This document shows, one piece after another, positions 1 through 64,000 of a stretch of 64,000 nt of DNA. The notes beneath the pieces are model-generated. The model made no database searches and had not been told where the DNA came from. It saw nothing but the letters and a program-made list of their open reading frames with translations. Where the stretch lies: NCBI GenBank assembly GCA_028718565.1, contig JAQULO010000002.1, positions 7,521 to 71,520 on the forward strand. Direction: 5' to 3'. Origin of the DNA: Syntrophales bacterium (GTDB lineage: Bacteria > Desulfobacterota > Syntrophia > Syntrophales > UBA2210). The stretch's first letter is position 1; the number at the start of each line of letters is the position of its first letter. Position numbers and translations under genes: made by a program.

Positions 1-235
1 CGGAGATATTTATCGTGTCCGCGCTGAGTCTTTTTGCCGCGATTTCAAAGGACGCTCTTGTCCTGGTGCTTGCCTCGAAGAAGAGGGTAATAACCGTCTT
101 CCCCCTGAGGGTTGGGACCTTCTTGATCGTTCTATTGGATATCTCTTTAAAGGATTCGGCAGTATCGAGTATGAGGTCAATCTCTTCCCGAGAAAGATCC
201 CGTATTCCCAGCATGTCTTTTCTTGATAAGCCCAT
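1..235 (-). CDS. pyrB: aspartate carbamoyltransferase catalytic subunit, N-terminal part (continues beyond the window edge)
   Basis: Own minus-strand translation from the ATG at 235 gives [78 protein letters not shown]. It contains the STRTR carbamoyl-phosphate motif. It is absent from the ORF track because no stop lies in the window. It lies immediately downstream of pyrR. Confidence 0.85.
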
Positions 236-318
236 GGTGTTTTCAACCTTCAGCCGGGCGGGGGATGTACCCGCCTGCGTACCCATGCGGATATCCGTGC
301 CCTTGTAGTGGGGTTATG

Positions 319-855
319 TCAACCCTCTTCGATTACCACTTCATCCGCGCTTCTGGTATCCGTAAGATTAACGCTGATATTTTCCCACAGCGATGAGGGG
401 AGGGTTTCGCCTATAAAATCGGCCCTGATGGGGAGCTCTCTGTGTCCTCTGTCGATAAGGACGGCCAGTTGTATCACCGCGGGTCTTCCGAAGTCCATGA
501 GCGCGTCCATCGCGGCCCGTATCGTCCTGCCGGTAAAGAGGACATCGTCAACCAGTACGACCCGCTTGTGATCAAGGGGAAAGGGAATATATGTCTTTTC
601 AATCTCAGGCCTTCTTTCCGTGCTCAGGACGTCGTCCCGGTAGAGGGTGATATCGAGCATTCCCAACATGACCTCGGCCCCCTCAATGGCAGACATCTTC
701 TCCCGGAGCCTCTCCGCAAGAGAAACTCCCCCTTTCCGTACACCAATAATGATAAGATTATCAGTACCCCTATTCCGTTCCAGTATTTCGTGGGCAATTC
801 TCGTAAGGGACCGTTCAATCCCCTCCGCATCCATAACCACCTTTTTCCTTTTCAT
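319..855 (-). CDS. pyrR: bifunctional pyr operon regulator / uracil phosphoribosyltransferase PyrR
   Basis: The ORF 319..957 contains the PRPP-binding motif VVLVDDVLFTGRTIRAA and a PyrR-like N-terminus, MKRKKVVMDAEGIERSLTRIAHEILERN. The start was trimmed to the internal ATG at 855 (SD-like AAGGGAGAG upstream), giving about 178 aa, typical for PyrR. Confidence 0.9.
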   Translation of the reverse strand: MKRKKVVMDAEGIERSLTRIAHEILERNRGTDNLIIIGVRKGGVSLAERLREKMSAIEGAEVMLGMLDITLYRDDVLSTERRPEIEKTYIPFPLDHKRVVLVDDVLFTGRTIRAAMDALMDFGRPAVIQLAVLIDRGHRELPIRADFIGETLPSSLWENISVNLTDTRSADEVVIEEG

Positions 856-909
856 GTCTGCTCTCCCTTGACCTGTCCGGCTGATAAAACGGTCCTGGTC
901 ACTTCCAAA

Positions 910-938
910 GTTATAATTCACGGAGAGGGTTTGCTCAA
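910..938 (-). promoter_or_regulatory. candidate sigma-70 promoter for pyrR-pyrB
   Basis: The minus strand reads TTGAGC-17 nt-TATAAC, about 55 nt upstream of the pyrR ATG. Confidence 0.35.
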
Positions 939-969
939 AAAAAAAGCCTTCCCACAAAAATGAGAAGGC
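937..969 (-). terminator. rho-independent terminator downstream of lepB
   Basis: The minus strand reads GCCTTC-12 nt loop-GAAGGC followed by a run of nine T. Confidence 0.6.
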
Positions 970-1087
970 CTTCTAGCACCTTTTTTCTTTAAATCATCCA
1001 AAAGCATCGAAAACCCTTTTCGTTACAAACTGCATGTCCGCTCGGTTCGCTACATCTACCAGTGTTTGTATTTTGTGTCAAGGGGTT

Positions 1088-1702
1088 TTAGTGAAGTATG
1101 CGGCCCATCCTGTCCCACCTGATATCTTTGTTCTCCGTATCCCAGGACCAGTATATGATCAAGGCCTTGCCAAGGACGTCTTTCAGGTCTACGAATCCCC
1201 AGAACCTGCTGTCGTAGCTCTGATCCCTGTTGTCCCCCATAACGAATATATGGCCGGCCGGGACCGTGACGGGCCCAAAATTGTCGCGCGGCTGTATTGA
1301 TGCCGGGAAGAGCAGCCTGTCAGTATACACACCGTGGCCGTCATTATATACGGACTCATTGATGTATATCTGTTTATCCCGTATCTCGATCGTGTCGCCC
1401 GCCACGCCTACCACCCTCTTTATAAAATCCTTCGACCGATCTACCGGATATATGAAGACAACGATGTCTTCCCTCTCCGGGTCATCGATGGGTACCAGTG
1501 TTTTTCGTATGAAAGGGATCTTTATACCGTAGGTGAATTTGTTGACGAGCAGGTGATCCCCTATCTGAAGGGTTGGTTTCATTGAGCCGGAAGGGATCTT
1601 GAATGCCTGCACAACAAAGGTCCTGATGAAGAGGGCTATGAGTATCGCTATGATGATCGCTTCCGCGTATTCTCTGACTACGCTTTTCCTGTTTCCGCCC
1701 AT
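1088..1702 (-). CDS. lepB: signal peptidase I
   Basis: Contains the catalytic Ser motif SGSMKPTL and the GDNRDQSYDSRFWG box, with an N-terminal TM helix. Confidence 0.93.
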   Translation of the reverse strand: MGGNRKSVVREYAEAIIIAILIALFIRTFVVQAFKIPSGSMKPTLQIGDHLLVNKFTYGIKIPFIRKTLVPIDDPEREDIVVFIYPVDRSKDFIKRVVGVAGDTIEIRDKQIYINESVYNDGHGVYTDRLLFPASIQPRDNFGPVTVPAGHIFVMGDNRDQSYDSRFWGFVDLKDVLGKALIIYWSWDTENKDIRWDRMGRILH

Positions 1703-1743
1703 AAGGTTTCCTGTTTTCTAAGAAATTCGTTCCTGTAGGATAT

Positions 1744-2256
1744 TCAGAAATATATCGCCGACATCGTTATCACTACCATCACAATTGATAAAGACCCTTT
1801 AAACAACACCCCCGCTAACCTTCCTATCAGGGCGCCGTATCCCGCCCTGAGGGCCGGTTCTAGTCTCTGCTTTTCCAGATATTCTCCCAGGAAGGCCCCG
1901 GCAAAACCCCCGAGAAAAGCTCCGATTATGGCACCCAACCCCAACAGGGTCGGAACCATTATTACGGCCCCGATGATTCCACCGATGATAGACAACACCA
2001 CCCCTGTCTTTGACGAACCGTATTTCCTGGCGCCTGCGATTCCCATGAGAAAATCCACAGCCTCCGCAAGGAGCGAAATAAAGATAAGCACGAGAATGAT
2101 CTTGAACCCGATCTTCTCGAATCCGGTTATCAGGGAGTAGACAACAACATCCCCCAGGATCAGAAGCGTCCCCGGAAGTCCAAATATGATGGAAAAGACT
2201 CCAATCAACAATACAACAACAAATATTGTAAGCCCGACTGCTTCGAGGAGCGGCAA
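1744..2256 (-). CDS. DUF456 family membrane protein
   Basis: A 170-aa polytopic Gly-rich membrane protein with a GLPGT motif. The apparent TTG start lies directly after the secF stop. Confidence 0.65.
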   Translation of the reverse strand: MPLLEAVGLTIFVVVLLIGVFSIIFGLPGTLLILGDVVVYSLITGFEKIGFKIILVLIFISLLAEAVDFLMGIAGARKYGSSKTGVVLSIIGGIIGAVIMVPTLLGLGAIIGAFLGGFAGAFLGEYLEKQRLEPALRAGYGALIGRLAGVLFKGSLSIVMVVITMSAIYF

Positions 2257-2257
2257 C

Positions 2258-3187
2258 TTATTGTTTCCTCTTTTCCTTTGAAGGGCTGATGGTTTCCCAG
2301 GCCAGAACCATGGGGCTGGCGATAAATATGGAGGAATAGGTTCCCACGACTATTCCTACCAGGAGGGCGAAGGCAAAGTCATGGATAACCGCTCCGCCCA
2401 GCAAAAATAGGGCGAGCACGACCAGCAGGGTTGTCCCGGATGTCAGCACTGTCCTGCTCAGCGTCTGATTTATGCTCGCGTTGACGAGCCCTTGCAGAGG
2501 TTGCTTCCGTGCTCCTGCTCCTTTGATGTTTTCCCGTATCCTGTCATATACGACGATGGTGTCATTGAGGGAATAGCCTATGATCGTGAGCAAGGCCGCA
2601 ATGATGGGGAGGGTAAACTCCTTGCCCAGGAGGGAAAAGACCCCGACGGTGATGGCAACGTCGTGGATGAGGGCCACGATCGCCCCGACGGCATAGCGCA
2701 GTTCGAATCTCCAGGTTACGTAGATCAGTATCCCTATAACCGCATACAGCATCGCCAACAGCCCTTTTTCTCTCAGGTCCTTCCCCACCTTCGGCCCTAC
2801 GACCTCAACCCTCCGTATCTCAAAATCTTCCCTGCCGTACGATGTGCTCAATGCCGCCGTTATCTTATCCGACAGTCCCTCGAGCGCGGAGCTGGTTTTC
2901 TCCGTGGTGATCAGGAATTCTTTGTTCTCACGGTATCCGAAACGCTGGATAACGCTGTTTCCAAGATCGGCGGTTTTGAGGGAACTTCGTATGGCGTCCG
3001 CATTTGTTTCCTGGAGAAATTTTATTTGTACCAGCGTTCCACCGGCGAAATCTATGCCCAGATTGGGTCCGCCGTGCAGCACCAGGGAAAGGATGCTGAT
3101 AATTATCGCGAGGAGCGAAGCCCCAAAAGCGATCTTCATCTTTCCGACAAAGTCAATATTTGTTCCGGGCCGTATAATTTCCATCAC
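2258..3187 (-). CDS. secF: protein translocase subunit SecF
   Basis: 309 aa with a typical SecF N-terminus (GTNIDFVGKMKIAFGASL, GIDFAGGT) and a C-terminal membrane domain. It lies next to secD. Confidence 0.95.
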   Translation of the reverse strand: MMEIIRPGTNIDFVGKMKIAFGASLLAIIISILSLVLHGGPNLGIDFAGGTLVQIKFLQETNADAIRSSLKTADLGNSVIQRFGYRENKEFLITTEKTSSALEGLSDKITAALSTSYGREDFEIRRVEVVGPKVGKDLREKGLLAMLYAVIGILIYVTWRFELRYAVGAIVALIHDVAITVGVFSLLGKEFTLPIIAALLTIIGYSLNDTIVVYDRIRENIKGAGARKQPLQGLVNASINQTLSRTVLTSGTTLLVVLALFLLGGAVIHDFAFALLVGIVVGTYSSIFIASPMVLAWETISPSKEKRKQ

Positions 3188-3222
3188 TATCTCCGTTCCA
3201 AGTCAGGATTATCCTTATTTTG

Positions 3223-4821
3223 TTATATGCTTATTCGTTTGATGTTTCTATCCCATACAAAATAGTCGTAGAGGATTCTCGTTACAAAGATGGCGGTGAA
3301 CATACTGCTTACAATACCGATGCTGAGTGTGACCGCGAATCCCTTCACCGGTCCCGTCCCGAACTGGAAGAGCACAAGGGCGGCGATAAGCGTGGTCACA
3401 TTTGCATCGACGATGGTGAGCAGGGCCTTCGAGTACCCTCCCGCTATTGATGCCCGGGGGGACTTGCCCAGTCGCAACTCTTCCCGGATTCTCTCGAATA
3501 TGAGGACATTTGCGTCCACTGCCATGCCTATGGTCAGTACGATACCGGCGATCCCGGGGAGTGTGAGCGTTGCCCTGAACGCGGCAAGGGCTCCCATAAT
3601 CAGTATTATATTCAGGAAGAGAGCGATATCGGCGACGACCCCGGACAGATTGTAGTACACCACCATAAACAGTATGACCAGTATGGTCCCCACAATGATA
3701 GAGAGTCTCCCCCTATCTATGGAGTCCTGACCGAGGGAGGGGCCTACGGTCCTCTGCTCCAGTATCCTGACGGGGGCCGGCAGGGCGCCTGCTCTAAGGA
3801 CGATAGCCAGGTCGTGTGCCTCGTCCATGGTGAAGCTTCCGGTAATCTGGGCGTTGCCCCCCGAGATCCTTTCCTGTATGACGGGTGCGGAATGGACCAT
3901 GCCGTCCAGAACGATTGCCAAGCGTTTTCTGACGTTCTGTGCCGTTATCCGTTCAAAATCCTTTGCCCCCTGGGAATCGAATTTCAGAGAAACATACGGC
4001 TCGCCGAACCGGTCGCTGATGGTCACGTTGGCGTCCTCCAGGGACTCTCCCGTCAGAAGGGTTTTGTTCCTGAGCAGGTACGGTATCTTTGTCCTTCGTC
4101 CCGTTTCGCTCTCTACCTTATATCCATAGGCTATGATGTCGCCATCAGGGACCTTTCCGCCCAACGCCTCATCCAGGCTGTGTTCCTCGTCCAGCATCTT
4201 GAATTCCAGGAGAGCTGTTTTCCCGATCAGGCTTATGGCCCTCTGCGGGTCCTTGATTCCGGGCAGTTGGATCAGTATGCGGTCCTTCCCCTGGGGGATT
4301 ATTTCGGGCTCGGAGACGCCGAACTCGTCCACTCTGTTCCGTATCGTCTCAAGGCTCTGCTCCAAGGCGAACTTTTCTATCGCCTCGATCTGTTTGTTAT
4401 TTATCTTCAGCCAGATCTTCTCTTTTCCGTCAACTACTTCCGAAGACTTGATCTCAACGCTGGGGAAACCATCCTTGAGCACCTTTTCAAATTGTGTGCG
4501 TGCCTCCCTGTCGGTCAGTTCAAGGGTTGTAAAAATCCCCTCTTCTCGGTCCATATGCCTGAACCGGATCCTCTTTTCCATCAGGACATCCTTCAGGTCG
4601 TTGGCGATTCGTTCCATGGCGCTCTCGACCGCCTTTTCGGTTTCCACCTCCAGAACCAGATGCATTCCCCCCTGAAGATCAAGTCCCAGATGGATTTTGT
4701 CTGCGTTGCCCTTCCAGACGGAAGGAAGCTTCTGTGTGATGGAGGGCATAAGAAAAAATAGTGCGGTTGCAACGATGACAAGCGTTACAATACCCCGTGC
4801 CTTAAGGTTTTTGTCAGACAT
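3223..4821 (-). CDS. secD: protein translocase subunit SecD
   Basis: 532 aa with LGLDLQGG, a periplasmic domain and a six-TM C-terminal SecD/F domain. Confidence 0.95.
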   Translation of the reverse strand: MSDKNLKARGIVTLVIVATALFFLMPSITQKLPSVWKGNADKIHLGLDLQGGMHLVLEVETEKAVESAMERIANDLKDVLMEKRIRFRHMDREEGIFTTLELTDREARTQFEKVLKDGFPSVEIKSSEVVDGKEKIWLKINNKQIEAIEKFALEQSLETIRNRVDEFGVSEPEIIPQGKDRILIQLPGIKDPQRAISLIGKTALLEFKMLDEEHSLDEALGGKVPDGDIIAYGYKVESETGRRTKIPYLLRNKTLLTGESLEDANVTISDRFGEPYVSLKFDSQGAKDFERITAQNVRKRLAIVLDGMVHSAPVIQERISGGNAQITGSFTMDEAHDLAIVLRAGALPAPVRILEQRTVGPSLGQDSIDRGRLSIIVGTILVILFMVVYYNLSGVVADIALFLNIILIMGALAAFRATLTLPGIAGIVLTIGMAVDANVLIFERIREELRLGKSPRASIAGGYSKALLTIVDANVTTLIAALVLFQFGTGPVKGFAVTLSIGIVSSMFTAIFVTRILYDYFVWDRNIKRISI

Positions 4822-4842
4822 GTGAGTTCCTTTCGCTCTTCC

Positions 4843-5169
4843 CTACGAAGTTGCCTTCTGCGTGACACCCGCGATGTGGGCTCTTGAGATTTTTACCTTA
4901 ACCTTGTCGGCCACTTCCAGGGTTACGACCTGCTCGGTAATGGCGGTAATCTTTCCATACAGTCCACCTGCGGTGATTACCATATCCCCATGAGCGAGAT
5001 TAGCCAGCATTGTCTTTATTTCTTTCTGTTTTTTTTGCTGTGGCCGTATCAGGAGAAAGTAAAAGATTGCGAAAATGGCGACCATGACGAAGATGAATTT
5101 CATGTCCCCCCCGGGGGCTGCTCCTCCACCCACTCCGCCCGCTCCCATCGCATATGCCATACCGGTCAT
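4843..5169 (-). CDS. yajC: preprotein translocase subunit YajC
   Basis: Contains FYFLLIRPQQKKQKE and GDMVITAGGLYGKI, in the yajC-secD-secF order. Confidence 0.92.
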   Translation of the reverse strand: MTGMAYAMGAGGVGGGAAPGGDMKFIFVMVAIFAIFYFLLIRPQQKKQKEIKTMLANLAHGDMVITAGGLYGKITAITEQVVTLEVADKVKVKISRAHIAGVTQKATS

Positions 5170-5193
5170 TGTACCTGTTCCTCCTTGAAGTTT

Positions 5194-6372
<1,179 letters not shown>

Positions 6373-6416
6373 CTACTTCACAATCTTTATTAAAAATTAA
6401 TCATTCAACATTGCCT

Positions 6417-7445
6417 TCACAGTATCAGCATGCAATCGCCATAGCTATAGAACTGAAATCTCTCCTCTATAGCCGCCTCGTAGGCCCTGCGTATCAGGTC
6501 TTTCCCCGCAAAGGCGGAGACGAGCAGAAAGAGGGATGACGCCGGAAGATGAAAATTCGTCAGCGCCCGGTCCACCGCCTTGAAACGATAGCCCGGGTAT
6601 ATGAAGAGGGATGTCTTCCCCTTCCCCGGTCGCGCTCGCCCATCCGGTTCGGAGGCCGCCTCCAGCGTTCGTATCGACGTTGTTCCCACAGCCAGAATCC
6701 TCCCGGCGCTGTTGATCTTTTCGGCCGCCGCTTCGCTTATCTCGAAGGACTCGCTCTCCATTTTGTGGTCCTCCACAATCTCGGCCTCGATGGGGAGGAA
6801 GGTCCCGTATCCCACATGCAGCGTTACCTCGGCAATGTCGACTCTCTTCCCTCGTAGCGCATCGAGTACCTCTTGGGAGAAGTGAAGTCCGGCTGTGGGG
6901 GCGGCGACCGATCCGGGGTTTTTCGCGTAAATTGTTTGATACCTCTGTAGGTCAATCGGATTCTTCGCCAGGCCCTTTTCCCTCTTTATGTAGGGGGGGA
7001 GGGGCGCGCTACCAAATGTTTCCAGAAAAGTATTGAAACCGTCCTCCGTGTGAAACCGGACTACCCATTTCTTGTCGGAAACCCTTTCCAGTACCTCAGC
7101 CCATGAACGACCGTCGAAGGATATTTTGGTTCCCACTCTAACCCGTTTGGCGGGCCTCAGCAGGACCTCCCACGTTGTGGGGGCGCCCTTCTCTTCGAGG
7201 AGGAGCAGTTCGATTGTGGCGCCGGTGGTCTTTTCCCCGGAGAGCTTCGCGGGGATTACCTTGGAATTGTTGATGACCAGGAGGTCGTCCCTGTCAAGGA
7301 ATTCGGGCAGTTCATAAAAATACCGGCATTCGAAAGAGCCGCGAGCCCGGTCAACCACCATCATCCGCGAATGGTCTCTCTGCGCACACGGTTTTTGCGC
7401 GATCAGATCCTCAGGGAGGTTATAGTGAAAGTCTTCTATTCTCAT
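6417..7445 (-). CDS. queA: S-adenosylmethionine:tRNA ribosyltransferase-isomerase
   Basis: The N-terminus MRIEDFHYNLPEDLIAQKP matches QueA. The start was set to the ATG at 7445 rather than the TTG at 7487 used by the ORF track. Confidence 0.93.
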   Translation of the reverse strand: MRIEDFHYNLPEDLIAQKPCAQRDHSRMMVVDRARGSFECRYFYELPEFLDRDDLLVINNSKVIPAKLSGEKTTGATIELLLLEEKGAPTTWEVLLRPAKRVRVGTKISFDGRSWAEVLERVSDKKWVVRFHTEDGFNTFLETFGSAPLPPYIKREKGLAKNPIDLQRYQTIYAKNPGSVAAPTAGLHFSQEVLDALRGKRVDIAEVTLHVGYGTFLPIEAEIVEDHKMESESFEISEAAAEKINSAGRILAVGTTSIRTLEAASEPDGRARPGKGKTSLFIYPGYRFKAVDRALTNFHLPASSLFLLVSAFAGKDLIRRAYEAAIEERFQFYSYGDCMLIL

Positions 7446-7558
7446 GGCGAGTTCGGGGTAATAACCAGAAAGGGTTTGTAAAGTCAACAGGGAATCGTGT
7501 CAGATTGTGCAGACACGCGGCAGTGTTACGTGTCGTTATGTTATGAATATTCCGGACA

Positions 7559-7744
7559 TCAGTTTCTTCCAAGATAGACGAGGAGCAGACCGACTATGAC
7601 CGATACCAGCCCAAAGGCCCTGAGAGTGCCCTCGGGGGTGTCATACACCTTAAGGAGGTATGACCTGATCTTCTCGGGGAAGGCGAAGTAGGGGAGACCT
7701 TCTATGATCAGAACCATTCCTATGACACAGAGTAAAAACTTCAT
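7559..7744 (-). CDS. DUF2065 (YjeT-like) small membrane protein
   Basis: A 61-aa protein with two TM segments and an EGLPYFAFPEK motif resembling E. coli YjeT. Confidence 0.75.
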   Translation of the reverse strand: MKFLLCVIGMVLIIEGLPYFAFPEKIRSYLLKVYDTPEGTLRAFGLVSVIVGLLLVYLGRN

Positions 7745-7750
7745 CGGTTG

Positions 7751-8551
7751 CTAACCATCCCTTTCAATCTCCTTTGCCATATTCCACAGGCAGTCCATCT
7801 CCTCCATGGTGGCTTCAAGCGGAGACAGGCCCTTCTTTTTCAGAGACTCCTCGATAAACGAGAACCGTGCGGTGAATTTCCTCAGTGAGGAGCGGAGAGC
7901 GTCTTCGGGATTCGTCTGAACGAATCGGCACAGGTTGACGAGCGAGAGGAACATGTCGCCTATCTCCCCCTCTATGCGATCCTTTTTCCCCTCTGAAACG
8001 GCCTCCCTGAGTTCCGCCAGCTCTTCTCCGATCTTCTCCACGACGCCGGCCGTGTCCTTCCAGTCGAAGCCTTTTTTTGCCGCCCGTCCGGTTATCTTGT
8101 GCGCCGCCATGAGGGGGGGCATGGAGCGCGGCAGGGCGTCGATGGGGGAGACTTCATTCTCCCCTTTTCCCCGCTCCCGGTTCTTTATGCGCTGCCAGTT
8201 TGCCCGAACCTCTTCCACATCGAGGGTCTGCGCGTTTTCAAAGACGTGGGGGTGGCGAAGGATCATCTTTTCCGATATGCCGGCGACGATGTCTGAGAGG
8301 GTGAAATCCCCCGCTTCCTCCGCCATCTTTGCCAGAAACAGTATCTGGAAGAGGACATCTCCGAGCTCCTCCTTCAGGCCGTTCGGGGAGGCCTGCTCTA
8401 TTGCGTCGATAACCTCGTACACCTCTTCCAGCAGGTACCGACCGACATCCTCCCTTTTCTGCCGGCGGTCCCAGGGGCAGCCGTTCGGTCCTCTCAGCCT
8501 GTCGATGATTCCCGTAATCCTGTGGACGCTATGCTCCGTCTGGTCTTTCAA
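7751..8551 (-). CDS. mazG: nucleoside triphosphate pyrophosphohydrolase MazG
   Basis: Contains GCPWDRRQ and tandem MazG EEVYEVIDAIE / EELAELREAV repeats. The start is uncertain: TTG at 8551 or GTG at 8527. Confidence 0.88.
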   Translation of the reverse strand: MKDQTEHSVHRITGIIDRLRGPNGCPWDRRQKREDVGRYLLEEVYEVIDAIEQASPNGLKEELGDVLFQILFLAKMAEEAGDFTLSDIVAGISEKMILRHPHVFENAQTLDVEEVRANWQRIKNRERGKGENEVSPIDALPRSMPPLMAAHKITGRAAKKGFDWKDTAGVVEKIGEELAELREAVSEGKKDRIEGEIGDMFLSLVNLCRFVQTNPEDALRSSLRKFTARFSFIEESLKKKGLSPLEATMEEMDCLWNMAKEIERDG

Positions 8552-8942
8552 TCGGCCACTGCCCCCTTTCCTTCAGAACATCGCGGTAGGCCGCGAGGGC
8601 TTCGTTGACGGCGGGCATCCCCGCGTAGGTGGCGAGCTGGAAAAATATCTCCGTCAGTTTTCCGGGATCACAGCCGACATTCAGCGCCGCATTGACGTGC
8701 AGCTTCAACTCGTCCGTGGCCCGGAGTGCGGCCAGCATGGCACATGCGGCCATCTGCCTCTCCGGTAGGGTGAGGATGGTCCGGGAATAGAGGTTCCCTG
8801 TTATAAAGCGCGAGAAGTCGTTGGCGAGTTCCCGGTCAAATTCCTTCCACATCCGGTAGGGGGGATCCATCTTGATCCCTTCACCGAAGAGTCGCTTTGC
8901 GGTTTCACGGGTACTGGTATCTTCCGTATTTTCCACGCTCAA
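8529..8942 (-). CDS. carboxymuconolactone decarboxylase (AhpD-like) family protein
   Basis: A 137-aa protein with a CMD-domain-like helical region (RFITGNLYSRTILTLPERQMAACAMLAAL...ATYAGMPA). Confidence 0.7.
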   Translation of the reverse strand: MSVENTEDTSTRETAKRLFGEGIKMDPPYRMWKEFDRELANDFSRFITGNLYSRTILTLPERQMAACAMLAALRATDELKLHVNAALNVGCDPGKLTEIFFQLATYAGMPAVNEALAAYRDVLKERGQWPIERPDGA

Positions 8943-8948
8943 TCTCCT

Positions 8949-10262
8949 TCATTTCACCAGGAATATATCCCTGTCCCTGTCCTGAAAGTAGATATAATCG
9001 TACAATCCTTTACCGGTCGATCCGAAGATATCCTCCCCCCTTTTTCTGCATGCGGGGCAGCCCCGCCCTGGAACGATGATTGCGAAGATCCTGTTGCCGG
9101 TGCTTGCCTCGGAAGCGATGGTGATCAGACCTCCGCATTCGTCACAGATGCGGACGGTCTCCGCCTGGTGTTCGCTTATCATGTCCGTGTCGTAGAATAT
9201 GCTCCGGTCGCGATGCAGGTACTCTTTCCCCTTTAACAACAGGTCTGCCCTCCGGGACGTGCGACCTTTCCAAAGGTCGTAGATAGCCGCAACCTGCTGC
9301 TCTATATACCGGCTCGTCTGGGGGGTCTGCTTGGTGGCCTCGGGGTCGTAGTCGGGTTCGGTTACGTGGCTGTAGTCGATCCCGGCCATGGCGAGGATGA
9401 TCCCCACATTGACATAGGGCAGCGCGCTTTCTATGGAGTACCCCCCCTCGAGGACGGCGATGTCGGGGGACAGCCTGTCATTCAGGAGAGCATATCCCTG
9501 CGCGGAGAAGGACATGTTGGTTATCGGATCGCTGTAGTGGTTGTCCTGCCCAGCCGAATTGATGATCAGATCCGGTTTGAATTCGTCCAGTATGGGGAGG
9601 ATCAGGTTATCCAGGGTGAACAGAAACCCCTCATCCGAGGTGTTGGGCGGGAGGGGCACGTTGATCGTATAGCCCAGGGCGTTCGGCCCCCCGAATTCAT
9701 CGGAGAACCCGGAACCGGGATAGAGTGTCCTCCCGTCCTGATGGATCGATATGAAAAGGGTGTCGGGATCATGCCAGAATATATCCTGAGAACCATCGCC
9801 GTGGTGGCAGTCGGTATCGACTATGGCGATCCTCTTGTGGCCGTATTTGTGGCGTATGTATTCGACCATGATCGCTTCGATGTTTATATTGCAGAATCCC
9901 CTGGCGCCATGGACGATCCGCATGGCGTGGTGTCCGGGTGGGCGAACGAGTGCGAAGGCGTTGTCGACCTCTTTCTGCATCACCTTTTCGGCGGCGGTTA
10001 TGGCCCCCCCCGCCGAGATCAGGTGGGACTGGGTAATGACGCTATGGGCGTCCGGGACGCAGATATGGATACGGTTTATGTCCTCGGTGGTGGCAAGCCC
10101 CGGCTTGAATTCTATGATATTGTCCAGATCGAGCAGGCCCTCCTCGAATACCTGGTCCTGCGTGTAGAGGAGCCGTTCCTCCCTCTCGGGATGGGTCGGC
10201 GATATCGCCCAATCAAAGGCGGGAAAAAATATCAGGCCGGTCCTTTTCTTACTGTCTGACAT
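8949..10262 (-). CDS. histone deacetylase-family (acetoin/acetylpolyamine amidohydrolase-like) protein with C-terminal CxxC...CxxC extension
   Basis: Contains RPPGHHA, DTDCHHGDGSQ and LEGGYS motifs. The C-terminal about 70 aa carries CDECGG...(24 aa)...CPACRK. Confidence 0.85.
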   Translation of the reverse strand: MSDSKKRTGLIFFPAFDWAISPTHPEREERLLYTQDQVFEEGLLDLDNIIEFKPGLATTEDINRIHICVPDAHSVITQSHLISAGGAITAAEKVMQKEVDNAFALVRPPGHHAMRIVHGARGFCNINIEAIMVEYIRHKYGHKRIAIVDTDCHHGDGSQDIFWHDPDTLFISIHQDGRTLYPGSGFSDEFGGPNALGYTINVPLPPNTSDEGFLFTLDNLILPILDEFKPDLIINSAGQDNHYSDPITNMSFSAQGYALLNDRLSPDIAVLEGGYSIESALPYVNVGIILAMAGIDYSHVTEPDYDPEATKQTPQTSRYIEQQVAAIYDLWKGRTSRRADLLLKGKEYLHRDRSIFYDTDMISEHQAETVRICDECGGLITIASEASTGNRIFAIIVPGRGCPACRKRGEDIFGSTGKGLYDYIYFQDRDRDIFLVK

Positions 10263-11934
10263 CGGAGCCCTCCTGCCCGAAGCCCGCGATTAGCCCCGGT
10301 TTAACCTGCGCCTTGATCCGTATGTTCTTGCCGGTTGCGTACCCCATCCCCCGGACCATGTTGAAGACCTGGTCTTCAATGATCTCCATATCGAGGTCGT
10401 CCTCACTCGCCCCCATCTTCAGAGCCCTATTACGCAGGGTTTTCATGCACATCTCCATCGCGTCCTGGTGGCCGAACCCGCGCGGTATGGCGGTCTGTAT
10501 CCCCTCCTCCGCGATGGTTGCTTCCCCCTTTTCCGTATCGGCCAGAAGTGTCACCTCGGTTGTCGTCCGGGCCAGGGCGGCGCCGATCGCGTTGGCAACC
10601 TCAGAGTGCTCGGGCACACAAGAGGGCACGTCCATCATCTTTTCTATATACGGTGCCATCGGACCGGCCGGTCCTCCGACGATATAAACAATAGTCGGGG
10701 TGATCTTTTTCCCTTTGAGAATCTCATGGACGGTATAGACGGGTTTGTCATTGACCTCTCCGAGCATCTCCCGGACCGCGGAGATTATCTTGCGGCAGGT
10801 GAGACCGAAGACCTCCTGCGCCGCCTCATCGAGCGAGCGGTTCAAGTAACCGGCTACCTCTTGAATAGCCTTGAGGGCCTTTTCTCTGTCACCGATATCT
10901 GTGAGGCCGAGGAGTATCATGGCATCCGTTGGTGTGGGGGAGGGGCCTCCGAAGGCCGCCGCCGGTCCATCCCTCTCGGGACCGATGGTAATCCGCCCGT
11001 CCTCGTATCCGACCCTGCTGTCTCCCCCTACCCCTATGGATCTGGTCAACAGCCCCCTGATGAGTGTCTTATGCCCCCCTATGGTCATACCCAGGGGTTC
11101 CAGGAGGGGGACTCCGTCGGCAAAGATCGCAATATCCGTGGTCGTTCCGCCTATGTCGAGGGCGATAGCGTCCTCACGGCTATGTGTCAGGCTCAGGATG
11201 CCCATAATGCTGGCAGCGGGGCCGGAGAGGATCGATCCGACCGGATACCCGACGGACTGGTTGATCCCGGAGGTTCCGCCGTCCGCTTTCAGGATATAGA
11301 CGGGGGCGGTTATCCGCATGCGGCCTACGTAATCCATCACATTTTTGACGAATGTGCTGTACGTTTCCCATGTCGCGGCGTTGAGATAGGTCGTCGCTAT
11401 CCGTCTGGGAAAATTCAAGTTTCCCGACATGAGGTGTCCGAAGGAGACGTGCCTGAACCTGCCGCCCATGATGTCCCCTATCTCCGTTTCGAGGCCGGGA
11501 TTTCGCGTGGAAAACTTTCCGACGATTCCCACATGTCCGATATTCTCCCTTTCAAATATACCCGCGATGTCGGCAACCTCCCCGCTGTCCGTCCCGGCGA
11601 CCCTGATTCCCCGATGATTGACGTATCCGGATATGAAGTGGGTGTCTTTGCCGATCCTGAGCATCTCGGGTGGAAGGCCGGGCCCGCCGGCCAGGATCAT
11701 CCCGACCCTGTCTGTCTTGCCCTGAACAATGGCATTGGTCGATATGGTGGTGCTGAGGACGACCCTCTCAATGTCACCGGGATCCTCGCCGATGAAGATC
11801 TTTTCTGTAACGGCTGTGAGTGATTCTATCAGATTTTTTTGGTCCGTTAGGACCTTTGCCCTCTTTTTGATCCGGAGTGTGTCCAGCAGGACCGCATCGG
11901 TGTGCGTTCCCCCAACATCAATCCCTATAATCAT
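10249..11934 (-). CDS. hydantoinase/oxoprolinase (HyuA-like) family protein
   Basis: N-terminus MIIGIDVGGTHTDAVLL and an internal DIGGTTTDI ATPase motif. It overlaps the next gene by 14 nt. Confidence 0.85.
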   Translation of the reverse strand: MIIGIDVGGTHTDAVLLDTLRIKKRAKVLTDQKNLIESLTAVTEKIFIGEDPGDIERVVLSTTISTNAIVQGKTDRVGMILAGGPGLPPEMLRIGKDTHFISGYVNHRGIRVAGTDSGEVADIAGIFERENIGHVGIVGKFSTRNPGLETEIGDIMGGRFRHVSFGHLMSGNLNFPRRIATTYLNAATWETYSTFVKNVMDYVGRMRITAPVYILKADGGTSGINQSVGYPVGSILSGPAASIMGILSLTHSREDAIALDIGGTTTDIAIFADGVPLLEPLGMTIGGHKTLIRGLLTRSIGVGGDSRVGYEDGRITIGPERDGPAAAFGGPSPTPTDAMILLGLTDIGDREKALKAIQEVAGYLNRSLDEAAQEVFGLTCRKIISAVREMLGEVNDKPVYTVHEILKGKKITPTIVYIVGGPAGPMAPYIEKMMDVPSCVPEHSEVANAIGAALARTTTEVTLLADTEKGEATIAEEGIQTAIPRGFGHQDAMEMCMKTLRNRALKMGASEDDLDMEIIEDQVFNMVRGMGYATGKNIRIKAQVKPGLIAGFGQEGSDVRQ

Positions 11935-12085
11935 AATCTCTCCCCCGGGCCCTTTTTACCAGAGTTGCCTATCACACGGACCTACACCAGTCAATTTATC
12001 ATTTTTCGCTGTTGTTTTCCGGGTAGACCCACCATGAAAACGGCCGGAAGCCGAGGTGCTGTGATCAACAGGATGATTGCGTAAT

Positions 12086-12101
12086 TGTAATTTGAATTAC
12101 A
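12086..12101. promoter_or_regulatory. perfect 7-2-7 palindrome TGTAATT-TG-AATTACA in an AT-rich promoter region
   Basis: Seen directly in the sequence. Additional GTAATT copies lie at 12081 and 12111. It is about 150 nt upstream of the hydantoinase-like gene start. Confidence 0.25.
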
Positions 12102-12529
12102 CAATTTCACGTAATTCGCCTCTTTTTTTGAGACGAGATTGCCATTTTTTGCGGACGGAAATTTTCGCGTACAACACACAATTCGGGGAAGACACCTTTT
12201 TGCCCGTGCCCGAACCTTTCGCCACTCAATACCTGAGGGAGAAAATGAGGCGATCTTTTTTCAACCTGGTACATGTTTTTTCAGGGGGCTAGGATGCCGA
12301 TAGGCCCCCTTCATTTCCAAGGGGGGAGCCTTACCGGTAAGGTATTTATCCCGCAATAGAGACCTTCCCTGACAATACCCTGGGCCACCTGTCTGCCATC
12401 CACGATAAAAAGTACGCGCACATCTATTCGATTCCAATCCGGAAGAGCTGCAATTCTTCCCCAGTTACCGTGGGCAAAACGGCCTCCCTTATCACAGACA
12501 GCTCACCCCGCTTGCAGTACCTTTCGGCC

Positions 12530-14956
12530 TTAACCCCTTGTCCCCATCTCCTCAATCATCCTTTTTACCTGTGCCGACTCTTCCTTCCCCAGACCCAGCT
12601 TGATGGCCTCCCGGAACGACTCCCGAGCCTTCGGAAAATCCTTCTCCCGGTAGTAAGCCAGTCCGAGATGGTAGCGGAATACAGGGCGAGCGGCAACGAG
12701 CCTGATTGCCTCAAGAAACTGATTTTTTGCCATAAGCGGAGAACCGCTTTTGAGATAGACCCACCCCAGCGTATCGGCTACGTCCGCGTTCTGGGGTATG
12801 AGCTCTTTGGCTTTCAGTGCCAGTGTCAGGGCGCGGTCCAGATTCTGATTCGTGTCGGCATATAGATAGGCCAGGTCATTCGCTGCCGGGCCGTATGATT
12901 CATTAACCTTGAGAAGACTTTCATAGGAACCGATTGCCTTATCGATATCCCCCCTGTTCCGGTAAAGAGAGGCCATTTTCATATAGGCTGGAAAATTCCG
13001 CGGATTCAACTGTACGACCCTCTTATACATTTCGAGTGCGGCATCATAATTCTGCTGAGCCAGTGAGGACGCGGCCATCATCGTCAAGGGAAGATCCGAT
13101 TCCGGATTCTCGGCAATCAGCTCGGATAGAATACCGTCAGCCGTTTCGTATTTTTTCTGGCTTAAAAGAACAATAGCCTTTGTCAGAGACCCCTGCAAAT
13201 CCTTGGGCCGCTTTTTTAGATAATCATCACAGAGAGTGAGGGCTTTTTCGTACTGCTCCCTTTCGACATAGATCTTTGCCATTTCACGAAGCGGCCTGAC
13301 AGGATCGGGGTAGGTTTCTAGGATTTCACCGAAACTGCTCAGGGCTTCGTCCAGTTTTCCCTGGGCGCGGAACACCCCCGCCATCTCAAATTGGATAAGC
13401 GGCAGATCGGGATTTTTTTTCAAGATTGACCGGTAGTCCGCGATGGCATCCTCATAGTGCCCGGATTGCCGATGGGCTGCCGCCCGTAGGGCCATGGCCT
13501 GGTCGTCATCAGGATCTGCCTTTAATATTTTTCCGAGCTCTTCCAGTGCCAATGACGATTTTCCTGTCTTCAAGTAGATATAAGAGAGAGTGAGACGCAT
13601 CCTCAGAGAGGTAGGATCTTTTTCAAGGGCCTGCAGTACCTCCGACAGAGAGATATCATATTGCTGATCATCCAGAAACGTCAGACCGTAATAGTAATCT
13701 CCCTCTGCTGATTTGGGGTCCAGAACGCGGGCCGTGGAAAACTCCTTTCTGGCCTCGGAAACCTTACCTTCCTTTCTGAACAAGATTCCACGGAGCATAT
13801 GGCCTTTAGCGTATTCCGGCTCTTCTTTCAGTATTTCTTCTATATGTTTCAGGGCCTGATCATCTTGCCTTTCAGCCAGAAGGAGCTCGGCAATCTTGGA
13901 TTTAACCGGCAGCAGTTTGGGCCATTTCTCGATAATCTTTTTATAGGCCTCTATGGCCTGTGGGTACTGTTTCAGAACTACATAGTAGTCTGCCAGGAGG
14001 ATTGAGCTCTTCTGATCCTCCGGAGAAATTGCTATTGCATCTTTAAAGCTCTGGATGGCGGCCGAATGGTTTTTCTGCCTGTGCTGAACAACGGCCAGGG
14101 CCTGAAACAACTCGGGATATTTCAGCCCTCTCCCTGTGGCCTCCTTTAACAATGTCTCTGAGGCATTCAATCGATTGTTGCGCAGGTAAAAGCGTGCGAG
14201 GGCCAGATAGGAAACCGGTTTTTCCGGAAAATCGCGTTTGATGTCAAGAAAGGTGGATTCAGCCAGATCATGCAGGCGCATCCCCTCGTAAAACTGGGCG
14301 AGAGACAGTCGTGTAAATATATCTTCAGAATTGATCGCGGCCGCCGCTTCCATCATCTTTTGTGCTTCACCCGGTTGCTTTTCCAAAAGGAGGACACGGG
14401 CCATGTTTATTTTGGCGCTGGGATTGTCGGGATAGGTCGTTACCGCTTCCGACAGGACTTTTTTCGCATCATCCACCTTCCCGGTGTTTATCAGTGCGGT
14501 GCCCAGCATGAGCAGGGTTTCGAGGTCCGCTCCGACACTTTCTATCAATTGATTATAGAGTGGAATTGCCAGGGAATAGGCGCGATTTTGGAAGTACAGC
14601 AGGGCCAGTGTTTTTTTTGCCTCATTCAGGTCGGGGTTATACTTGATGGCCGACTTCAGCTCGCTTTCTGCCAGATGCGCCTGTTTTGATCCAATGTAGA
14701 GGGATCCGAGTTGGTAGTGGGCGCGTGCGTGATAGGGGCTTTTCTGCACCGCGTTTCTAAAATGGATCATAGCGGCATCGGTCTTTTGCTCCTCCAGGGC
14801 TTTCAGTCCTGACTGGTAATACCCTTCACCCTTTTCCTCATCGCTTTCAAAGAGTGAACAGCCCGCGCCGAGAAGTACGCAGGAGAGGACAAAGAAAGAT
14901 ATCAGGATTCTCAAAAATTTTGTTCTTTTCACTATCACCGTACCTCCAGTTACCAT
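12530..14956 (-). CDS. large tetratricopeptide-repeat lipoprotein (PrsT-like)
   Basis: An 808-aa protein with a lipobox LLGAGC and TPR repeats throughout. Its architecture resembles PEP-CTERM-associated TPR lipoproteins (from memory, not searched). Confidence 0.7.
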   Translation of the reverse strand: MVTGGTVIVKRTKFLRILISFFVLSCVLLGAGCSLFESDEEKGEGYYQSGLKALEEQKTDAAMIHFRNAVQKSPYHARAHYQLGSLYIGSKQAHLAESELKSAIKYNPDLNEAKKTLALLYFQNRAYSLAIPLYNQLIESVGADLETLLMLGTALINTGKVDDAKKVLSEAVTTYPDNPSAKINMARVLLLEKQPGEAQKMMEAAAAINSEDIFTRLSLAQFYEGMRLHDLAESTFLDIKRDFPEKPVSYLALARFYLRNNRLNASETLLKEATGRGLKYPELFQALAVVQHRQKNHSAAIQSFKDAIAISPEDQKSSILLADYYVVLKQYPQAIEAYKKIIEKWPKLLPVKSKIAELLLAERQDDQALKHIEEILKEEPEYAKGHMLRGILFRKEGKVSEARKEFSTARVLDPKSAEGDYYYGLTFLDDQQYDISLSEVLQALEKDPTSLRMRLTLSYIYLKTGKSSLALEELGKILKADPDDDQAMALRAAAHRQSGHYEDAIADYRSILKKNPDLPLIQFEMAGVFRAQGKLDEALSSFGEILETYPDPVRPLREMAKIYVEREQYEKALTLCDDYLKKRPKDLQGSLTKAIVLLSQKKYETADGILSELIAENPESDLPLTMMAASSLAQQNYDAALEMYKRVVQLNPRNFPAYMKMASLYRNRGDIDKAIGSYESLLKVNESYGPAANDLAYLYADTNQNLDRALTLALKAKELIPQNADVADTLGWVYLKSGSPLMAKNQFLEAIRLVAARPVFRYHLGLAYYREKDFPKARESFREAIKLGLGKEESAQVKRMIEEMGTRG

Positions 14957-15168
14957 AATTGGTGTAATATGACTGCCGACAGCATTTTATTATGAAATCA
15001 ATAGGTTGTCAATGAAATAACCAAAATTTTCTAGAGGACGGTAAACCCCCCGGCGTCTTTTCAATCAGGGCACATTTCGCCTGCGCCCCCATTTCCATGC
15101 GAGGGGTTCGATTCTTCCCTTCACGACGGGGCCACATCTTGTTAATATCGCTCGCCCTAATCCTGGCG

Positions 15169-15708
15169 TCAAAAGGATTTTTTCTCCTTCATAAGGATCT
15201 TTGACTGAATGAGGATTCCAAGAAGGGCCAGGACGATGGCGATGGCTGTTTCCATCATCGGCTCCAGTGTGAAGGAATCTGTGATGATCGAGCCCCCGGC
15301 CGCCGAAGAGAGGATGATGAGGGCCCAGTCGAAGAGGAGGAACAGCAGCAGCGCTCCGACGATCCCGCCGCTGACGTAGGCGATCCAGAATATCTCCTGA
15401 GAAACCAGCCCGAAAGAGGTCACAATCATGTAGGCTATGTAGGAGCCCGCGAGAAAACCGCCCACGAATATCGCAAAGCCCTGTAGGAAAACAGCGATGG
15501 CCACGCCGATGACCCCCGCGATAATCCCCACAGATAGGGACATGATGAAGGATTCTACGCCCAGGAGATGGTCGGCCAAGGTAAATCCGGTGATGAAACC
15601 TATGGCGCCCACGAAAAACCAGAAGAATTTTCGGCCGCCCACCAGCAGAAGGATGCCTATTACAACGTATATCAACGGTGTCAGTTTCATAAAGCCTCCC
15701 CCTTTCAT
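15169..15708 (-). CDS. polytopic membrane protein (DUF4203-like)
   Basis: A 179-aa protein with 5-6 Gly/Ile-rich hydrophobic helices. The family assignment is tentative. Confidence 0.5.
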   Translation of the reverse strand: MKGGGFMKLTPLIYVVIGILLLVGGRKFFWFFVGAIGFITGFTLADHLLGVESFIMSLSVGIIAGVIGVAIAVFLQGFAIFVGGFLAGSYIAYMIVTSFGLVSQEIFWIAYVSGGIVGALLLFLLFDWALIILSSAAGGSIITDSFTLEPMMETAIAIVLALLGILIQSKILMKEKKSF

Positions 15709-15931
15709 GCTTGTCTTTTCAGGAACGGGTGCCCCCCTGCGGGCGGGTTATACCCGGCAAATGCCCTCGGCCAGCAAGTTGCATTCATTACAAAAAAAGT
15801 CAAGGGAAAGATGCCCTCAACAGTAGGGGTGGCCATGCGGTACATGTTCCGGCTGGTACTTCTCGGAGCTATCCGCCTTGCGGTGGGGGCTTGCGACCTG
15901 TTCGCTTGAGATTCCCCGGGGAGGGGGGACA

Positions 15932-16837
15932 TTATTCGTCAGAGAAGATATCGTCGTCCTGGTAGTTTCTTTTCCTGATCCGTGCCCTGATGAATCCGAA
16001 TACCGTCAGGAGTGCTCCCAGAAAGAAGAGGGTCTGATAGAGGTGAACGACAAGATACGTAAACCAGGTGGCCCTCTTTCCGAGATCCTTCACCCACTTA
16101 CTTTCAAGCTCGGCAAGGGAGATGGAAAGGCTTCGGTGAATCGCCCTGTCCGGGGCATATCCTTCTCTCAGGTATTTCAGGATGTCCAGGATTCCCTTTC
16201 TTCCAAATTTTCTATTGATATACTCTATAAGGTCCTTACTTTCCTCGTAAGCCGTAAGGAGCGGCACCTCCCCTGCGGGGAAATATGTTACCAGATTCCT
16301 GATGCTGATATAATTTCCGGAAAGAACGGCCCTGTTGAGGACAAAACGCTCCCTGTCCATTATTATCCCCGCCATACCACCGCTTACCCACTGAGAGATT
16401 CCTTCGTCGAGCCATCGGGGAAGGTTGGCACTTTGTATATGATGGTGGAGCAGGAGATGGCACAATTCATGTTTAAGGGTTGTCGCGAGGAGGGATGGGT
16501 CTGCGGCCATCCGTGAATAGTCGATCACGATAAGCCTTTGTCCGGGAACAGCAAAGGCCGTGAAAAGGGTGCTTCCGGCCCTCTCTTGAAAGGTTTGTCT
16601 ATCCTTGATCAGCAGGACCGTCGGTTTGAAATCGAGCCGCCACCCGAGCGTTTTCTCAAGTTCCTCTCTTAGGGCGGGATAGATATCGGAGACCTCTTTT
16701 GCGGCAATCTCCAGTGGCTCCTCGAAGAGGACGATGACGGCATCCGTCTCGGTGGCTGATCTCTGTGTCCCCCGGAGCGGCGTCGGGAAGAGAAGGATGA
16801 GGCATATGAAAAGGAGGACTTTTTTACGGCATACCAT
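15932..16837 (-). CDS. secreted/anchored zinc metallopeptidase-like protein (peptidase MA-like)
   Basis: Has a signal peptide, an HELCH (HExxH) motif with downstream WLDEG, and a C-terminal TM anchor. Confidence 0.55.
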   Translation of the reverse strand: MVCRKKVLLFICLILLFPTPLRGTQRSATETDAVIVLFEEPLEIAAKEVSDIYPALREELEKTLGWRLDFKPTVLLIKDRQTFQERAGSTLFTAFAVPGQRLIVIDYSRMAADPSLLATTLKHELCHLLLHHHIQSANLPRWLDEGISQWVSGGMAGIIMDRERFVLNRAVLSGNYISIRNLVTYFPAGEVPLLTAYEESKDLIEYINRKFGRKGILDILKYLREGYAPDRAIHRSLSISLAELESKWVKDLGKRATWFTYLVVHLYQTLFFLGALLTVFGFIRARIRKRNYQDDDIFSDE

Positions 16838-16947
16838 CGAACACCTTTTTTATGTCCCGTTCCTGTCACGGATATTCCGGGAATCCGCGGTATTTGTTCC
16901 GCCGGAGTGATTCTGACCCACCCGGCAGAAACGGGGCGGTGTGAAGA

Positions 16948-17166
16948 CTACTTGTGAAGCAGCCACACTATCAATGAAATGACAAGGCTGACAACAACCA
17001 TGGTCGTTATCGGGGAATACACCGTCAGGTTCGGTCTGCTGATCATGATATCGCCGGGGAGGCACCCCAGGGGGAGCTTCCCCAGCCACGGCCAGAGGAG
17101 GCCCATGGCGACGAGTATGACACCAATGGTGATAAGATATTTCTGCATCATTCCTTTCCCGTACAA
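16948..17166 (-). CDS. DUF2905 small membrane protein
   Basis: A 72-aa protein with the LPGDIMISRPNLTVYSPITT core typical of DUF2905. Confidence 0.8.
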   Translation of the reverse strand: MYGKGMMQKYLITIGVILVAMGLLWPWLGKLPLGCLPGDIMISRPNLTVYSPITTMVVVSLVISLIVWLLHK

Positions 17167-17175
17167 ACGGTCTTC

Positions 17176-18714
17176 CTATTCATTCTTCCGTGACATGATA
17201 AAGAAAGGGGCGTGATTCGATGTAAACACCGTGGGGTCTCTTCGCACGATCGACTGGATTGCGGGATTCCTTCTGAACTCGCCGTCCAGAAACCGCCTCA
17301 CCTGCCCGCGGTTCCACCCCTCGGGGTGACGGAACTGTCGGTAGAGGGTCAGGTCGCCGGCATAAAAGTCTTCCGTATCCAGCTTTGCTGCGTCCGGGCC
17401 GTAGGCGGGCATGTTGAATATGGCGAGATTCAGGTAATCGATATATTCTCGGTGCCGTATAACATAATTGAGGGTATTTTGCGCCCCTCCGAGCGTCTCG
17501 GCGGGGGTCCCGAACAGAAGGTAGATGTAGGTGCCTATCCCGGCGTCCTTGAGATTCTTCAACGCCGCGGATGCCTCCGCCAAGTCGATCCCCTTGTCGA
17601 GGGCGTCAAGGACTCCCTGATCCCCCGACTCCAATCCGATCTTCAGCATGACACACCCCGAACGTTTCAGGCCTCTGCAAAAGCCGGGGTCGGTGAGGTG
17701 CCGGGTTATCCTGGCGAATCCGTACCAGGGAACGCCGGGGGGGCTGTCCGCTATCGTCGCAAGAAGCACCGGACTCATAGCGTTGTCGAGAAAGTGTATC
17801 AGAGCAGGCCCGTTGCTGTCGATAAGGGTGCCGATATCGGAGAGCGTCTCGTGGACCGGAGGGTGGGAATAGACACTCCCCTCGGCCTTCTCCGGGCAGA
17901 AGGTGCACCGGCCCCAGTAGCAGCCGCTCGACGCGCTGTAGGGGAGGACAAACCCCGGTGACAGGTAGGGGGTCTCGTGGAAAGGGGCGTAGTCCGGCAT
18001 GATGTGCCCGTTCGAAGGGGAGATGCCGAACATGCCGAGGAGGGGTGCCTCTCCCGGCCCCGCGATCATATCGTCGACAAGCCCGTCGAAGGGACTCTTC
18101 CAGTCTGGACTGCTGAGCCACGATGTCACCAGACCTCCCCCTAGGACGAGCCTCGCGTCCGGGCAGAGTTTCCGTATCAGGCCGATCAGGGAGAAGGCAG
18201 GGAGGGCCTGACTCAGATAGTTCAGTGAAAGCCCGACGACGGAGGGCTCCTCATCCGCGAAGAGTGCCCTCAGCCGCTCTGTAAAGTAGGGATAAAAGGG
18301 ACTCTTCTCCGGCTTTTCGGACGCCCCGATGAGATCGGAACTCCTGAGGGGTGAGAGGGCCCCGTCCTGGTAGTTTGCGAGGCCGAGCTGCACGCCGCGG
18401 GGGTGCGCCGCCAGATCGAGGACGCGGTTTATCTCCTTCACCGCCTGGGTATAACGGCCCGTATGCCTGTAAATATCCCGGTGCAGGAGCGCCGAGAGGT
18501 TCGCATGCAGGTGCCTCAGCGCCCGCCGGGACCACGTGTCATCGGACCCGGAGGGACACTCCAGTAGACTCATCAGGCCTTCGAGATTGGCATCCAGCAC
18601 GCGGCAGTGAACGCCGTGCCCCTTCAGCGTCCCCAGGAGCCTTGCAATCCCCGCGGGCGGCTCGCAGGGCCGTACGACGGGGGGGTTAATCAGAAACATA
18701 GTGCCGGATTCCAC
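17176..18714 (-). CDS. B12-binding-domain-like radical SAM protein
   Basis: Has an N-terminal Rossmann-like region and the cluster motif GCYWGRCTFC (C-x4-C-x2-C spacing, seen directly). The start may be the MFLINPP ATG at 18699. Confidence 0.75.
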   Translation of the reverse strand: MESGTMFLINPPVVRPCEPPAGIARLLGTLKGHGVHCRVLDANLEGLMSLLECPSGSDDTWSRRALRHLHANLSALLHRDIYRHTGRYTQAVKEINRVLDLAAHPRGVQLGLANYQDGALSPLRSSDLIGASEKPEKSPFYPYFTERLRALFADEEPSVVGLSLNYLSQALPAFSLIGLIRKLCPDARLVLGGGLVTSWLSSPDWKSPFDGLVDDMIAGPGEAPLLGMFGISPSNGHIMPDYAPFHETPYLSPGFVLPYSASSGCYWGRCTFCPEKAEGSVYSHPPVHETLSDIGTLIDSNGPALIHFLDNAMSPVLLATIADSPPGVPWYGFARITRHLTDPGFCRGLKRSGCVMLKIGLESGDQGVLDALDKGIDLAEASAALKNLKDAGIGTYIYLLFGTPAETLGGAQNTLNYVIRHREYIDYLNLAIFNMPAYGPDAAKLDTEDFYAGDLTLYRQFRHPEGWNRGQVRRFLDGEFRRNPAIQSIVRRDPTVFTSNHAPFFIMSRKNE

Positions 18715-18747
18715 AGTTCGTCCATTCCCCGTAATTGTGCCTGACCC

Positions 18748-18765
18748 GCACTCGCACTCGCACTC
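18748..18765. repeat. (GCACTC)x3 hexanucleotide tandem repeat
   Basis: Seen directly in the sequence, between the radical SAM start and the upstream small membrane protein gene. Confidence 0.9.
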
Positions 18766-18783
18766 GTACCATTCCCGACAGGT

Positions 18784-19041
18784 CTATTCCTTGCAGCGTC
18801 CGGCGATAAAGTTGTAGAGCCAGGCAAAGATTGCCCCCCCGATCCCGCCATCCACAAATGCCCAGGCAAGCCCGATGAAACTGCCGACAGGAGACAGGTT
18901 GTAGCCGCGGTACAGGCTTCCGATAAAAGTGGGATCGCCCGTCGCCCCATCAAAGGCGATGATCCACCAGGTCAGAAAAAAAAGACCGAATCCCCAGACC
19001 AGCCCGCACGTCAGTGCAAACGCCTTTACATTGAGCTTCAT
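18784..19041 (-). CDS. small two/three-TM membrane protein, unknown function
   Basis: An 85-aa hydrophobic, Trp/Gly-rich protein. The family was not recognised with confidence. Confidence 0.55.
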   Translation of the reverse strand: MKLNVKAFALTCGLVWGFGLFFLTWWIIAFDGATGDPTFIGSLYRGYNLSPVGSFIGLAWAFVDGGIGGAIFAWLYNFIAGRCKE

Positions 19042-19853
19042 TTTGACATCTCCTTATTTTGATGGTTAAACCACGTTTCAGCCGCCGTAAAAAAGCGCAG
19101 CCGGGCCCAAGTTATCGAGAGCGCCCCGCGGTGCGCAGTAACAATTTGTATATACGGCGGGTTAAAGTCATGTCCGGGCATTGTCCGCACACCCGCAGGT
19201 AGTTGAAGAGAGGGCAATCGGGTAGTTGTGGGTCGCAATCTCTTAATAACAAAGATACAGGCCGTAATGCAAGTGAACTTAGGAGTAGCTTCGAAGCGTC
19301 AGGATCGAGAAGCCGACCGGGTTATGAGTCCGGGGAGGCTGTTGGAGCCGGGCAAAAAGACAATGGAGGCTGTCTGATTTTTATTCCGGGGTATCGGAGG
19401 CGGCATGTATTGGAGTATAAACAGCCCAGTCTTGGAGGAGCAACAACCTGGTTTGCATATGTAAGAAAACGAAAGTGCAGAAGGCTGTACAGGGTTCATA
19501 ATGCCGATTGAGGCCACAGTTTGCCCCCTGGAAGCCTGTTTGATGCCATAACCGCGTAGAATCGGCGTCGGTTCACGCTCGGGCCAAAAAAAGTGTTGAT
19601 GGACCGATGAGGGCAGTGAATTGCAAGCCAATACCGAAGACCCATTGATAGTATTGGCACAATAAATGAACCCTCATTGGCATGCTCATGCACTGGATTG
19701 GGGCTTCGAATCCAAACATACCGTTTGGCTCAACTCGAAAAAGCGTTAAAAAAGTTGAAACCTTGAAATATACAATAAAAGCTGCAAAAAAATCGTTGTA
19801 CCTGGACGCCTATTCCTGTGCGGATTTCAGAGGAGAATGTTACCCGTTAATAT

Positions 19854-20567
19854 TCATCCGAATATCTGCATCAATGGGTCATAGAAGGCTGGCGGCGGAC
19901 TTGAAAAGTCGTCGATTCGGCCGATAACTCCGGCGACTTTCACGCCAGAGGCATCTTCAACGGCCGCTCTGTTTTCGTCAATCATTTCAGCCGGGGTTTC
20001 GTTTTTTCCTGCATCGATGAAGACAACCCCGGAGGGAACAAATCCCCTGAGCTTCAGCGCCTCAATCGTAAGCAATGTGTGGTTGATCGTTCCCAGCCCG
20101 GCCCGTGCGGCTACAATGGGCTGTGCTTTTGTCAGCGATATCAGGTCGGCAACGGATCTATTCCCATCTACAGGGGCAAAGAGACCGCCCGCTCCTTCGA
20201 TAATCAGGGGGGTGTAGGTCGCGGCTTTCTCCTTCGCAATTTGTTCTATTGTCCCAAGGTCTATTGTTTTGCCTTCATCACGGGCGGCAAAGAGCGGCGC
20301 CTTGGGATTTTTGAAACAGTAGATGACCGAATCGGCGGGATTTTTGTCCCGTAGATTCTCCACACTGCGGTAAATGAAACGCGCGTCGCTCTCCATATCG
20401 TATGGATCCCTGCACCCTGTTTGCAAGGGCTTCAGGTAAAATGGATTATAACCTCTTGCAAAAAAGAAGTTCATCAACAGAAGGGAAAGCACGGTTTTTC
20501 CCACACCCGTATCTGTGCCGACGACGAATATAACGTTCTTACTCTTATTCAAGACTGCCATAAACAT
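19854..20567 (-). CDS. bioD: dethiobiotin synthase
   Basis: Contains the P-loop GTDTGVGKT and lies in a bio operon context. It overlaps the bioF stop. Confidence 0.9.
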   Translation of the reverse strand: MFMAVLNKSKNVIFVVGTDTGVGKTVLSLLLMNFFFARGYNPFYLKPLQTGCRDPYDMESDARFIYRSVENLRDKNPADSVIYCFKNPKAPLFAARDEGKTIDLGTIEQIAKEKAATYTPLIIEGAGGLFAPVDGNRSVADLISLTKAQPIVAARAGLGTINHTLLTIEALKLRGFVPSGVVFIDAGKNETPAEMIDENRAAVEDASGVKVAGVIGRIDDFSSPPPAFYDPLMQIFG

Positions 20568-21690
20568 CCTTCAGGTGTTCGATAAACAGATTGACATCTC
20601 CTTTTTCATGAAGCGCGGTGAGCCCTATCCTCAATATGGCTTGATGCCTGGGCACCGTCGGATAACGGGCTGGCATGACGAAGATCTTTTTCTCGAGAAG
20701 GAGCTGGGCCAACGTTGCCGCTTTCGCCTCTTCCCCTATTTCCAGGGCCAGGATGTGGGCATCACCGGAAACCCGGAATCCTTCGCGGATGAGGCATTCT
20801 TTCATAAATGCACTGATTGCTCCGAGCTTAATTCGCCTCTCTTCGCTTGAGGCGATCATGTCCAGCAGCAGCATGGCCGTGGCGGCATGCGCTTCAGGCA
20901 GTGCTGTTGTATACATGAGGGGCGATGCAAAGTTGAATAGGTATTCCTTGAATCCGCGGGGGAGCAGTACGAAAGCGCCAAAGAGGCCGAATGCCTTTCC
21001 AAAGGTGCCTACGGCGATATCGGCGACCGAACTGGCAATACCGCGGCCTCCGATACCCAATGCCCCGAAGGCATGCGCTTCGTCAACAATCGTCAGAAAA
21101 CTATAGCGTTCTTTCAGGTCGCTCAAACCGGACACATCCAGCAGATCTCCGTCCATGCTGAAGAGAGACTCCGTCAGGACGGCAGCCTGGTTGTCTCTGT
21201 GCGCGTCCAGCCGCTTTTCGAGATGGGTCAGGGAGTTGTGGTTGTAGCCGTAGAAATCGGCCCCGCTCATGACCATCCCCTTCACACTGCTCGCGTGTAC
21301 GTGCTTGTCAAAAATGGCCGTATCACCCTTATCGAGGAAGGTGGAAATGACAGCCATGTTGGCCTGGTAGCCGCTCGGGAAAAAAATGGCGTCATCGTAT
21401 CCGAAATACGCGGCATACGCCCTTTCCGCCTCGTTTATGACAGTGTAGTTCCCCGAAGCCAGCCTGGATGACGAGGAGGAGGTCCCATACCTCCGGAAAT
21501 TGGCGGCCGTCATGTGCCGCAACTCCGTGGAAGTACCCAGCCCGAGATAGTCGTTAGAGGCAAAGTTCAGCACCCTCTCGCCGCCGACAAGAAGGTGACT
21601 TCCCTCCCTTCCCCCAACCTCCGGCGGGTTGCGGTAGAGGCCCGCCTGATGCTGTAGCCTCAATCGGGCTGTGTATCGTTCAGCAAACAT
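20545..21690 (-). CDS. bioF: 8-amino-7-oxononanoate synthase
   Basis: An alpha-oxoamine synthase fold with the PLP lysine region TFGKAFG and SNDYLGL near the N-terminus. Confidence 0.9.
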   Translation of the reverse strand: MFAERYTARLRLQHQAGLYRNPPEVGGREGSHLLVGGERVLNFASNDYLGLGTSTELRHMTAANFRRYGTSSSSSRLASGNYTVINEAERAYAAYFGYDDAIFFPSGYQANMAVISTFLDKGDTAIFDKHVHASSVKGMVMSGADFYGYNHNSLTHLEKRLDAHRDNQAAVLTESLFSMDGDLLDVSGLSDLKERYSFLTIVDEAHAFGALGIGGRGIASSVADIAVGTFGKAFGLFGAFVLLPRGFKEYLFNFASPLMYTTALPEAHAATAMLLLDMIASSEERRIKLGAISAFMKECLIREGFRVSGDAHILALEIGEEAKAATLAQLLLEKKIFVMPARYPTVPRHQAILRIGLTALHEKGDVNLFIEHLKDVYGSLE

Positions 21691-22133
21691 AAAAATTTTT
21701 TCTCGTAATGACCACGCAAAGTTTCTCTTTCAAATTGTTGACCGTAGTCAGAGGCTGCGTAGAAAAATTCACCTTCGATAACGGGATCTGTGTTTTTCTC
21801 GGCCTTGAGCCCGCAACAAAAGGCCGACTTGCTCCGGCTCAGGAGGTTACCGGATAAAATGAATTCCCCATCTAAAGGCTTCCCCGGGGGAATGCGGCAA
21901 ATGCCTATCTTCAGGAGGAATATGTGCCTCTCAAAACCTGTCAGGTGGCGGATATGAAAGGCCCCCAACTGGGCAAGCGCCTCCAGCCCCATATAGACAG
22001 GGGTGCCGCAAAAAACCCGGATAGCCCCGATTTTCGTCGCACTTACACCCGTGATGGTGTCCAGCATGACAAAGGTGTCAAGCCCGGTATGAATCTCGAT
22101 CTCCGTCTCGGCCATTGTTCCGTTCAACCCCAT
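21660..22133 (-). CDS. hotdog-fold (FabA/FabZ-like) protein lacking the obvious catalytic His motif
   Basis: The ORF 21660..22265 was trimmed to MGLNGT (22133). The central helix EALAQLGAFHI resembles the FabZ EAxAQ helix, but no GHFP motif is present. Confidence 0.5.
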   Translation of the reverse strand: MGLNGTMAETEIEIHTGLDTFVMLDTITGVSATKIGAIRVFCGTPVYMGLEALAQLGAFHIRHLTGFERHIFLLKIGICRIPPGKPLDGEFILSGNLLSRSKSAFCCGLKAEKNTDPVIEGEFFYAASDYGQQFERETLRGHYEKKFLCLLNDTQPD

Positions 22134-22144
22134 TTCCGAGAACC

Positions 22145-23353
22145 TCAATATACGCTCTTTACAACAAGGGCGCTGTTCTGTCCGCCGAATCCGAAGTTTT
22201 CGATGACCGCCGTGCCGAACGGGGCAGACATCCCGCTCCTGACAAATTTGACCTCTCCGTGACAAGGTTCGTCAAGATTTCTGATCTCGGGGAGGTATCC
22301 GTCCCGCATGCAGGCAAGTGTTATGGCAAGCTCCAGCGCGCCGCATGCGGAAGCTGCATGGCCAATCCACGACTTCAGTGCAATTACAGAGGGTTGCGCC
22401 TTCCCATATATCTCAAAAATGATATTAGCTTCCATTTCATCATTGAGCACGGTTCCCGTACCGTGCGCGGATACGGCGTCTATCTGCGATGGAGAGACCT
22501 CAGCCTCTTTCAGCGCCGCATTCATGGCGTCCTTCGCGCTCCGCCCGCTTTTTTCGGGAGCCGTCATGTTATGCGCGTCGAGCGAGCACCCGTAGCCGCA
22601 CAGCTCTGCGTAAATTTCCGACCCCTGTTTCTTTGCCTGTTCTAACTCCTCAAGGAGGAAGAAGGCCCCTCCCTCACCCGGCACAAATCCATTCCGGCCG
22701 CAGTCGAACGGCCTGCTTGCCTTTTCAGGTTTGCCGCTACCAATGCACAGCGCCTTCGCTTTTTTGTATGCCAGGATACCGCCGGAGCTGAGCCGGGAAT
22801 CTCCTCCCCCGGCCAGGGCGCAATTCAGGTAGCCATCCTTTATCTTCCGGTAAGCCTCCCCGATGGCCTGCAGCGATGAAGAGCAGGCGGTCGACACGGT
22901 AAGGTTTTCCCCGTGGATTCCTATGAGCTGGGAGATGACGGATGCTGCCGTATTTGGCAGAAATTTCAGGATCCACAGCGCCTGGAGGTCATTACGGTCA
23001 ATGTTTCCTTTGGTGACCTCCGGAAATTCTCCGCCGATGTCAAGGTTTGGTCCCGCGCCGACAAAGAGACCGGCCCTTGCAAAACTTTCTTTTAAAGACC
23101 CTGAATTCCGCACCGCATCGATAGCGGAGGCGACGGAAAATTGCGCCCCCCGGTTCAAATAGCGGCCGTCCTTAAAGGGCCCCGTATAGGACCTGATATT
23201 GAAGTTTCTGACCGGAGCGACAACAACTTCCCCGTCAGACGCCTGCCTCTCAAAGGCGACTTTCCTTCCTTTCAGACTCATTATGATTTCATCCGGTGTG
23301 CAACCGAGAGAGGAAACAACCCCTATGGATGTAATGACGACCCTTCGTTTCAT
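22145..23353 (-). CDS. beta-ketoacyl-ACP synthase I/II-type (FabF/FabB-like)
   Basis: Has the active-site Cys in STACSSS, His residues in DAHNMTAP and SAHGTGT, and a C-terminal GFGGQNSALV. Confidence 0.9.
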   Translation of the reverse strand: MKRRVVITSIGVVSSLGCTPDEIIMSLKGRKVAFERQASDGEVVVAPVRNFNIRSYTGPFKDGRYLNRGAQFSVASAIDAVRNSGSLKESFARAGLFVGAGPNLDIGGEFPEVTKGNIDRNDLQALWILKFLPNTAASVISQLIGIHGENLTVSTACSSSLQAIGEAYRKIKDGYLNCALAGGGDSRLSSGGILAYKKAKALCIGSGKPEKASRPFDCGRNGFVPGEGGAFFLLEELEQAKKQGSEIYAELCGYGCSLDAHNMTAPEKSGRSAKDAMNAALKEAEVSPSQIDAVSAHGTGTVLNDEMEANIIFEIYGKAQPSVIALKSWIGHAASACGALELAITLACMRDGYLPEIRNLDEPCHGEVKFVRSGMSAPFGTAVIENFGFGGQNSALVVKSVY

Positions 23354-23995
23354 TCAGACTTCCCGGTAAATTTCTGCCAATTCTTTCCGGCTGATAAATG
23401 CCGGCTTTTCGGCAGGATACCCTGTTGTGATGAAGCACCTGACACTGGTCCCATCCAGAGAAAGACTCTTTTCCGGCTCATCTATGAAAATGAGCGGCGC
23501 CGTGAGGATACAGGAACCAAGACCAAGCTCTTCTCCCTTCAGGAGGTATCCCATCAGGGCAAGTCCGACGGAGATATCGAGGTCTCTGTGCCTTTCATCG
23601 CGCCTCCCGCAGTACCCCGGGTCGGGCAGGCTTTCCGTCAGACTGGGGACCTCCATCGTAGTCCCTACGGCAAAAAGCGCCGGGGCATCAAACATAAACT
23701 CTGAAAAGCGGTAAGAGACGTTGACCCGGTTCCTCAATTTTTTTGGACTGTCTGAGTCTGTGACGGTGGTAAGCAGCCTTTCCCGTCCAAGGAGCATGGC
23801 CTCGCGAAGAGCGGCTTTAGCCCCGGATGAGATGACACGGATGAAACGCACCGGTTGCCTGTTTGATGGAGATGGTGCTTTTATTGCTGCGGAGATCATC
23901 TTCAGCAGGCATTCCTCCGGCGGGGGCGTGTCGGTATATTTCCGAACGCTTCTCCTTGCGTCGATCAGCCTGTCAAGAGTCGTCATTACCTGCAT
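23354..23995 (-). CDS. nitroreductase-family FMN flavoprotein
   Basis: N-terminal RRSVRKY and APSPSNRQP motifs. It abuts the KAS start with zero gap and overlaps the ACP stop. Confidence 0.8.
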   Translation of the reverse strand: MQVMTTLDRLIDARRSVRKYTDTPPPEECLLKMISAAIKAPSPSNRQPVRFIRVISSGAKAALREAMLLGRERLLTTVTDSDSPKKLRNRVNVSYRFSEFMFDAPALFAVGTTMEVPSLTESLPDPGYCGRRDERHRDLDISVGLALMGYLLKGEELGLGSCILTAPLIFIDEPEKSLSLDGTSVRCFITTGYPAEKPAFISRKELAEIYREV

Positions 23996-24368
23996 GCCGC
24001 GCCCTTTCCAGCTGATACGTTACATAGTCCACCAGGTCCCTTATCTTGAGCTGGGGGCCTTCCACGGTCCGGGCAGCAATCTCCTTGATCCTGTCTTTTG
24101 TAAGGAAAGGGTACTTCTCCGCAATATACGGAACGGTGTCCGCCATCTGCTGCTCTGCCTCCGACATGTAATGTCTGAAGCACCCGAGAAAAATATCATC
24201 GTCTTTTACCGGAATCTTGAATCGATTGTTTATAGCGACCGCCAGTTCTAACAGATCAATCGATTCCGCGCCCAGATCCTTGATCAGGTACGTATCCGGA
24301 GTTATATCGCTGTCCTCCAGGTCAAGGAGTTCCGCAAGTATTTTCTCTATTTCCGCAAATATATTCAT
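23973..24368 (-). CDS. acyl carrier protein with about 50-aa C-terminal extension
   Basis: Has the phosphopantetheine-site context DLGAESIDLLELA. It is 131 aa, versus about 80 aa for canonical ACP. Confidence 0.8.
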   Translation of the reverse strand: MNIFAEIEKILAELLDLEDSDITPDTYLIKDLGAESIDLLELAVAINNRFKIPVKDDDIFLGCFRHYMSEAEQQMADTVPYIAEKYPFLTKDRIKEIAARTVEGPQLKIRDLVDYVTYQLERARHAGNDDS

Positions 24369-24426
24369 GTAGTCCTTGCCTTTGCTGCTGTCAGAACACC
24401 TTTAAAAATCAAATCTTTTGCGCCTT

Positions 24427-25221
24427 TCATTTTCCGGATGTGAGTCCGCCGTCCATGGTCACCACCGTGCCGTTGATGCCGTCTCCCCCATCGGAGAGGA
24501 GAAAAAGTATCGTATGCGCTATCTGTTCGCGGGTTATCGCTCTATTGGTCGGAACCTTATCAAGCACCGCCTTGCCTTTCCTCCTGATATACGCGGCGCC
24601 TCTCCCCGCGTTGACATAGCCGGGTCGAAGGATTGCCACAGTGATACCTCGTCCAGCCATTTCCAGCCCCATATTGAGGTACAGCGCCTCTGAGGCACGT
24701 TTCGCCGCCGCATAGAATCCCTGTCCCGGATTGGGCCTCTCTGCCGCGGTTGAGGAAATATAGATGAGTCTTCCCTTTCTTTTTTTTAGCATTGCCCGCC
24801 CGGCTCGCTTCAATATCCATGCCCGGAAGGAAACATTCTCCGTAAAGTAACGACAGGTCATATCCTCATCAGCCGACGCAACGAGGCTCTCATAATCGTC
24901 ATTAACAAAATCTATCAAGACGTCTAAATCTTCAGCGATATCAGTGAAGAGGGTATCAAGCGTTTCCCGTTCTCCGAAGTTCAGATAATGGCTCTCGAAT
25001 CTCCCGGCGAATGGCAGCATGGATTCAGATATCGCCTGAAGTCCCCTGTCGCTCCTGTAGGTAAGAATAGGATAGAGGGAAGCTTCGATCATGGATTGCG
25101 CCAGGGTCAGGGCGAGTTCGCAGCTCCCTCCCAGGATCAGGGCGCGTTTACCCGTAAATGTTCCTTTCAAATTTTCATGACTCCCGTTACCAGTTTTTTG
25201 TCCCCGCGACTTATAGAGCAC
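24427..25221 (-). CDS. short-chain dehydrogenase/reductase (FabG-like ketoreductase)
   Basis: SDR fold with the S...YaaaK catalytic region (SSTAAERPNPGQGFYAAAKRA). It has an atypical Gly motif, LILGGSCELA. The start is uncertain. Confidence 0.8.
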   Translation of the reverse strand: MLYKSRGQKTGNGSHENLKGTFTGKRALILGGSCELALTLAQSMIEASLYPILTYRSDRGLQAISESMLPFAGRFESHYLNFGERETLDTLFTDIAEDLDVLIDFVNDDYESLVASADEDMTCRYFTENVSFRAWILKRAGRAMLKKRKGRLIYISSTAAERPNPGQGFYAAAKRASEALYLNMGLEMAGRGITVAILRPGYVNAGRGAAYIRRKGKAVLDKVPTNRAITREQIAHTILFLLSDGGDGINGTVVTMDGGLTSGK

Positions 25222-25529
25222 AGGATACGGTTTTCCCCGAATTCCATCCTGAACGGATAACGGCCTGGCTTGAGAAATTCCCGGAATCTGACATTCTCTA
25301 TCGAGAGAACATCTCCCTTGATCTCGGCCTCCCTGACGGCCGTAAGAAATGCGTGGACAATCAGACTTCCCGGGACGACCGGGTATCCCGGAAAATGTTC
25401 CCGGTAGATGCCGTCTCCGGGATCAAAGTGAAACACCCCTTCCAGGACATCTTCAGTGTTCACAGCGTTCTCAGAGGCGACCATAGTCTGCGGCCTCCGT
25501 GATGACCCGGATCGACTCATATGTCGCAT
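25167..25529 (-). CDS. short FabZ-like 3-hydroxyacyl-ACP dehydratase
   Basis: Contains EHFPGYPVVPGSLIVHAF (compare the FabZ GHFPxxPVMPGVL motif). The likely start is MVASEN at 25484, and it overlaps the bioA stop. Confidence 0.75.
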   Translation of the reverse strand: MRHMSRSGSSRRPQTMVASENAVNTEDVLEGVFHFDPGDGIYREHFPGYPVVPGSLIVHAFLTAVREAEIKGDVLSIENVRFREFLKPGRYPFRMEFGENRILCSISRGDKKLVTGVMKI

Positions 25530-26859
25530 CGCAGATTTGATCCATTTCCTGTAGGGAGATGGCGAGCGGAGGCATCAGTACAACGACATCACCCAGAGGC
25601 CGGATAATGACCCCTCGCTTTCGCGCCTCCGTGATGACCCGGTGACCAGTCCGTTTTTCCGGAGTGAAGGGTTCTTTTGTTTCCCGGTTTGCGACAAGCT
25701 CTATCCCGACCATGAACCCGCATTGGCGGACGTCACCGACATGCGCAAGAGACGTGAAGGGCTCCAACTTTTTCGTGAAATGGGCGATTTTTGCCTGGAG
25801 ATTTTCTATGGTGCGTTCCTTCTCAAAGACCTCCAGGTTGGCGATGGCGACCGCGCAGGCCAGCGCGTTTCCCGTATAGGTGTGCCCATGAAAGAACGTC
25901 TTGAATTCTTCGTACTCTCCCAGAAAACCTTCGTAGATTTTCTCGCTTGCAAGCGTGGCGGCAAGCGGCAGATATCCTCCCGTGATCCCTTTGGCGACAG
26001 CCATGATATCCGGTGAGACACCCTCGTGCTGACAGGCAAACATCTTTCCGGTTCTTCCGAATCCGACGGCGACTTCATCGGCGATCATAAAGACACCAAA
26101 GCGTGTGCAGAGCTCACGCACTCTTTTTAGATACCCTGGCGGCTGGACGAGTATTCCCCCGGCTCCCTGAACTATGGGTTCGACGATCAGGGCGGCAGCC
26201 TCGTGGTGATGTTTTGCCATGGCATCCTCCATATCGCTCAGACATTCCATGCCACAGGAAGGATATGACTTTTCAAAAGCGCAACGATAGCAGTAGGGAG
26301 AGGTTACCTTAATGGTTTTGAACAAAAGTTCTTTGTACATGGAGTGAAAGAGGTCGATGCCGCCAACACTTACGGAACCTATTGTATCCCCATGATAGGC
26401 ATTGGACAGGTGAATGAATTTTTGCTTGTTCGGATCTCCTCCCGGTGCTTGCCGGTGGTACTGAAAGGCTATCTTCAAAGCTATTTCAACTGCCGTGGAG
26501 CCGCTGTCGGAATAGAAAACCCTGGTCAAACCTTCCGGAGCTATTTCAATAAGGCTTTTTGCCAGCCTGATTGCGGGAACACCGGAAAGTCCCAGCAATG
26601 TGGAGTGAGCTAACTTCCCTACCTGGTCTACAAGGGCGCGATCCAGGGCCTCTTTTCTGTGTCCGTGGATGTTGGTCCATAGCGAGGAAACAGCGTCGAT
26701 ATACCGATTCCCATCGACATCTATCAGAATGCATCCTTCTCCCTGCTCAATTATCGGTGGCTTTTCATCTACATAGCCGCGCATTTGGGTAAAAGGATGC
26801 CAAAGGTACTTCCCGTCAACTTCCGCCAGGTCTTTATACTCTTGTCCGCATTCCGTCAT
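25471..26859 (-). CDS. bioA: adenosylmethionine-8-amino-7-oxononanoate aminotransferase
   Basis: A class III aminotransferase with LWHPFTQM and DEVAVGFGRTGK motifs, in a bio context. Confidence 0.92.
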   Translation of the reverse strand: MTECGQEYKDLAEVDGKYLWHPFTQMRGYVDEKPPIIEQGEGCILIDVDGNRYIDAVSSLWTNIHGHRKEALDRALVDQVGKLAHSTLLGLSGVPAIRLAKSLIEIAPEGLTRVFYSDSGSTAVEIALKIAFQYHRQAPGGDPNKQKFIHLSNAYHGDTIGSVSVGGIDLFHSMYKELLFKTIKVTSPYCYRCAFEKSYPSCGMECLSDMEDAMAKHHHEAAALIVEPIVQGAGGILVQPPGYLKRVRELCTRFGVFMIADEVAVGFGRTGKMFACQHEGVSPDIMAVAKGITGGYLPLAATLASEKIYEGFLGEYEEFKTFFHGHTYTGNALACAVAIANLEVFEKERTIENLQAKIAHFTKKLEPFTSLAHVGDVRQCGFMVGIELVANRETKEPFTPEKRTGHRVITEARKRGVIIRPLGDVVVLMPPLAISLQEMDQICDATYESIRVITEAADYGRL

Positions 26860-26874
26860 TTTTCGCTATTCCTT

Positions 26875-27858
26875 TTACTTGTTGAGCGGGGAAACGTCAC
26901 CGGAGATTATCCTCCTGAGCATCCCCTCCTGATCCCTCATGATCAAAAATCCATCTTCATTGATGTCCTGAAAAATGCCCGTATAGGTGGTATCGATGAC
27001 ATCGACGCTGATTTTTGTTCCGATCATTTTTGTGAGTTGTTTCCATCGTTTCATGATCGGGTCGAACCCGTGCGTTTTGAAGGTCTTGTTATATTCTTCC
27101 AGAAGCTCCAGGCAGGTTCGCAGGATGACCGCTCTGGAAAAAAATCTTCCCGTTTCAATGAACAGAGAGGTGGCCTTGTCCCTGATGTCGGACGGAAGAC
27201 TTTCCCGGGTAGTGTTCACATTTATACCCACACCGATAACAACGTGATAGACCCTGTCCATTTCGGCTTTCATTTCAGTGAGAATTCCGGCCACCTTCCT
27301 TCCCCCGATCAGGACGTCGTTCGGCCATTTGATGGATGCATTTACAGGCGCGCAGGCAAGAATAGCCTCCGCTACTGCGACGGAGGCCATCAGCGTCAGT
27401 TTTGGGGCCTCGTTGGGGGAAATCTGCGGACGTAAAATGAAGGAGGCGCAGATTCCTTCCCCGGTCGGAGAAAACCACGATCTCCCCCTTCTACCTCTTC
27501 CCCGTGTCTGCCATTCTGCTACAACGACAGTGCCTTCAGGCGCCCCTTCATTTGCTAAATGTTCAGCCTGAAGATTAGTGGAATCCGTATCGCTAAAATG
27601 GAAAATGCGGCTCTTTCCGAAGACGCTGGTCTTCAGACCCTCTTTGACCTCGTTTTCGAGGAGACAGTCGGGGCTCCCCCGCAAGACATATCCTTTTTTC
27701 CGAGATGATTCTATTATGTAGCCATCTTTTTTCAGCGCGCCAATGTGCTTCCAGATGGCCGTCCGGGAAATCGTCAGCCTCCGCCCCAGGAACTCACCGG
27801 AGAGCCAGGTCCCTTTTTCTTCTTTCAGGCATGCTAGGAGTATTTCTTTTGTAGACAT
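26875..27858 (-). CDS. birA: bifunctional biotin-[acetyl-CoA-carboxylase] ligase / bio operon repressor
   Basis: Has an N-terminal wHTH (ISRTAIWKHIGALKKDGYIIES) and a GRGRRGRSW biotin-binding loop. The start was set to the ATG at 27858 (the ORF track uses the TTG at 27894, inside the operator). Confidence 0.92.
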   Translation of the reverse strand: MSTKEILLACLKEEKGTWLSGEFLGRRLTISRTAIWKHIGALKKDGYIIESSRKKGYVLRGSPDCLLENEVKEGLKTSVFGKSRIFHFSDTDSTNLQAEHLANEGAPEGTVVVAEWQTRGRGRRGRSWFSPTGEGICASFILRPQISPNEAPKLTLMASVAVAEAILACAPVNASIKWPNDVLIGGRKVAGILTEMKAEMDRVYHVVIGVGINVNTTRESLPSDIRDKATSLFIETGRFFSRAVILRTCLELLEEYNKTFKTHGFDPIMKRWKQLTKMIGTKISVDVIDTTYTGIFQDINEDGFLIMRDQEGMLRRIISGDVSPLNK

Positions 27859-27880
27859 GGAATGGCTGATACCATCTACC

Positions 27881-27919
27881 TTGACATATGTCAACTAGAA
27901 CTTTAATTATGGTTGACAT
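27881..27919. promoter_or_regulatory. candidate BirA operator in the birA/bioB divergent promoter region
   Basis: ATGTCAAC (27888..27895), a 16-nt spacer, then GTTGACAT (27912..27919) form a perfect inverted repeat. An extra abutting half-site TTGACAT lies at 27881..27887. The layout resembles the 40-bp bioO type of site. Confidence 0.65.
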
Positions 27920-27997
27920 ACATATCCTTCTCTGTTATGCAGCCCCGGTGGTTGCCGGGTATTTGATATGAATAATCGCCGGCAAAGGAGGAGAAAT

Positions 27998-28981
27998 ATG
28001 ATCAGCGCAAATATCGCCGGAATTGCCGAGAAGATTTTACGTGAGGGTGAAAATGTCCTGTCTTTCGACGATGTCCGCGCGCTTGCCCATCTTCCTGAAG
28101 AAAACACCATAGATCTCCTGTACTGCGCGCATAGAATCAGGAAACACTATAAGAACGAACTCATTATCTGTTCCATTATCAATGCAAAGTCTGGACTCTG
28201 CACCGAGGACTGTGCATTTTGTTCGCAGTCGTCACATCACTCAACGGGAATAGACATATACCCCTTGCTGGACAAGGAAGAAATCGTCAGCCGGGCTCAT
28301 GACATGAAGAAAGCGGGCGCGACGAGATTCTCCATGGTAACAAGCGGAGTTATGCTCACGGATAAAGAGCTGAACACCGTCTGCAGTGCTGCGGAAACCA
28401 TCGCCAGGGAAACGAAGGTCACGGTATGCGGTTCTCTGGGCATGCTCGACGAATCCATGGCTGTCCGTCTCAGAAAAGGGGGCCTTTCCGTGTATCATCA
28501 CAATCTGGAAACCGCCCGGAGCCATTTCGATAGAGTATGTACCACCCACTCATATGATGAAGACATACAGACGGTAAAAAGCGCCGGGGCGACCGGCATG
28601 AGGGTGTGTTCGGGAGGTATTCTGGGCCTGGGTGAAAACTGGGAACAGCGCATGGAGCTTGCCTTCACCCTCAGGGAGCTTGACGTGGACGGGATTCCCC
28701 TGAATTTTCTGAACCCAATTCCAGGGACGCGCATGGAGGCCATGCCCCTGCTTTCACCCATGGAAGCACTGAGATGTATAGCCCTCTTCAGGCTGGTCAA
28801 CCCATCGAAGGATATCATTATTTGCGGCGGCAGGGAGGTGACGCTCAGGGATTATCAATCTTGGATATTTTTTGCCGGTGCCAATGGTCTCATGATCGGC
28901 AATTATCTGACAACGCAGGGACGAAATATCCAGATGGATATCGATATGCTGAAACAGAGCGGGACAGAATACCTCAGCTAA
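27998..28981 (+). CDS. bioB: biotin synthase
   Basis: Contains the radical SAM motif CTEDCAFCSQS. The start was set to the ATG at 27998, which is preceded by AAAGGAGGAG. Confidence 0.93.
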   Translation: MISANIAGIAEKILREGENVLSFDDVRALAHLPEENTIDLLYCAHRIRKHYKNELIICSIINAKSGLCTEDCAFCSQSSHHSTGIDIYPLLDKEEIVSRAHDMKKAGATRFSMVTSGVMLTDKELNTVCSAAETIARETKVTVCGSLGMLDESMAVRLRKGGLSVYHHNLETARSHFDRVCTTHSYDEDIQTVKSAGATGMRVCSGGILGLGENWEQRMELAFTLRELDVDGIPLNFLNPIPGTRMEAMPLLSPMEALRCIALFRLVNPSKDIIICGGREVTLRDYQSWIFFAGANGLMIGNYLTTQGRNIQMDIDMLKQSGTEYLS

Positions 28982-28990
28982 CGATAAGGC

Positions 28991-29716
28991 TTAAATATGC
29001 ATGACCCCTCTCGCCTTCCGGAGGTTTTTCCAGAAGGGCTTGTATAGGAAACTCTCTTCGCCCAGGCCGCAGAGCTGTTCGTACATCGGCCGAGTGACCG
29101 TAAAGGCGAGCAGCTCCGGGTCCAGATACCGGCGCATCGCGATATCCGTTGCGCCGATAATCGCCTGGGCGACGCCCAGGTCATCAAAGGGGGCGACCAG
29201 TTGGGAGCACCCCGACCCGAATGGCGCGATCACCGGGGCAGGATCGCCCGGCGCGCTGTAATACTGGGCGCCCGTCATGAGCAGGCCCATCTGATCGGGG
29301 TTGACAAAGAAGGTCACGCTCCTGAGATACTCATACTGATCCGCGCGTAGCGGACCGATGAGGATGTGGGGGTTTTTCTGGTCATACCCGGCACGGTAAT
29401 CCAGCCACTGGTTCATCGGGGCGTGCGATGCCTTCAGTCCCTCGTCATTCACGAGGAAGCTGACCATGTCCTCCCTCGACCGCGTTTCCGCGCCGCACAG
29501 CCAGTGACCGGCCCCACCGCAGCCGAAGTTCTCTTTCGTCAGGTGCAGAGTCTTTCCGCGAAGCCACTGCCGGTAGAAGGCGAACACACATGCCCGGGTG
29601 CCTGGTTTCGGTTTCACCAGCGGCTCGAACGGATGGATGTCGGGCGCGTCGTAGAACCCTATCAGAGGTATCTCCAGGCCGGCCTTCTCAAGCAGGTTTG
29701 TCGCATCAGGTTGCAT
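28991..29716 (-). CDS. DUF169-like protein of unknown function
   Basis: A 241-aa protein with GCGGAGHW and GSGCSQ motifs. The family call is from memory and tentative. Confidence 0.5.
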   Translation of the reverse strand: MQPDATNLLEKAGLEIPLIGFYDAPDIHPFEPLVKPKPGTRACVFAFYRQWLRGKTLHLTKENFGCGGAGHWLCGAETRSREDMVSFLVNDEGLKASHAPMNQWLDYRAGYDQKNPHILIGPLRADQYEYLRSVTFFVNPDQMGLLMTGAQYYSAPGDPAPVIAPFGSGCSQLVAPFDDLGVAQAIIGATDIAMRRYLDPELLAFTVTRPMYEQLCGLGEESFLYKPFWKNLRKARGVMHI

Positions 29717-30072
29717 ATCTGTCTCCTCTCTGTGTCGATTTAGGGGTCATGCCGGGTGTGTCTTTAAATTGTCCTCTTCACCGGCAGAAAGTTTTAAGCG
29801 CTGGACGGGCTGGACGGCGCTCCCCGCGATCCCCCTGACCGGGCTGTTCATGTGGTTTGCGTACGCCGACAGGGGGCATCATTCATGGTGTGTTCTTTAC
29901 CACACCACAGATTAAGTGTGTTGAGAGAATACGAAACTTTCCCTGAATTATCAATGATGATTATGCCCGTCCGGGATTGGGTCGAACAGAAAGCTTGCAA
30001 AATTCGTGCAAACGGAATACCTATCGATCACAGGTGAGAGACTGACCAGGCGGTACCGCGGGAACTGTATTT

Positions 30073-32145
30073 ATGGTGGACAACGAGACAACAGATATGA
30101 CGCTCTTCGTCAGGACGTCGGAAGCGGATATTACCGGCTGGGACAGGCGAAAGATCGTTGATGCCCTGATCCGGGAGGCCGGTGTGGACCTTGATACGGC
30201 GGAGGAGATAAGCCGGGAGGTGGCGGATCGGATCGCCTCATCGGGGATCGATATCCTTACCGCATCGCTGATACGAGAACTGGTGGATTCACGGCTGATC
30301 GAGCGGGGAATGAAGGAGGCGACGAAACTACATGCCCGCCTGGGGTTTCCTCTCTATGACGTGGGCCAGCTTATCCTGTACCGTAACAAGGAGAATGCCA
30401 ATATCCCCCACAGCCCCGAGGGGACAAACCTGACCCTGGCCCAGGGGATCAAGAAGGAATTCGCCATCCTCAATGTCTTCTCGGAGGATGTCGGGTATGC
30501 CCACATGGGGGGGGACATCCATATCCACAACCTGGGGTATGTGGACAGACCCTACTGCTCCTGTCAGTCTCTCGAATATATAAAGAAATTCGGGCTGAAT
30601 CTCCCCAATTCCCTTGCCGTCGCGGTGCCCGCAATGCACGCGGAGGTGCTGTTGTCGCACATGGTGAGATTTGCCGCCGCCCTTCAGGGTAACTTTGCCG
30701 GGGCCATCGGATGGGACGCCGTCAACCTCTTTTTCGCCCCCTATCTGGAGGAACTGACCGATCGGGAGGTCATGCAACTGGCGCAGAGGCTGATCTATGA
30801 ATTCGCCCAGCAGGCCGTTGGTAGAGGAGGGCAGACGATCTTTACCGATATACACCTCTACTGGGATGTCCCCCGGTATTTCAAGGACGTTCCCGCCATA
30901 GGCCCTGGGGGGGAGTATACGGGCAAGACTTACGGGGAGTACGAGAAGGATGCACAGCGGTTTGCCAGAGCCCTCTTCAAGGTACTCGGGAAGGGGGACG
31001 CTGCGGGGCGTCCCTTTGTCTTCCCCCGGCCCTTTGTGCATATAACGGAGAAGTTTTTCCGGGTTCCTGGTCACGAGGAGTTTCTGGATGCCGTTTGTAA
31101 TGTGGCCGCTGATAAGGGGAGTCCCCACTTTATCTTCGACAGAGATAACACCCTCAATATGTCCGAATGCTGCAACCTGGACATGAACGGCGCGGAAGAG
31201 ATGGTCGATGCGCGCGAGCCGTGGAAGATGCGTTATTTCGGCATCCAGAACGTGTCGATAAACCTCCCCCGACTGGGGTATAAGGCAGGGGGGGATGACA
31301 AGCGACTTTTTTCAATGATTGCCGATATCATGAGCCTTGCCGCGAAGGCCCACTTGCAGAAGCGGGACTTTATCGAAGGCCTTTTGTCGCACGGCGGTGA
31401 GGGCCCGTTATCCCTCCTGACCATGGGGTATGACGGTATGCCGTACCTGAGGATGAACCGGTCCGTATACCTTATGGGGATAATTGGCCTCAACGAACTG
31501 GTATGGGCGCATATGGGGCGTCAGCTCCATGAGGCGGAGATCCCCCGCGAGTTCGGGCGGGGCGTTGTCCGGTACATGAAAGAGGTCGCCGATACCCTGA
31601 CGAAGGCGCACGGCATACGATTTATCCTTCAGCAATCACCGGCGGAGAGTACCCCCTACCGCCTGGCACGGCTGGACCTGAAACATTTCTCTCCGACGGC
31701 GGGACATTTTGTGCGGGGCGACATATCGAAGGGAACTGTATATTATACCAACTCGACACTTCTCGCGGCATCATCGTCCATTGATCCTTTCGAGAGAGCG
31801 GCCTTTGAAGGTGCTATCCACCCCTTCATGGAGGGGCATGCCGCGACCTGTATATGGCTGGGTGACACGCGACCTGACCCGAAGGGCCTGGCCGGGTTTG
31901 TCAGGAAAGTCTTCATGGAGACCGAAAACCGGCATGTGGTATTCTCGCCCGAGTTCACCACCTGCCTGGAGTGCAACACGACGTCCAGGGGCATCACGGA
32001 CTCGTGCCCCTTGTGCGGTTCGGGTAATGTGGAGGGGATTGCCCGGGGCGCGGGATATTTTTCCCGGATGTCGAACTGGAACAAGGGAAAACTGGCGGAA
32101 CTGAGGGACCGCAAGAATCAGGGGGGCGCCTTCGGCGGGGTTTAG
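30073..32145 (+). CDS. nrdD: anaerobic ribonucleoside-triphosphate reductase (class III)
   Basis: Has an N-terminal ATP-cone, a C-terminal Zn site CLECN...CPLCG, and the glycyl-radical region IARGAGYFSR. Confidence 0.92.
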   Translation: MVDNETTDMTLFVRTSEADITGWDRRKIVDALIREAGVDLDTAEEISREVADRIASSGIDILTASLIRELVDSRLIERGMKEATKLHARLGFPLYDVGQLILYRNKENANIPHSPEGTNLTLAQGIKKEFAILNVFSEDVGYAHMGGDIHIHNLGYVDRPYCSCQSLEYIKKFGLNLPNSLAVAVPAMHAEVLLSHMVRFAAALQGNFAGAIGWDAVNLFFAPYLEELTDREVMQLAQRLIYEFAQQAVGRGGQTIFTDIHLYWDVPRYFKDVPAIGPGGEYTGKTYGEYEKDAQRFARALFKVLGKGDAAGRPFVFPRPFVHITEKFFRVPGHEEFLDAVCNVAADKGSPHFIFDRDNTLNMSECCNLDMNGAEEMVDAREPWKMRYFGIQNVSINLPRLGYKAGGDDKRLFSMIADIMSLAAKAHLQKRDFIEGLLSHGGEGPLSLLTMGYDGMPYLRMNRSVYLMGIIGLNELVWAHMGRQLHEAEIPREFGRGVVRYMKEVADTLTKAHGIRFILQQSPAESTPYRLARLDLKHFSPTAGHFVRGDISKGTVYYTNSTLLAASSSIDPFERAAFEGAIHPFMEGHAATCIWLGDTRPDPKGLAGFVRKVFMETENRHVVFSPEFTTCLECNTTSRGITDSCPLCGSGNVEGIARGAGYFSRMSNWNKGKLAELRDRKNQGGAFGGV

Positions 32146-32180
32146 GGGACGTAAAAAATCGGTGCAAACAATAACTTTTC

Positions 32181-32209
32181 TTGACAGTACGATTTACCTG
32201 GTATATAAG
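32181..32209 (+). promoter_or_regulatory. candidate sigma-70 promoter of the ilv leader
   Basis: TTGACA (32181..32186), a 17-nt spacer, then TATAAG, about 20 nt upstream of the leader ORF. Confidence 0.55.
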
Positions 32210-32228
32210 CGGGGCCAGGTGAGATGAT

Positions 32229-32327
32229 ATGAGAAAGACCGGAGCTACAAACATCCAGAGCGCGGGCATAATTATAGGCATCATTATAATTACCTCCTAT
32301 ATGTACGGGGGCTGGGTGATGGTTTGA
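32229..32327 (+). CDS. Ile-rich ilv leader peptide (32 aa)
   Basis: Own translation gives MRKTGATNIQSAGIIIGIIIITSYMYGGWVMV. It has 8 Ile (7 within an 8-residue stretch, several as ATA codons) and 2 Val. It lies between the promoter and a terminator just before ilvB. Confidence 0.65.
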   Translation: MRKTGATNIQSAGIIIGIIIITSYMYGGWVMV

Positions 32328-32350
32328 TCTTGTACGTATGTTTGACACTG

Positions 32351-32396
32351 AAACCGTTGCCGGTCCCGGCAACGGTTTTTTTATTTTGATGAGGAG
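32351..32396 (+). terminator. attenuator terminator upstream of ilvB
   Basis: AAACCGTTGCCGG-TCC-CGGCAACGGTTT followed by TTTTTTATTTT. It ends 9 nt before the ilvB GTG. Confidence 0.75.
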
Positions 32397-32404
32397 GTGG
32401 TAAA

Positions 32405-34108
32405 GTGGAACTGAGCGGGGCTCAAATATTAATACGATCATTTATGGAAGAGGGGGTCGATACCATTTTTGGATATCCCGGCGGCTCCGTTCTCGATATC
32501 TATGATGAACTGTACAAATCTTCAATCAAGCATATCCTGGTCCGTCACGAACAGGGCGCGGCCCACGCGGCCGATGGATATGCCCGGGCATCGGGGAAGG
32601 TGGGGGTGTGTCTCGTGACCTCGGGTCCCGGTGCTACCAACACGGTAACGGGTATAGCCACGGCGTACATGGACTCGATACCGATGGTCATTGTGACGGG
32701 ACAGGTTCAGACCCCCTTTATTGGGACAGATGCCTTTCAGGAGGCGGACATAACAGGGATTACGCGCCCATGCACGAAACACAATTTTCTGGTCAGGCGT
32801 GTCGATGAGCTGGCCAATACGGTGCGGGAGGCGTTCTATATTGCCCGTTCAGGCCGCCCCGGCCCCGTTCTCATCGATCTCCCAAAGGATATAATGCAGG
32901 CCAAAGCCGAGTACAGGGAGATGACCTCTCTCCGTCCGGGGGTCGCGGAACCGGTCTATCTGCCCGATGCCGGGCAACTCACCGAAACCCTTGACCTGAT
33001 CAAGAAGGCCAAGAAACCTGTTCTCCTCATTGGGGGGGGCATTATCCACGGCCGGGCGAGTGCCGAGCTAGTGGAATTTGCCCGTAAGGTCAACATGCCC
33101 GTTACCTCGACCCTCATGGGGCTTGGGGCCTTTCCCGGCACCGATCCCCTATGGATGGGTATGCTCGGAATGCACGGCACCTACTACGCGAATATGGCCA
33201 TCAGCAACTGTGACCTCCTTATCACTGTGGGGGTGCGGTTTTCCGATCGCGTGACCGGCAGGCTTGCCACTTTTGCCTCGAACGCCACCATCGTGCAGAT
33301 CGATATCGATGCCGCCTCGATAAACAAAAACGTTCTCGTTCATATACCGATTGTCAGCGACTGCAAAACAGCACTGAACCAGTTGAACGCCATGCTGGAC
33401 AGGAACGGGCTTGAGGCGATCAGGGAAGGGCACAGGGATTGGCTCGCCCAGATCGAGGGATGGAGAACCGAGGGGCCCATGGCCTACTGCCAGGGTGATA
33501 AGATCAAACCGCAGTGTGTCATCGAGACGCTTTATGCACTTACGAAGGGGAACGCCATCGTGGCGACCGAGGTGGGACAGAACCAGATGTGGACAGCACA
33601 GTTCTTCCGGTTCAATGAGCCGAACACCTTTCTCACCTCGGGGGGTCTCGGGACAATGGGCTACGGATTGCCTGCCGCCATCGGTGCCCAGGTTGCCTTT
33701 CCCGGCAGACTGGTCGTGGATATCGCCGGAGACGGGAGCATCCAGATGAATATCCAGGAACTTGCCACGGCTGTTAACTATAAACTCCCCGTGAAGGTGG
33801 TGATTCTCAATAACGGCTATCTCGGGATGGTACGTCAGTGGCAGGAGCTTTTCTATGATAAGCGGTACTCCAGCACTGACATCCGTGGCCAGTCTCCCGA
33901 TTTCGTAAAGCTTGCCGAGGCCTACGGGGCTCTAGGCCTGAGGGCCACGAAGCCGGAAGATGTGGCGGCGACTCTCACCCGGGGACTGGAGGCACCCGGA
34001 CCGGTGGTTATGGACTTTGTGGTTGAAGGCGAAGAGGGAGTCTATCCCATGGTGAATCCCGGAGCATCGCTGACGGATATGAAGTTGAGCGGCGGTATAG
34101 GAATGTAA
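32405..34108 (+). CDS. ilvB: acetolactate synthase large subunit (biosynthetic)
   Basis: A ThDP enzyme with the N-terminus GAQILIRSFMEEGVDTIFGYPGG and a GDGSIQMNIQEL ThDP motif. GTG start with a GAGGAGG SD. Confidence 0.93.
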   Translation: MELSGAQILIRSFMEEGVDTIFGYPGGSVLDIYDELYKSSIKHILVRHEQGAAHAADGYARASGKVGVCLVTSGPGATNTVTGIATAYMDSIPMVIVTGQVQTPFIGTDAFQEADITGITRPCTKHNFLVRRVDELANTVREAFYIARSGRPGPVLIDLPKDIMQAKAEYREMTSLRPGVAEPVYLPDAGQLTETLDLIKKAKKPVLLIGGGIIHGRASAELVEFARKVNMPVTSTLMGLGAFPGTDPLWMGMLGMHGTYYANMAISNCDLLITVGVRFSDRVTGRLATFASNATIVQIDIDAASINKNVLVHIPIVSDCKTALNQLNAMLDRNGLEAIREGHRDWLAQIEGWRTEGPMAYCQGDKIKPQCVIETLYALTKGNAIVATEVGQNQMWTAQFFRFNEPNTFLTSGGLGTMGYGLPAAIGAQVAFPGRLVVDIAGDGSIQMNIQELATAVNYKLPVKVVILNNGYLGMVRQWQELFYDKRYSSTDIRGQSPDFVKLAEAYGALGLRATKPEDVAATLTRGLEAPGPVVMDFVVEGEEGVYPMVNPGASLTDMKLSGGIGM

Positions 34109-34185
34109 AAAGGTTACTCTTCGAGGGGGGTTCCCTTCGGTCAGCAACCCCTTGGTACTATAACAGGAGAAAGGATTATGAAGTC

Positions 34186-34650
34186 ATGGAGGTAAAAGAG
34201 CATACGATTTCACTTCTGGTGCACAACAAGCCGGATGTGCTTGCAAGAATCGCCGGGACGTTCAGTGGGCGAGCGTACAATATTGAGAACATCAGCGCCA
34301 ACGTAACGCTGGACCCCAAGATTACGAAGATAACCATCGCCACTGTCGGGAATACGGCGACCATCACCCAGATTGAAAAGCAGCTCAAGAAACTGGTGGA
34401 TGTTATCGATGTGTCCCATGTAAGGACCATGTCCTCGATTCAGAGGGAGATGATCCTTGTCCGCGTGGAGGCCGACCGGGAGGGGGTTATGAAGGCCGTC
34501 GATGAGCTCGGCTGCCGGGTTCTGAAGGAAGGACCTGATTGCTTCATCCTCGAGCTGACTGGGGACAAGAAAGAGGTGGATCAGGCGTTGACCTATCTAG
34601 AGACCCTTGGTATTAAAAACATGAGCAGATCCGGAATGGTCGTCTTATAA
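34186..34650 (+). CDS. ilvN: acetolactate synthase small (regulatory) subunit
   Basis: Has an ACT domain, HTISLLVHNKPDVLARIAGTFSGRAYNIENI. Confidence 0.92.
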   Translation: MEVKEHTISLLVHNKPDVLARIAGTFSGRAYNIENISANVTLDPKITKITIATVGNTATITQIEKQLKKLVDVIDVSHVRTMSSIQREMILVRVEADREGVMKAVDELGCRVLKEGPDCFILELTGDKKEVDQALTYLETLGIKNMSRSGMVVL

Positions 34651-34676
34651 TTTAATGGTATATGAGGAGAAAAGAA

Positions 34677-35732
34677 ATGTCGAAGATGAACATTGGCGGT
34701 GTGATGGAAGAGGTTGTCACGGATGATGAATTTACCCTGGAGAAGGCCCGGGAGGTCCTGAAGGACGAGACCATAGCCATCCTCGGATATGGTGTACAGG
34801 GTCCGGGGCAGGGGCTCAACCTGCTCGACAACGGGTTCAAGGTGATCATCGGACAGCGCGAGAGCGAAAAAGAGTACTGGGACAAGGCCATTGCCGACGG
34901 ATTCGTCCCCGGAAAAACCCTCTTTCCGATCGAAGAGGCGGCAAAGCGCGGGACGATCGTCATGATGCTCCTCTCCGATGCCGGGCAGAAGATGGTATGG
35001 CCTGTGATCAAGCCGTATATGACCGAGGGGAAGGCCCTCTACTTTTCGCACGGTTTTTCCATTGTGTATAAGGAGCAGACCGGTGTTGTCCCGCCCGAGA
35101 ATATTGATGTCATCCTGGTCGCCCCCAAGGGATCGGGACTTACGGTCCGGAGAAACTTTCTTGACGGGAGCGGAATCAATTCCAGCATCGCCGTATTTCA
35201 GGACTACACGGGCCGCGCCTACGACAGGACCTGCGCGATCGGCATCGCCGTCGGTTCGGGATACCTCTTTCCAACCACCTTCGAAAACGAGGTCTACAGT
35301 GATCTGACCGGTGAACGGGGCGTCCTGATGGGGTGTCTGGCCGGGGTCATGGAGGCGCAGTACAATTGCCTCAGGAAGAACGGCCACACCCCCAGTGAGG
35401 CCTTCAACGAGACGGTGGAGGAACTGACACAGAGCCTGATCCGCCTGGTCGCAGAAAACGGGATGGACTGGATGTACGCCAACTGCAGTACCACGGCACA
35501 GCGTGGGGCCCTCGACTGGAAGGGCCGGTTCCGCGAGGCCGTAGTTCCCGTCTTCGATGATCTCTATGAGCGCGTTAAGTCCGGGAAGGAGACAGCGATC
35601 GTCCTTGACGTCAACAGCGCTCCCGACTACCGTGAAAAGCTTCAGGTGGAACTGGATGCAATCAAAAATATGGAGATGTGGCGGGCCGGCGCGGTTCTGC
35701 GTGAGCTCAGGCCGGAACGGCGGAAGAAGTAG
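34677..35732 (+). CDS. ilvC: ketol-acid reductoisomerase
   Basis: Contains [19 protein letters not shown]. The start was set to the ATG at 34677, 6 nt after GAGGAGA. Confidence 0.93.
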
Positions 35733-35767
35733 CGACGAGGAACGATTTGGAAGAGAAGGGGGAGAGC

Positions 35768-37429
35768 ATGAGAAGCGATCTGATGACAAAGGGGTTGGAG
35801 CGCGCGCCTCACAGATCATTATACAAGGCAATGGGGTACACGGACGAAGAGCTGTCCAGGCCTATCATCGGTGTGGTGAACTCGGCAAATGAAATTATTC
35901 CCGGTCACATTCATCTCGATACCATTACCGATGACGTCAAGGCGGGGATCCGAATCGCGGGGGGGACCCCCGTGGTATTCCCCACGATTGGTGTGTGTGA
36001 CGGGATTGCCATGGGGCACGCCGGGATGAAGTACTCTCTGGCGAGCCGGGAACTGATAGCCGATTCCATCGAGATCATGGCGACGGCCCACCCCTTTGAC
36101 GGACTGGTCCTGATCCCCAACTGCGACAAGATTGTGCCCGGGATGCTCATGGCGGCGCTTCGGCTGAATATCCCCGCCATTGTCGTCAGTGGCGGCCCGA
36201 TGATGGCCGGGACCCATGACGGCAAAAGCGTCGATCTGATCAACGTCTTCGAAGGGGTCGGAAAGGTCAAGTCGGGCACGATGAACCAGGAGACGCTGGA
36301 TGAATTGGAGGACTGCGCCTGCCCCGGCTGCGGTTCATGCGCGGGGATGTTTACCGCGAATTCAATGAACTGTGTGACGGAGGCGCTCGGAATGGGTTTG
36401 CCTGGAAACGGGACCATCCCCGCCGTTACCGCCGCACGCAGAAGGCTCGCCAAGAAGGCGGGAATGCAGATCATGGAGCTTGTCAAGAAGGATATCAAAC
36501 CCCGTGATATCGCGACTCTCAATGCCTTTGAAAACGCCATTGCCGTCGACATGGCCCTGGGCTGTTCGACCAACACGGTTCTTCACATACCGGCGATCGC
36601 CCACGAGGCGGGAATTACCCTCGATCTCGATCTCTTCAACGCCATCAGCGAGAAGACGGCTAATATCTGCTACTTGAGCCCTGCCGGGCCCCATTATCTC
36701 CAGGACCTTGACGGCGCGGGAGGGATTCAGGCCGTGATGAAGGAGATCGGGGCGCTGGGGGTCATTAACCTTGATTCTCTGACGGTCACGGGAAAGACGG
36801 TGAAGGAAAATCTCAAAGGCGTGTCCGTAAAGAACAGGGATGTCATCAGGTCCGTAAAGGACCCCTACGGCAAAGAGGGGGGAATCGCCATACTGCGCGG
36901 GAATCTGGCCCCCGAGGGCGCCGTGGTCAAGCAGTCCGCCGTGTCCCCGGATATGATGGTAAACGAGGGGCGTGCCCGTGTATTCGATTCCGAGGATGAT
37001 GCCATCAAGGCAATCCTGGGAGGAAAGATACAGGGGGGCGACGTCGTTGTCATACGCTACGAAGGGCCCAAGGGAGGGCCCGGGATGCGTGAGATGCTCG
37101 CGCCGACATCTGCCATCGTAGGCATGGGGCTCGACCATTCTGTTGTTCTTTTGACTGACGGGAGGTTTAGCGGAGGAACCCGTGGCGCAGCCATAGGGCA
37201 TATATCCCCCGAAGCGGCCGAAGGGGGGGCCATCGGTCTTGTCAAGGAAGGGGACAGAATAGCCATCGACATCCCGAACAAGAGTATCGAACTAAAGGTA
37301 GACGAGAAGGAACTGACGAAGCGCAGAAAGGGCTTTGTCCCGAAAGAACCACTTATCAAGACGGGCTATCTCGCGCGATATGCGAAGATGGTCACATCGG
37401 CCAGCACGGGCGCAATCTTCAAAGATTAA
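35768..37429 (+). CDS. ilvD: dihydroxy-acid dehydratase
   Basis: Contains [32 protein letters not shown] and [17 protein letters not shown]. The start was set to the ATG at 35768. Confidence 0.94.
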
Positions 37430-37456
37430 AAGCACCGTCAGACGACAAATCTCCTC

Positions 37457-37495
37457 AAAAGAGCCTTCCCCTGTGGGAAGGCTCTTTGTTTTTTG
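37457..37495 (+). terminator. rho-independent terminator after ilvD
   Basis: AAAAGAGCCTTCCC-CTGT-GGGAAGGCTCTTT followed by GTTTTTTG. Confidence 0.8.
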
Positions 37496-37648
37496 CTCCC
37501 CATCTGCCCGGGAGCGACTATGCCAGCGTGTATAGAAAACCAAAGAACTGTAGAACTCGAAGGCCACTCTTGGCCATTCTATGAAATGATTCAAGATCGG
37601 CGCGTGTTCGGAAACGGCGCACTCTTCAGAGAGGAGGTGAGGCGCCTC

Positions 37649-39922
37649 TCACTCTTCATGGGCCGAACCGGTCTCATCGTGGGAGGATTCGACAGGAGCG
37701 CATTTTGCAGTATGATCCTCTTCATCACCGTTCAGTTGAAGAAGTTCTCCTATAAAAATGCTTGAATTTTTTACAAAGAATACTACCGGCAGATCGCCGG
37801 CCAGATCCTCAAGCCGCTGAACATAAGCCGCTTCTTCCCCTTCCTTCGGTACGGCAAGACCGAATATAACGACTTCCGCCTCTGCGCTCTCTTTGTGAAT
37901 CATCTCACTAATACTCTTTCCCGGATCTTTCACAAAGGTCTTCGATTCAACCTTGATACGGATTTTCAGGAGCAGTTTTTCCAGGTAACGTTCGGTGGCC
38001 CTTTTCGCCATCTCGTTGGATGCGATGCTTAGGACCGTGATTCTGGCTTCATTCCACTCGGGGTTGAGTTTAAGCAGATATGCCAAAAGCAGCATCAGGT
38101 CGCCATTGTACTTGAGTCCCCCCCACCACACATGAATCGTCCGCTCCACCCCCTCGCGGGGGAAGAGATATCGGGGTTTGATTCGCCCGATGATGAAAGA
38201 TTTCTTCAACTTCTCCAAACGGCGCATGACCCCGAGAAAATCGATATAGAGTTGCCGGTCCTTCGGCCAGCCCACAAGTATGGTGTTGCTCTCAATTCCG
38301 GCGATGCCATTTGCCTGCGAAACGTCGGTGATGCCCTCAACGATATTGTCCACCAGATTGAAATCGGCGAAGACGGAAAGCCCCTCATCGTCGAGCAGCT
38401 TCTGGATTTCTTCATGTTTTGCGACTATATCTATGTCATCGTGAAGAAGATCCCCTACCATGAGATGGCAAACGGTGACCACGCCACGCTCCTGGCTGAA
38501 CCAGTTGCCGAACCGGACCAGGTCAAGGTGAGAGACAGGATCGGAGACGAACACCAGGATATGGGGCCGCCAGTTGCGCGAGCTCATGGGACGGCGGGCC
38601 AGGCGGAGGAGCGCCCATCGTACCAGCGATTCGTATATCCCCCGCCGGGCATCCCCCCACCGTGTCGTGCTACGCCGCTTCGAGAGAAGAAGCCAGATGA
38701 CGATCTCAAAGGCGATGGCAATGAGGCCGGCCATGGGATTGACAAGAAAAATCACACCCAGACAGGCGATGCCCCCGGCAAGGTTCACGGTCCAGGGGAC
38801 CTTCAACTTGGGCCGCCAGGAGGTGTCGCCGCTCAAGGTCTCCAGGGCGGCCACGATATTGATCATTCCGTAGGTGGTAAGAAAAAAAACCGTCACCACC
38901 GTCGCCACGGTGTTCAGATTGCCTAGAAAGACTGCCCCCAAGGCGATAATCAGGGAAAGAATCAAACCGGGAAGGAGCTCCTTCTGGTCGCCCGTCTGCC
39001 CCCGCCCACGAAACCTCGGGGGCAGATGGTCCTTCGCCATAGCCTGGAGTGTCCGGGGCGCTCCCAGCATTGAACCCACGGCTGAAGAAAAGATCGCCCC
39101 CCAGAGCCCCGGGAGAATCAACCATGCCCCCAGAGGCGCTATCTTGGTCCATATCAACACATTGTTCCGAAGCTCCGTGCCTGTAACACCGACAAAGAGC
39201 AGAATGGGTACGGTAAGGTAGATTGCAAACCCTACCAGAACGGCGGTAAGTGCGCCGATGGGAATAGACCGGCCCGGATTTTGCAAATCTCCCGAAAGGC
39301 CCAACCCGGCCATGACCCCGGTGACGGCCGGAAAAAATATGGCAAATCCCATCCAGAAACTCACGTCACCGGAATGATAGTCCAGGGGGAAGGGTTTGCC
39401 CCAGCCGTGGTTGAGGGTGCCCAGGGCAAGCGCCATCAGCGAAAGGGCAATCAATACCATGATGGGTATCTGAACCTTCAGGGCGAGCCTTGCCCCGGCC
39501 ATGGATATAAGACCCACGGCGATAATTATGATGCACGTGGCCGTCTGGAGAGGAATATCGGGCCAGACAAACCGGAGAGATTCGGCAAGACCGAAGGCAT
39601 AGAGGGTGACTGAAAACACCTGCGACAAAAAGAGTGGCAGGCCGATGGCGCCCCCGATCTCGAGCCCCAGGCTTCGCGATATGATGTAGTAGGCACCGCC
39701 CCCTCCCACTCGAGTATTTGTCGCCACGGACGAAAATGACATCGTGGTGATCAGGGTGATGGTGTTCGCCAGAATAACGACGATAATTATCCGATAGAGT
39801 CCCAGATGTCCCACGAGCCAGCCGATTCGCAGGTACATGATGACACCGAGAATCGTCAGAATGGTGGGGGTGAAGACACCCAGAAAGGTTCCCAATTTGT
39901 GCGCAGGGAGAGGATTGTTCAT
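37649..39922 (-). CDS. APC-superfamily transporter resembling cation:chloride cotransporters (SLC12-like) with a large cytoplasmic C-terminal domain
   Basis: A 757-aa protein. The N-terminus LGTFLGVFTPTILTILGVIMYLRIGWLVGHLGL resembles the SLC12 signature. It has about 12 TM segments plus a roughly 300-aa soluble tail. Confidence 0.7.
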   Translation of the reverse strand: MNNPLPAHKLGTFLGVFTPTILTILGVIMYLRIGWLVGHLGLYRIIIVVILANTITLITTMSFSSVATNTRVGGGGAYYIISRSLGLEIGGAIGLPLFLSQVFSVTLYAFGLAESLRFVWPDIPLQTATCIIIIAVGLISMAGARLALKVQIPIMVLIALSLMALALGTLNHGWGKPFPLDYHSGDVSFWMGFAIFFPAVTGVMAGLGLSGDLQNPGRSIPIGALTAVLVGFAIYLTVPILLFVGVTGTELRNNVLIWTKIAPLGAWLILPGLWGAIFSSAVGSMLGAPRTLQAMAKDHLPPRFRGRGQTGDQKELLPGLILSLIIALGAVFLGNLNTVATVVTVFFLTTYGMINIVAALETLSGDTSWRPKLKVPWTVNLAGGIACLGVIFLVNPMAGLIAIAFEIVIWLLLSKRRSTTRWGDARRGIYESLVRWALLRLARRPMSSRNWRPHILVFVSDPVSHLDLVRFGNWFSQERGVVTVCHLMVGDLLHDDIDIVAKHEEIQKLLDDEGLSVFADFNLVDNIVEGITDVSQANGIAGIESNTILVGWPKDRQLYIDFLGVMRRLEKLKKSFIIGRIKPRYLFPREGVERTIHVWWGGLKYNGDLMLLLAYLLKLNPEWNEARITVLSIASNEMAKRATERYLEKLLLKIRIKVESKTFVKDPGKSISEMIHKESAEAEVVIFGLAVPKEGEEAAYVQRLEDLAGDLPVVFFVKNSSIFIGELLQLNGDEEDHTAKCAPVESSHDETGSAHEE

Positions 39923-40261
39923 GGCATTGACGGCTTCTTCACGCAGCCTTCCGACAGTGGTAATCTTTAGCGAACAGTAACATCGCGTCGAGAGTTCGGC
40001 TCACAAGATACTTCTCTTTACGGAGGGAGTCAATTTCTTTCTGTGAGATTTACCCCCAAATTTCACGCTTTCCAGTCTTATTATTCGATCAATATATTGT
40101 ATTCAATGTTGACAACCTCCACAACATATTGTATGAGTTCACGAATAGTTCCTTAGATTTTGTGCGATGTGCCGCAGGCGGATCGTACGCTGTGTACCAC
40201 TAGCCATCTCGTAATTAACTAATTGGAAACGCTCGGTATCGTACTGAAAAAGGAACGCCGG

Positions 40262-41059
40262 ATGAACAGAAGAGACTTCTTGTGTAAAAGCGCCTACTTG
40301 CTTGGAGGAAGCCTGCTTGGTGTAAACAGTTTTTCGAAGGCGTTTGCCTACGCGGGGCAGGGAGAGGACTCTCTTATCCATCCGAGGATAGTCCCCAGGC
40401 CGAGGATCGCCCTGATTATCGATGATATCGGTTACAGTATCCCACGCGCGAGGCAGTTTCTCAGTCTGAATGTCCCCATCACCTATTCCATCCTGCCGCG
40501 AGTCCCTTTTTCACGGGAGTTGTCTCATGAGATTAGCGACCGCGGGCATGATGTGATGCTGCACCAACCCATGCAGCCGTACGACTCAACCCTCGATCCG
40601 GGTCCCGGGGCCCTCTACGAAGGGGATAATCCCTCCAGGATCAGCGGGGTTATTGAAGAAAACATATCCGAGGTTCCCCTCGCGATCGGTGTGAACAACC
40701 ATATGGGTTCGCGGTTCACCGAGTGCCAGAGGGAGATACATGAGGCTCTACAGGTCATCAAGAACAACGCCCTCTTTTTTGTCGACAGTAGAACGTCAAA
40801 TAATTCCAAAGCATTCAGAACTGCCAGGAGCCTGCACCTGACGTCCGACCGGAGAAACGTGTTCCTCGATACCATCCGTAACGAATCAACCATTCTCTTC
40901 CGGCTTCATCAGTTGAAACGATGTGCGTGGGAATATGGGCATGCGATCGGCATCGGGCATCCCTTTCCGGAGACCGCGCAGGCCATCGAATATTTCCTGA
41001 GGGATCCGAGTGTTTCGGACATCTCTTTTGTTCACATATCCAAGATCATGTACGCTTAG
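40262..41059 (+). CDS. divergent polysaccharide deacetylase (YibQ-like) family protein
   Basis: Has a Tat-like N-terminus (MNRRDFL) and ALIIDDIGYS, PITYSILP and HDVMLHQPM motifs. The start was trimmed from the TTG at 40223. Confidence 0.7.
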   Translation: MNRRDFLCKSAYLLGGSLLGVNSFSKAFAYAGQGEDSLIHPRIVPRPRIALIIDDIGYSIPRARQFLSLNVPITYSILPRVPFSRELSHEISDRGHDVMLHQPMQPYDSTLDPGPGALYEGDNPSRISGVIEENISEVPLAIGVNNHMGSRFTECQREIHEALQVIKNNALFFVDSRTSNNSKAFRTARSLHLTSDRRNVFLDTIRNESTILFRLHQLKRCAWEYGHAIGIGHPFPETAQAIEYFLRDPSVSDISFVHISKIMYA

Positions 41060-41441
41060 TCCCCTCTGACAGTAGTGATGCCTTCCTGGTTCATCCGGTC
41101 TGGGTATTCTTGTCTGAAAAGGCTTTTTTCCTGCAACAGAGGGAATCAATCGGGATTGGGTTTTTGTATATTTCTTTTGGGTATCAGGAAACGCACTGTT
41201 AACCGGCACGCAGCTCGGGACTTACCGGTGAGCGACTCCGGCGTGTTGCCATTCAGGAATATCTGACGGTAGCCGTTCAAAAACATATGATACGTTCAAG
41301 ATCAATAAAATACGCCAAACAACTGACCCCATTATGCTATCTTGTCAAGAAATATTACAGTTAGGCTTTCGAACGGCAATAATCTATTGTCTGCAGAAAC
41401 GCTTATCAGGAGTTGTGGCGAAAACAGTGACGGAAAAACAA

Positions 41442-42152
41442 TTAGTCTCTGCTGAAACGGACACTACAGATGTAGCTTTCCGCCTCGCTTTTCGTGTTTT
41501 GGGAATTGATGTAGAAGGAAATACTCTTTATGTCGCGTGGCTGTCCACCCTCGATATCGGGAAACAGTTTTCGGTAATCTTCTTCCAGGTTTCTTTTTTC
41601 ACTGAACCACGTATTCAAAGCGTCTTCCCTGTTTCTGAGGACGACGTACCGTACCTTGTCCGCGAAGGGCTGTGAGCTTGTTACGACGGTGTCCTTCGGA
41701 CATTTCACCCCCCAGATATATCCTATGACAGGGGTGTTCAGCTTCGCGGGCCAGCCGGTGGCATCGAAGGCAACGTATATCTGAATAGCCTGATCATCGG
41801 TATCGGCCTTTCTGACATCCGCTCCATCAGGGAGGCGCGTCACCTTCCATTCCCAACTCAGAAAGGGATATTCTCCTGCTTTCAGGTCAAGATCCTTTGT
41901 TATTCCGAAAGCGGACTGGCTGTCGCTCTTCATGTGCAGGACATATCTGTCATCCTTCCTCTCAAGGGCAAGGTTCGGAGTCCCCTTCCTATCCAACAGT
42001 TCCCATCCTGACGGGGCACCTTTTTTCATTTCTCCTGAGTCAAAACCCGCAACGGTCAAGCCCCCGTTTCCACCGGCGATCCCGGTCCCCGGCAGAACAA
42101 AAACAAAAGCCAGCATACATGAGAATATCAGAGAAAATTTGACGAGCTTCAT
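41442..42152 (-). CDS. secreted DUF3047-like protein
   Basis: Has a signal peptide and LSWEWKVTRLPDGADVRKADTDDQAIQIYVAF, which resembles the DUF3047 core (from memory). Confidence 0.55.
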   Translation of the reverse strand: MKLVKFSLIFSCMLAFVFVLPGTGIAGGNGGLTVAGFDSGEMKKGAPSGWELLDRKGTPNLALERKDDRYVLHMKSDSQSAFGITKDLDLKAGEYPFLSWEWKVTRLPDGADVRKADTDDQAIQIYVAFDATGWPAKLNTPVIGYIWGVKCPKDTVVTSSQPFADKVRYVVLRNREDALNTWFSEKRNLEEDYRKLFPDIEGGQPRDIKSISFYINSQNTKSEAESYICSVRFSRD

Positions 42153-42742
42153 CTCTTATCCTCCCGTTCGTGAAGGCGCATTATGTCGGTCCGCGTAAAG
42201 ATGGACTCGACCCTCTTTACCTGTTTCTCTATGTTTTCCCTCCCCTGCTCCTCTTCACGGTCAATCAGCGTTATTACACGATCCACGATCAGTCCGGCCT
42301 CCCGGGCCCTTTCAATGGCAATGAGGGTGGATTTTCCTGTGGTAATCACATCGTCCAGAATAGCCACCCTTTCCCCTTCTCGGACATTTCCCTCTACCAT
42401 GCTGCGCGTACCATGTCCCTTGACATCCTTTCTTACTATGAAGGCCTTGATGGGGTGGTTTCTCTGGTATGATATCACGGAAACGGCGTTGGCCATCGGG
42501 TCCGCCCCCAGAGTCAGTCCTCCAATTGCGGAAATATCTGAGTCTTCAAGCATGTCAAAGATAATGTTCCCTATCAGGTTCATCCCTTCCGGATCGAGGG
42601 TTGTGGGCTTACAATTGAAATAAAAGTTGCTCTGTTTCCCGGAGGCCAACGTAAACGGCGGATCATCACTGTAGCGGAAGGTGTGTTCCACTATCATCTG
42701 TGCCAGTCGTGCTCTCATTTCGCTATGGTTCATCCTAGACAA
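42149..42742 (-). CDS. pyrE: orotate phosphoribosyltransferase
   Basis: Contains FTLASGKQSNFYFNCK and the PRPP motif VAILDDVITTGKST. Confidence 0.9.
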   Translation of the reverse strand: MSRMNHSEMRARLAQMIVEHTFRYSDDPPFTLASGKQSNFYFNCKPTTLDPEGMNLIGNIIFDMLEDSDISAIGGLTLGADPMANAVSVISYQRNHPIKAFIVRKDVKGHGTRSMVEGNVREGERVAILDDVITTGKSTLIAIERAREAGLIVDRVITLIDREEEQGRENIEKQVKRVESIFTRTDIMRLHEREDKR

Positions 42743-42748
42743 TTCTCC

Positions 42749-43708
42749 CTATTCTGTCTGCTGCTTCTCCACTTTTTCTTTAGTCCCCTGCACCCTCTTC
42801 ATGATATAATCCGGGGCCAAGAACTCAGTCTCGCGGTATTCCGCTACGGCCATATCAGTCCAACCCTTTTTATCATAGTACAGACCCAATGTGAAATGTG
42901 TCTCCGGGTTGCCGGGCTCTATCTCCAGCGCCTTCTCCATCTGCCGTATTGCCTGATCAAGATTGCCCATACCATAATAGGCCTTGCCAAGATAAAAGCG
43001 TGTATCGCGATTGAAGAGATTGACTCTGAGCGCAATCAGCAGGATATCCCGCGCCTTGTTAAACTCCTTTCGATTGATATACGCTACCCCCAAACCTACA
43101 ACGATACGTTCATCATAAGGCCGTATCTTCCGCGCCTTAAGGTAGTAAAGGACTGCCCTCTTGAAATCCCCTTTCCTGGCATAACACACGGCAAGGTTGG
43201 AAAGCGCGTCGAAATAACCCGGGCGTATCCTTATGGCCCCTTCATATTCCCTTATGGCCCCGTCTATATCCCCCTTTATGGCACATATCCTGCCGAGAAA
43301 AAATTGGTCTTTGCTGCCCGTGGGACACACCTCTACGGCCTCACGGTAATAACGTACGGCCTCTACGCTCTTTCCCCTCCTAAAGAAAGCCTCGCCAAGC
43401 CCCGCATATGCCGCATAGTACTGTGGGTCGATCTTGATTGCCTCTCTGTAGTGGGTGATGGCCTCATCTCCGGATTCTTTCAGACTGTATGTCTCCGCCA
43501 GCTTATAATGGTAATCGGCAATTTTGGGGCTGATCTCGATAGCTTTCTTGTAGTTCTCAATCGCCCTGTCATACTTTTTTTTGTCGAAATAGCCGTTCCC
43601 TTGGATGTAATAGGTTCTTGACGATGCGCAATATGCCTGCAGTGTTGAAAACAGGAGCACACACAAAACCGGCACAACAACCTTTAAGACGGTCCCTCTC
43701 ATAGACAA
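42749..43708 (-). CDS. TPR-repeat protein with signal peptide
   Basis: A 319-aa protein with repeated A..YY..A....P motifs. It lies downstream of tonB. Confidence 0.75.
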   Translation of the reverse strand: MSMRGTVLKVVVPVLCVLLFSTLQAYCASSRTYYIQGNGYFDKKKYDRAIENYKKAIEISPKIADYHYKLAETYSLKESGDEAITHYREAIKIDPQYYAAYAGLGEAFFRRGKSVEAVRYYREAVEVCPTGSKDQFFLGRICAIKGDIDGAIREYEGAIRIRPGYFDALSNLAVCYARKGDFKRAVLYYLKARKIRPYDERIVVGLGVAYINRKEFNKARDILLIALRVNLFNRDTRFYLGKAYYGMGNLDQAIRQMEKALEIEPGNPETHFTLGLYYDKKGWTDMAVAEYRETEFLAPDYIMKRVQGTKEKVEKQQTE

Positions 43709-43730
43709 GAACTCTCTCTTTTTAGAAAAG

Positions 43731-44393
43731 CTACGGGCGTCTTAGCACAAATCGGATGGGAATATCCACTGATAGCGGAACGAAACCCCCCATCCGCCGC
43801 GCGGGTTCGAACTCCCATGCCGCGACCGCCTTCATGGCGGCGCGGTCCAGAATCGGATGCCCCGAGGACCCCTTTACCTTTAACGCAGCCACCGTGCCAT
43901 CAACCGATATCATCACGGAGAGGAGGACCTCTCCCTGATAGCCCCTCCTGCGCGCAAATTCCGGATATTTCGGAGGTGGGCTGCTTTTGTAACAGGGTAT
44001 GACGGGCTCTGACACCATTTTTTCAGCCGGTGTTCCCGTACCCGGCTCCGCCTGGAAGGGCGTCGGGGCCTCAGATATCTCTACGGGTTCATCCTTTGGG
44101 AGGGCATCAAGCTCCCCTCCTCCTTCGACCGGGATATCTGCCTTCTTTTCCACTCTCTTTTCTAACGTCACCCCTTTCCGGTCATATGCCTTCTTGTCTT
44201 CTTCCTCTTTTGCTTCATGCTCCGCAGCCTCAAACACCTCCGAGTTTCTCTTATATTCAGAGATCGTGGATATTTCAAGGGTCCTGTTCTCGGAAAGGAG
44301 ACGTGTTTGAAGCGTAGGAATGTGCACCAAGGCGACACTGCAGTGGAGAACAACAGCAAAAACAGCTGCAATTACAAGATCTCTTCCCGGCAT
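43731..44393 (-). CDS. tonB: TonB-family energy transducer
   Basis: Has an N-terminal TM segment, a Pro/Glu-rich linker, and a C-terminal YPEFARRRGYQGEVLLSVMISVDGTV domain. Confidence 0.85.
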   Translation of the reverse strand: MPGRDLVIAAVFAVVLHCSVALVHIPTLQTRLLSENRTLEISTISEYKRNSEVFEAAEHEAKEEEDKKAYDRKGVTLEKRVEKKADIPVEGGGELDALPKDEPVEISEAPTPFQAEPGTGTPAEKMVSEPVIPCYKSSPPPKYPEFARRRGYQGEVLLSVMISVDGTVAALKVKGSSGHPILDRAAMKAVAAWEFEPARRMGGFVPLSVDIPIRFVLRRP

Positions 44394-44413
44394 TATTGAC
44401 GGTCCCGCACAAC

Positions 44414-44851
44414 TTATTTTGATACGGTTCCTCCTCCTTGTTTGTTAGCCTCCGTCTTTAGTGACAGCCCGGAAATGCCGGCTTTCTTCACCGCATCTAT
44501 GACCGACATGACCGATTCGTACGAGGCCTCCCGGTCACCAGAGACAATAATCCGTGTTCCCGGTGATTCCAGTTGGAGAAGGGCAAGGCGTGAAAGGAGG
44601 TCTTGGGCATCCATTTCCTCCCTGTCGAAAAACACCGTTCCATCTTTTTTAATGGTGATCTCTGGAATGTCTTCGTCTTCTACCTGCGAGGAGGACGTGA
44701 CCGGAAGGTTGACGGCGATTCCCCTGTTTATAGTCATCGACATCGAGAAGAATATAAATGCCACGAGGAGGAGAAAGATCACATCGATCAGCGGTATCAT
44801 CTCGATCCGGGCCTTGTTCAACTGTCTTCTTGGAATCTTCATCAGTTTCAC
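44414..44851 (-). CDS. exbD: ExbD/TolR biopolymer transport protein
   Basis: Has an IPLIDVIFLLLVAFIF TM segment and a typical ExbD length of 145 aa. Confidence 0.88.
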   Translation of the reverse strand: MKLMKIPRRQLNKARIEMIPLIDVIFLLLVAFIFFSMSMTINRGIAVNLPVTSSSQVEDEDIPEITIKKDGTVFFDREEMDAQDLLSRLALLQLESPGTRIIVSGDREASYESVMSVIDAVKKAGISGLSLKTEANKQGGGTVSK

Positions 44852-44899
44852 CGATCAAGTTGTTTCGGCATTCGCCCTCCGGTCCGAATCCGGCTCGGC

Positions 44900-45529
44900 T
44901 CAACCCACCCCGTTTTGTATTTCTCCCTGTCTCCGGGCCTTTTCAAAGAGTATTTCCAGAGTGGTCCCGTACTTCTCCATCTCATGAGTAGTCTTCTCGA
45001 TCCTGGACAGAAAATAGTTGTACGGTATGAGACTGAAGATCGCTATGGCAAGGCCGAAGGCGGTGGTGAGAAGGGCCTGCCCGATTCCCGCCGTAATTAT
45101 CTCGGGATTCTCCACACCCGCAGTCCCCAGCATATTGAACGAATATATGATGCCCGTCACGGTCCCCAGAATGCCGAGAAGGGGTGCGAGGGTTATCATC
45201 GTATCAAGGGTGGGGAGATACCTCCTCATCCGCGCGACCTCTTCATCGGCGCTCATCCGGAGAGCGTCCTTCAATGAGAATTCCCGATGGACGATACCGC
45301 ATACCAGGACGCGGATGGTGGAATCATGACAGTCCGCAACCAGCCTCCGGGCCTCCTCAAGATCACCTTTCTCGATAAGAGACATAAAGTGGCCCAGCAG
45401 TCTTCCATCACTCATCTTCTTCTCCCGTACCCAGAAAATAGTCCTCTCTATGACAATGGTAAGGGATACCAGAGAACAGAAGAGGAGCGGGTACATGACC
45501 GGCCCTCCCTGATAAAAGTAATCCATCAT
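44900..45529 (-). CDS. exbB: MotA/TolQ/ExbB proton channel protein
   Basis: Contains LAPLLGILGTVTGII and LLTTAFGLAIAI motifs. Confidence 0.88.
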   Translation of the reverse strand: MMDYFYQGGPVMYPLLFCSLVSLTIVIERTIFWVREKKMSDGRLLGHFMSLIEKGDLEEARRLVADCHDSTIRVLVCGIVHREFSLKDALRMSADEEVARMRRYLPTLDTMITLAPLLGILGTVTGIIYSFNMLGTAGVENPEIITAGIGQALLTTAFGLAIAIFSLIPYNYFLSRIEKTTHEMEKYGTTLEILFEKARRQGEIQNGVG

Positions 45530-45544
45530 AACAATAAATCCTTT

Positions 45545-46480
45545 CTACTGTTTCTTCAATAAAACCTCCGGATGAATGATCATGGCCATTTTCTCCAGTC
45601 CATCCACAATCCGGGGTGATGCATGATCGATCAGGTCCGTATCTATGATATAAATCCTGTCGTCCCTTACCGCAGGAATGACCTCCCATTTTTTCCACCC
45701 GTCCCTGACTGTGGGGAAATCCCCCCCTCTCCGCATAGACGAAACAATAATGATGACAGGTTTTCTGACAATTATATCCTCTATGCTGCACCGGGGATAA
45801 CGCGTCGCGGTCTCCCCCTAAATATTCACCCCGTCGGCACGTTGTATCAATTCATTGTGGAGGGTATTCATGCCAGCGGTAATGACCGGATTGATCCCTA
45901 TCTGGAAAAACACCTGCGGTTTTTTCAGGCCATTCAGGGATGAGATGATACGCTCCACCCTCTTTTGCAGACCGTCAACCAGGGTTGTTGCCTCATTCTC
46001 CCTGCCCGTTATCGTGCCGATACTCAAGATCATATGAAATATCTCTGAAAGGTTGCCCGGATTAACAACATAAACGGGAAGGCCCATTCCCTCCAGTTGT
46101 TTCACTGTTTCCTTCCTATTGCCATCAGCAGTCCCTATAACCAGATCGGGATTCAGAGAGACGACCCGTTCAAGGGATATGTTGATAAAATTGCCCACCC
46201 TCGGTTTCGACTTGGCAGCCTCGGGGTAGTTGCTCATCATGGTCACTCCCACGATCTCCCTGTCCAGCCCAAGGGCAAAGAGCGTCTCCGTTATACTGGG
46301 CGCGAGTGAAACGATCCTCCGGGGAGGGGAAGGGATGTTGACTCGCCTCCCTGCCTTGTCGATGTACACCTCGGCGGCGGCTGTCGTCAGGAAAGAGAAT
46401 GCCACCAGGATAAGTACCGGAAGAAATATTCTGAGGCTGTGACTCAGTATGTCAAGTTTCATCGATCCAAAGATAGGCAT
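45545..46480 (-). pseudogene. BtuF/FecB-like periplasmic corrinoid/siderophore-binding protein interrupted by one in-frame TAG (45818..45820)
   Basis: ORFs 45818..46480 and 45545..45736 are in the same frame. My translation of the 81-nt gap has no further stop: ...RADGVNI*GETATRYPRCSIEDIIVRKPVIIIVSSMRRGGDF... Both halves look like class III SBPs (RIVSLAPSITETLFALG; IPAVRDDRIYIIDTDLIDHASPRI). Confidence 0.75.
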
Positions 46481-46486
46481 TGTGCA

Positions 46487-47107
46487 TCAATCCCCGTCAA
46501 ATAATCGCCTATTGACCAGTCTGATAACGGCATGATCGGGAAGATAATCAATAATATTCATGCAACCGTAATCCTGCTCAATCGAATAGAGATGATCAAA
46601 ATCGAGCCCCATGGCATCCGCAAGGATTACACGATTGACCCCTCCGTGGGCCACCAGGACAACATTTTCCCCATCGTGGGCGCCGAGGATTTTCCTGAGA
46701 GCGGGGATGACTCTCCCCGCAAGATCACGGATGCTCTCCCCCCCCGGTATCCTGTATTCGGCCCCTTGCTCTCTCCACGCATCAAAGGCACCGGGAAACC
46801 CCTCCTCCACACCATCCGCATCTAACCCCTCCCACAGCTTGACATCGAGCTCCCTGAGGGCGGGGAGGGATTGGGGTACCAGGCCATCATGCCGTGCCGC
46901 AATAATATCGGCCCCTCTTTGTGTCCTGATCAGGTCGCTGCAATACACTCCCGCCAGAACCTCACCACTGAGCCTGGCCGCAATCGCCTCCATCTGTCTA
47001 ACGCCATATGCGGTTATATCCACATCCTTATGGCCATTATAGGTTCCCCCTGAAAAGTTGGATACCTGCCCATGCCGTATCAGGTATAATCTCGTTGGTG
47101 TATCCAA
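46487..47107 (-). CDS. cobC: histidine phosphatase family protein, probable alpha-ribazole phosphatase
   Basis: Contains the LYLIRHGQ catalytic motif and a later VAHGG. It lies directly downstream of a cobS remnant. Confidence 0.65.
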   Translation of the reverse strand: MDTPTRLYLIRHGQVSNFSGGTYNGHKDVDITAYGVRQMEAIAARLSGEVLAGVYCSDLIRTQRGADIIAARHDGLVPQSLPALRELDVKLWEGLDADGVEEGFPGAFDAWREQGAEYRIPGGESIRDLAGRVIPALRKILGAHDGENVVLVAHGGVNRVILADAMGLDFDHLYSIEQDYGCMNIIDYLPDHAVIRLVNRRLFDGD

Positions 47108-47135
47108 AACCCGCTCCTATCATTTTACGGTTCGA

Positions 47136-47290
47136 TTACGCAAAAAGCGCGCGGGCCATGATCAGAGCAACCGTTTCGCTCGTCTCAAAGGCCGCGCCCA
47201 TAATATCCCCCGTTACCCCCACAACCCGTTTCTTGAAGAACATGCCGAAAAGGGCCGAAGGCACCGGCGGTGGCCAGAAAGAGCCGCTTC
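47136..47290 (-). pseudogene. cobS: 3' remnant of adenosylcobinamide-GDP ribazoletransferase (cobalamin synthase)
   Basis: Own translation ends ...FGMFFKKRVVGVTGDIMGAAFETSETVALIMARALFA*, matching the CobS C-terminal GGxTGDxxGA box. The TM helix just upstream (LFLATAGAFGPF) is in another frame, and nothing CobS-like lies further upstream. Confidence 0.6.
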
Positions 47291-47659
47291 CCCATTGAGA
47301 TTCCCTGATTTCACCATACTGTTACCATTTAATATACAAGGTGCACGATGCCGGAATGAGGGGTGCGGGTCGAAGGATATTTCTAATGTCACTGCTTACC
47401 AAGGCGATATGCCATGACAAGTTGATATTGGATGAATCTTCCAACAAATTTGCCCCAGTTCTGTTATCAGAAAAACACAAGTACTCTAATGGCGATAGGA
47501 ATAGATGTCAACATCAAAAAACTCTAAATTGCTGGATGAACCAAGTGAAATTATAGATTTAGGGGGTCAACTGAGTTACACAGCACAGCCTCAGCAATAG
47601 AATAGGCTGCCGCCCTTTAGCCATCAAGAGTGTAATCCTGATTCCTGATTTTCCAGTAT

Positions 47660-47830
47660 TCATTCAAACAGGTCAGAAGGGGTTTCTGTTCTTCCAAAAA
47701 TAAATTCGCCTTCCATCTTTTTGTAGATTAGCAACCAGTCCGGGCCGATGTGGCATTCTCGCCTACCCTTAATGTAAGCGGCGCAAATTTTGACGTTACT
47801 GAAGACAGACAATATCTCGAATGGTAATGT
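47660..47830 (-). pseudogene. remnant of a YafQ/RelE-family toxin gene
   Basis: Own translation gives ...KGRRECHIGPDWLLIYKKMEGEFIFGRTETPSDLFE*, which resembles the YafQ C-terminus (GYRDAHVEPDWILIYK...RTGTHAALF). The N-terminal half is missing or out of frame and there is no start codon. Confidence 0.45.
47717..47771. repeat. 55-nt dispersed repeat, copy A (within the toxin remnant)
   Basis: 47 of 55 nt are identical to 54883..54937 (CTTTTTGTAGA...GTCCGGG.CGATGTGGCATTCTCGCCT..CCTTA), aligned by eye. Confidence 0.8.
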
Positions 47831-48026
47831 TCACCCCCATCGAGATCCGGATTATCCTTTGGCGGCTTATGGAGAGGGTTACCCGGAAATGTCTCGCATA
47901 TAACCGGCGGAAGTGCCCATATGCATGAGGTCGTGTTGCTTGAATTACCATCGAGACAGCCTTTTCTGTGGCCTGTCGGGGATATTTTCCTAAAGAGTCC
48001 TATATGTCTGTATTCATCAAAAGGTT

Positions 48027-49424
48027 TTAATTGCTGTCCTCTTGATCCAATGCTTCATCTCTTGAATCGGGATGGTCGCTGTTTAATTTTTCCCACCTGT
48101 ACCAGAAGGTCTTATAGCTCATGCCAAGAAGCTTTGCTGCCTTGGCCATGACGCCATTGGCCCGCAGCATCGATTTTTTCAGGATATCTTTTTCCAGTTC
48201 CTCGAAATTAATTCCACCTTCCGGAAGGTCGAAATCAAATGAGCCCGACCGCTCTGAAAGCCTGAGTTCGCTTTTTATATCCCTTAACGCAATGGTATCG
48301 GTATCGCAAAGTATTACCGCCCTTTCTATAACCGATTCGAGTTGCCTGATATTGCCGGGCCAGTCATAATCGACCAGGGCTTTTATTGCGGCCGAGTCGA
48401 CACCTTTTATCCTTTTCCCGAATTCAAGGTTGTATCTGTTCAGAAAGAATTGAACCAGTCCAGGTATGTCGTTTTTCCTGTCTCTCAGCATCGGGAGCTC
48501 TATAACGACGACCCGGAGCCGGTAGTAAAGATCTTCCCTGAAATTACCTTTTGCAAGCTCCTTCTCGATATCCTTGTTGGTTGCTGTGATGATTCTTACA
48601 TCGACCTTTATCGGGTATTTTCCTCCGAGCCTTCTTATCTCTTTATCCTGCAGGACCCTCAAAATTTTTGCCTGCATCAAGAGAGGCAGGTCGCCGATCT
48701 CGTCAAGAAATAATGTGCCGTTGTTTGTTAACTCGATCATTCCTATTTTTCGCGACGTCGCGCCCGTAAAGGAACCGGGTTCATAGCCGAAGAGTTCACT
48801 CTCGAAGAGATTCTCAGGTATGGAGGCACAGTTCAGGGCGGTGAACGGTTTGGACCGCCTGGAGCTGTTGTAGTGAATGGCTCGTGCCGCAAGTTCCTTA
48901 CCCGTACCGCTCTCGCCTCTTATCAAGACCGTTGCGGAACTGTCTGAGACCTTTTTCATGATCTTTACGGCCTCCTGCATCTTGCCCGAATTACCAATGA
49001 TCCCTTCTATCCTGAACCTGTCATACAATTCTTTCTGGAGATGAAGATTTTCTTTGAGAAGTTCAGTACGTTCAACGGCCCTCCTGACAGTCATCAGCAG
49101 TGAATCCTTGCTCAGTGGTTTGGTCAGATAGTCGAAGGCGCCTTTTTTCATCGCTTCGACAGCGGACGATATTGTACCGTGGGCAGTCACGATAATCATG
49201 GTAGAGGTAGCAAAATATTTTTGGACAGATTCAAGTAGTTCAATCCCGTCCATTCCCCCCATCTTAAGGTCTGCCAGTATGACGTCGGGGTTGTATTTCT
49301 TTGCGGTTTTTAAGGCCTCTTCGCCGGAAGGGGCAGTGTAAGTCTCATACCCTTCCTCATCGAGGATAGTCTTTATTATATCCCTCTGAAGCCGTTCGTC
49401 ATCTACGACAAGAATGACCGACAT
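48027..49424 (-). CDS. sigma-54-dependent response regulator (NtrC family)
   Basis: Has a receiver domain (ILADLKMGGMDG), an AAA+ domain (GESGTGKE, GSFTGA loop) and a C-terminal HTH. Confidence 0.92.
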   Translation of the reverse strand: MSVILVVDDERLQRDIIKTILDEEGYETYTAPSGEEALKTAKKYNPDVILADLKMGGMDGIELLESVQKYFATSTMIIVTAHGTISSAVEAMKKGAFDYLTKPLSKDSLLMTVRRAVERTELLKENLHLQKELYDRFRIEGIIGNSGKMQEAVKIMKKVSDSSATVLIRGESGTGKELAARAIHYNSSRRSKPFTALNCASIPENLFESELFGYEPGSFTGATSRKIGMIELTNNGTLFLDEIGDLPLLMQAKILRVLQDKEIRRLGGKYPIKVDVRIITATNKDIEKELAKGNFREDLYYRLRVVVIELPMLRDRKNDIPGLVQFFLNRYNLEFGKRIKGVDSAAIKALVDYDWPGNIRQLESVIERAVILCDTDTIALRDIKSELRLSERSGSFDFDLPEGGINFEELEKDILKKSMLRANGVMAKAAKLLGMSYKTFWYRWEKLNSDHPDSRDEALDQEDSN

Positions 49425-49425
49425 C

Positions 49426-50880
49426 TTACGTTTCCTTTTCCAAAGGCAGGAGCAGTGTGATGGTACTGCCTTTCCCTTCAGTACTCGTAAATTCTATCCG
49501 GCCCCTATGTTGTTCGACTACACTTTTGGTAAGAGCAAGCCCGATACCGAGACCATCCTGTTTCGTGGTAAAAAAAGGATCAAATATTTTTGAAATAGTT
49601 TCCGCTGAAATACCCACCCCCGTATCTTCAATGGCTATAATTAATTTCTCGTCCACACGGCTTGCCCTTATCGTGACTTTTCCCCCGTCCGGCATCGCGT
49701 GAAATGCATTTAGTATTATGTTGTAAAGACAGGTTTTTATAAACCCTGAGTCCAGGTAAGGTTCAGGCAGCACATCCAATTCGCTGATTACTTCTATCTT
49801 CTCCTGCTCCGCTTTGGCCTTAACAAGTTCCAGAACATCCTCTATCAGCTTCTTGATATCAGTTCTCTTGAGATCAAGCTTAAGGGGCCTGCTGTACTCA
49901 AGGAGACTCTCGGCAAACCCGCTGACGCGTTGTATCTCATTCTTGATGTTGAGAATCAGGGAGTCGAAGCGCTCTTTTCTGTCTTCTTCATGGGGGACGT
50001 ATTTATGCTGGATATGGTCGATGGAAAGATTGATAAAATTTAACGGGTTTTTTATCTCGTGCGCGATGCTCATCGAAAACTGTCCTATGCCCGCAAGCTG
50101 CTCGGCCTTGTGCAGCCTCTCCTCCAATACGCGTTCTTCCTTGAGCCTTCCGACCATGTAATTGAAACTCTTTGCCAGTTCTCCTATTTCATCCCTTCTT
50201 TCCGTGCGTATTTCCTGATCGAGGTTTCCGTGTGCGACATTTCTGGCGGCTTGTACAACATCCTCTATGGGTTTTGTGTATCTCTTCGCAAGAACGATGC
50301 TGATGATAATCCCTATCCCAAAGATGAGCATGGCTGCTATAATTCTTCTGGTGAGCCTTTTCTGCATCCGGGCCGAAAAGTCTTCCGTATTAACCGTGAG
50401 GTTTATGTATCCGTAATGTTTGTCGCCAGCGACTACAGGAACGATCACATTATAAAACTGACCCTCGCCTATTACCGGTTCTCCGAGTTCCGCCTTGAAA
50501 ATCAGTTCTTTTTTTGCCTTTGTGATCCATTTCCCTGCCTTTTGAGGATCAGTGCTCGCCAGTATCTTGTCGGAGTTGCTGATGATCGATATCTCTCTTA
50601 CGCCGCTTGTCTTCAGCCTTTTTAGATAGTTTTGGAGATGTTTCTCCTCCGGGAAACCGCTGCTGGTGACTTCCTTTACGCCCATCTGTATGCCCTTGGA
50701 AAGATCGGCAATCTGTTTTTCAAACTCGTTATAGATCGATCTTCCGGTCTGGTAATGGAGAAAGACCAGGATTACGATGATGCTCAGGCTCTGAAGAAGC
50801 ATCAGGGCCACAAGTTTCTTGTTGAGAGAGAGTCTTGGAAGATGGGATCTTATTCCACGTATGTTAAATTGCATGTGCAC
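49426..50880 (-). CDS. sensor histidine kinase (TM-sensor-HAMP-HisKA-HATPase)
   Basis: Has the H-box FSMSIAHEIKNPLN and N/G boxes (NAFHAM, DTGVGI, GLGIGL). It is adjacent to the regulator. Confidence 0.9.
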   Translation of the reverse strand: MHMQFNIRGIRSHLPRLSLNKKLVALMLLQSLSIIVILVFLHYQTGRSIYNEFEKQIADLSKGIQMGVKEVTSSGFPEEKHLQNYLKRLKTSGVREISIISNSDKILASTDPQKAGKWITKAKKELIFKAELGEPVIGEGQFYNVIVPVVAGDKHYGYINLTVNTEDFSARMQKRLTRRIIAAMLIFGIGIIISIVLAKRYTKPIEDVVQAARNVAHGNLDQEIRTERRDEIGELAKSFNYMVGRLKEERVLEERLHKAEQLAGIGQFSMSIAHEIKNPLNFINLSIDHIQHKYVPHEEDRKERFDSLILNIKNEIQRVSGFAESLLEYSRPLKLDLKRTDIKKLIEDVLELVKAKAEQEKIEVISELDVLPEPYLDSGFIKTCLYNIILNAFHAMPDGGKVTIRASRVDEKLIIAIEDTGVGISAETISKIFDPFFTTKQDGLGIGLALTKSVVEQHRGRIEFTSTEGKGSTITLLLPLEKET

Positions 50881-51002
50881 ATTTTATATTTATTTCTCAT
50901 CAGGAGTCAATCAATGAAGATTAATCAGAACCCCGATAAACGCGATAGGCGCGTTAACAAAATTATTCTCTCACCAAACAACCGCAGAGAATAACTTCTA
51001 CC

Positions 51003-51653
51003 TTACTGAACCGCAGCCGGAAAAATCACGAGGGGGGGAGCATAGACGATAGCGCTGGAACCCTCTGAAATTGACCAGTAAAGTGCCCTGGCATCATCTT
51101 CATCCAAGACAACATCTATGGCTGTATACGGTTCACTCCTCAAGGCGCTCCAGAGTATTCTAATAGGGCGTGTTAAAAACGTCTTTGACGAATAGAAAAA
51201 GTTGTATATCGCCGAGGTAATCCCTTTCGCCTGAGGTCTTATCAATATCGTTGGTCCGCTGTCAAAAAAAAGTGTGTATCTTGATGGCATATCGGTCAGT
51301 TCCAAGGCATCCAACTTAAATTCATCCTTCTTTTCTCCGGGAGTAATAGTTTCTCGGTTGGGTTCGATCGATGCGCTTTTCTTTCTCAAGCGATATGCGT
51401 TGCCCGAAACGGGACTGCCCCAGTAATGGGAGTTCTGAATCTTGATTTCCCGAAGGTGAATGCCCCGTGAATTAATAGAGGCCATCTTTTCTCTAAGGTT
51501 GAAAACGAAGTAGGTATCAGTCTTACTGGCCAGTACAAGTTCTTCTTCGAGAAACCTATTTTCTATGGCGTATAGCTTTTTATCATCGCCGGCATAAGCC
51601 GAATTGGTAATCAAGAAGATAAAGAGCAATATGAACTTAAGCCGCATAATCAA
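51003..51653 (-). CDS. secreted hypothetical protein
   Basis: Has a signal peptide (FLITNSAYA) and no recognised domain. Its start overlaps the stop of the upstream L,D-transpeptidase gene. Confidence 0.55.
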   Translation of the reverse strand: MIMRLKFILLFIFLITNSAYAGDDKKLYAIENRFLEEELVLASKTDTYFVFNLREKMASINSRGIHLREIKIQNSHYWGSPVSGNAYRLRKKSASIEPNRETITPGEKKDEFKLDALELTDMPSRYTLFFDSGPTILIRPQAKGITSAIYNFFYSSKTFLTRPIRILWSALRSEPYTAIDVVLDEDDARALYWSISEGSSAIVYAPPLVIFPAAVQ

Positions 51654-52297
51654 AAGATATATATCTTTGTGCCCAAGCCGGCTACGGTATAAATATTCTT
51701 GAGGTCTTCATCGCCAACCCTGATGCAACCGTGTGTAACATTTCTTCCCAGCATCCTGGTATAAAGCGTCCCATGTATAAAATATCCGTTGCCAAAACCG
51801 AGGGCATAAGCTCCGAGAACGCCTATCTCTATCCTTTTCCTGGGGTCTTTGGGTATCTCTTCGGCTTCCTCAATGAATGCCCAGTCCGGTTTTGACCATG
51901 CGGGAGCTTTCTGCTTTGTCTTCACACTGTACTCACCCCTTGGGGTGTCAAAAACCCATTGACGATTGCCCGAAGGATCTCTTAGAATGTTACCGTTTCC
52001 GGATGAAATGACGGCTTCACTAATTGTACTGCTGCCCTTTCTCAGGTATAGCCTATTCCTGCCGGTGTCCACAACGATGTAAATTTTATTGGGTGTCAAG
52101 CGTTCCAACCTTTGTTTTAGCTGTGCGTTTTTTGCTCTCAACCCATCTAAACTCATTTTGTCGGCTTTACCGTCTGCTCTTTCTTTAGAGTCGAAGGGCA
52201 TAGCTCCTGTCCCGAGATAGTATCCCGCAGACTCAATGGCCAAGAATATGATTGATAAAATTATAATAATTCTTACACACTTGAACTTGTTTGACAT
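51650..52297 (-). CDS. L,D-transpeptidase (YkuD) family protein
   Basis: Has the catalytic region YFIHGT...THGCIRV. Confidence 0.85.
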   Translation of the reverse strand: MSNKFKCVRIIIILSIIFLAIESAGYYLGTGAMPFDSKERADGKADKMSLDGLRAKNAQLKQRLERLTPNKIYIVVDTGRNRLYLRKGSSTISEAVISSGNGNILRDPSGNRQWVFDTPRGEYSVKTKQKAPAWSKPDWAFIEEAEEIPKDPRKRIEIGVLGAYALGFGNGYFIHGTLYTRMLGRNVTHGCIRVGDEDLKNIYTVAGLGTKIYIF

Positions 52298-52301
52298 GTT
52301 T

Positions 52302-53390
52302 TCAGGAACCTTCTATGGCTGAGGAAAGGTCGTTGTTGTAATAAACAACCCCGACAATGGTCACCGGCGTTCCGACAGGGACAAGATCATAGATATAATC
52401 AATCGTACTGTTGTCCATCGCAATACATCCGTATGTCATGCTGCCCTTGCCGCCACCGTGTATTTCAATAAGCCCGCCTATGCGGGCACTCGCCGGGATA
52501 AGTCCCTTTTTCTTGGCGCGAATGAAATTCCTCCGGTCTTCCTCATTCGGATAGTTTATCAGCAAGGCCTTGTGGTAACGGCTATTAGGTATCTTCTTTG
52601 TTATCATGTATTTCCCCTCGGGGGTTGAGTTGTCCCCGGCACGGAGCTTGTCATGCGACCCGTTACGCCCGAGGCCGACATCATAGGTCCTGAAAGGCAC
52701 GCCATTTTTATAGAGCACGAGCGTGCGTTCGATCTTATTTACGATAATAACCGTAATGCTCTTGCTTTTTGATTCAGCTATGGTCTCGTCTGCCATTCGC
52801 CGCCACTTTCTTATCTGTCCCAGGTCCATATAGCGGTTAACGATGGGGCGCATCGTATCTTCAGCCTTCTTAATAAATACGGAAGAGTCCTTTAATTTTT
52901 TTTCAGCAGCACTGTAATCACCGGTGTTGTGCCGGCCGACCGCTTCTGAAAGGAGCAACTCAGCTTTTACGAGAATGCCCCTCGCGAGCCTCCCTTCATT
53001 GCTCAGTTCAGTCATTCCTTTAAGAGCATCTATTCTGTTTTTAAGAAAGGACATCTCATTTGAAATGCTCTCTTTTTTGTTTTTTTTCTGTTCTGAAATC
53101 TTCCCCTGTAAAGCGTAGCCTGATTTCAATACATCCCTGAATTCTGATTGAACGAGCCGGTAATTTTGAAACCACACAAACCTGGATCTTTCTTTTATCA
53201 GTGCCTCATTTGCCTTTAGGAGCGCCCCCCTGTACTGGCTATACCCCTCCGGCGTGAACAACGAAGCACCTGCTCCCCAGAGATTATGCTCCTGTTCTGT
53301 AGCTAGTTTGACTTCCGGAGGTACCTGTGGAGCAGTACAACCGAATAGTAGTAGCAGGATGGATAGGATAACCGCTCTTCTCAATGACAT
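52302..53390 (-). CDS. lipoprotein with N-terminal helical (DUF4398-like) region and C-terminal L,D-transpeptidase domain
   Basis: Has the lipobox LLFGC and the C-terminal region IEIHGGGKGSMTYGCIAM. Confidence 0.8.
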   Translation of the reverse strand: MSLRRAVILSILLLLFGCTAPQVPPEVKLATEQEHNLWGAGASLFTPEGYSQYRGALLKANEALIKERSRFVWFQNYRLVQSEFRDVLKSGYALQGKISEQKKNKKESISNEMSFLKNRIDALKGMTELSNEGRLARGILVKAELLLSEAVGRHNTGDYSAAEKKLKDSSVFIKKAEDTMRPIVNRYMDLGQIRKWRRMADETIAESKSKSITVIIVNKIERTLVLYKNGVPFRTYDVGLGRNGSHDKLRAGDNSTPEGKYMITKKIPNSRYHKALLINYPNEEDRRNFIRAKKKGLIPASARIGGLIEIHGGGKGSMTYGCIAMDNSTIDYIYDLVPVGTPVTIVGVVYYNNDLSSAIEGS

Positions 53391-53500
53391 TTTACCCCAA
53401 TCGGGATGTGTTCGCAGGAGACTGTATTAACTCAACTATTATGAGTATGCAAAGGGAATTTAAGAGCTCCTTGTCCATCTGAAAAATGGCGCCTCCGTAA

Positions 53501-53540
53501 GGTATGGGCGATCTTGATTGCAAGATCGCCCATACCTTTT
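53501..53540. terminator. perfect 16-bp hairpin followed by TTTT on the plus strand
   Basis: GGTATGGGCGATCTTG-ATTG-CAAGATCGCCCATACC-TTTT. Its orientation is opposite to the flanking minus-strand genes. Confidence 0.5.
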
Positions 53541-53587
53541 ACTGGTGTATCAATAGTAAACTACCACCAACCCCGCGGATGGTTTTG

Positions 53588-53613
53588 AAAAAACGACAAC
53601 CCCCGGAGGGTGT
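53588..53613 (-). terminator. candidate intrinsic terminator downstream of the DUF4398 lipoprotein gene
   Basis: The minus strand reads ACACCC-UCCGG-GGG(U)UGU, then CG and U6. It is a 6-bp stem with one bulge. Confidence 0.4.
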
Positions 53614-53764
53614 AGGACCCCTGCCCGACACCCCACCCCTGAGCATCTCAGGGGACTGGCTGGGATCGAAGCTCCCCGCAACAAGTCGTGGGGAAGCTCC
53701 GATTGTTTAAGGAAACTGTTTTTCTATTCGCTCGCTGTTCAATTCAATCATAGAAAAACATTAC

Positions 53765-54364
53765 TCAGCTCTTCTTCATTCCCACTTTTTCCATCGCCGC
53801 TTTCACCTGGTTTGAAATCGCGTCGCTCTTCTCCTTGATCGCATTTGATTTTTCAACCGCTACGCTGTAATCCTCGGAATCAAATGCCTTCTCTATCTCG
53901 GCTAAAGAGTCTTCAATGCCTTTCAGATCGGACTTTAATGCCTCGATATCAGCCTCTGAGCCTTTCCCCTTGGGGGCTTGTTCCAAAAGGACTTTTGCCT
54001 CCTCTACGGAAGCCTTTGCCGCATCCTGCGCCGCCACTGCGTTTCCCTTTGCCTCTTCCTTCTTTTCCGCTACTAATACCTTCAGCGTTTCTGAATCAGC
54101 CGTTGCCTTCGCCAGAAGTTCTTTTGCCTTCCCATAGTTTTTGAATATTTTGCCATCCTGCACCGCAATTTCATCCTGGGCAGCCTGCAAGGTATCAGTT
54201 AACTGTTTGGCCTCTTCTCCCGCGAATTTTTGGGCACCCTCTGCCACGACTGCTTCTACTGAAGCCTTTGCCATATTAATTTCCTCAGTAGGCGGTTGTG
54301 CACATCCGGCAAACAAAAAGCCCGTAACCATGATCAATGCCATATACTTCAAAATGTTCTTCAT
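53765..54364 (-). CDS. DUF4398-like helical lipoprotein
   Basis: Has the lipobox LFAGC and an Ala/Glu/Lys-rich helical body. The start was set to the ATG at 54364, which has AAGGAGG upstream. Confidence 0.7.
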   Translation of the reverse strand: MKNILKYMALIMVTGFLFAGCAQPPTEEINMAKASVEAVVAEGAQKFAGEEAKQLTDTLQAAQDEIAVQDGKIFKNYGKAKELLAKATADSETLKVLVAEKKEEAKGNAVAAQDAAKASVEEAKVLLEQAPKGKGSEADIEALKSDLKGIEDSLAEIEKAFDSEDYSVAVEKSNAIKEKSDAISNQVKAAMEKVGMKKS

Positions 54365-54548
54365 AATCTTTACTGCCTCCTTATGTTCAATATATTGTGA
54401 GTTTACATACAAATTATAGATACCTTCAAAACCCCTTTTTCTATTTCACCTCCTTCAGTATTGGATAAATAAACCTCCACGCCCTTACGGACAGGCAATC
54501 CCCACTGGGAATTAAAATCAGCGGGAAAAGATACAAAGCAGGGACGCA

Positions 54549-54565
54549 TACAAGTTCCGTGCCAA
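54549..54565 (-). promoter_or_regulatory. candidate sigma-54 (-24/-12) promoter
   Basis: The minus strand reads TTGGCACGGAACTTGTA, against the consensus TGGCACG-N4-TTGCW (the -12 element is GT instead of GC). It is about 185 nt upstream of the lipoprotein ATG. Confidence 0.4.
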
Positions 54566-54882
54566 CTCTAAGCATGCGCATTTCTGACATTTAAACGAAA
54601 GTAGATTCCTTTTTTGGGGAAGTCCGTTCTTTTTTGGGGACAAAAGAGAACGTCAGACAGCGCTACATGAAAGCCCAGGTTTCCTTGTGTTTCGCCTGGA
54701 TATGCCTCGGCTCTTCCGTTGTTCAATCGTGAAATAGCAAGAGATACTAAGGGGACTGTCAATCCCATCCACGCCGGGATGATGTCGGGAGCGTCGAGGG
54801 CAACAACCCTCAAACTGGAAGAGAAGGCAAAATCAGAGCCTCTCGTTTGGCCTTCACAGACGACGTCTGGTGAGGAATTCCA

Positions 54883-54937
54883 CTTTTTGTAGACCGGCGA
54901 CCGGTCCGGGTCGATGTGGCATTCTCGCCTGTCCTTA
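54883..54937. repeat. 55-nt dispersed repeat, copy B (second degraded YafQ/RelE-like core)
   Basis: 85 percent identical to 47717..47771. The minus-strand translation KDRRECHIDPDRSPVYKK keeps the RECHIxPD toxin core and then diverges. Confidence 0.75.
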
Positions 54938-54959
54938 GGGAAACATAGTTGCTATCTCA

Positions 54960-55475
54960 CTACTTTTCAATTCCATCCCGGGCCTGCACACCATTTTGAT
55001 AGTAATGTTTTATCTCTTTCATCTCCGTTACGAGGTCGGCCTCTTCGATAACCCTGGGGTCCGCCCTTCTGCCGGTAATTACCAGTTCCACTTCTTCCGG
55101 CTTCGCCCGGATAAAATCCAGCAGATTATCCACGGAAAAAAGATTGTAATACGTGGCAATATTGGCCTCATCAAGGATGATAACCTGATACTCCCCGGAA
55201 CACATGATCTCTCTGACCTCTTGAAGACCTTCCCGCGCAGCCTGAATATCTTCCGGTTCCGGGTCTCTGTAAATGAAGCAATCCCTGCCATATTGTTTTA
55301 CCGTAATAACCTCTTTCAACTTTTCCATGGCGTTGAGCTCGCTGTACTTCATCCCCTTGACAAACTGGGCGATATAAACTTTGAGGCCTGCTCCGGCAGC
55401 ACGCAGAGCAAGCCCGAAAGCGGCTGTCGTTTTCCCTTTTCCGTCACCTGTATAGACATGAACATATCCTTTCAT
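54960..55475 (-). CDS. cobO: cob(I)yrinic acid a,c-diamide / cob(I)alamin adenosyltransferase
   Basis: Contains VHVYTGDGKGKTTAAFGLALRAAG and LDE motifs, and is 171 aa. Confidence 0.9.
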   Translation of the reverse strand: MKGYVHVYTGDGKGKTTAAFGLALRAAGAGLKVYIAQFVKGMKYSELNAMEKLKEVITVKQYGRDCFIYRDPEPEDIQAAREGLQEVREIMCSGEYQVIILDEANIATYYNLFSVDNLLDFIRAKPEEVELVITGRRADPRVIEEADLVTEMKEIKHYYQNGVQARDGIEK

Positions 55476-55847
55476 ATTTCCCTCCCAATCCTTATTACAT
55501 TATTCTTAACGGCTACGCTTTTGCGCGTATCACAAAAGGGTGAAAGCCGAAAGGGGGAGCAAGATAACGATCCTTTGATACGGAGGTTTCAACCCTGAAT
55601 CCTTCGGCCCTCAGTCTTTCACCTTTAACCTCAGAAGCTCTTTATAAATCATACCCCAAACCGAGGGGAAACATTCTCCCCGGCATGGGGTAACCCTGGG
55701 CATATTCTTTCATTATGGACCCACCTTGTTGGATATTCGGTTAGCCATTGATAGTTGTGGGAGAGAGTGTATACCCCTCTCCCACATTATTGCTTTCATC
55801 GCGATACCGCTTGCCCACGGACTTTACACCAACGCTCGAAAACTTCC

Positions 55848-57848
55848 CTAGAAACCGATTGAGATTCCTCCCTTAACGGTAATCCCCGGCAGGGGGTAGT
55901 ACCCGCCGTAATTGATGAACGCATGCTTCTCATCGGTCAGATTTTCAACCCCGACGAAAGCTGAAAACCTGCAATTTTCAGTAGGTTCCGGCCTATAGAA
56001 GAGAAACATATCAAACGTTGTATGGCGGTCAATCTTTTCGGCGGTATTGCTGTTGTCTCCACCCTGGTAAGACGTTCCAATGTACTTCATTTCCGGTCGC
56101 AGCTCAAGGTGGCCGGGGAGATAGATCGCCAGCCCGGCGTTGACCATTGTTTTAGGAACAAGGGGAACTGTGTTCCCGGCGTGTGTCCCGTTCCTGAATT
56201 CTGCGTTGTGATACGTAACGTTACCATACAGCTCAGCCCAGTTCTTCAGCACGTACGATATATCGAATTCCGCTCCTTCGTGTCTCGTTTTATCAAGGTT
56301 TTCATTGACCCAGAAGGCGTTTGGAACAATTTCATCCTGCATATCGATTTTGAACAGCGTCAGGCCGATCCTGAGATCCTTTGCCGGGTGGAAAGTTGCC
56401 CCCGCTTCATACGTCACGCCTTTTTCCTTCTCAAGATCTGTCAAAAAACTATCCCACGCGTATCCGTAATAGGATGCCTGCTCATCAAGAAACGGATAAC
56501 GGTAAACCGTCGCATATTTCACAAAAAACTTTGATTTTTCTCCAACCAACCAAGTAAGGGCCGATTCAAAGGCCTCTCCTTGGTGGATCTTTTGTTCGTC
56601 AAAAATCCCTGTCCCATCCGCCTGTGATTCATGCCCCTGGATCTTTGCCCGTTCATGCCGGTATCCGAGGGCCAGAATCAGATCATCAAAAACGTATAAT
56701 TCATCCCTGACATAGAAGCCAAAACTCTCGCGGCACAGCTGGGCGCTGTTTTTTTTTGACATCTTGTCCCGGTCATTGAATCCGTCCTTGTCAACATCTT
56801 CGTAATAGTAATCCAGCCCACACACGAGCTTGTTGTTGTGTCCGAACAGGTCTTTTTCGAAAATATATTTTGGCATGATTCCGTATGTATCTACGTCCAC
56901 AACGGAATATGATAAGAATGATGCATAATCGGCCGTGATATCTTTGCTGCCGTACAGGACGTTGACGCTCAGGATTCCGTGCTCACCGATAAAGGCTTCC
57001 GCCACCAGATTTGCGTTCAGGTAGTCATTTAAACCTTCATCGTCGGGATTACCCGCCTGTCTCCTGTTTTCCTCGTACTGGGTCTTCGTCAGCGAACCGG
57101 GGAGATCGAACTCTGTTTCGTTATATGACAGGCCAAGGGAGACATTCCAAAAGTCATCGGCGTCATAATTGAGATCAATGCCCGCACCACGGGATGAAAA
57201 CCGCGACCGGTCACGATAGCCGAACGTCTTCTGATTCTCCCCATTTAAGGCATAGGTCAATCTGCCCTCGGATCCTGAAATGCCGATTTGCTCATCATGC
57301 AGCCCATAGCTACCTGTTATAATTGAAGCTTCAGCCTTCGGCCTACCAGACCCAGCCTTTGTAATGATATTAATTACACCGGCAACGGCGCCGTCACCGT
57401 AGAGAACGCTTCCGCCCCCCCTGACCACCTCGATCCGTTCGATAGTACCAACAGGAATCTGAAGCCAGTTGACCGATGCCATATCAGGCCTGTTCAATCT
57501 CCTCCCGTCGAGCATGACCAGGGTTTTCCCGTATGGATTATCTCCACCGAAACCGCGCAGATCAATAGATGCCTGCGAAGGATTTCCGCTGTATGTCCTC
57601 ACATTGATGCTTCCCAGCTTTTCAAGGACTTCAACCATACTGGTCGCGCCAGCCTGCTGAATATCTTCTGCTGTTATGAGGGTGACATTAGCGGGAACAT
57701 TCCGGATATCCTCCCGATCCCTTGTCGCTGTCACCACGACCTCCTCCATTGTAACCGTATCTTTTGATCCCTGCGCCTGGGCAGCAGCAGGCGGAACGAC
57801 AAATATCCCCAAGCAAAATACAACAAAGCACCACACAAACCGCTTCAT
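55848..57848 (-). CDS. btuB: TonB-dependent outer-membrane receptor, probable corrinoid receptor
   Basis: Has the signal peptide MKRFVWCFVVFCLGIFVVPPAAAQA, a TonB box (DTVTMEEVVVTAT), a plug and a barrel, and a terminal F. It is preceded by a cobalamin riboswitch. An in-frame upstream ATG at 57950 with a good SD is an alternative start. Confidence 0.85.
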   Translation of the reverse strand: MKRFVWCFVVFCLGIFVVPPAAAQAQGSKDTVTMEEVVVTATRDREDIRNVPANVTLITAEDIQQAGATSMVEVLEKLGSINVRTYSGNPSQASIDLRGFGGDNPYGKTLVMLDGRRLNRPDMASVNWLQIPVGTIERIEVVRGGGSVLYGDGAVAGVINIITKAGSGRPKAEASIITGSYGLHDEQIGISGSEGRLTYALNGENQKTFGYRDRSRFSSRGAGIDLNYDADDFWNVSLGLSYNETEFDLPGSLTKTQYEENRRQAGNPDDEGLNDYLNANLVAEAFIGEHGILSVNVLYGSKDITADYASFLSYSVVDVDTYGIMPKYIFEKDLFGHNNKLVCGLDYYYEDVDKDGFNDRDKMSKKNSAQLCRESFGFYVRDELYVFDDLILALGYRHERAKIQGHESQADGTGIFDEQKIHQGEAFESALTWLVGEKSKFFVKYATVYRYPFLDEQASYYGYAWDSFLTDLEKEKGVTYEAGATFHPAKDLRIGLTLFKIDMQDEIVPNAFWVNENLDKTRHEGAEFDISYVLKNWAELYGNVTYHNAEFRNGTHAGNTVPLVPKTMVNAGLAIYLPGHLELRPEMKYIGTSYQGGDNSNTAEKIDRHTTFDMFLFYRPEPTENCRFSAFVGVENLTDEKHAFINYGGYYPLPGITVKGGISIGF

Positions 57849-57988
57849 CTCACGGATTTCCCCTGTGAGTCTAACCCCCTTGCCACACCGGGCGTCGTAT
57901 CCTCCGGTGTGCCCGCCCCCGTACGGGTGCCTTTCCGTACCTCTCTTCATGACAATCTCCTTTCCCCTCGGTCGGGAATTATTTTTTA

Positions 57989-58150
57989 CCTGTCAGGCAA
58001 GTCTCCTGGCTCGCGGCTATGCCTACTCCCCACGCCTTCCCGGCCCCCACCATTCAGGGGGTCAGTGGCACCATGCGGGTTTCGTTCCGCCTACAGTTGC
58101 GGGGCAGCGCCGGCTTCCGACCGGCTTTCTTGACCCGACAGGGTTGAACC
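57989..58150 (-). promoter_or_regulatory. cobalamin riboswitch (internal, upstream of the TonB-dependent receptor)
   Basis: The minus strand shows CUGCCCCGCAACUGUAGGCGGAACGAAACCC, GCCACUG, GGGAAGGCG and the B12 box GAGCCAGGAGACUUGCC. Its 5' part overlaps the last 60 nt of the ATPase ORF. Confidence 0.85.
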
Positions 58151-58927
58151 CAACAATGTTATTCTCGGCAATCCGTTCAACGGATTGGCATCAACTAGGA
58201 CATCCGTCTCATATACCTCTCTGATGTTCGATTTGGTGATAACCTCACCCGGTGCTCCCAGACTGTGGATGCGCCCCTCCTTCAGCAACATAACCCGGTC
58301 ACAATAAGCCGCCGCGAGGTTTATGTCGTGGGTCACGGCGATAACCGTCAGTCCCTTCTCTCTGTTTAGTCTCTTCATCAGACCAAAAAATTCCATCTGA
58401 TGTTTTATGTCCAGAAACGCTGTCGGTTCATCGAGGAGGACCACCTCCGGTTCCTGTGCCAAGGCCCTGGCTATAAGGACTCTCTGCCGTTCTCCGCCGC
58501 TCAGGCTGTCCATGCTGCGGTCCGCCAGCGGGAGGGTGTCCGTCATTTCCATCGCCCTGCGTGTTATCTCAAGGTCGCTCTCCCCCTCGAATCTGAGCAT
58601 CCCCAGATGAGGCGATCTCCCCATCATCACGATCTCACGGGCCCTGAAGGAAAATATCATGGGGAAATCCTGGGGCACGACCGCGACAAGCCTGGCGACA
58701 TCTCTCCTCCTCATCCCCCGTATCGCACTCCCGCTTATGCTGACCCCGCCTTTTTCAGGCACAAGAATGCCGTCGATAACCCTGATAAGCGTGGTCTTCC
58801 CCGAACCGTTGGGTCCTATGATGCCCAAAAATTCCCCCCGGCGGACCTGAAAGGAGATTTCCCTCAGTGCCCGGATGTCTTTATAGCGAAAATCGATGTT
58901 CGCCACTTTTATAATGGGCACGGTCAC
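58091..58927 (-). CDS. btuD: ABC transporter ATP-binding protein (FecE/BtuD type)
   Basis: Has Walker A (GPNGSGKTT), the signature LSGGERQR, and Walker B (LLDEPT). The start was taken as the GTG at 58927, overlapping the permease stop (ATGTGA). The 443-aa ORF in the track is an upstream over-extension. Confidence 0.88.
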   Translation of the reverse strand: MTVPIIKVANIDFRYKDIRALREISFQVRRGEFLGIIGPNGSGKTTLIRVIDGILVPEKGGVSISGSAIRGMRRRDVARLVAVVPQDFPMIFSFRAREIVMMGRSPHLGMLRFEGESDLEITRRAMEMTDTLPLADRSMDSLSGGERQRVLIARALAQEPEVVLLDEPTAFLDIKHQMEFFGLMKRLNREKGLTVIAVTHDINLAAAYCDRVMLLKEGRIHSLGAPGEVITKSNIREVYETDVLVDANPLNGLPRITLLGSTLSGQESRSEAGAAPQL

Positions 58928-59949
58928 ATCCTCCTCGTTCGCAGGAGATAAACAAAGTACGGCGCCCCACACAGCGCCGTGATCACGCCGACCGGCAGTT
59001 CCATGCCGGAGAACACCACACGGGCAACCGTGTCGGCCAGAACCATGAAGGACGCGCCAAAGAGGAAGGATGCCGGCAACAGTAGCCGGTGATCCGTTCC
59101 CAGCGCCATTCTCATCATATGGGGGATGACCAGACCGACGAAACCTATCATGCCGGCAAAAGACACGGCGACGGCGGTTATAAGCGAACCGGTAAAAAAG
59201 AGAACAATCTTTGTCCTCTTCACATCCACGCCGAGCTGCATGGCGGTCTCCTCGCCGGTAACGATCAGGTTCAGCGGCCTGGCGTAGCAGTACACGACGC
59301 CGGCCCCCGCTGCCAGAAGGATGCCCATCAGGACGATCTTTTCCCCGTCGGCAAGACTCATGTCCCCCATCAGCCAGAAGGTGATGGTGTGCAGATCGGC
59401 GCTTGAGCTGGTGGAGATACAAAACATGATGACCGCCGAAAAGAAGGCGTTGACGATGACTCCGGCGAGGAGAAGGGTATTGGAATCGACCCCCCCCCCC
59501 CTGCTCCCGATCAGAAAGACCAGCGCAACCGTGAGGACCGCGCCCAGGAAGGCGAGTGCGGGAATACCGAAAGGGACCGCTGCCGCGCCGAGCAGTATAC
59601 CGATGATTGCCCCCACGGCGGAGCCGCCTGAGACCCCCAGTATATACGGGTCAGCCAGGGGATTTCTGAGAAGCGCCTGAAACACGACTCCTGCGGTGGA
59701 GAGGGCCGCACCGACAATGCCGGCAAAGATGACCCTCGGCAGGCGGATCGAAAAGAGGATCGTCTGTTCAGAAGATTCTAGGGAAAGATGGCCTTCACGC
59801 CACCCGGATACAATAGTCCTAAACACCTTGGCGACACCGATACCGGCCGTTCCGGTCAGAATAGACACACCACCCACAACCACAAAAAGGATGGCCAGGA
59901 GCGCACTGACCCTGGCTATCCTCGACGGGGTAATAACTGACTTTTCCAT
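58924..59949 (-). CDS. btuC: FecCD-family ABC permease (BtuC type)
   Basis: Has about 9-10 TM segments and a typical FecCD C-terminus (GVITALCGAPYFVYLL). The start was set to the ATG at 59949. Confidence 0.88.
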   Translation of the reverse strand: MEKSVITPSRIARVSALLAILFVVVGGVSILTGTAGIGVAKVFRTIVSGWREGHLSLESSEQTILFSIRLPRVIFAGIVGAALSTAGVVFQALLRNPLADPYILGVSGGSAVGAIIGILLGAAAVPFGIPALAFLGAVLTVALVFLIGSRGGGVDSNTLLLAGVIVNAFFSAVIMFCISTSSSADLHTITFWLMGDMSLADGEKIVLMGILLAAGAGVVYCYARPLNLIVTGEETAMQLGVDVKRTKIVLFFTGSLITAVAVSFAGMIGFVGLVIPHMMRMALGTDHRLLLPASFLFGASFMVLADTVARVVFSGMELPVGVITALCGAPYFVYLLRTRRM

Positions 59950-60060
59950 GATAAATCCTTGCAACAAAGCGAGGACACGGCACTATCGCGACAGGTCGGA
60001 ACAGTAAAGCTCTTTGACCAGTTTTCAGGATGGTAACAAGGGGAACCCACTTCGCGACAC

Positions 60061-60226
60061 GCCTCCCTCGAGGATCTGCGGGCGGACCGGTCTTCCGGCT
60101 TAGGGCACAGCCTACTCACCCGCCTTCCCATCCCGACTGTATCGGAACAGTGGCTGTTTCGGGTTTTCGTTCCCTTCACGGCTGCGGGGCAGCGGGGGGT
60201 TTTCACCCCTCTTCCTCACATCCACC
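60061..60226 (-). promoter_or_regulatory. cobalamin riboswitch (upstream of btuC-btuD)
   Basis: The minus strand shows GGUGAAAACCCC, GCCCCGCAGCCGUGAAGGGAACGAAAACCC, GCCACUG (60148..60154), GGGAAGGCGG and the B12 box AAGCCGGAAGACCGGUCC. Confidence 0.88.
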
Positions 60227-60244
60227 CGTGTATTGACGGATGCT

Positions 60245-60406
60245 CTATACTCCTTTGATCAGGCCTCTGTCAAGAGGCGTTCCCTCCCAGGCAGCCCTCA
60301 GTATCATGAGAAAATCTTCATAGTCACATTCTTCCGGATTGTAAAATATCGATCCGTCGTCAAACGCCGCCTCGGCGATGTACTCCAGTGCCTCTCTCGG
60401 TATCAT
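60245..60406 (-). CDS. small acidic ORF (53 aa), possibly the 3' piece of a frameshifted gene
   Basis: Own translation gives MIPREALEYIAEAAFDDGSIFYNPEECDYEDFLMILRAAWEGTPLDRGLIKGV, with GGGGGAGG just upstream of the ATG. Upstream ORF 60360..60617 is in another frame. It falls below the ORF-track length cut-off. Confidence 0.3.
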   Translation of the reverse strand: MIPREALEYIAEAAFDDGSIFYNPEECDYEDFLMILRAAWEGTPLDRGLIKGV

Positions 60407-60649
60407 GTCCTCCCCCTTCTCGAAGAAACGGGCATGCCGTCCGGCGACGGTGTCGGTCCGGGCTCACCCTGCGGATGAGGACAGCCACGTGTTCCGCCAG
60501 CAGGTGGTCCAGTGTCACAGCGTAACCTTCACCCTCGGCATACAAGCCGTGTCGCAACCCTGGGATGCGAATTATTTGTAGAACTTTTTTATAATTTATA
60601 CTATGGTGGCAGGTCATTTACACAAAACCTTTTAGAGAACGAGGCAGCC

Positions 60650-61954
60650 ATGAGATTTGATATTGCAAAGAGCGGGACGGGCAAAGCGTATGAGATACGC
60701 GGCATTGTCAATATAGCAGAGAAACTGAGGGAATACGGTGTCGAAGTTACCTGGGAAAACATCGGGGATCCGGTGGTCAAGGGGGAGAAGATCCCCGAAT
60801 GGATGAAAGAGAGCCTGACAGAGCTTATTAACGATGACGTCTCGTACGCCTATTCGCCTACCCAGGGGGTAGCTGAAACCAGGGAGTTCCTCGCGGAAGA
60901 GGTAAGCAAGCGGGGTAAATACCAACTTAACAAAAACGATATCATCTTTTTTAACGGCCTCGGCGATGCGATCGCGAGGGCGTACAGCTCAATACGAATC
61001 GATGCCCGCATCATCATGCCGGAACCGACCTACGCCACCCATCTTCTCGCGGAGATCCACCATGCCTCCTTTCCGCCGAATACCTACCGGATGAACCCCT
61101 ACCACAACTGGCATCCGGATATCGCGGAACTTGAGCGCAAGGTTAAGAGCCACGACAGTATCGTCGGCGTCCTTGTCATCAATCCCGATAACCCGACCGG
61201 GTTCGTCTATCCCGAAGAGACCCTCAAGAGAATCGTGGAAATCGCCCGCAAGTACGACCTCTTCCTCATCTTCGATGAAACGTATCGAAATATCCTGTAC
61301 AATGGCTACAAGACCCTTCCTCTCTCGGATATCATCGGGGACGTGCCCGGTATAAGCATGAAGGGGATATCAAAGGAATTTCCCTGGCCCGGATCCCGGT
61401 GCGGATGGATAGAGGTGTACAACGCAGACAAGGACGAAATATTCGCGAGGTACATAGGAGCGATATTGACGCAGAAGATGTCCGAGGTGTGCTCCACGAC
61501 ACTCCCGCAGATGTCAATACCTCGGATAATGAGTCATCCCGAATATCAGAACTACCTGGACACCAGGATCAAGCATTACGAAAGGCTTTCCAATATAGCA
61601 TACAATATCCTCAAGGATGTAGCATATATAGTGGTGAACAGGACAAATGGGGCCTTCTATATGACGGTCGTGTTCAACGAGGCGGTGCTCAACGACAAGC
61701 AAAAGTTGCGCATAGAAAACGCATCTATAAAGGCCTATGTGGAACAGATAACAAGCACCAATATAGAGAACGACAAGCGGTTTGTGTACTATCTCCTCGG
61801 AGCCACTGGGATCTGCGTGGTCCCGCTGACATCATTTTTCACCTCCCTTCCGGGATTCAGGTTTGCGTTGCTGGAGAAGGACGAGGCCCAATTCGAGGAA
61901 ACGATACATACGGTGGAGAAAAAGAATGTGGAGTACGTCGAATCTTCAAAGTAG
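60650..61954 (+). CDS. class I/II PLP-dependent aminotransferase (alanine aminotransferase-like)
   Basis: The N-terminal YEIRGIV...NIGDP pattern resembles AlaA-type enzymes, and the PLP Lys region is ISKEFPWPGSRCGW. The start was set to the ATG at 60650. Confidence 0.8.
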   Translation: MRFDIAKSGTGKAYEIRGIVNIAEKLREYGVEVTWENIGDPVVKGEKIPEWMKESLTELINDDVSYAYSPTQGVAETREFLAEEVSKRGKYQLNKNDIIFFNGLGDAIARAYSSIRIDARIIMPEPTYATHLLAEIHHASFPPNTYRMNPYHNWHPDIAELERKVKSHDSIVGVLVINPDNPTGFVYPEETLKRIVEIARKYDLFLIFDETYRNILYNGYKTLPLSDIIGDVPGISMKGISKEFPWPGSRCGWIEVYNADKDEIFARYIGAILTQKMSEVCSTTLPQMSIPRIMSHPEYQNYLDTRIKHYERLSNIAYNILKDVAYIVVNRTNGAFYMTVVFNEAVLNDKQKLRIENASIKAYVEQITSTNIENDKRFVYYLLGATGICVVPLTSFFTSLPGFRFALLEKDEAQFEETIHTVEKKNVEYVESSK

Positions 61955-62082
61955 GAGCATCCTCTATCTTTTTTAGACTTTGACCGGGAGCGCCCCTCCC
62001 TGCCCGCGCCGCGGGCAGGGAATTCAACTTTCAGCAAATATCCGTTACCTATCAGACACATATGATCAATGGAGGTTGCACC

Positions 62083-62889
62083 ATGATAGACTTATCGCGT
62101 TTTTCTCTTGAAGGAAAGGTGGCGGTCGTCACCGGCGGAAGCAGAGGGATCGGGCGGGCGATTGCGCTCGGCCTGGCAGAGGCGGGGGCCGACATTGTCG
62201 TAACCAGCAGGAAGCTGCCGGACCTCGAGGGGGTCGCCGCGGAGATACGGAAACTGGGCAGGAAAGCCACGCCCATCGCGGCCCACATAGGGAAGGTGGG
62301 CAGCATCAAGACGCTGGTGGATTCCGTGATAAAGGAATTCGGTAGAATCGACATTCTGGTCAATAACGCGGGCTGTTCACCGGCAATGGGGATGATCCTG
62401 GAAAACGACGAACGGCTCTGGGACACCATAATGAACCTCAACCTGAAGGGACTCTACTTCATAAGTCAGATCGTGGCTCGCATCATGAAGGAGCAGGGGG
62501 GTGGATCCATCGTCAATATGGCCTCAATGGATGGATATAAGCCGGAACCCTACGTGGGAATCTATTCGATCTCAAAGGCCGCCGTCATCATGGCGACCAA
62601 GTCGATGGCCCTTGAGCTGGCACCGTTCAATATCAGGGTGAATGCCATTGCGCCGGGTCCGGTTACCACGAAGATGCTAGACTCACACTGGTTCCACCTC
62701 CCCGAGGAACAGGCAAAGGCGGAAAAGGCCGAAATGGCGAAACATGTTCCACTCGGCAGGATCGGCGAACCCGACGAGATGGTGGGGGCGATCATTTATC
62801 TGGCATCAGACGCCTCAAGCTACACAACGGGTGAGACGATACTCATAGACGGCGGCTGTACCATCGCCGCACCGGAGTTTGCCAAATAA
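62083..62889 (+). CDS. SDR family oxidoreductase
   Basis: Contains TGGSRGIGRA, NNAG and YSISKAA motifs. The start was set to the ATG at 62083, 7 nt after GGAGG. Confidence 0.88.
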   Translation: MIDLSRFSLEGKVAVVTGGSRGIGRAIALGLAEAGADIVVTSRKLPDLEGVAAEIRKLGRKATPIAAHIGKVGSIKTLVDSVIKEFGRIDILVNNAGCSPAMGMILENDERLWDTIMNLNLKGLYFISQIVARIMKEQGGGSIVNMASMDGYKPEPYVGIYSISKAAVIMATKSMALELAPFNIRVNAIAPGPVTTKMLDSHWFHLPEEQAKAEKAEMAKHVPLGRIGEPDEMVGAIIYLASDASSYTTGETILIDGGCTIAAPEFAK

Positions 62890-62900
62890 TTTCAGGACAG

Positions 62901-62933
62901 CTCCGGGGTCAGACAGAGAACCCGACCCCGGAG
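62901..62933 (+). terminator. 10-bp hairpin after the SDR gene (weak U-tract)
   Basis: CTCCGGGGTC-13 nt-GACCCCGGAG, followed by CAAAGATTT. Confidence 0.35.
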
Positions 62934-63061
62934 CAAAGATTTAATCGTACCTCAATGACATTAGAGACAGACGGCCTCTGGAGCGGTGCATTTTTACCAT
63001 ACCGCTGGAGCTTCCATTCTGTAAACAACCACGCCCTTCGTCTGCAGACTTGAAGGACGTG

Positions 63062-63170
63062 TTATCCCCTTCCCGTACCTCGGATTACTACCAGTTTATT
63101 CCTCTTATTCCTCTCTTTTTTCGCCGTGTAAAGCACTTCATCAGCCTGACTGTAAAACCAGTTGCTAATA
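63062..63170 (-). pseudogene. possible C-terminal remnant of a GGDEF-domain (diguanylate cyclase) gene
   Basis: The tail of ORF 63062..63289 reads SQADEVLYTAKKERNKRNKLVV, resembling the GGDEF C-terminal ADxALYxAKxxGRNRV box. Nothing GGDEF-like lies upstream. Confidence 0.3.
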
Positions 63171-63424
63171 GGAAAAATACGTGCCGGAAATACAGAACCC
63201 CTCCTCTGTGTTAAAAACGGGGTTCGGTTACAAAACATTTCCGCCGTAAGCAGTTGTTGTGAGGAGATGTTGCAACACGATTGCGGCAAATCGTAAGGGA
63301 TATTTACGCCGAATAGTTACAAATTTTTTTATACCGCGCTTGACAGGATTTTGGAAATATGCTCGGATGCTTGGGGGAATTGCTGACTAAATTTCCAAAA
63401 AAATACAAGGAGGGATATCTCGCT

Positions 63425-63961
63425 ATGACAATCGAATATCTTGATCCGAGGTCCGAACCCGGCCTTCCGGCTGACCCATATGATCTGAAGATCGACGTGA
63501 CAAGACCCGGCCTGACGATTGGACTGTTGGCCAATGGATTCCCCGATTCAGTAATTTTCCTCAATGAGGTGGGCGTTGCGTTAAAGAAGCGTCTGCCGGG
63601 AATTCGTTTGCAGACATTTGATAAGGGAAATCCTACCGCCGTTGCCGATGATTCCATGCTTGATGCCATGACCGCCGGCTGTCAGGCTGTTGTTGCGGCC
63701 TACGGACATTGAGGCAGTTGCACTTCCGGCACCGTGCGTGACGGCATTAATCTGGCCAGGCGGGGGATCCCCACTGTTTGTTTACTTACCGATAAGTTCA
63801 GCGACCAGGCTGATTTTGTTTCCCGGGCTGCAGGAATGCCCGATATGCCGAGAGTGATTCTTCCCCATCCTGTAGCAGGGTCAGGATTTGAGAGGATACG
63901 CCAGGTCGCCGGTGACATAATTGAGCAGGTCGTGACATCGCTAAAAGGGGGTGGCAAATGA
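63425..63961 (+). CDS. UGSC-motif selenoprotein (in-frame UGA at 63710..63712 read as selenocysteine)
   Basis: ORFs 63359..63712 and 63734..63961 share one frame with no other stop between them. The joined product reads ...AVVAAYGH-U-GSCTSGTVRDGINLARRGIPTV..., with a UxxC redox-type motif. The start was set to the ATG at 63425, after AAGGAGG. Confidence 0.7.
63713..63745 (+). promoter_or_regulatory. candidate bacterial SECIS stem-loop
   Basis: 13 nt after the UGA lies CCGGCAC (63726..63732), loop CGUGC, then GUGACGG (63738..63744), with one internal mismatch. The GU-containing apical loop sits about 21-25 nt from the UGA, as in known bacterial SECIS elements. Confidence 0.45.
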
Positions 63962-64000
63962 CATTATCAAAAAGACTGCGTTCCGTTGATGCAGATCAAG
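63958..64000 (+). CDS. 5' end of an unidentified ORF (runs off the window)
   Basis: The ATG overlaps the selenoprotein stop (ATGA). It translates as MTLSKRLRSVDADQ..., too short to classify. Confidence 0.3.
   Translation, partial: MTLSKRLRSVDADQ

Follow-up and report, generated by a model that had tools for sequence, protein, structure and literature searches.

The six genes that separate bioA from bioF in an uncultured Syntrophales bacterium probably (we put the probability at roughly 0.78) encode a type II mini fatty-acid synthase of the Desulfovibrio type, complete in itself and repressed by BirA, which would assemble pimeloyl-ACP on a carrier protein of its own and deliver it to BioF. 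A dedicated ACP-bound pimeloyl route to BioF had been proposed in an earlier note on this DNA, and it is supported by the strict synteny that about 80 species show between the module and bio genes, a BirA operator and transposon genetics in Desulfovibrio vulgaris (PMC10102598).

Organisation of the biotin operon

In the window, which is the whole analysed stretch of 64,000 nucleotides, birA, bioA, the six-gene module (hotdog1, SDR, ACP, nitroreductase, KAS, hotdog2), bioF and bioD form a single minus-strand operon, with bioB in divergent orientation. As the earlier note had stated, ORF analysis together with Pfam and NCBIfam searches placed all six genes on the same strand between bioA and bioF; positions 21660-25529 are the outer ORF limits of the module. 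The following features were assigned:

19854..20567, minus strand: bioD, dethiobiotin synthase, last gene of the operon (TIGR00347, 132.2 bits, cut-off 83.3)
20545..21690, minus strand: bioF, 8-amino-7-oxononanoate synthase, consumer of the pimeloyl thioester (best match TIGR00858, 317.8 bits, below the cut-off of 426)
21660..22133 (ORF 21660-22265), minus strand: hotdog2, FabZ fold, about 157 aa, small unannotated family (AlphaFold/Foldseek; likely start ATG 22133)
22145..23353, minus strand: elongating beta-ketoacyl-ACP synthase (KAS), distantly FabF-like (ketoacyl-synt N and C domains; TIGR03150 (fabF), 291 bits, cut-off 493.75)
23354..23995, minus strand: nitroreductase-fold flavoprotein, 213 aa, with RRSVRKY FMN motif, predicted enoyl-ACP reductase (PF00881, 3.7e-22, 79.7 bits)
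23973..24368, minus strand: dedicated acyl carrier protein (ACP), 131 aa (PP-binding, 9e-11)
24427..25170 (ORF 24427-25221), minus strand: FabG-like SDR, predicted 3-oxoacyl-ACP reductase for omega-carboxy substrates (adh_short_C2, 1.4e-23; likely start TTG 25170)
25167..25484 (ORF 25167-25529), minus strand: hotdog1, minimal FabZ/ApeI-like hotdog protein, 105 aa (PF07977, FabA-like, E=1.2e-5; likely start ATG 25484, preceded by GGAGG)
25471..26859, minus strand: bioA, adenosylmethionine-8-amino-7-oxononanoate transaminase (TIGR00508, 555.6 bits, cut-off 405)
26875..27858, minus strand: birA, bifunctional biotin ligase/repressor with HTH, first gene of the operon (HTH_11, BPL_LplA_LipB, BPL_C; TIGR00121, 213.9 bits)
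27889..27918, no strand assigned: BirA operator, perfect inverted repeat TGTCAACt-N14-gGTTGACA between the divergent birA and bioB
27968..28981, plus strand: bioB, biotin synthase, divergent from the operon (TIGR00433, 396.5 bits, cut-off 225)

Reading frames overlap by 14 nt at the bioA/hotdog1 junction, by a shared TTGA at hotdog1/SDR and by 14-23 nt at ACP/nitroreductase; nitroreductase and KAS abut, and gaps of 58 nt and 11 nt separate SDR from ACP and KAS from hotdog2. Downstream, the end of hotdog2 overlaps the start of bioF by 31 nt, and bioF and bioD overlap by 17-23 nt. The birA ORF reaches back to TTG 27894, but since the operator includes this codon, translation more likely begins at ATG 27858. 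The operator motif, whose form is that of the delta-proteobacterial BirA sites of Rodionov 2004, has a single match in the window against a chance expectation of 0.02 and overlaps a sigma-70-like promoter for bioB (TTGACA-18-AATTAT, 27881-27910).

The complete late pathway and birA are present as described earlier: BioA, BioD, BioB and the ligase domain of BirA exceed the NCBIfam equivalog cut-offs, and BioF is the best match, although below its cut-off. When 40 more ORFs of 150 aa or longer and one of 85 aa in the window were scanned against Pfam, no BioC, BioH, BioW, BioI (P450), BioZ (FabH-like) or BioE-like protein was detected, in agreement with the reported absence of known pimelate-moiety genes there. 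The cluster itself encodes no acyltransferase, phosphopantetheinyl transferase or CoA transferase.

A known pathway and its distribution

A Desulfovibrio-type biotin precursor pathway was predicted by Rodionov 2004. Transposon genetics in D. vulgaris Hildenborough, an organism without bioC and bioH, later revealed that nine cluster genes, including both FabZ-like ones, and the unlinked nitroreductase DVU1220 are specifically required in the absence of biotin, the housekeeping ACP being a separate, essential protein (Trotter 2023, PMC10102598). The same paper describes a nitroreductase gene inside the clusters of Syntrophobacter fumaroxidans and Desulfobacter vibrioformis (PMC10102598). The pathway is not new, contrary to the earlier note, which had presented it as a candidate uncharacterised one; the note's remark that a biochemical resolution is lacking agrees with our search, as no biochemical work on the pathway was found in the literature searched.

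Judged from published descriptions of the Desulfovibrio proteins, the module has the same parts list as the Desulfovibrio-type cluster (DVU2558-DVU2565 with DORF42491 and DVU1220; Rodionov 2004; Lin and Cronan 2011; Trotter 2023), namely two FabZ-like hotdog proteins, a FabG-like SDR, a dedicated ACP and a FabF-like KAS among bioB, bioA, bioF and bioD. Both have a BirA site, and in neither were bioC and bioH found, here within the window. The loci differ in their host, which is an uncultured Syntrophales bacterium in our case, and in birA, which heads the operon here but is divergent there. Moreover, the nitroreductase is encoded in the cluster here and lacks the Fe-S domain of DVU1220, and the kinship of in-cluster nitroreductases to DVU1220 is only distant.

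Conservation was surveyed in 81 loci from different GTDB species with a KAS at least 50 % identical (closest KAS: 79 %). The module is in strict synteny with bio genes across about 80 species: hotdog2 and bioF directly follow the KAS gene in 62/64 loci, and hotdog1, SDR and ACP precede it in 56/64, whereas KAS matches at 29-36 % identity, corresponding to ordinary FabF, lack a surrounding bio gene cluster. A nitroreductase gene lies between ACP and KAS in 65 of 70 loci, and metagenome contigs carry a 48 %-identical homologue within the same cluster; it is missing from the cluster in the other five and in two cultured Desulfoluna genomes, which were found apart from this survey. The locus therefore has the form that is usual in Syntrophales and Desulfobacterales and is not the "richer version" it had been taken for, and the second hotdog protein is also present in D. 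vulgaris (DORF42491). Some MAG loci lack hotdog1 (L039, L042) or the SDR (L039, L047, L064) or show split clusters (L029, L044, L088), which implies either that helpers can lie elsewhere in the genome or that pairing of hotdog1 with hotdog2 is not obligatory.

It is hardly credible that the module is a mere insert in the bio operon whose product, a small polyketide or lipid, has nothing to do with biotin. Beyond the lack of direct biochemistry nothing speaks for such a product, and it conflicts with the position between bioA/bioB and bioF kept across about 80 species, the hotdog2/bioF overlap, the BirA operator on the operon and the biotin-specific phenotype of the D. vulgaris cluster mutants.

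Predicted enzymes of the module

The matches to FabZ, FabG, FabF, AcpP and FbiB all fall far below the family cut-offs, so that fold and catalytic residues were the only basis for assigning activities. The Pfam domain PF07977 was found in 32/32 hotdog1 orthologues, which also show weak ApeI-like and PKS_DH_N matches. Hotdog1 carries the catalytic His motif HFPGxPVVPG without the catalytic Glu: in the alignment with FabZ structures a His occupies the Glu position, and all 63 sequences examined keep the catalytic His, with Glu at the Glu position in none of them. Hotdog2 has no Pfam or NCBIfam match, and the family comprises only 222 representatives among 1.84 billion proteins; its AlphaFold model (pLDDT 77.6) has FabZ structures as top Foldseek matches (E about 2e-6, TM 0.6-0.7). 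Its catalytic Glu, E51 in the motif GxE(S/A)LAQ, aligns with the FabZ Glu in the profile and is invariant in 74/74 orthologues and 135/136 representatives, while the His position is Gly or Ala. The split of the FabZ catalytic pair, with His only in hotdog1 and Glu only in hotdog2, implies a putative heterodimer in which both subunits contribute to one active site.

A heterodimeric dehydratase with one active site has a precedent in ApeI/ApeP of aryl-polyene synthesis (PMC8041823). In that enzyme, as in the double-hotdog dehydratase domains of PKS, two different hotdog units share one site, with the His on the ApeI-like or N-terminal unit and the acidic residue on the other, an arrangement predicted also for hotdog1 and hotdog2. 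In contrast, the ApeI-like and PKS_DH_N matches of hotdog1 orthologues are below family cut-offs, hotdog2 fits neither ApeP nor PKS models and makes up a small family of its own, and the association of hotdog1 with hotdog2 is a prediction.

The SDR is nearest to FabG, with all Pfam/NCBIfam matches below the FabG equivalog cut-offs, and conserves Ser156/157, Tyr170 and Lys174 (65 sequences; numbering of the 264-aa ORF). The phosphopantetheine serine of the ACP is Ser36, within DLGAESIDLLEL. This protein aligns with known ACPs across residues 1-58 only, and its AlphaFold model (pLDDT 89) contains three extra predicted helices beyond the canonical four, an extension without match in solved structures. 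Listed homologues of comparable length have about 116-145 aa, most of them 121-131, and none of these has the canonical length of about 78 aa.

For the KAS, the Cys-His-His triad of an elongating enzyme noted earlier was recovered as Cys157, His297 and His332, invariant in 6/6 sequences. The family has its own invariant motifs, GPN (101-103), GGGDSR (182-187) and Tyr196. In the alignment to a FabF structure, the invariant Pro102 and Tyr196 take the positions of the Ile108-Phe202 mid-pocket gate, which in FabF lies next to about C7-C8 of the chain it binds (PMC9006962). From sequence, the invariant polar and basic residues Pro102-Asn103, Asp185-Ser186-Arg187 and Tyr196 of the KAS pocket, together with His60, Arg62 and His70 of hotdog2, are candidates for carboxylate binding and chain-length limitation.

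The best NCBIfam matches of the nitroreductase are the FbiB models, both far below cut-off (TIGR03553, C-terminal domain, E=5e-13; NF009810, full-length, E=3.7e-13), and its PDB matches are 3gfa, a putative nitroreductase and the best one, and 4xom, the FbiB C-terminal domain. This domain, the dehydro-F420-0 reductase, shares the FMN-binding nitroreductase fold and reduces a carboxylate-conjugated C=C bond with FMNH2 (PMC6450877). As nearest functionally characterised relative, a C=C reductase of this type fits the missing enoyl reductase role predicted for our protein. The latter differs in that its score of 49 bits, for a cut-off of 250, puts it outside the family, and in that it is a stand-alone protein and would act on an enoyl-ACP thioester.

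We consider it unlikely that the nitroreductase is an accessory (reduced flavin or electron supply, repair) and that enoyl reduction towards pimeloyl-ACP is left to housekeeping FabI, FabK or FabV. We know of no nitroreductase-fold enoyl-ACP reductase, which speaks for such an arrangement, as does the gene's absence from the cluster in 5/70 loci and both Desulfoluna genomes; in addition, Trotter et al. left a promiscuous FAS enoyl reductase, DVU2064, possible. However, biotin synthesis in D. vulgaris specifically needs a nitroreductase, and the gene is translationally coupled with those of ACP and KAS. Furthermore, the kinship to FbiB-C is to a flavin-dependent reductase of a C=C bond beside a carboxylate, and all other steps of the cycle have dedicated paralogues, which fits an ordinary FAS that rejects free omega-carboxylates.

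Proposed route to pimeloyl-ACP

In the mini-synthase scheme, for which we infer primer, cycle number and product thioester, housekeeping FabD or an equivalent would load malonate on the dedicated ACP. The Cys-His-His KAS would then take a malonyl primer, undecarboxylated, and a second malonyl-ACP to form 3-oxoglutaryl-ACP, whose keto group would be reduced by the SDR. The 3-hydroxy intermediate would be dehydrated in the composite site by the His of hotdog1 and the Glu of hotdog2, the FMN-dependent nitroreductase-fold protein would convert the enoyl (glutaconyl) thioester to glutaryl-ACP, and a second cycle would yield pimeloyl-ACP. With the omega-carboxylate free throughout, the BioC methyl ester and the BioH esterase would be unneeded, and every enzyme of the cycle would have to be a dedicated, diverged paralogue. 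The E. coli BioC-BioH route also turns malonyl units into pimeloyl-ACP for BioF in two KAS/KR/DH/ER rounds, but masks the omega-carboxylate as methyl ester and borrows housekeeping FAS and AcpP, whereas the module has no methyltransferase or esterase and brings a full enzyme set and its own ACP.

A closer parallel in substrate is BioZ of alpha-proteobacteria, a dedicated ketosynthase that leads to pimeloyl-ACP from an acyl group with a free omega-carboxylate, glutaryl. By this logic, glutaryl on ACP or KAS could pass through a single elongation and reduction cycle in our module as well, which we regard as improbable. BioZ demonstrates that glutaryl priming is workable, no sequence feature dictates how many cycles run, and the host is a Syntrophales relative. 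In this group, anaerobic metabolism of benzoate passes through glutaryl-CoA and pimeloyl-CoA, and glutaryl-CoA is abundant in Syntrophales degrading benzoate or cyclohexane carboxylate. On the other hand, CoA primers belong to the Cys-His-Asn type of FabH and BioZ, the latter using glutaryl-CoA from lysine catabolism, whereas the KAS is of the FabF type with ACP-bound primers, and neither an acyltransferase nor a CoA transferase is encoded in the cluster. Desulfovibrio and Desulfoluna have the module too, although neither is known for such catabolism, and in contrast to the BioZ route, which leans on housekeeping FabG, FabZ, FabI and ACP, its reductive enzymes and ACP are all dedicated.

Taken together, the module is a further example of the known Desulfovibrio-type pathway with unsolved chemistry, to which our analysis adds four features that we infer: a catalytic pair split between two hotdog proteins, a nitroreductase whose closest characterised relative is the FbiB C-terminal domain, three extra helices in the ACP and invariant polar residues at the KAS gate.

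Organization of the biotin operon and its predicted operator

Calling of open reading frames and family searches in the window confirmed six genes between bioA and bioF on the same strand, which an earlier note had described from the sequence alone as a fatty-acid-synthase-like module and a candidate pimeloyl-thioester pathway. The module encodes two hotdog proteins (HD1 and HD2), a short-chain dehydrogenase/reductase (SDR), an acyl carrier protein (ACP), a nitroreductase-fold flavoprotein (NTR) and a beta-ketoacyl-ACP synthase (KAS). It is embedded in the following arrangement:

Features of the biotin locus
27858 to 19854, minus strand: operon of ten closely packed genes, in the order birA, bioA, HD1, SDR, ACP, NTR, KAS, HD2, bioF, bioD
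27968-28981, divergent from the operon: bioB
27889-27918, between birA and bioB: predicted BirA operator, perfect inverted repeat TGTCAACt-N14-gGTTGACA
25484, minus strand: suggested ATG start of HD1, GGAGG upstream, product of 105 aa
25170, minus strand: suggested TTG start of SDR, overlapping the HD1 stop as TTGA
23973-24368, minus strand: ACP gene, product of 131 aa
21660-22133, minus strand: HD2 gene (family representatives P0253-P0400), suggested ATG start at 22133 or 22115, product of about 151-157 aa

Taken at their full called extent, the six inner reading frames span 21660-25529. For HD1, SDR and HD2, codon context and the points where orthologue alignments begin suggest shorter products, and the starts listed are based on these two indications. 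The tight coupling reported before was borne out: the gene junctions overlap, abut or span 11-15 nt, with a 58-nt gap ahead of the ACP gene as the sole exception.

The inverted repeat TGTCAACt-N14-gGTTGACA matches once in the window, compared to 0.02 matches expected by chance, and has the same form as the delta-proteobacterial BirA operators listed by Rodionov et al. (2004; PMC545781). A canonical E. coli-type BirA site, TTGTAAACC...GGTTTACAA, was not found in the window, where the TGTCAAC/GTTGACA form is present instead. The operator overlaps a promoter-like site of bioB. Since the TTG further upstream in the birA frame falls within the operator, ATG 27858 is the probable start of birA. With this operator adjoining it, the cluster is predicted to be under BirA control. 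A search with the BirA-site pattern of D. vulgaris/G20, TTGTAAACC-N15-MGTTGACAR, returned matches from many phyla among the 120 listed (L205-L324), and about half of these adjoin bioB, bioF, bioA or birA. The bio operons among the listed matches belong to other phyla, with no Desulfovibrio locus among them, and their spread shows that this operator form is widely shared.

Pfam scans of 51 ORFs in the 64 kb of genome visible here (one of 85 aa and 50 of at least 150 aa, the former and 40 of the latter being additions to an initial set) returned no BioC, BioH, BioW, P450/BioI, FabH-like/BioZ or ferritin-like/BioE protein, in line with the absence of known pimelate genes noted earlier. Given the gene content found and the lack of any other pimelate-route candidate in the 64-kb window, that first observation holds. 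The six-gene feature is real, and its function as a dedicated pimeloyl-ACP route is well supported.

Several other features of the window were recorded. A gene for a DUF169 protein (28991-29716, minus strand) is convergent with bioB, and a B12-binding radical SAM protein, weakly PhpK-like, is encoded downstream of bioD (17176-18714, minus strand). On the plus strand, an ilvB-ilvN-ilvC-ilvD block (32405-37429) comes after nrdD (30073-32145), which encodes an anaerobic ribonucleotide reductase; this region (30073-37429) fits a strict anaerobe. A TonB-dependent receptor gene (55848-57950) and a pair of ABC transporter genes (58091-59967) are preceded by two cobalamin riboswitches on the minus strand (57979-58153 and 60068-60240; 91 and 75 bits). 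Also encoded nearby are ExbB/TonB, a periplasmic binding protein (45818-46480) and a CobO-type corrinoid adenosyltransferase (54960-55475). The genes of 43731-59967 and the riboswitches have the appearance of an island for corrinoid uptake and salvage.

Relation to the Desulfovibrio pathway and conservation of the cluster

The ACP, KAS, ketoreductase and dehydratase genes of the Desulfovibrio bio operon were predicted as a new pimeloyl route by Rodionov et al. (2004; PMC545781). In Desulfovibrio vulgaris Hildenborough, RB-TnSeq identified nine clustered genes which are specifically needed without biotin: bioB, bioA, bioF and bioD, the FabZ-like DVU2560 and DORF42491, the ketoreductase DVU2561, the ACP DVU2562 and the KAS DVU2563 (Trotter et al., 2023; PMC10102598). 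The unlinked nitroreductase DVU1220 was likewise needed, and similar clusters were described in other Desulfobacterota and in Desulfurispirillum; the need for module genes in biotin-free growth was shown for D. vulgaris only (PMC10102598). For Syntrophobacter fumaroxidans and Desulfobacter vibrioformis, Trotter et al. (2023; PMC10102598) described a nitroreductase-like gene inside the cluster; as a criterion for this subtype, we took an in-cluster nitroreductase gene and mutual identities above 40% among the cluster nitroreductases.

In the window, the genes for the KAS, the ketoreductase, the ACP and both FabZ-like proteins share a single strand, set among bioA/bioB and bioF/bioD. The NTR gene is within the cluster, as in the S. 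fumaroxidans/D. vibrioformis subtype, and its product shares 41-66% identity with the nitroreductases of 65 listed loci. Judged by this architecture and the comparison in PMC10102598, we assign the cluster to the Desulfovibrio type. The locus is another member of a pathway whose prediction dates from 2004 and whose genetic validation, nitroreductase and second hotdog included, dates from 2023. As the system of Trotter et al. (2023; PMC10102598) already has both hotdogs and a nitroreductase, the flavoprotein and the second hotdog are not additions, and the description of the locus as a richer version had to be given up. In the searched literature, which excludes subscription-only journals, we found no biochemistry of the pathway published after 2023, so that the earlier remark on a missing biochemical resolution still appears to stand. 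A 2025 survey of known pimelate routes (PMC12704756) omits the Desulfovibrio-type route, and a December 2025 paper on the new oxygen-dependent BioE route gives BioC/H, BioI/W and BioZ as the only known ones.

The nearest KAS relatives are found in metagenome-assembled genomes (MAGs) of Syntrophales and Syntrophaceae, with identities of up to 79% and mostly 55-72%. A motif scan with one genome per GTDB species yielded 270 relatives, and the best 80 of the 270, together with a first scan, gave 81 loci with a KAS at least 50% identical. The module stays with bio genes in this neighbourhood survey, which the earlier note had proposed: at least one bio gene is present in 76 of the 81 listed loci, and the remainder are short contigs. 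That the module product is unrelated to biotin is, in our estimate, extremely improbable. HD2 and then bioF directly follow KAS in 62/64 listed loci with enough flank, and HD1, SDR and ACP lie upstream in 56/64. On three metagenome contigs, a 48%-identical NTR homologue from the protein database is likewise encoded in this cluster.

NTR is encoded between the ACP and KAS genes in 65 of 70 listed loci. Among the loci of Syntrophales and Desulfobacterales in this sample, the in-cluster form is the commonest. NTR is absent from five listed loci and from both cultured Desulfoluna genomes (L128, Desulfoluna butyratoxydans; L156, D. limicola). In at least four of these five (L045, L056, L066 and L070), ACP and KAS are either abutting or separated by about 100 nt, which leaves no room for an NTR gene. 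The five-gene form of these four loci and of Desulfoluna is the arrangement of Desulfovibrio, whose nitroreductase is unlinked. A scheme in which a housekeeping enoyl reductase acts and NTR is accessory appears unlikely to us, and we prefer NTR as the enoyl-ACP reductase of the module. Other departures, all in MAG loci, concern HD1 (missing in L039 and L042), SDR (missing in L039, L047 and L064), the upstream genes as a whole (KAS-HD2-bioF only in L029, L044 and L088) and an insertion of about 6.4 kb between ACP and NTR (L067); they may reflect true variation or artefacts of assembly. When the KAS motif PGEGGAFF was searched as a GC-biased back-translation, the matches were unrelated KAS genes of Kiritimatiellia and Verrucomicrobia as well as Desulfoluna, with no Desulfovibrio locus among them.

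A predicted split dehydratase and other dedicated enzymes

All 32 HD1 orthologues (32/32) match PF07977, with weak ApeI-like and PKS_DH_N matches in addition. HD1 retains HFPGxPVVPG, and in an alignment to FabZ structures the catalytic His is invariant (63/63), whereas the position of the FabZ catalytic Glu is taken by His, Arg, Gln and others, but never by Glu. Against the FabZ model, HD1 scores 24.6 bits (cut-off: 113). HD2 had no family match in sequence searches (Pfam, NCBIfam, phmmer against PDB), and its profile-profile comparison with HD1 was not significant. Since sequence searches gave nothing, the fold was assigned from an AlphaFold model, which is a hotdog with FabZ proteins as all top Foldseek matches, and from a weak match of a 35-orthologue profile that aligns GxE(S/A)LAQ to the FabZ LxEAxAQ. 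Here, the Glu is invariant in 74/74 orthologues and 135/136 representatives, while the His-equivalent position is Gly or Ala.

The active site of FabZ spans the dimer interface, with the His contributed by one subunit and the Glu by the other. HD1 has the His only and HD2 the Glu only, each within a FabZ fold or motif, and these complementary losses lead us to predict an HD1:HD2 heterodimer with one complete active site. Neither protein qualifies as a FabZ, in which a single homodimer-forming polypeptide carries both residues. The requirement for both hotdog genes in D. vulgaris (PMC10102598) fits this prediction. Such a pair would resemble the ApeI/ApeP dehydratase of aryl-polyene clusters (PMC8041823) and also the double-hotdog DH domains of polyketide synthases. 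The ApeI-like family PF22818 was matched by 12/32 HD1 orthologues at an E-value of 0.019 or weaker, below the cut-off, and not by HD2; one homologue carries a precomputed hit. The HD2 family is very small (222 representatives among 1.84 billion proteins) and has the signature E..AQ....H.R.......H.FLL. Its His60, Arg62 and His70, on and after the central helix, are nearly invariant (129-133 of 136 representatives) and have no equivalents in FabZ; they are candidates for binding the omega-carboxylate.

The KAS is of the elongating, decarboxylating type, with an invariant Cys157-His297-His332 triad. It is about 36% identical to FabF structures and reaches 291 bits against the fabF model TIGR03150 (cut-off: 493.75); by these sequence measures it shares the enzyme class of FabF but is not a FabF orthologue. 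The 'back gate' of E. coli FabF, formed by Ile108 and Phe202, is located near C7-C8 of the chain in the pocket (PMC9006962). The family-invariant GPN (101-103) of the KAS aligns to the GSG-Ile108-G segment of the FabF structure, GGGDSR (182-187) with GGAE-x-x, and Tyr196 with Phe202. We infer from these alignments that Pro102/Asn103, Asp185-Arg187 and Tyr196 reshape the gate region, which would leave a short polar pocket for the omega-carboxylate.

The ACP serine lies within DLGAESIDLLEL (ESI motif) and aligns to the AcpP serine, but known ACPs align to residues 1-58 only. About 150 homologues were found, nearly all of about 116-146 aa (most of 121-131 aa) and none of the roughly 78 aa of a canonical ACP, and the C-terminal extension is conserved across them. 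In the model (pLDDT 89), the four canonical helices are followed by three additional, confidently predicted ones at 78-85, 91-99 and 109-126. A search of the extension against the PDB gave no match better than E=3e-3, and those obtained cover the ACP core only. With 40.3 bits against TIGR00517 (cut-off: 70.45), the protein falls outside the AcpP type (about 78 aa, four helices, DSL). The SDR conserves the Ser-Tyr-Lys triad (Ser156/157, Tyr170, Lys174) and, at 90.5 bits against TIGR01830 (cut-off: 297.75), falls outside FabG.

NTR belongs to the nitroreductase superfamily (PF00881, 79.7 bits; gathering cut-off: 23.5), is predicted to bind FMN and contains an RRSVRKY motif. Its top NCBIfam matches are FbiB models (full-length, 3.7e-13; C-terminal domain, 5e-13), and in the PDB the uncharacterised putative nitroreductase 3gfa ranks first and the FbiB C-terminal domain 4xom second. 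A score of 49.3 bits against TIGR03553 (cut-off: 249.55) and the lack of a fused CofE-like ligase place it outside FbiB; as a stand-alone protein, NTR resembles the FbiB C-terminal domain in fold and possibly chemistry only. That domain performs an FMNH2-driven reduction of a carboxylate-conjugated C=C bond, with an arginine holding the carboxylate (PMC6450877).

The idea of an ordinary FAS II locus in disguise was rejected: at 29-36% identity, the KAS matches are ordinary FabF genes whose surroundings lack a bio gene cluster, and the family scores are far below the cut-offs.

A proposed free-dicarboxylate cycle

Direct observations cover the parts of the module and how they are coupled, the operator, the conserved association with bio genes and the catalytic-residue patterns; the chemistry is proposed on this basis. 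A malonyl primer would be taken up without decarboxylation, and two rounds of KAS, SDR, HD1:HD2 and NTR on the dedicated ACP would lead through glutaryl-ACP to pimeloyl-ACP, which would be passed to BioF. Priming with glutaryl and a single round seems to us improbable, more so than an accessory NTR. The rationale for the full set of dedicated paralogues would be that ordinary FAS enzymes reject a free omega-carboxylate; for the same reason, E. coli requires BioC and BioH.

To the joint reading, a free-dicarboxylate FAS cycle with an obligate split FabZ, NTR as enoyl-ACP reductase, a seven-helix ACP and a malonyl-primed, gate-measuring KAS, we tentatively give a probability of about 0.4. In this joint reading, the FabZ-like heterodimer could be obligate, with His and Glu on separate polypeptides, the nitroreductase-fold enoyl-ACP reductase could add a new structural class to those of FabI/L/V and FabK, and the Arg/Asn/Tyr cluster at the FabF 'back gate' of the KAS could measure chain length. 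The four points were neither stated nor tested in the searched literature. As new testable predictions at the sequence level, we offer a split dehydratase, an FbiB-like reductase, an extended ACP and specific gate residues in the KAS.

How pimelate is made in anaerobes lacking BioC/H, BioW/I, BioZ and BioE is a question that was opened by the genetics of D. vulgaris and not by this locus. The compact ten-gene operon, with its predicted BirA control, is a convenient template for reconstitution. If the predictions are true, they would account for the tolerance of a synthase to a free omega-carboxylate and would provide an oxygen-independent pimelate route without a methyl ester, usable in engineering.

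Follow-up and report, generated by a model that had tools for sequence, protein, structure and literature searches.

Rodionov et al. (2004, PMC545781) predicted that the pimeloyl precursor is made by FAS-like genes which interrupt the bio operon of Desulfovibrio. This Desulfobacterota module has been validated genetically, as transposon fitness data of D. vulgaris Hildenborough indicate that DVU2558-DVU2565 are needed in the absence of biotin (Trotter et al., 2023, Front Microbiol, PMC10102598). The same study found that growth without biotin also requires DVU1220, the product of an unlinked nitroreductase gene for which binding of FMN and [4Fe-4S] is predicted, although DVU2064, a housekeeping reductase candidate of the same organism, is present and essential (PMC10102598). 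Nitroreductase-like genes located inside the bio cluster were described for Syntrophobacter fumaroxidans and Desulfobacter vibrioformis; they were proposed to encode the missing enoyl-ACP reductase and were called only distantly related to DVU1220 (Trotter et al., 2023, PMC10102598). As for the chemistry, in vitro E. coli FabG, FabA and FabI take the product formed by BioZ condensation on to pimeloyl-ACP (PMC7645780); an ordinary reductase can thus carry out at least the second round. We found no publication later than that of Trotter et al. (2023) which resolves the module chemistry.

Here, we analyzed a nitroreductase-family gene (NTR) of a Syntrophales bacterium, encoded on a DNA stretch of 64,000 nucleotides that is called the window in its entirety (contig JAQULO010000002.1, positions 7,521 to 71,520). 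Judged by its sequence, the gene is a new member of the described bio-cluster nitroreductase-like family, and the idea that it encodes an enoyl reductase is not new, as it coincides with the hypothesis of Trotter et al. (2023). Its proposed function bears on the pimelate moiety of biotin in bacteria without BioC/BioH, BioW, BioI, BioZ, and BioE.

Gene Content and Junctions of the Extended bio Operon

NTR is a 213-aa ORF on the minus strand (23354..23995). The first-pass annotation, made from the sequence alone and mentioning no strand, had assigned it to the nitroreductase family and quoted two motifs; both ARRSVRKY and APSPSNRQPVRF are found in the protein, and the assignment is confirmed by a match to PF00881 (Pfam Nitroreductase; E 3.7e-22, 79.7 bits against a gathering cut-off of 23.5 bits) over residues 11-193 of 213. 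All Pfam families matched at E≤0.01 are of the nitroreductase type (PF00881, PF14512). The NCBIfam scan of NTR reached no equivalog cut-off, the best models being the FbiB C-terminal domain, BluB, NfsA, and RutE, all far below.

The gene belongs to a minus-strand operon with the order birA-bioA-hotdog-SDR-ACP-NTR-KAS-hotdog-bioF-bioD. The first gene, birA (26875..27894), encodes an HTH and biotin-protein ligase protein (PF03099, PF08279, PF02237) and is followed by bioA (25471..26859), encoding a class-III aminotransferase (PF00202, 4e-105). At the other end lie bioF (20545..21690; 8-amino-7-oxononanoate synthase, PF00155, 7.6e-45) and bioD (19854..20567; dethiobiotin synthetase, PF13500, 2.7e-39). 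The bioB gene (27968..28981; biotin synthase, PF04055 and PF06968) is transcribed divergently from the plus strand.

The FAS-like genes are enclosed between bioA and bioF. Hotdog-1 (25167..25484, minus) is a short FabZ/FabA-like protein with the HFPGYPVVPG motif (PF07977, 9e-6), and the SDR (24427..25221, minus, exact start uncertain) is a FabG-like ketoreductase with the S...YxxxK signature, matching adh_short_C2 at 1.4e-23 and FabG models at about 1e-25, although the FabG models of NCBIfam all stay under their cut-offs. The module-specific long ACP (23973..24368, minus, 131 aa) matches PF00550 (9e-11) with residues 6-60 and carries a putative attachment site, Ser36, in DLGAESID; its C-terminal extension of about 55 aa is conserved, with R65, P87, R93, G104-P105, D111, and Y115 retained in an alignment of 29 orthologues. 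KAS (22145..23353, minus) is a beta-ketoacyl-ACP synthase of the FabF/FabB type (PF00109, PF02801; TIGR03150 at 291 bits, cut-off 494). Downstream of it, a second hotdog-like ORF (hotdog-2; 21660..22133, minus) is conserved, for which Pfam and NCBIfam scans gave no match. Profile scans detected no gene of the FabI/FabK/FabL/FabV type within the module. The content thus agrees with the earlier description of a module with condensing, ketoreductase and dehydratase functions and a carrier, but no canonical enoyl-ACP reductase.

The junctions around NTR, read from starts and stops, also hold as first described. The ACP gene ends at 23973 and the NTR ATG starts at 23995, which gives an overlap of 23 nt, and the KAS ATG directly follows the NTR TGA with a gap of zero. 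A Shine-Dalgarno-like sequence, GGAAAGGG, is positioned 6 nt upstream of the NTR ATG.

Conservation of NTR and Its Neighborhood

A database search yielded 424 relatives of NTR at E≤1e-5. Among the 119 matches listed besides the window's own protein, identity amounts to 48-67%, mostly over the full length, and their sources are Syntrophales, Desulfobacterales and 'Deltaproteobacteria' MAGs. In an alignment of 31 orthologues (mean column identity 61%) the conserved columns include R14, R15, S16, R18, P41-S42-P43, N45, Q47-P48, and R50-F51, and further N89, R96, G158, G160, C162, and C187. The R14/R15-S16-x-R18 and P41-S42-P43-x-N45-x-Q47-P48 segments are invariant or nearly so; the corresponding R-x-S-x-R and P-S-x-x-N/x-Q-P segments of nitroreductases are FMN-binding, the former contacting the FMN phosphate. 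One of the invariant cysteines, C162 or C187, might serve as a proton donor. NTR is a real, conserved gene.

A scan with the NTR family profile, in which each GTDB species was represented by one genome, retrieved 80 loci. All but one come from Desulfobacterota-type organisms; the exception lies on a MAG contig labeled 'Methanosarcinaceae', the KAS of which hardly differs from Desulfobacteraceae ones. The window NTR is 40-66% identical to the protein of 79 of the 80 loci, copies from Syntrophobacteraceae and Desulfobacteraceae among them, and 38% identical to the remaining one; with the copy of a Syntrophobacteraceae MAG it shares 45%. We found that ACP lies directly upstream of NTR in all 73 testable loci and KAS directly downstream in 70 of 72. 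Among related loci, hotdog-1 is present in 66 of 69, hotdog-2 downstream of KAS in 64 of 68, and the SDR in 60 of 69; the nine clusters devoid of the SDR keep NTR. In most loci, the ACP and NTR matches either overlap by up to 19 nt or are no more than about 30 nt apart, and the spacing between NTR and KAS is mostly 3-10 nt; in many loci the genes themselves overlap. Such spacing is consistent with translational coupling. The ACP-NTR-KAS position is fixed across Syntrophales, Desulfobacterales, Desulfarculales, and Syntrophobacteraceae. No fused ACP-NTR or NTR-KAS protein was found at E≤1e-20 among proteins of 374-2000 aa, which counts weakly against the reductase role proposed below.

Presence and Absence of NTR and Divergent Modules

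In the order of the window's genome (201 genomes), the long ACP was detected in 57 genomes and NTR in 55, the NTR set being a subset of the ACP set, with ACP and NTR at adjacent coordinates wherever both occur on one contig. The two ACP-only genomes (L120, L121) possess a bioA-ACP-bioF-bioD cluster from which NTR, KAS, SDR, and both hotdog genes are jointly missing, and no module-type KAS was found elsewhere in these genomes. NTR, absent together with KAS, SDR, and the hotdog genes, thus tracks the elongation enzymes and not BioF or BioB. In a second order (96 genomes), ACP is present in 17 genomes and the NTR of the window's module type (type A) in nine. Across both order samples, no NTR orthologue was found in a genome without the long ACP.

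The NTR-negative genomes are of two kinds. Three of them (G368, G618, G590) possess a full type-A module in which KAS follows ACP after about 95 nt. In G368, which is 93% complete, we found neither an NTR orthologue at E≤1e-25 nor a Fer4-nitroreductase homologue at E≤1e-8, so the function would be dispensable or replaceable there. A quick KAS tree, which includes the genome's own FabF as outgroup, places this NTR-less trio in one well-supported clade (100) nested in a group of NTR-bearing sequences with moderate support (91). The topology, obtained by a quick method with midpoint rooting and with most sequences ascertained through NTR, suggests a secondary loss.

Five NTR-negative genomes encode a divergent 'type B' module, with KAS 36-40% and ACP 26-29% identical, and in the KAS tree the type-B sequences branch as sister to all others. 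The slot between ACP and KAS is filled in two of four testable type-B loci by a nitroreductase-like ORF of 216-218 aa (L125:9375-10031 and L128:9340-9990) with the segments RYSER... and HAPSPSGRNPF...; it is empty in L124 and L127, and the L126 locus ends before it. Identity of the type-B protein to the window NTR is 23-27%, with R14, S16, R18, P41, S42, P48, F51, R96, S98, F100, C162, C187, and G192 in common. The best match to the type-B protein in the window's genome is NTR, yet the NTR family profile gives the type-B protein a score no higher than that of an unrelated paralogue. On these resemblances the two proteins likely share an origin, but this is not secure.

In turn, Desulfovibrio-like clusters (L087, L088) contain no in-cluster NTR, and their genomes encode a Fer4-nitroreductase fusion elsewhere. 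The candidate counterparts of DVU1220 (L103, L102) possess an N-terminal 2x[4Fe-4S] ferredoxin domain. Homologues of the Fer4-nitroreductase type (29-34% identity) occur in two of five module genomes without NTR and in three of five with it, so that such fusions and the in-cluster NTR show no complementary distribution; paralogy confounds this comparison. The first-pass annotation had raised the question of whether orthologous bio clusters always carry this gene. In the window's order it is present in 55 of the 57 genomes with the long ACP; the NTR-less trio, the two type-B modules with an empty slot and the Desulfovibrio-like clusters are without it.

Predicted Fold and Structural Relatives

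The AF2 model of NTR (pLDDT 82.4, pTM 0.78) contains a two-helix excursion at residues 57-103. Foldseek relates it to a large number of nitroreductase-fold structures (probability 1.0, TM up to 0.80), so that the model agrees with known enzymes of this fold in the comparison that had been suggested earlier, and NTR is predicted to adopt the alpha+beta nitroreductase fold of the FMN type. The best Foldseek matches are the Clostridioides difficile flavoproteins 3GFA and 3EO8, followed by the FbiB C-terminal domain and a bacterial iodotyrosine deiodinase (IYD), and the profile search of PDB sequences agrees on the nearest structures. The nearest relatives thus include IYD and proteins deposited as BluB-like. 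Weak matches of the NTR profile, limited to the N-terminal part, were obtained with 4QLX, deposited under the name 'Enone reductase CLA-ER', and with 8UC3, deposited as 'Albonoursin synthase'. We excluded NTR from the BluB family (TIGR02476; 37 bits vs. 150, N-terminal 70 residues only) and from the iodotyrosine deiodinases, whose best match is limited to residues 4-110. A predicted complex of two NTR, two FMN, and the long ACP scored 0.01, which we count neither for nor against such binding.

The closest characterized structural relative is the FbiB C-terminal domain (4XOO/4XOQ), with a Foldseek E of about 1e-11, a TM of 0.72-0.80 (9e-12 and 0.75-0.80 at best), and 21-23% identity. This dehydro-F420-0 reductase carries out the FMNH2-dependent reduction of the methylene C=C of dehydro-F420-0, next to a carboxylate that is held by an arginine, and in the assay FMNH2 was supplied via Fre (PMC6450877). 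The reduction of a C=C bond beside a carboxyl or carbonyl group is thus established chemistry for the nitroreductase fold.

Other Candidate Reductases of the Genome

The window's genome is a 2.53-Mb assembly, 98% complete. As neither BioC above the cut-off nor BioW was found in it, the module is, by gene content, its only recognizable pimelate route. The absence of a canonical enoyl reductase holds for the module itself but has to be tempered for the genome, since an unlinked gene of the FabK family is located on contig C29 (2446-3462; TIGR03151 at 238 bits, cut-off 453; Pfam NMO, 7e-55). A second, interrupted FabK-like copy is also present. By eye, the FabK-like gene on C29 adjoins a gene whose N-terminus resembles that of MerR-type regulators. 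FabI was not found among the SDR-like ORFs of the genome, which gave matches to FabG-type and other SDR proteins only, and the FabV search did not recognize its control genomes. Besides NTR, the genome encodes four nitroreductase paralogues, in none of which we found the CxxCxxCxxxC ferredoxin motif, and no Fer4-NTR homologue was detected at E≤1e-8.

Proposed Role in Pimeloyl-ACP Synthesis

In a module composed of KS, SDR, hotdog, and ACP genes, NTR is the only redox enzyme besides the ketoreductase-type SDR, which leaves the enoyl step to it by elimination. The fixed slot, the joint loss with the elongation genes, the reappearance of a nitroreductase-like gene in type B, the requirement for DVU1220, and the C=C-reducing relatives together point to an FMN-dependent enoyl-ACP reductase. 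On elimination and comparative evidence, the likeliest role of NTR would be that of the dedicated enoyl-ACP reductase of the module, at about even odds. The proposal of a non-canonical enoyl-thioester reductase, which the first-pass annotation had offered as one of two options, is favored by the slot, by co-occurrence with the ACP and elongation genes, and by the relatives, and it is weakened by the modules without NTR, the FabK-like gene and the in vitro competence of FabI.

According to the proposed mechanism, the extended bio operon module of Desulfobacterota would build pimeloyl-ACP on its own long ACP. Malonyl units would be condensed by KAS, the 3-keto group reduced by the SDR, and the product dehydrated by the hotdog protein or proteins, whereupon the reduced flavin of NTR would deliver a hydride to C3 of the omega-carboxy 2-enoyl-ACP. 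NTR would convert glutaconyl-ACP to glutaryl-ACP in the first round and possibly 2,3-didehydropimeloyl-ACP to pimeloyl-ACP in the second, and pimeloyl-ACP would then pass to BioF. NAD(P)H, free FMNH2, and ferredoxin or flavodoxin are candidate electron donors; donor, substrate, and reaction are all inferred. To our knowledge, IYD and BluB are not driven by NAD(P)H, and FMNH2 was supplied through Fre in the FbiB assay; the electron source of NTR may thus be other than NAD(P)H, which we count against NTR as a reductase. Since FabI finishes the BioZ product in vitro, the first round, with a free carboxylate near the reaction center, would be the one most likely to need a special enzyme.

A wider reading is that the NTR family may form a new structural class of enoyl-ACP reductases, with a nitroreductase fold and FMN dependence, ancestral to the pimeloyl-ACP module of Desulfobacterota and specialized for omega-carboxy enoyl-ACPs, with a long ACP of their own as carrier. 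We advance it tentatively, the scales being tipped slightly against it; the special substrate would in that case most likely be glutaconyl-ACP of the first elongation round. Should NTR prove to be the enoyl reductase, the known classes of enoyl-ACP reductases would gain a further fold, and it would become apparent how elongation copes with a free omega-carboxylate. Under the wider reading, pimelate synthesis in these anaerobes without the methyl-ester disguise of BioC/BioH would also be accounted for. The comparative data narrow the experiment, as NTR travels with KAS and the hotdog genes, can be lost, and has a distant version in a second module type.

The alternative that survives best is that a housekeeping FabK-like protein performs the enoyl step, and NTR has some other pathway-specific job on ACP-bound intermediates or is accessory, possibly as a source of electrons or reduced flavin for another protein of the module, or acting on one unusual intermediate only. 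We hold this to be unlikely, albeit worth serious attention: the window's genome has its FabK-family gene, modules without NTR exist, FabI completes 3-ketopimeloyl-ACP in vitro (PMC7645780), and Trotter et al. left the option open (PMC10102598). Yet, the obvious chemistry from malonyl to pimeloyl needs no other redox step, the tight ACP-NTR-KAS coupling and the loss of NTR with the elongation genes argue for a catalytic member of the module, and D. vulgaris needs a nitroreductase despite its essential housekeeping reductase candidate (PMC10102598).

The clusters that keep NTR without the SDR (nine of 69) could also mean that the two roles are swapped, with NTR reducing the 3-keto group and the SDR acting as the enoyl reductase. 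RutE-type members of the superfamily, whose substrate is malonic semialdehyde, offer a precedent for such a reduction, and NTR has a weak N-terminal match to RutE (NF003768, E 1.3e-5), but at 24.8 bits it is far under the cut-off of 152. The best Pfam model of the SDR bears the name 'Enoyl-(ACP) reductase'; PF13561 also takes in FabG-type proteins. Moreover, the SDR has the classical YxxxK spacing of ketoreductases, as opposed to the Y-x6-K of FabI/FabL, and its best NCBIfam matches are FabG-type, none being FabI or FabL. Such an exchange is very improbable.

Hardly more credible is a role outside chain elongation, in which NTR would support the late pathway, for instance by donating electrons to the radical-SAM enzyme BioB or reducing flavin for it, as BioB requires a reducing system. 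It is true that the DVU1220 phenotype alone leaves the blocked stage undefined (PMC10102598). However, NTR is wedged between ACP and KAS, away from the divergent bioB, its orthologues were found only in long-ACP genomes of the two order samples, and the bioB-bioA-ACP-bioF-bioD cluster of L121, which is without elongation genes, is also without NTR. That NTR is a bystander, i.e., a general detoxifying or housekeeping nitroreductase placed in the operon by chance, can practically be set aside: nitroreductase paralogues are common, with four others in this genome, but NTR forms a distinct orthologous family with a position fixed across four lineages, was detected in both order samples solely where the long ACP is present, and no wide spread of orthologues outside bio clusters was seen.

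Comparison With Known Systems

As a candidate enoyl-ACP reductase, NTR would share the reduction of 2-enoyl-ACP with FabI/FabL, FabK, and FabV, whose folds are unrelated to it: FabI and FabL are SDR proteins, and FabK is an FMN-dependent TIM barrel of the NMO family. NTR is none of these, as its Pfam matches are nitroreductase-type only and the FabK model TIGR03151 recognizes the other gene, on C29. The best full-length PDB matches of NTR are C. difficile 3EO8, deposited as a 'BluB-like flavoprotein', and 3GFA, deposited as a 'putative nitroreductase' (profile E 1.4e-21 and 7.4e-21, respectively; Foldseek E 1e-13 to 1e-12; about 25% identity). We know of no link of these two proteins to biotin clusters. 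In contrast to FbiB, NTR is a stand-alone protein of 213 aa not fused to a CofE-like ligase, with another proposed substrate and another genomic context, and it does not belong to the FbiB-type family TIGR03553 (49.3 bits vs. a cut-off of 249.55).

Within the biotin pathway, DVU1220 resembles NTR as a nitroreductase-family flavoprotein genetically tied to the same atypical route. It differs in being encoded away from the cluster and in its predicted [4Fe-4S] and FMN binding, whereas NTR has no Fer4 domain; a ferredoxin-nitroreductase fusion of the DVU1220 type is ruled out for NTR, as no Fer4 Pfam match was obtained. The in-cluster genes of Trotter et al. (2023), in turn, belong to the same family as NTR (defined by more than 40% pairwise identity among members, compared with the 40-66% between NTR and 79 of the 80 loci), occupy the same ACP/KAS slot in a bioA...bioF cluster, and have the same proposed role. 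We see no essential difference between them and the window NTR, which is a copy from a Syntrophales-like genome.

Variation in the gene content of the module

We found that NTR, the nitroreductase-fold candidate enoyl-ACP reductase, is missing from three otherwise complete window-like (type-A) modules, in which ACP is followed by KAS at a spacing of ~95 nt (L086:328-1985, L122:7549-9205 and L123:8696-10353 of genomes G368, G618 and G590, respectively). On a quick, midpoint-rooted KAS tree, most sequences of which were ascertained through NTR, this trio groups in a single clade surrounded by modules that carry NTR, a placement that points to the gene having been deleted secondarily. In the divergent type-B bio modules, whose KAS and ACP are 36–40% and 26–29% identical to their window counterparts, the ACP-NTR-KAS slot of two loci (L125:9375-10031 and L128:9340-9990) holds a nitroreductase-like ORF with the motifs RYSER and HAPSPSGRNPF and 23–27% identity to the window NTR; in the sister loci L124 and L127 the slot is without such an ORF.

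The SDR gene is absent from four clusters of Syntrophus spp. (L055, L058, L064 and L069), as well as from L046, L051 and L077. These clusters retain hotdog-1, ACP and NTR, and also KAS, except for L077, which stops at NTR; keto-reduction is presumably left to a housekeeping FabG. Two further clusters end after ACP-NTR (L038:2816-6186 and L085:202-1213), with no KAS, bioF or bioD within 7.5–8 kb downstream. A module-type KAS was not found in G478, the 88% complete genome of L038, so its operon may lie in separate pieces or be incompletely assembled.

The ACP frame of the window is ~9 codons longer (23973-24000) than in many close relatives, where ACP terminates with ...GV* immediately ahead of the NTR start. 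The 23-nt ACP-NTR overlap pointed out in the first-pass annotation is thus a local feature, not a conserved one.

A bacterial hotdog-SDR-ACP-NTR-KAS module was also detected on a 9-kb contig (L030, JBQVLY010000058.1) binned as a "Methanosarcinaceae archaeon" MAG. Its KAS falls inside a clade of Desulfobacteraceae MAGs, where a "Deltaproteobacteria" MAG has an almost identical copy; contamination during binning, rather than transfer, probably accounts for the module in this bin.

Other genes of the window and its genome

The FabK-family (NMO) gene of the genome lies outside any fab operon and adjoins a gene whose N-terminus, as read from the sequence, resembles a MerR-type regulator (both genes within contig C29, 1713-3462). 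A second FabK-like stretch (contig C6, 22191-22763) is interrupted by a TAG stop. Within the window, the genes for a B12-binding-domain radical SAM protein (17176-18714), a DUF169 protein (28991-29716) and the anaerobic ribonucleotide reductase NrdD (30073-32145) have no link to the NTR finding.

The long ACP without elongation genes

Two genomes of the window's order, G426 and G435, carry bioA-longACP-bioF-bioD clusters (L120:4310-7918 and L121:6405-10974, respectively) that contain no KAS, SDR, hotdog or NTR gene, and no module-type KAS was found elsewhere in either genome. The special ACP can persist alone between bioA and bioF, which suggests that it is the dedicated carrier of BioF and is loaded in a different way in these two organisms.

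Follow-up and report, generated by a model that had tools for sequence, protein, structure and literature searches.

UGSC proteins have been in the literature since 2007-2008, so a gene of this kind is in itself no surprise. A "UGSC-containing protein" was first noted in 2007 (PMC1976440), and the ocean survey of Zhang and Gladyshev in 2008 counted UGSC as one of the five selenoprotein families of highest abundance, with 255 Sec against 21 Cys forms in the GOS data and no function assigned (PMC2398784). The same survey saw a downstream domain fused to UGSC, which was called 'Unknown_1', and suggested a thioredoxin-like fold (PMC2398784). Reviews from 2022 and 2026 still treat UGSC as uncharacterised, and we found no assignment of function in the literature for what is one of the most abundant selenoprotein families. 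A culturable carrier cited in reviews is Hyphomonas neptunium (ABI76733.1). What is new in this work is a corrected gene model, an obligate partner that belongs to no described family, a predicted flavodoxin-like fold, and a sharply defined SECIS consensus. The partner, the fold and a near-invariant 15-mer should make the family easier to test.

Two other groups of selenoproteins invite comparison. Selenoproteins of thioredoxin fold with a UxxC or CxxU motif (thioredoxin-like, peroxiredoxin-like, DsbA-like) share with UGSC a redox motif at a helix N-terminus in which Sec and Cys are two residues apart, but differ from its predicted architecture of five parallel beta-alpha units. In GrdB/PrdB (PF07355), a selenoprotein subunit acts with a separately encoded substrate-binding subunit, and PrdB is listed with a U-x-x-C motif. 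The analogy is one of how the systems work, and the two-part enzyme that we propose below would resemble them in logic, not in ancestry. A resemblance of UGSC itself to GrdB/PrdB was considered and set aside, as PF07355 matched neither the window protein (E up to 0.1) nor its Cys homologue P0002 (E up to 10); no Grd or Prd gene was found near UGSC.

The window, that is the whole 64,000-nucleotide stretch of DNA analysed here, comes from a landfill metagenome-assembled genome (MAG) of an anaerobic member of the Syntrophales (Thermodesulfobacteriota). Near its 3' end, positions 63425-63961 of the forward strand form a single frame of 178 codons with one in-frame TGA at 63710-63712 (codon 96). 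The first-pass annotation had noticed that the list of open reading frames splits the gene at this TGA and that both pieces share a frame. Translation agrees, the TGA being the sole internal stop up to 63959-63961, and it also recovers the proposed junction AAYGH-U-GSCTSG (in longer form ...AVVAAYGH*GSCTSGTVRD...), with its U-x-x-C arrangement as U96-G-S-C99. Taken overall, the best explanation of these data is very probably one intact UGSC-family selenoprotein gene in Syntrophales, a reading that rests on sequence comparison. In the annotation, two ORF fragments should become one merged selenoprotein gene. The features of the locus are as follows.

63407..63414, forward strand: ribosome-binding site AAGGAGGG, 10 nt ahead of the start codon, by direct reading of the sequence
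63425-63427, forward strand: start codon ATG, supported by homologues beginning MTIEYLDP
63425..63961, forward strand: putative gene for a UGSC-family selenoprotein of 178 aa, residue 96 being Sec, from the translation, the PF24696 and NF041046 matches and the homologue alignment
63710..63712, forward strand: in-frame UGA, read as Sec (U96) on the alternation of Cys and TGA among loci and on homologue fragments that end here
63719..63721, forward strand: codon of Cys99, the presumed resolving Cys of U-x-x-C, invariant in the family alignment
63726..63744, forward strand: putative SECIS hairpin of 3 bp, a G.A mismatch, 3 bp and loop CGUGC, from the minimum free energy (MFE) structure of a 25-mer, pairing and covariation, and codon freezing
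63959-63961, forward strand: stop codon TGA of the UGSC gene
63958..64000, forward strand: start of the partner gene (358 aa, MDD5722266.1), of which the window contains the first 14 codons, with an ATGA overlap with the UGSC stop

Two antisense ORFs overlap the gene on the reverse strand, at 63304-63669 (121 aa) and 63700-63957 (85 aa). Comparable antisense ORFs group together between loci, but this reflects nothing more than conservation of the sense gene, and they are thus shadow ORFs.

Family membership was assessed by profile scoring of the window protein with U replaced by C. The Pfam profile PF24696 "UGSC family" scores 147.8 bits against a gathering threshold of 25, matching residues 25-174 of 178 to profile positions 22-171 of 172, so that a single match spans the TGA. 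The NCBIfam equivalog NF041046 scores 113.1 bits (E = 1.1e-32, profile positions 2-146 of 147), which is below its curated cut-off of 125 bits; the NCBI rule would hence not name the protein automatically, but the relationship is still clear. Its name, 'UGSC family (seleno)protein', is the one given in the first-pass annotation, which was correct on this point. The family motif is also present, with U/C-G-S-C inside a conserved AYGH-x-GSCTS in which G97, S98, C99 and T100 are invariant. The member described here resembles the known UGSC family in its domain, its AYGH-U-GSCTSG motif, its alternation of Sec and Cys and its downstream domain, and in the fact that Sec forms outnumber Cys forms, here as in the 2008 GOS data. 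It differs from the known family in its distance from other members, with 51-58% identity to the nearest sequences found and a score under the NCBIfam cut-off, and in its source, an anaerobic landfill Syntrophales and not marine or freshwater plankton.

Homologues are informative on the internal TGA itself. A search of 5.8 billion proteins returned 120, about 85 of which are fragments of ~97 aa that all end in ...AYGH, at exactly the TGA codon. Among the ~33 full-length homologues, all but one read AYGH-C-GSCTSG; the exception (P0001) has W, probably because its TGA was translated under another genetic code. The suggestion that Cys might align opposite U was thus borne out for all but one of the full-length proteins, most of the others ending at that position. 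In eight genome loci, the codon at the Sec position is TGC in seven and TGA in one, the latter in an Acidimicrobiales MAG whose protein is 58% identical to that of the window. The downstream half, which had been singled out as a place to look for conservation, is 52-64% identical to homologues as against 49-58% before the TGA, and contains all but one of the seven residues that never vary in the family alignment (G97, S98, C99, T100, P147 and P149). A metagenome scan with a degenerate pattern that stopped short of the hairpin gave 120 loci, of which 118 proved to be UGSC genes carrying TGA in this context. Searching 1.84 billion representatives with a profile yielded 3,408 UGSC clusters. Where genes had been called on Sec-form homologues, the callers split them at the TGA in all three loci examined.

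Downstream of the TGA, a hairpin with a GU-containing loop had been proposed at a distance of 13 nt, and it is found there at 63726-63744. It consists of CCGGCAC (63726-63732), the loop CGUGC (63733-63737) and GUGACGG (63738-63744), contains one G.A mismatch, and has its loop starting 20 nt past the UGA. Thermodynamics was rejected as evidence for this element, as the minimal hairpin (-5.4 kcal/mol for the MFE of the 25-mer, z = 0.22) and its wider 81-nt context (z = +1.14) do no better than shuffles. Unlike its energy, the comparative evidence for the hairpin goes far beyond chance in the sequences aligned here. Codons +5 to +10 after the UGA (T/S-G-T-V-R-D) are frozen as ACC GGC ACC GTG CGT GAC, a single codon being used in 97-100% of 110 distinct Sec forms, whereas the commonest codon at other invariant residues of the Sec forms (G-2, A+15, G+18, V+22, L+24, G+33) reaches only 36-47%. 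The exact 15-mer GGCACCGTGCGTGAC occurs in 97 of 101 Sec forms and in none of seven Cys forms, and the hairpin overlies a 15-nt stretch with synonymous-site conservation in Sec forms only. Constraint at the RNA level is accordingly seen in Sec forms and not in Cys forms. Across 101 sequences, 99.3% of the cells of the stem are paired, and covariation is seen at the two outer pairs, where C-G is replaced by U-A in five cases and by G-C in one; none of 500 shuffles attained the observed score. An alternative hairpin joining +10..14 with +25..29 after the UGA is equally well paired, but shows no covariation and leaves unexplained why third positions are frozen at +30 and +33; it was discarded. 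On this comparative evidence, the UGA is very probably a Sec codon served by a hairpin conserved within the coding sequence.

The element can be compared with the SECIS of the E. coli fdhF type, as captured in the bSECISearch consensus (PMC13188914). Both are coding-sequence hairpins just after the UGA with an apical loop of 5 nt that has G and U, in this order, as its positions 2-3, and the distance of 20 nt from UGA to loop lies in the range of 16-37 nt. The published bacterial criteria (PMC13188914) ask for a loop of 3-9 nt with a G in the first two loop positions and spacing of 16-37 nt, and the loop CGUGC (5 nt, G at position 2 followed by U) agrees with them. They also ask for an upper stem of 4-16 bp and an MFE of -7.5 kcal/mol or lower, against which the window element has a short stem (3 bp, G.A, 3 bp) and, as a minimal hairpin, a weaker energy of -5.4 kcal/mol; a value of -9.5 is reached only with a poorly supported lower stem over variable columns. 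Rfam gave no match on 63680-63790 at E up to 10 and, at gathering thresholds, nothing but two B12 riboswitches; none of its models corresponds to this element. Besides, the near-invariant 15-mer GGCACCGUGCGUGAC can be used to find members of the UGSC family and to annotate them correctly.

Three readings would remove Sec from residue 96. The TGA could be a true stop, leaving a pseudogene or a pair of separate short genes (95 aa and 75 aa), as gene callers indeed split the locus in public data and no Sec machinery is seen within the window. Such a reading leaves unexplained why more than 100 diverged loci are split at the identical codon, for which full-length homologues have Cys, why one Pfam match crosses it, why the half beyond it is 52-64% identical to homologues with its invariant residues kept, and why conservation at the RNA level follows just 3' of it; we regard it as very improbable. 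The source being a metagenome assembly of low depth (about 3x word depth), an error that turned TGC or TGT into TGA also deserves attention, but here the sequence is independently confirmed. A Logan contig (L129) matches window positions 63607-64000 without a difference over 394 nt. Landfill metagenomes of two studies also contain the stretch, and a contig of a separate landfill-metagenome study from 2018 covers 63455-63887, TGA included, with no internal difference. As the SECIS motif that is restricted to Sec forms is moreover intact at this locus, an error seems extremely improbable. Finally, TGA could be reassigned genome-wide to Trp or Gly (codes 4 and 25), as the database homologue with W at position 96 would have it, so that residue 96 would not be Sec. 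Against this, TGA terminates seven of the 24 Pfam-validated genes of the window, the UGSC gene among them; it is thus an ordinary stop there and the genetic code is standard. Syntrophales are not known to use codes 4 or 25, and we consider the chance of a reassignment next to negligible.

As to the Sec machinery, selA, selB, selD and tRNA-Sec were found neither in the 64-kb window, which carries no tRNA gene at all, nor in the 4.9-kb extension provided by the Logan contig. A scan of the window for other in-frame TGA codons gave only adjacent genes that share a frame by chance. In a different assembly (GCA_021773835.1, L131:5477-11599), the same strand continues, 3' of the UGSC gene and its partner, with a methyltransferase gene, selA, selB and tRNA-Sec (anticodon tca), so that the selenoprotein there sits beside Sec machinery.

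The gene that overlaps the UGSC stop as ATGA, with its ATG at 63958, had been put forward as a functional partner lying just outside the window. It could be identified as MDD5722266.1, a protein of 358 aa deposited as "hypothetical protein PHY29_00855 [Syntrophales bacterium]". The Logan contig continues window positions 63958-64000 and carries the whole gene at L129:352-1428, and the database protein P0172 starts with the same 14 residues as the window's partner. A partner homologue lies directly 3' of UGSC on the same strand in all eight genome loci, and in 97 of 97 Sec-form loci with enough room, where it starts from -30 to +28 nt relative to the UGSC stop. Looked at from the partner side, a split UGSC gene stands immediately upstream in all three long contigs inspected, L131 among them. 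The order of UGSC and then a ~360-aa partner gene holds in all 108 loci examined, and the overlapping ORF is thus a real and constant neighbour, the functional link being a proposal. In addition, the profile search of 1.84 billion representatives retrieved several fusions of 528-563 aa with UGSC at the N-terminus. In one of them (P0273), the partner domain shares 39% identity with the window's partner; the fusions are very probably the "UGSC/Unknown_1 fusion" of Zhang and Gladyshev 2008. By comparison of loci, UGSC and its partner are established as a fixed genetic unit, and the constant, sometimes fused partner is a reason to study the two as a pair. One fusion, P0372 (556 aa), reads GHCGASSSW, the second (resolving) Cys of the motif being lost; P0360 has CGNC. 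ARAGORN reports a tRNA-Leu at L132:6698-6790 (reverse strand) and a tRNA-Ala at L001:8843-8924 (forward strand) inside partner coding sequences, both probably false positives.

The partner family counts more than 7,600 database members of ~55-60% identity across phyla, with no Pfam domain, no NCBIfam match and no name beyond "hypothetical". The partner has no sequence relative in the PDB and does not match the Gly_reductase and PrdA profiles. T34, T105, N139, R144, D162 and E178 are the polar residues that stay invariant in partner domains, whether standalone or fused, and a Lys is near-invariant; in the sequences at hand, this set of Arg, Asn, Asp, Glu, Thr and Lys suggests an anionic small-molecule substrate. 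None of the cysteines is invariant and only C77 is near-invariant in both forms, which argues against an Fe-S site. An Fe-S hydro-lyase with C24, C77 and C350 as ligands was indeed examined and rejected, since C24 is replaced in 10 of 10 aligned fusion partner domains and hhalign against class I fumarate hydratase gives a probability of 0.2. The N-terminal G-C-T-D-G was also considered as a self-processing or pyruvoyl site, an idea for which no Ntn-like fold match was obtained; at position 25, every aligned sequence has Thr or Ser except P0351, which has Val.

The UGSC fold was predicted with AF2 on P0002, a Cys homologue that shares 50% identity with the window protein, from a 32-sequence alignment (pLDDT 92.7, pTM 0.89). 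The model displays five parallel beta-alpha units and, among PDB entries, comes closest to the flavodoxin-like domains of flavodiiron proteins (E = 2e-4, TM 0.43-0.47). The best 50 matches include flavodoxin-like and other alpha/beta domains instead of any redoxin of thioredoxin fold, and the model lacks the beta-alpha-beta-alpha-beta-beta-alpha order of that fold. UGSC is thus predicted to be flavodoxin-like and not thioredoxin-like as proposed in 2008. In this predicted model, the U/C-x-x-C motif runs from the end of strand 3 to the N-terminus of helix 3, amid other invariant residues. For the partner, the model of P0172 (pLDDT 83.3, pTM 0.86) has class I fumarate hydratases as best PDB matches, with E = 6e-5 but a TM of only 0.23-0.28, followed by Toblerone-fold cyclic amide hydrolases at E about 0.15. 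Profile comparison of the partner with class I fumarate hydratases shows no relation. In four marine loci (L016, L017, L055 and L084), the gene immediately after the pair, about 1.3 kb past the UGA, encodes a class I (Fe-S) fumarate hydratase. It is of the same class as the partner's weak best fold match, which may be a coincidence.

How the pair might work can be outlined from sequence comparison. A ribosome reaching the UGA at codon 96 would find the hairpin at 63726-63744 serving as a bacterial SECIS, which would recruit SelB with Sec-tRNA and so allow Sec to be inserted at residue 96. Translation would then go on to 63959-61 and be coupled to the partner gene through the ATGA overlap. In the pair, the partner would bind the substrate and UGSC would act as the redox-active small subunit. 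The selenolate of U96 may attack the substrate, or else a partner-bound oxidised group, after which C99 would resolve the adduct to a selenenylsulfide that cellular thiol reductants recycle. The label of a typical redox selenoprotein given to UGSC in the first-pass annotation is plausible.

On the strength of adjacency and fusion, we tentatively suggest that UGSC and the ~360-aa partner form a two-part enzyme, with UGSC as its small, redox-active subunit. With similar caution, we regard it as possible that UGSC and its neighbour make up an undescribed two-subunit, sometimes fused selenoenzyme, in which UGSC would give the nucleophile and a catalytic partner would bring a new fold, in the models faintly like class I fumarate hydratase and Toblerone-fold hydrolases. 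The main functional rival keeps the selenoprotein but makes it a free-standing thiol-disulfide redoxin, an antioxidant or general reductant, with the downstream gene as a neighbour or client only. A U-x-x-C at a helix N-terminus would suit such a role, and the literature places UGSC among thioredoxin-like redox proteins, but the predicted fold is flavodoxin-like, partner adjacency is invariable and fusions recur. The invariant residues beyond the redox pair (N37, D106, P147 and P149) suggest besides a more specific site than a general reductant would have, and we hold the free redoxin to be unlikely. Should the pair of UGSC and partner prove to be a new selenoenzyme, the finding would gain weight.

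The rest of the window is an ordinary anaerobe chromosome, with genes for SecD, anaerobic ribonucleotide reductase, ilv functions, sigma-54 regulators and queuosine. An SDR gene lies just 5' of UGSC, and the neighbourhood beyond the UGSC-partner pair is not conserved. The wider neighbourhood was therefore discarded as a clue to function: recurrence of SDRs, family III CoA-transferases, alpha/beta hydrolases and FMO-like enzymes is confined to individual lineages. On the 3' side of the partner, the Logan contig holds a 125-aa ORF (L129:1648-2025) that matches only the AAA+ lid domain of sigma-54 activators and may be a gene remnant, followed by convergent genes for a methylmalonyl-CoA-mutase-like protein and a protein of metallo-beta-lactamase fold. 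Finally, the two cobalamin riboswitches, at 57979-58153 (91 bits) and 60068-60240 (75 bits), both on the reverse strand, lie upstream of a TonB-dependent receptor gene (55848-57950) and of genes for a FecCD-type permease and an ABC ATPase (58091-59967), an arrangement that suggests a locus for B12 uptake controlled by both riboswitches.
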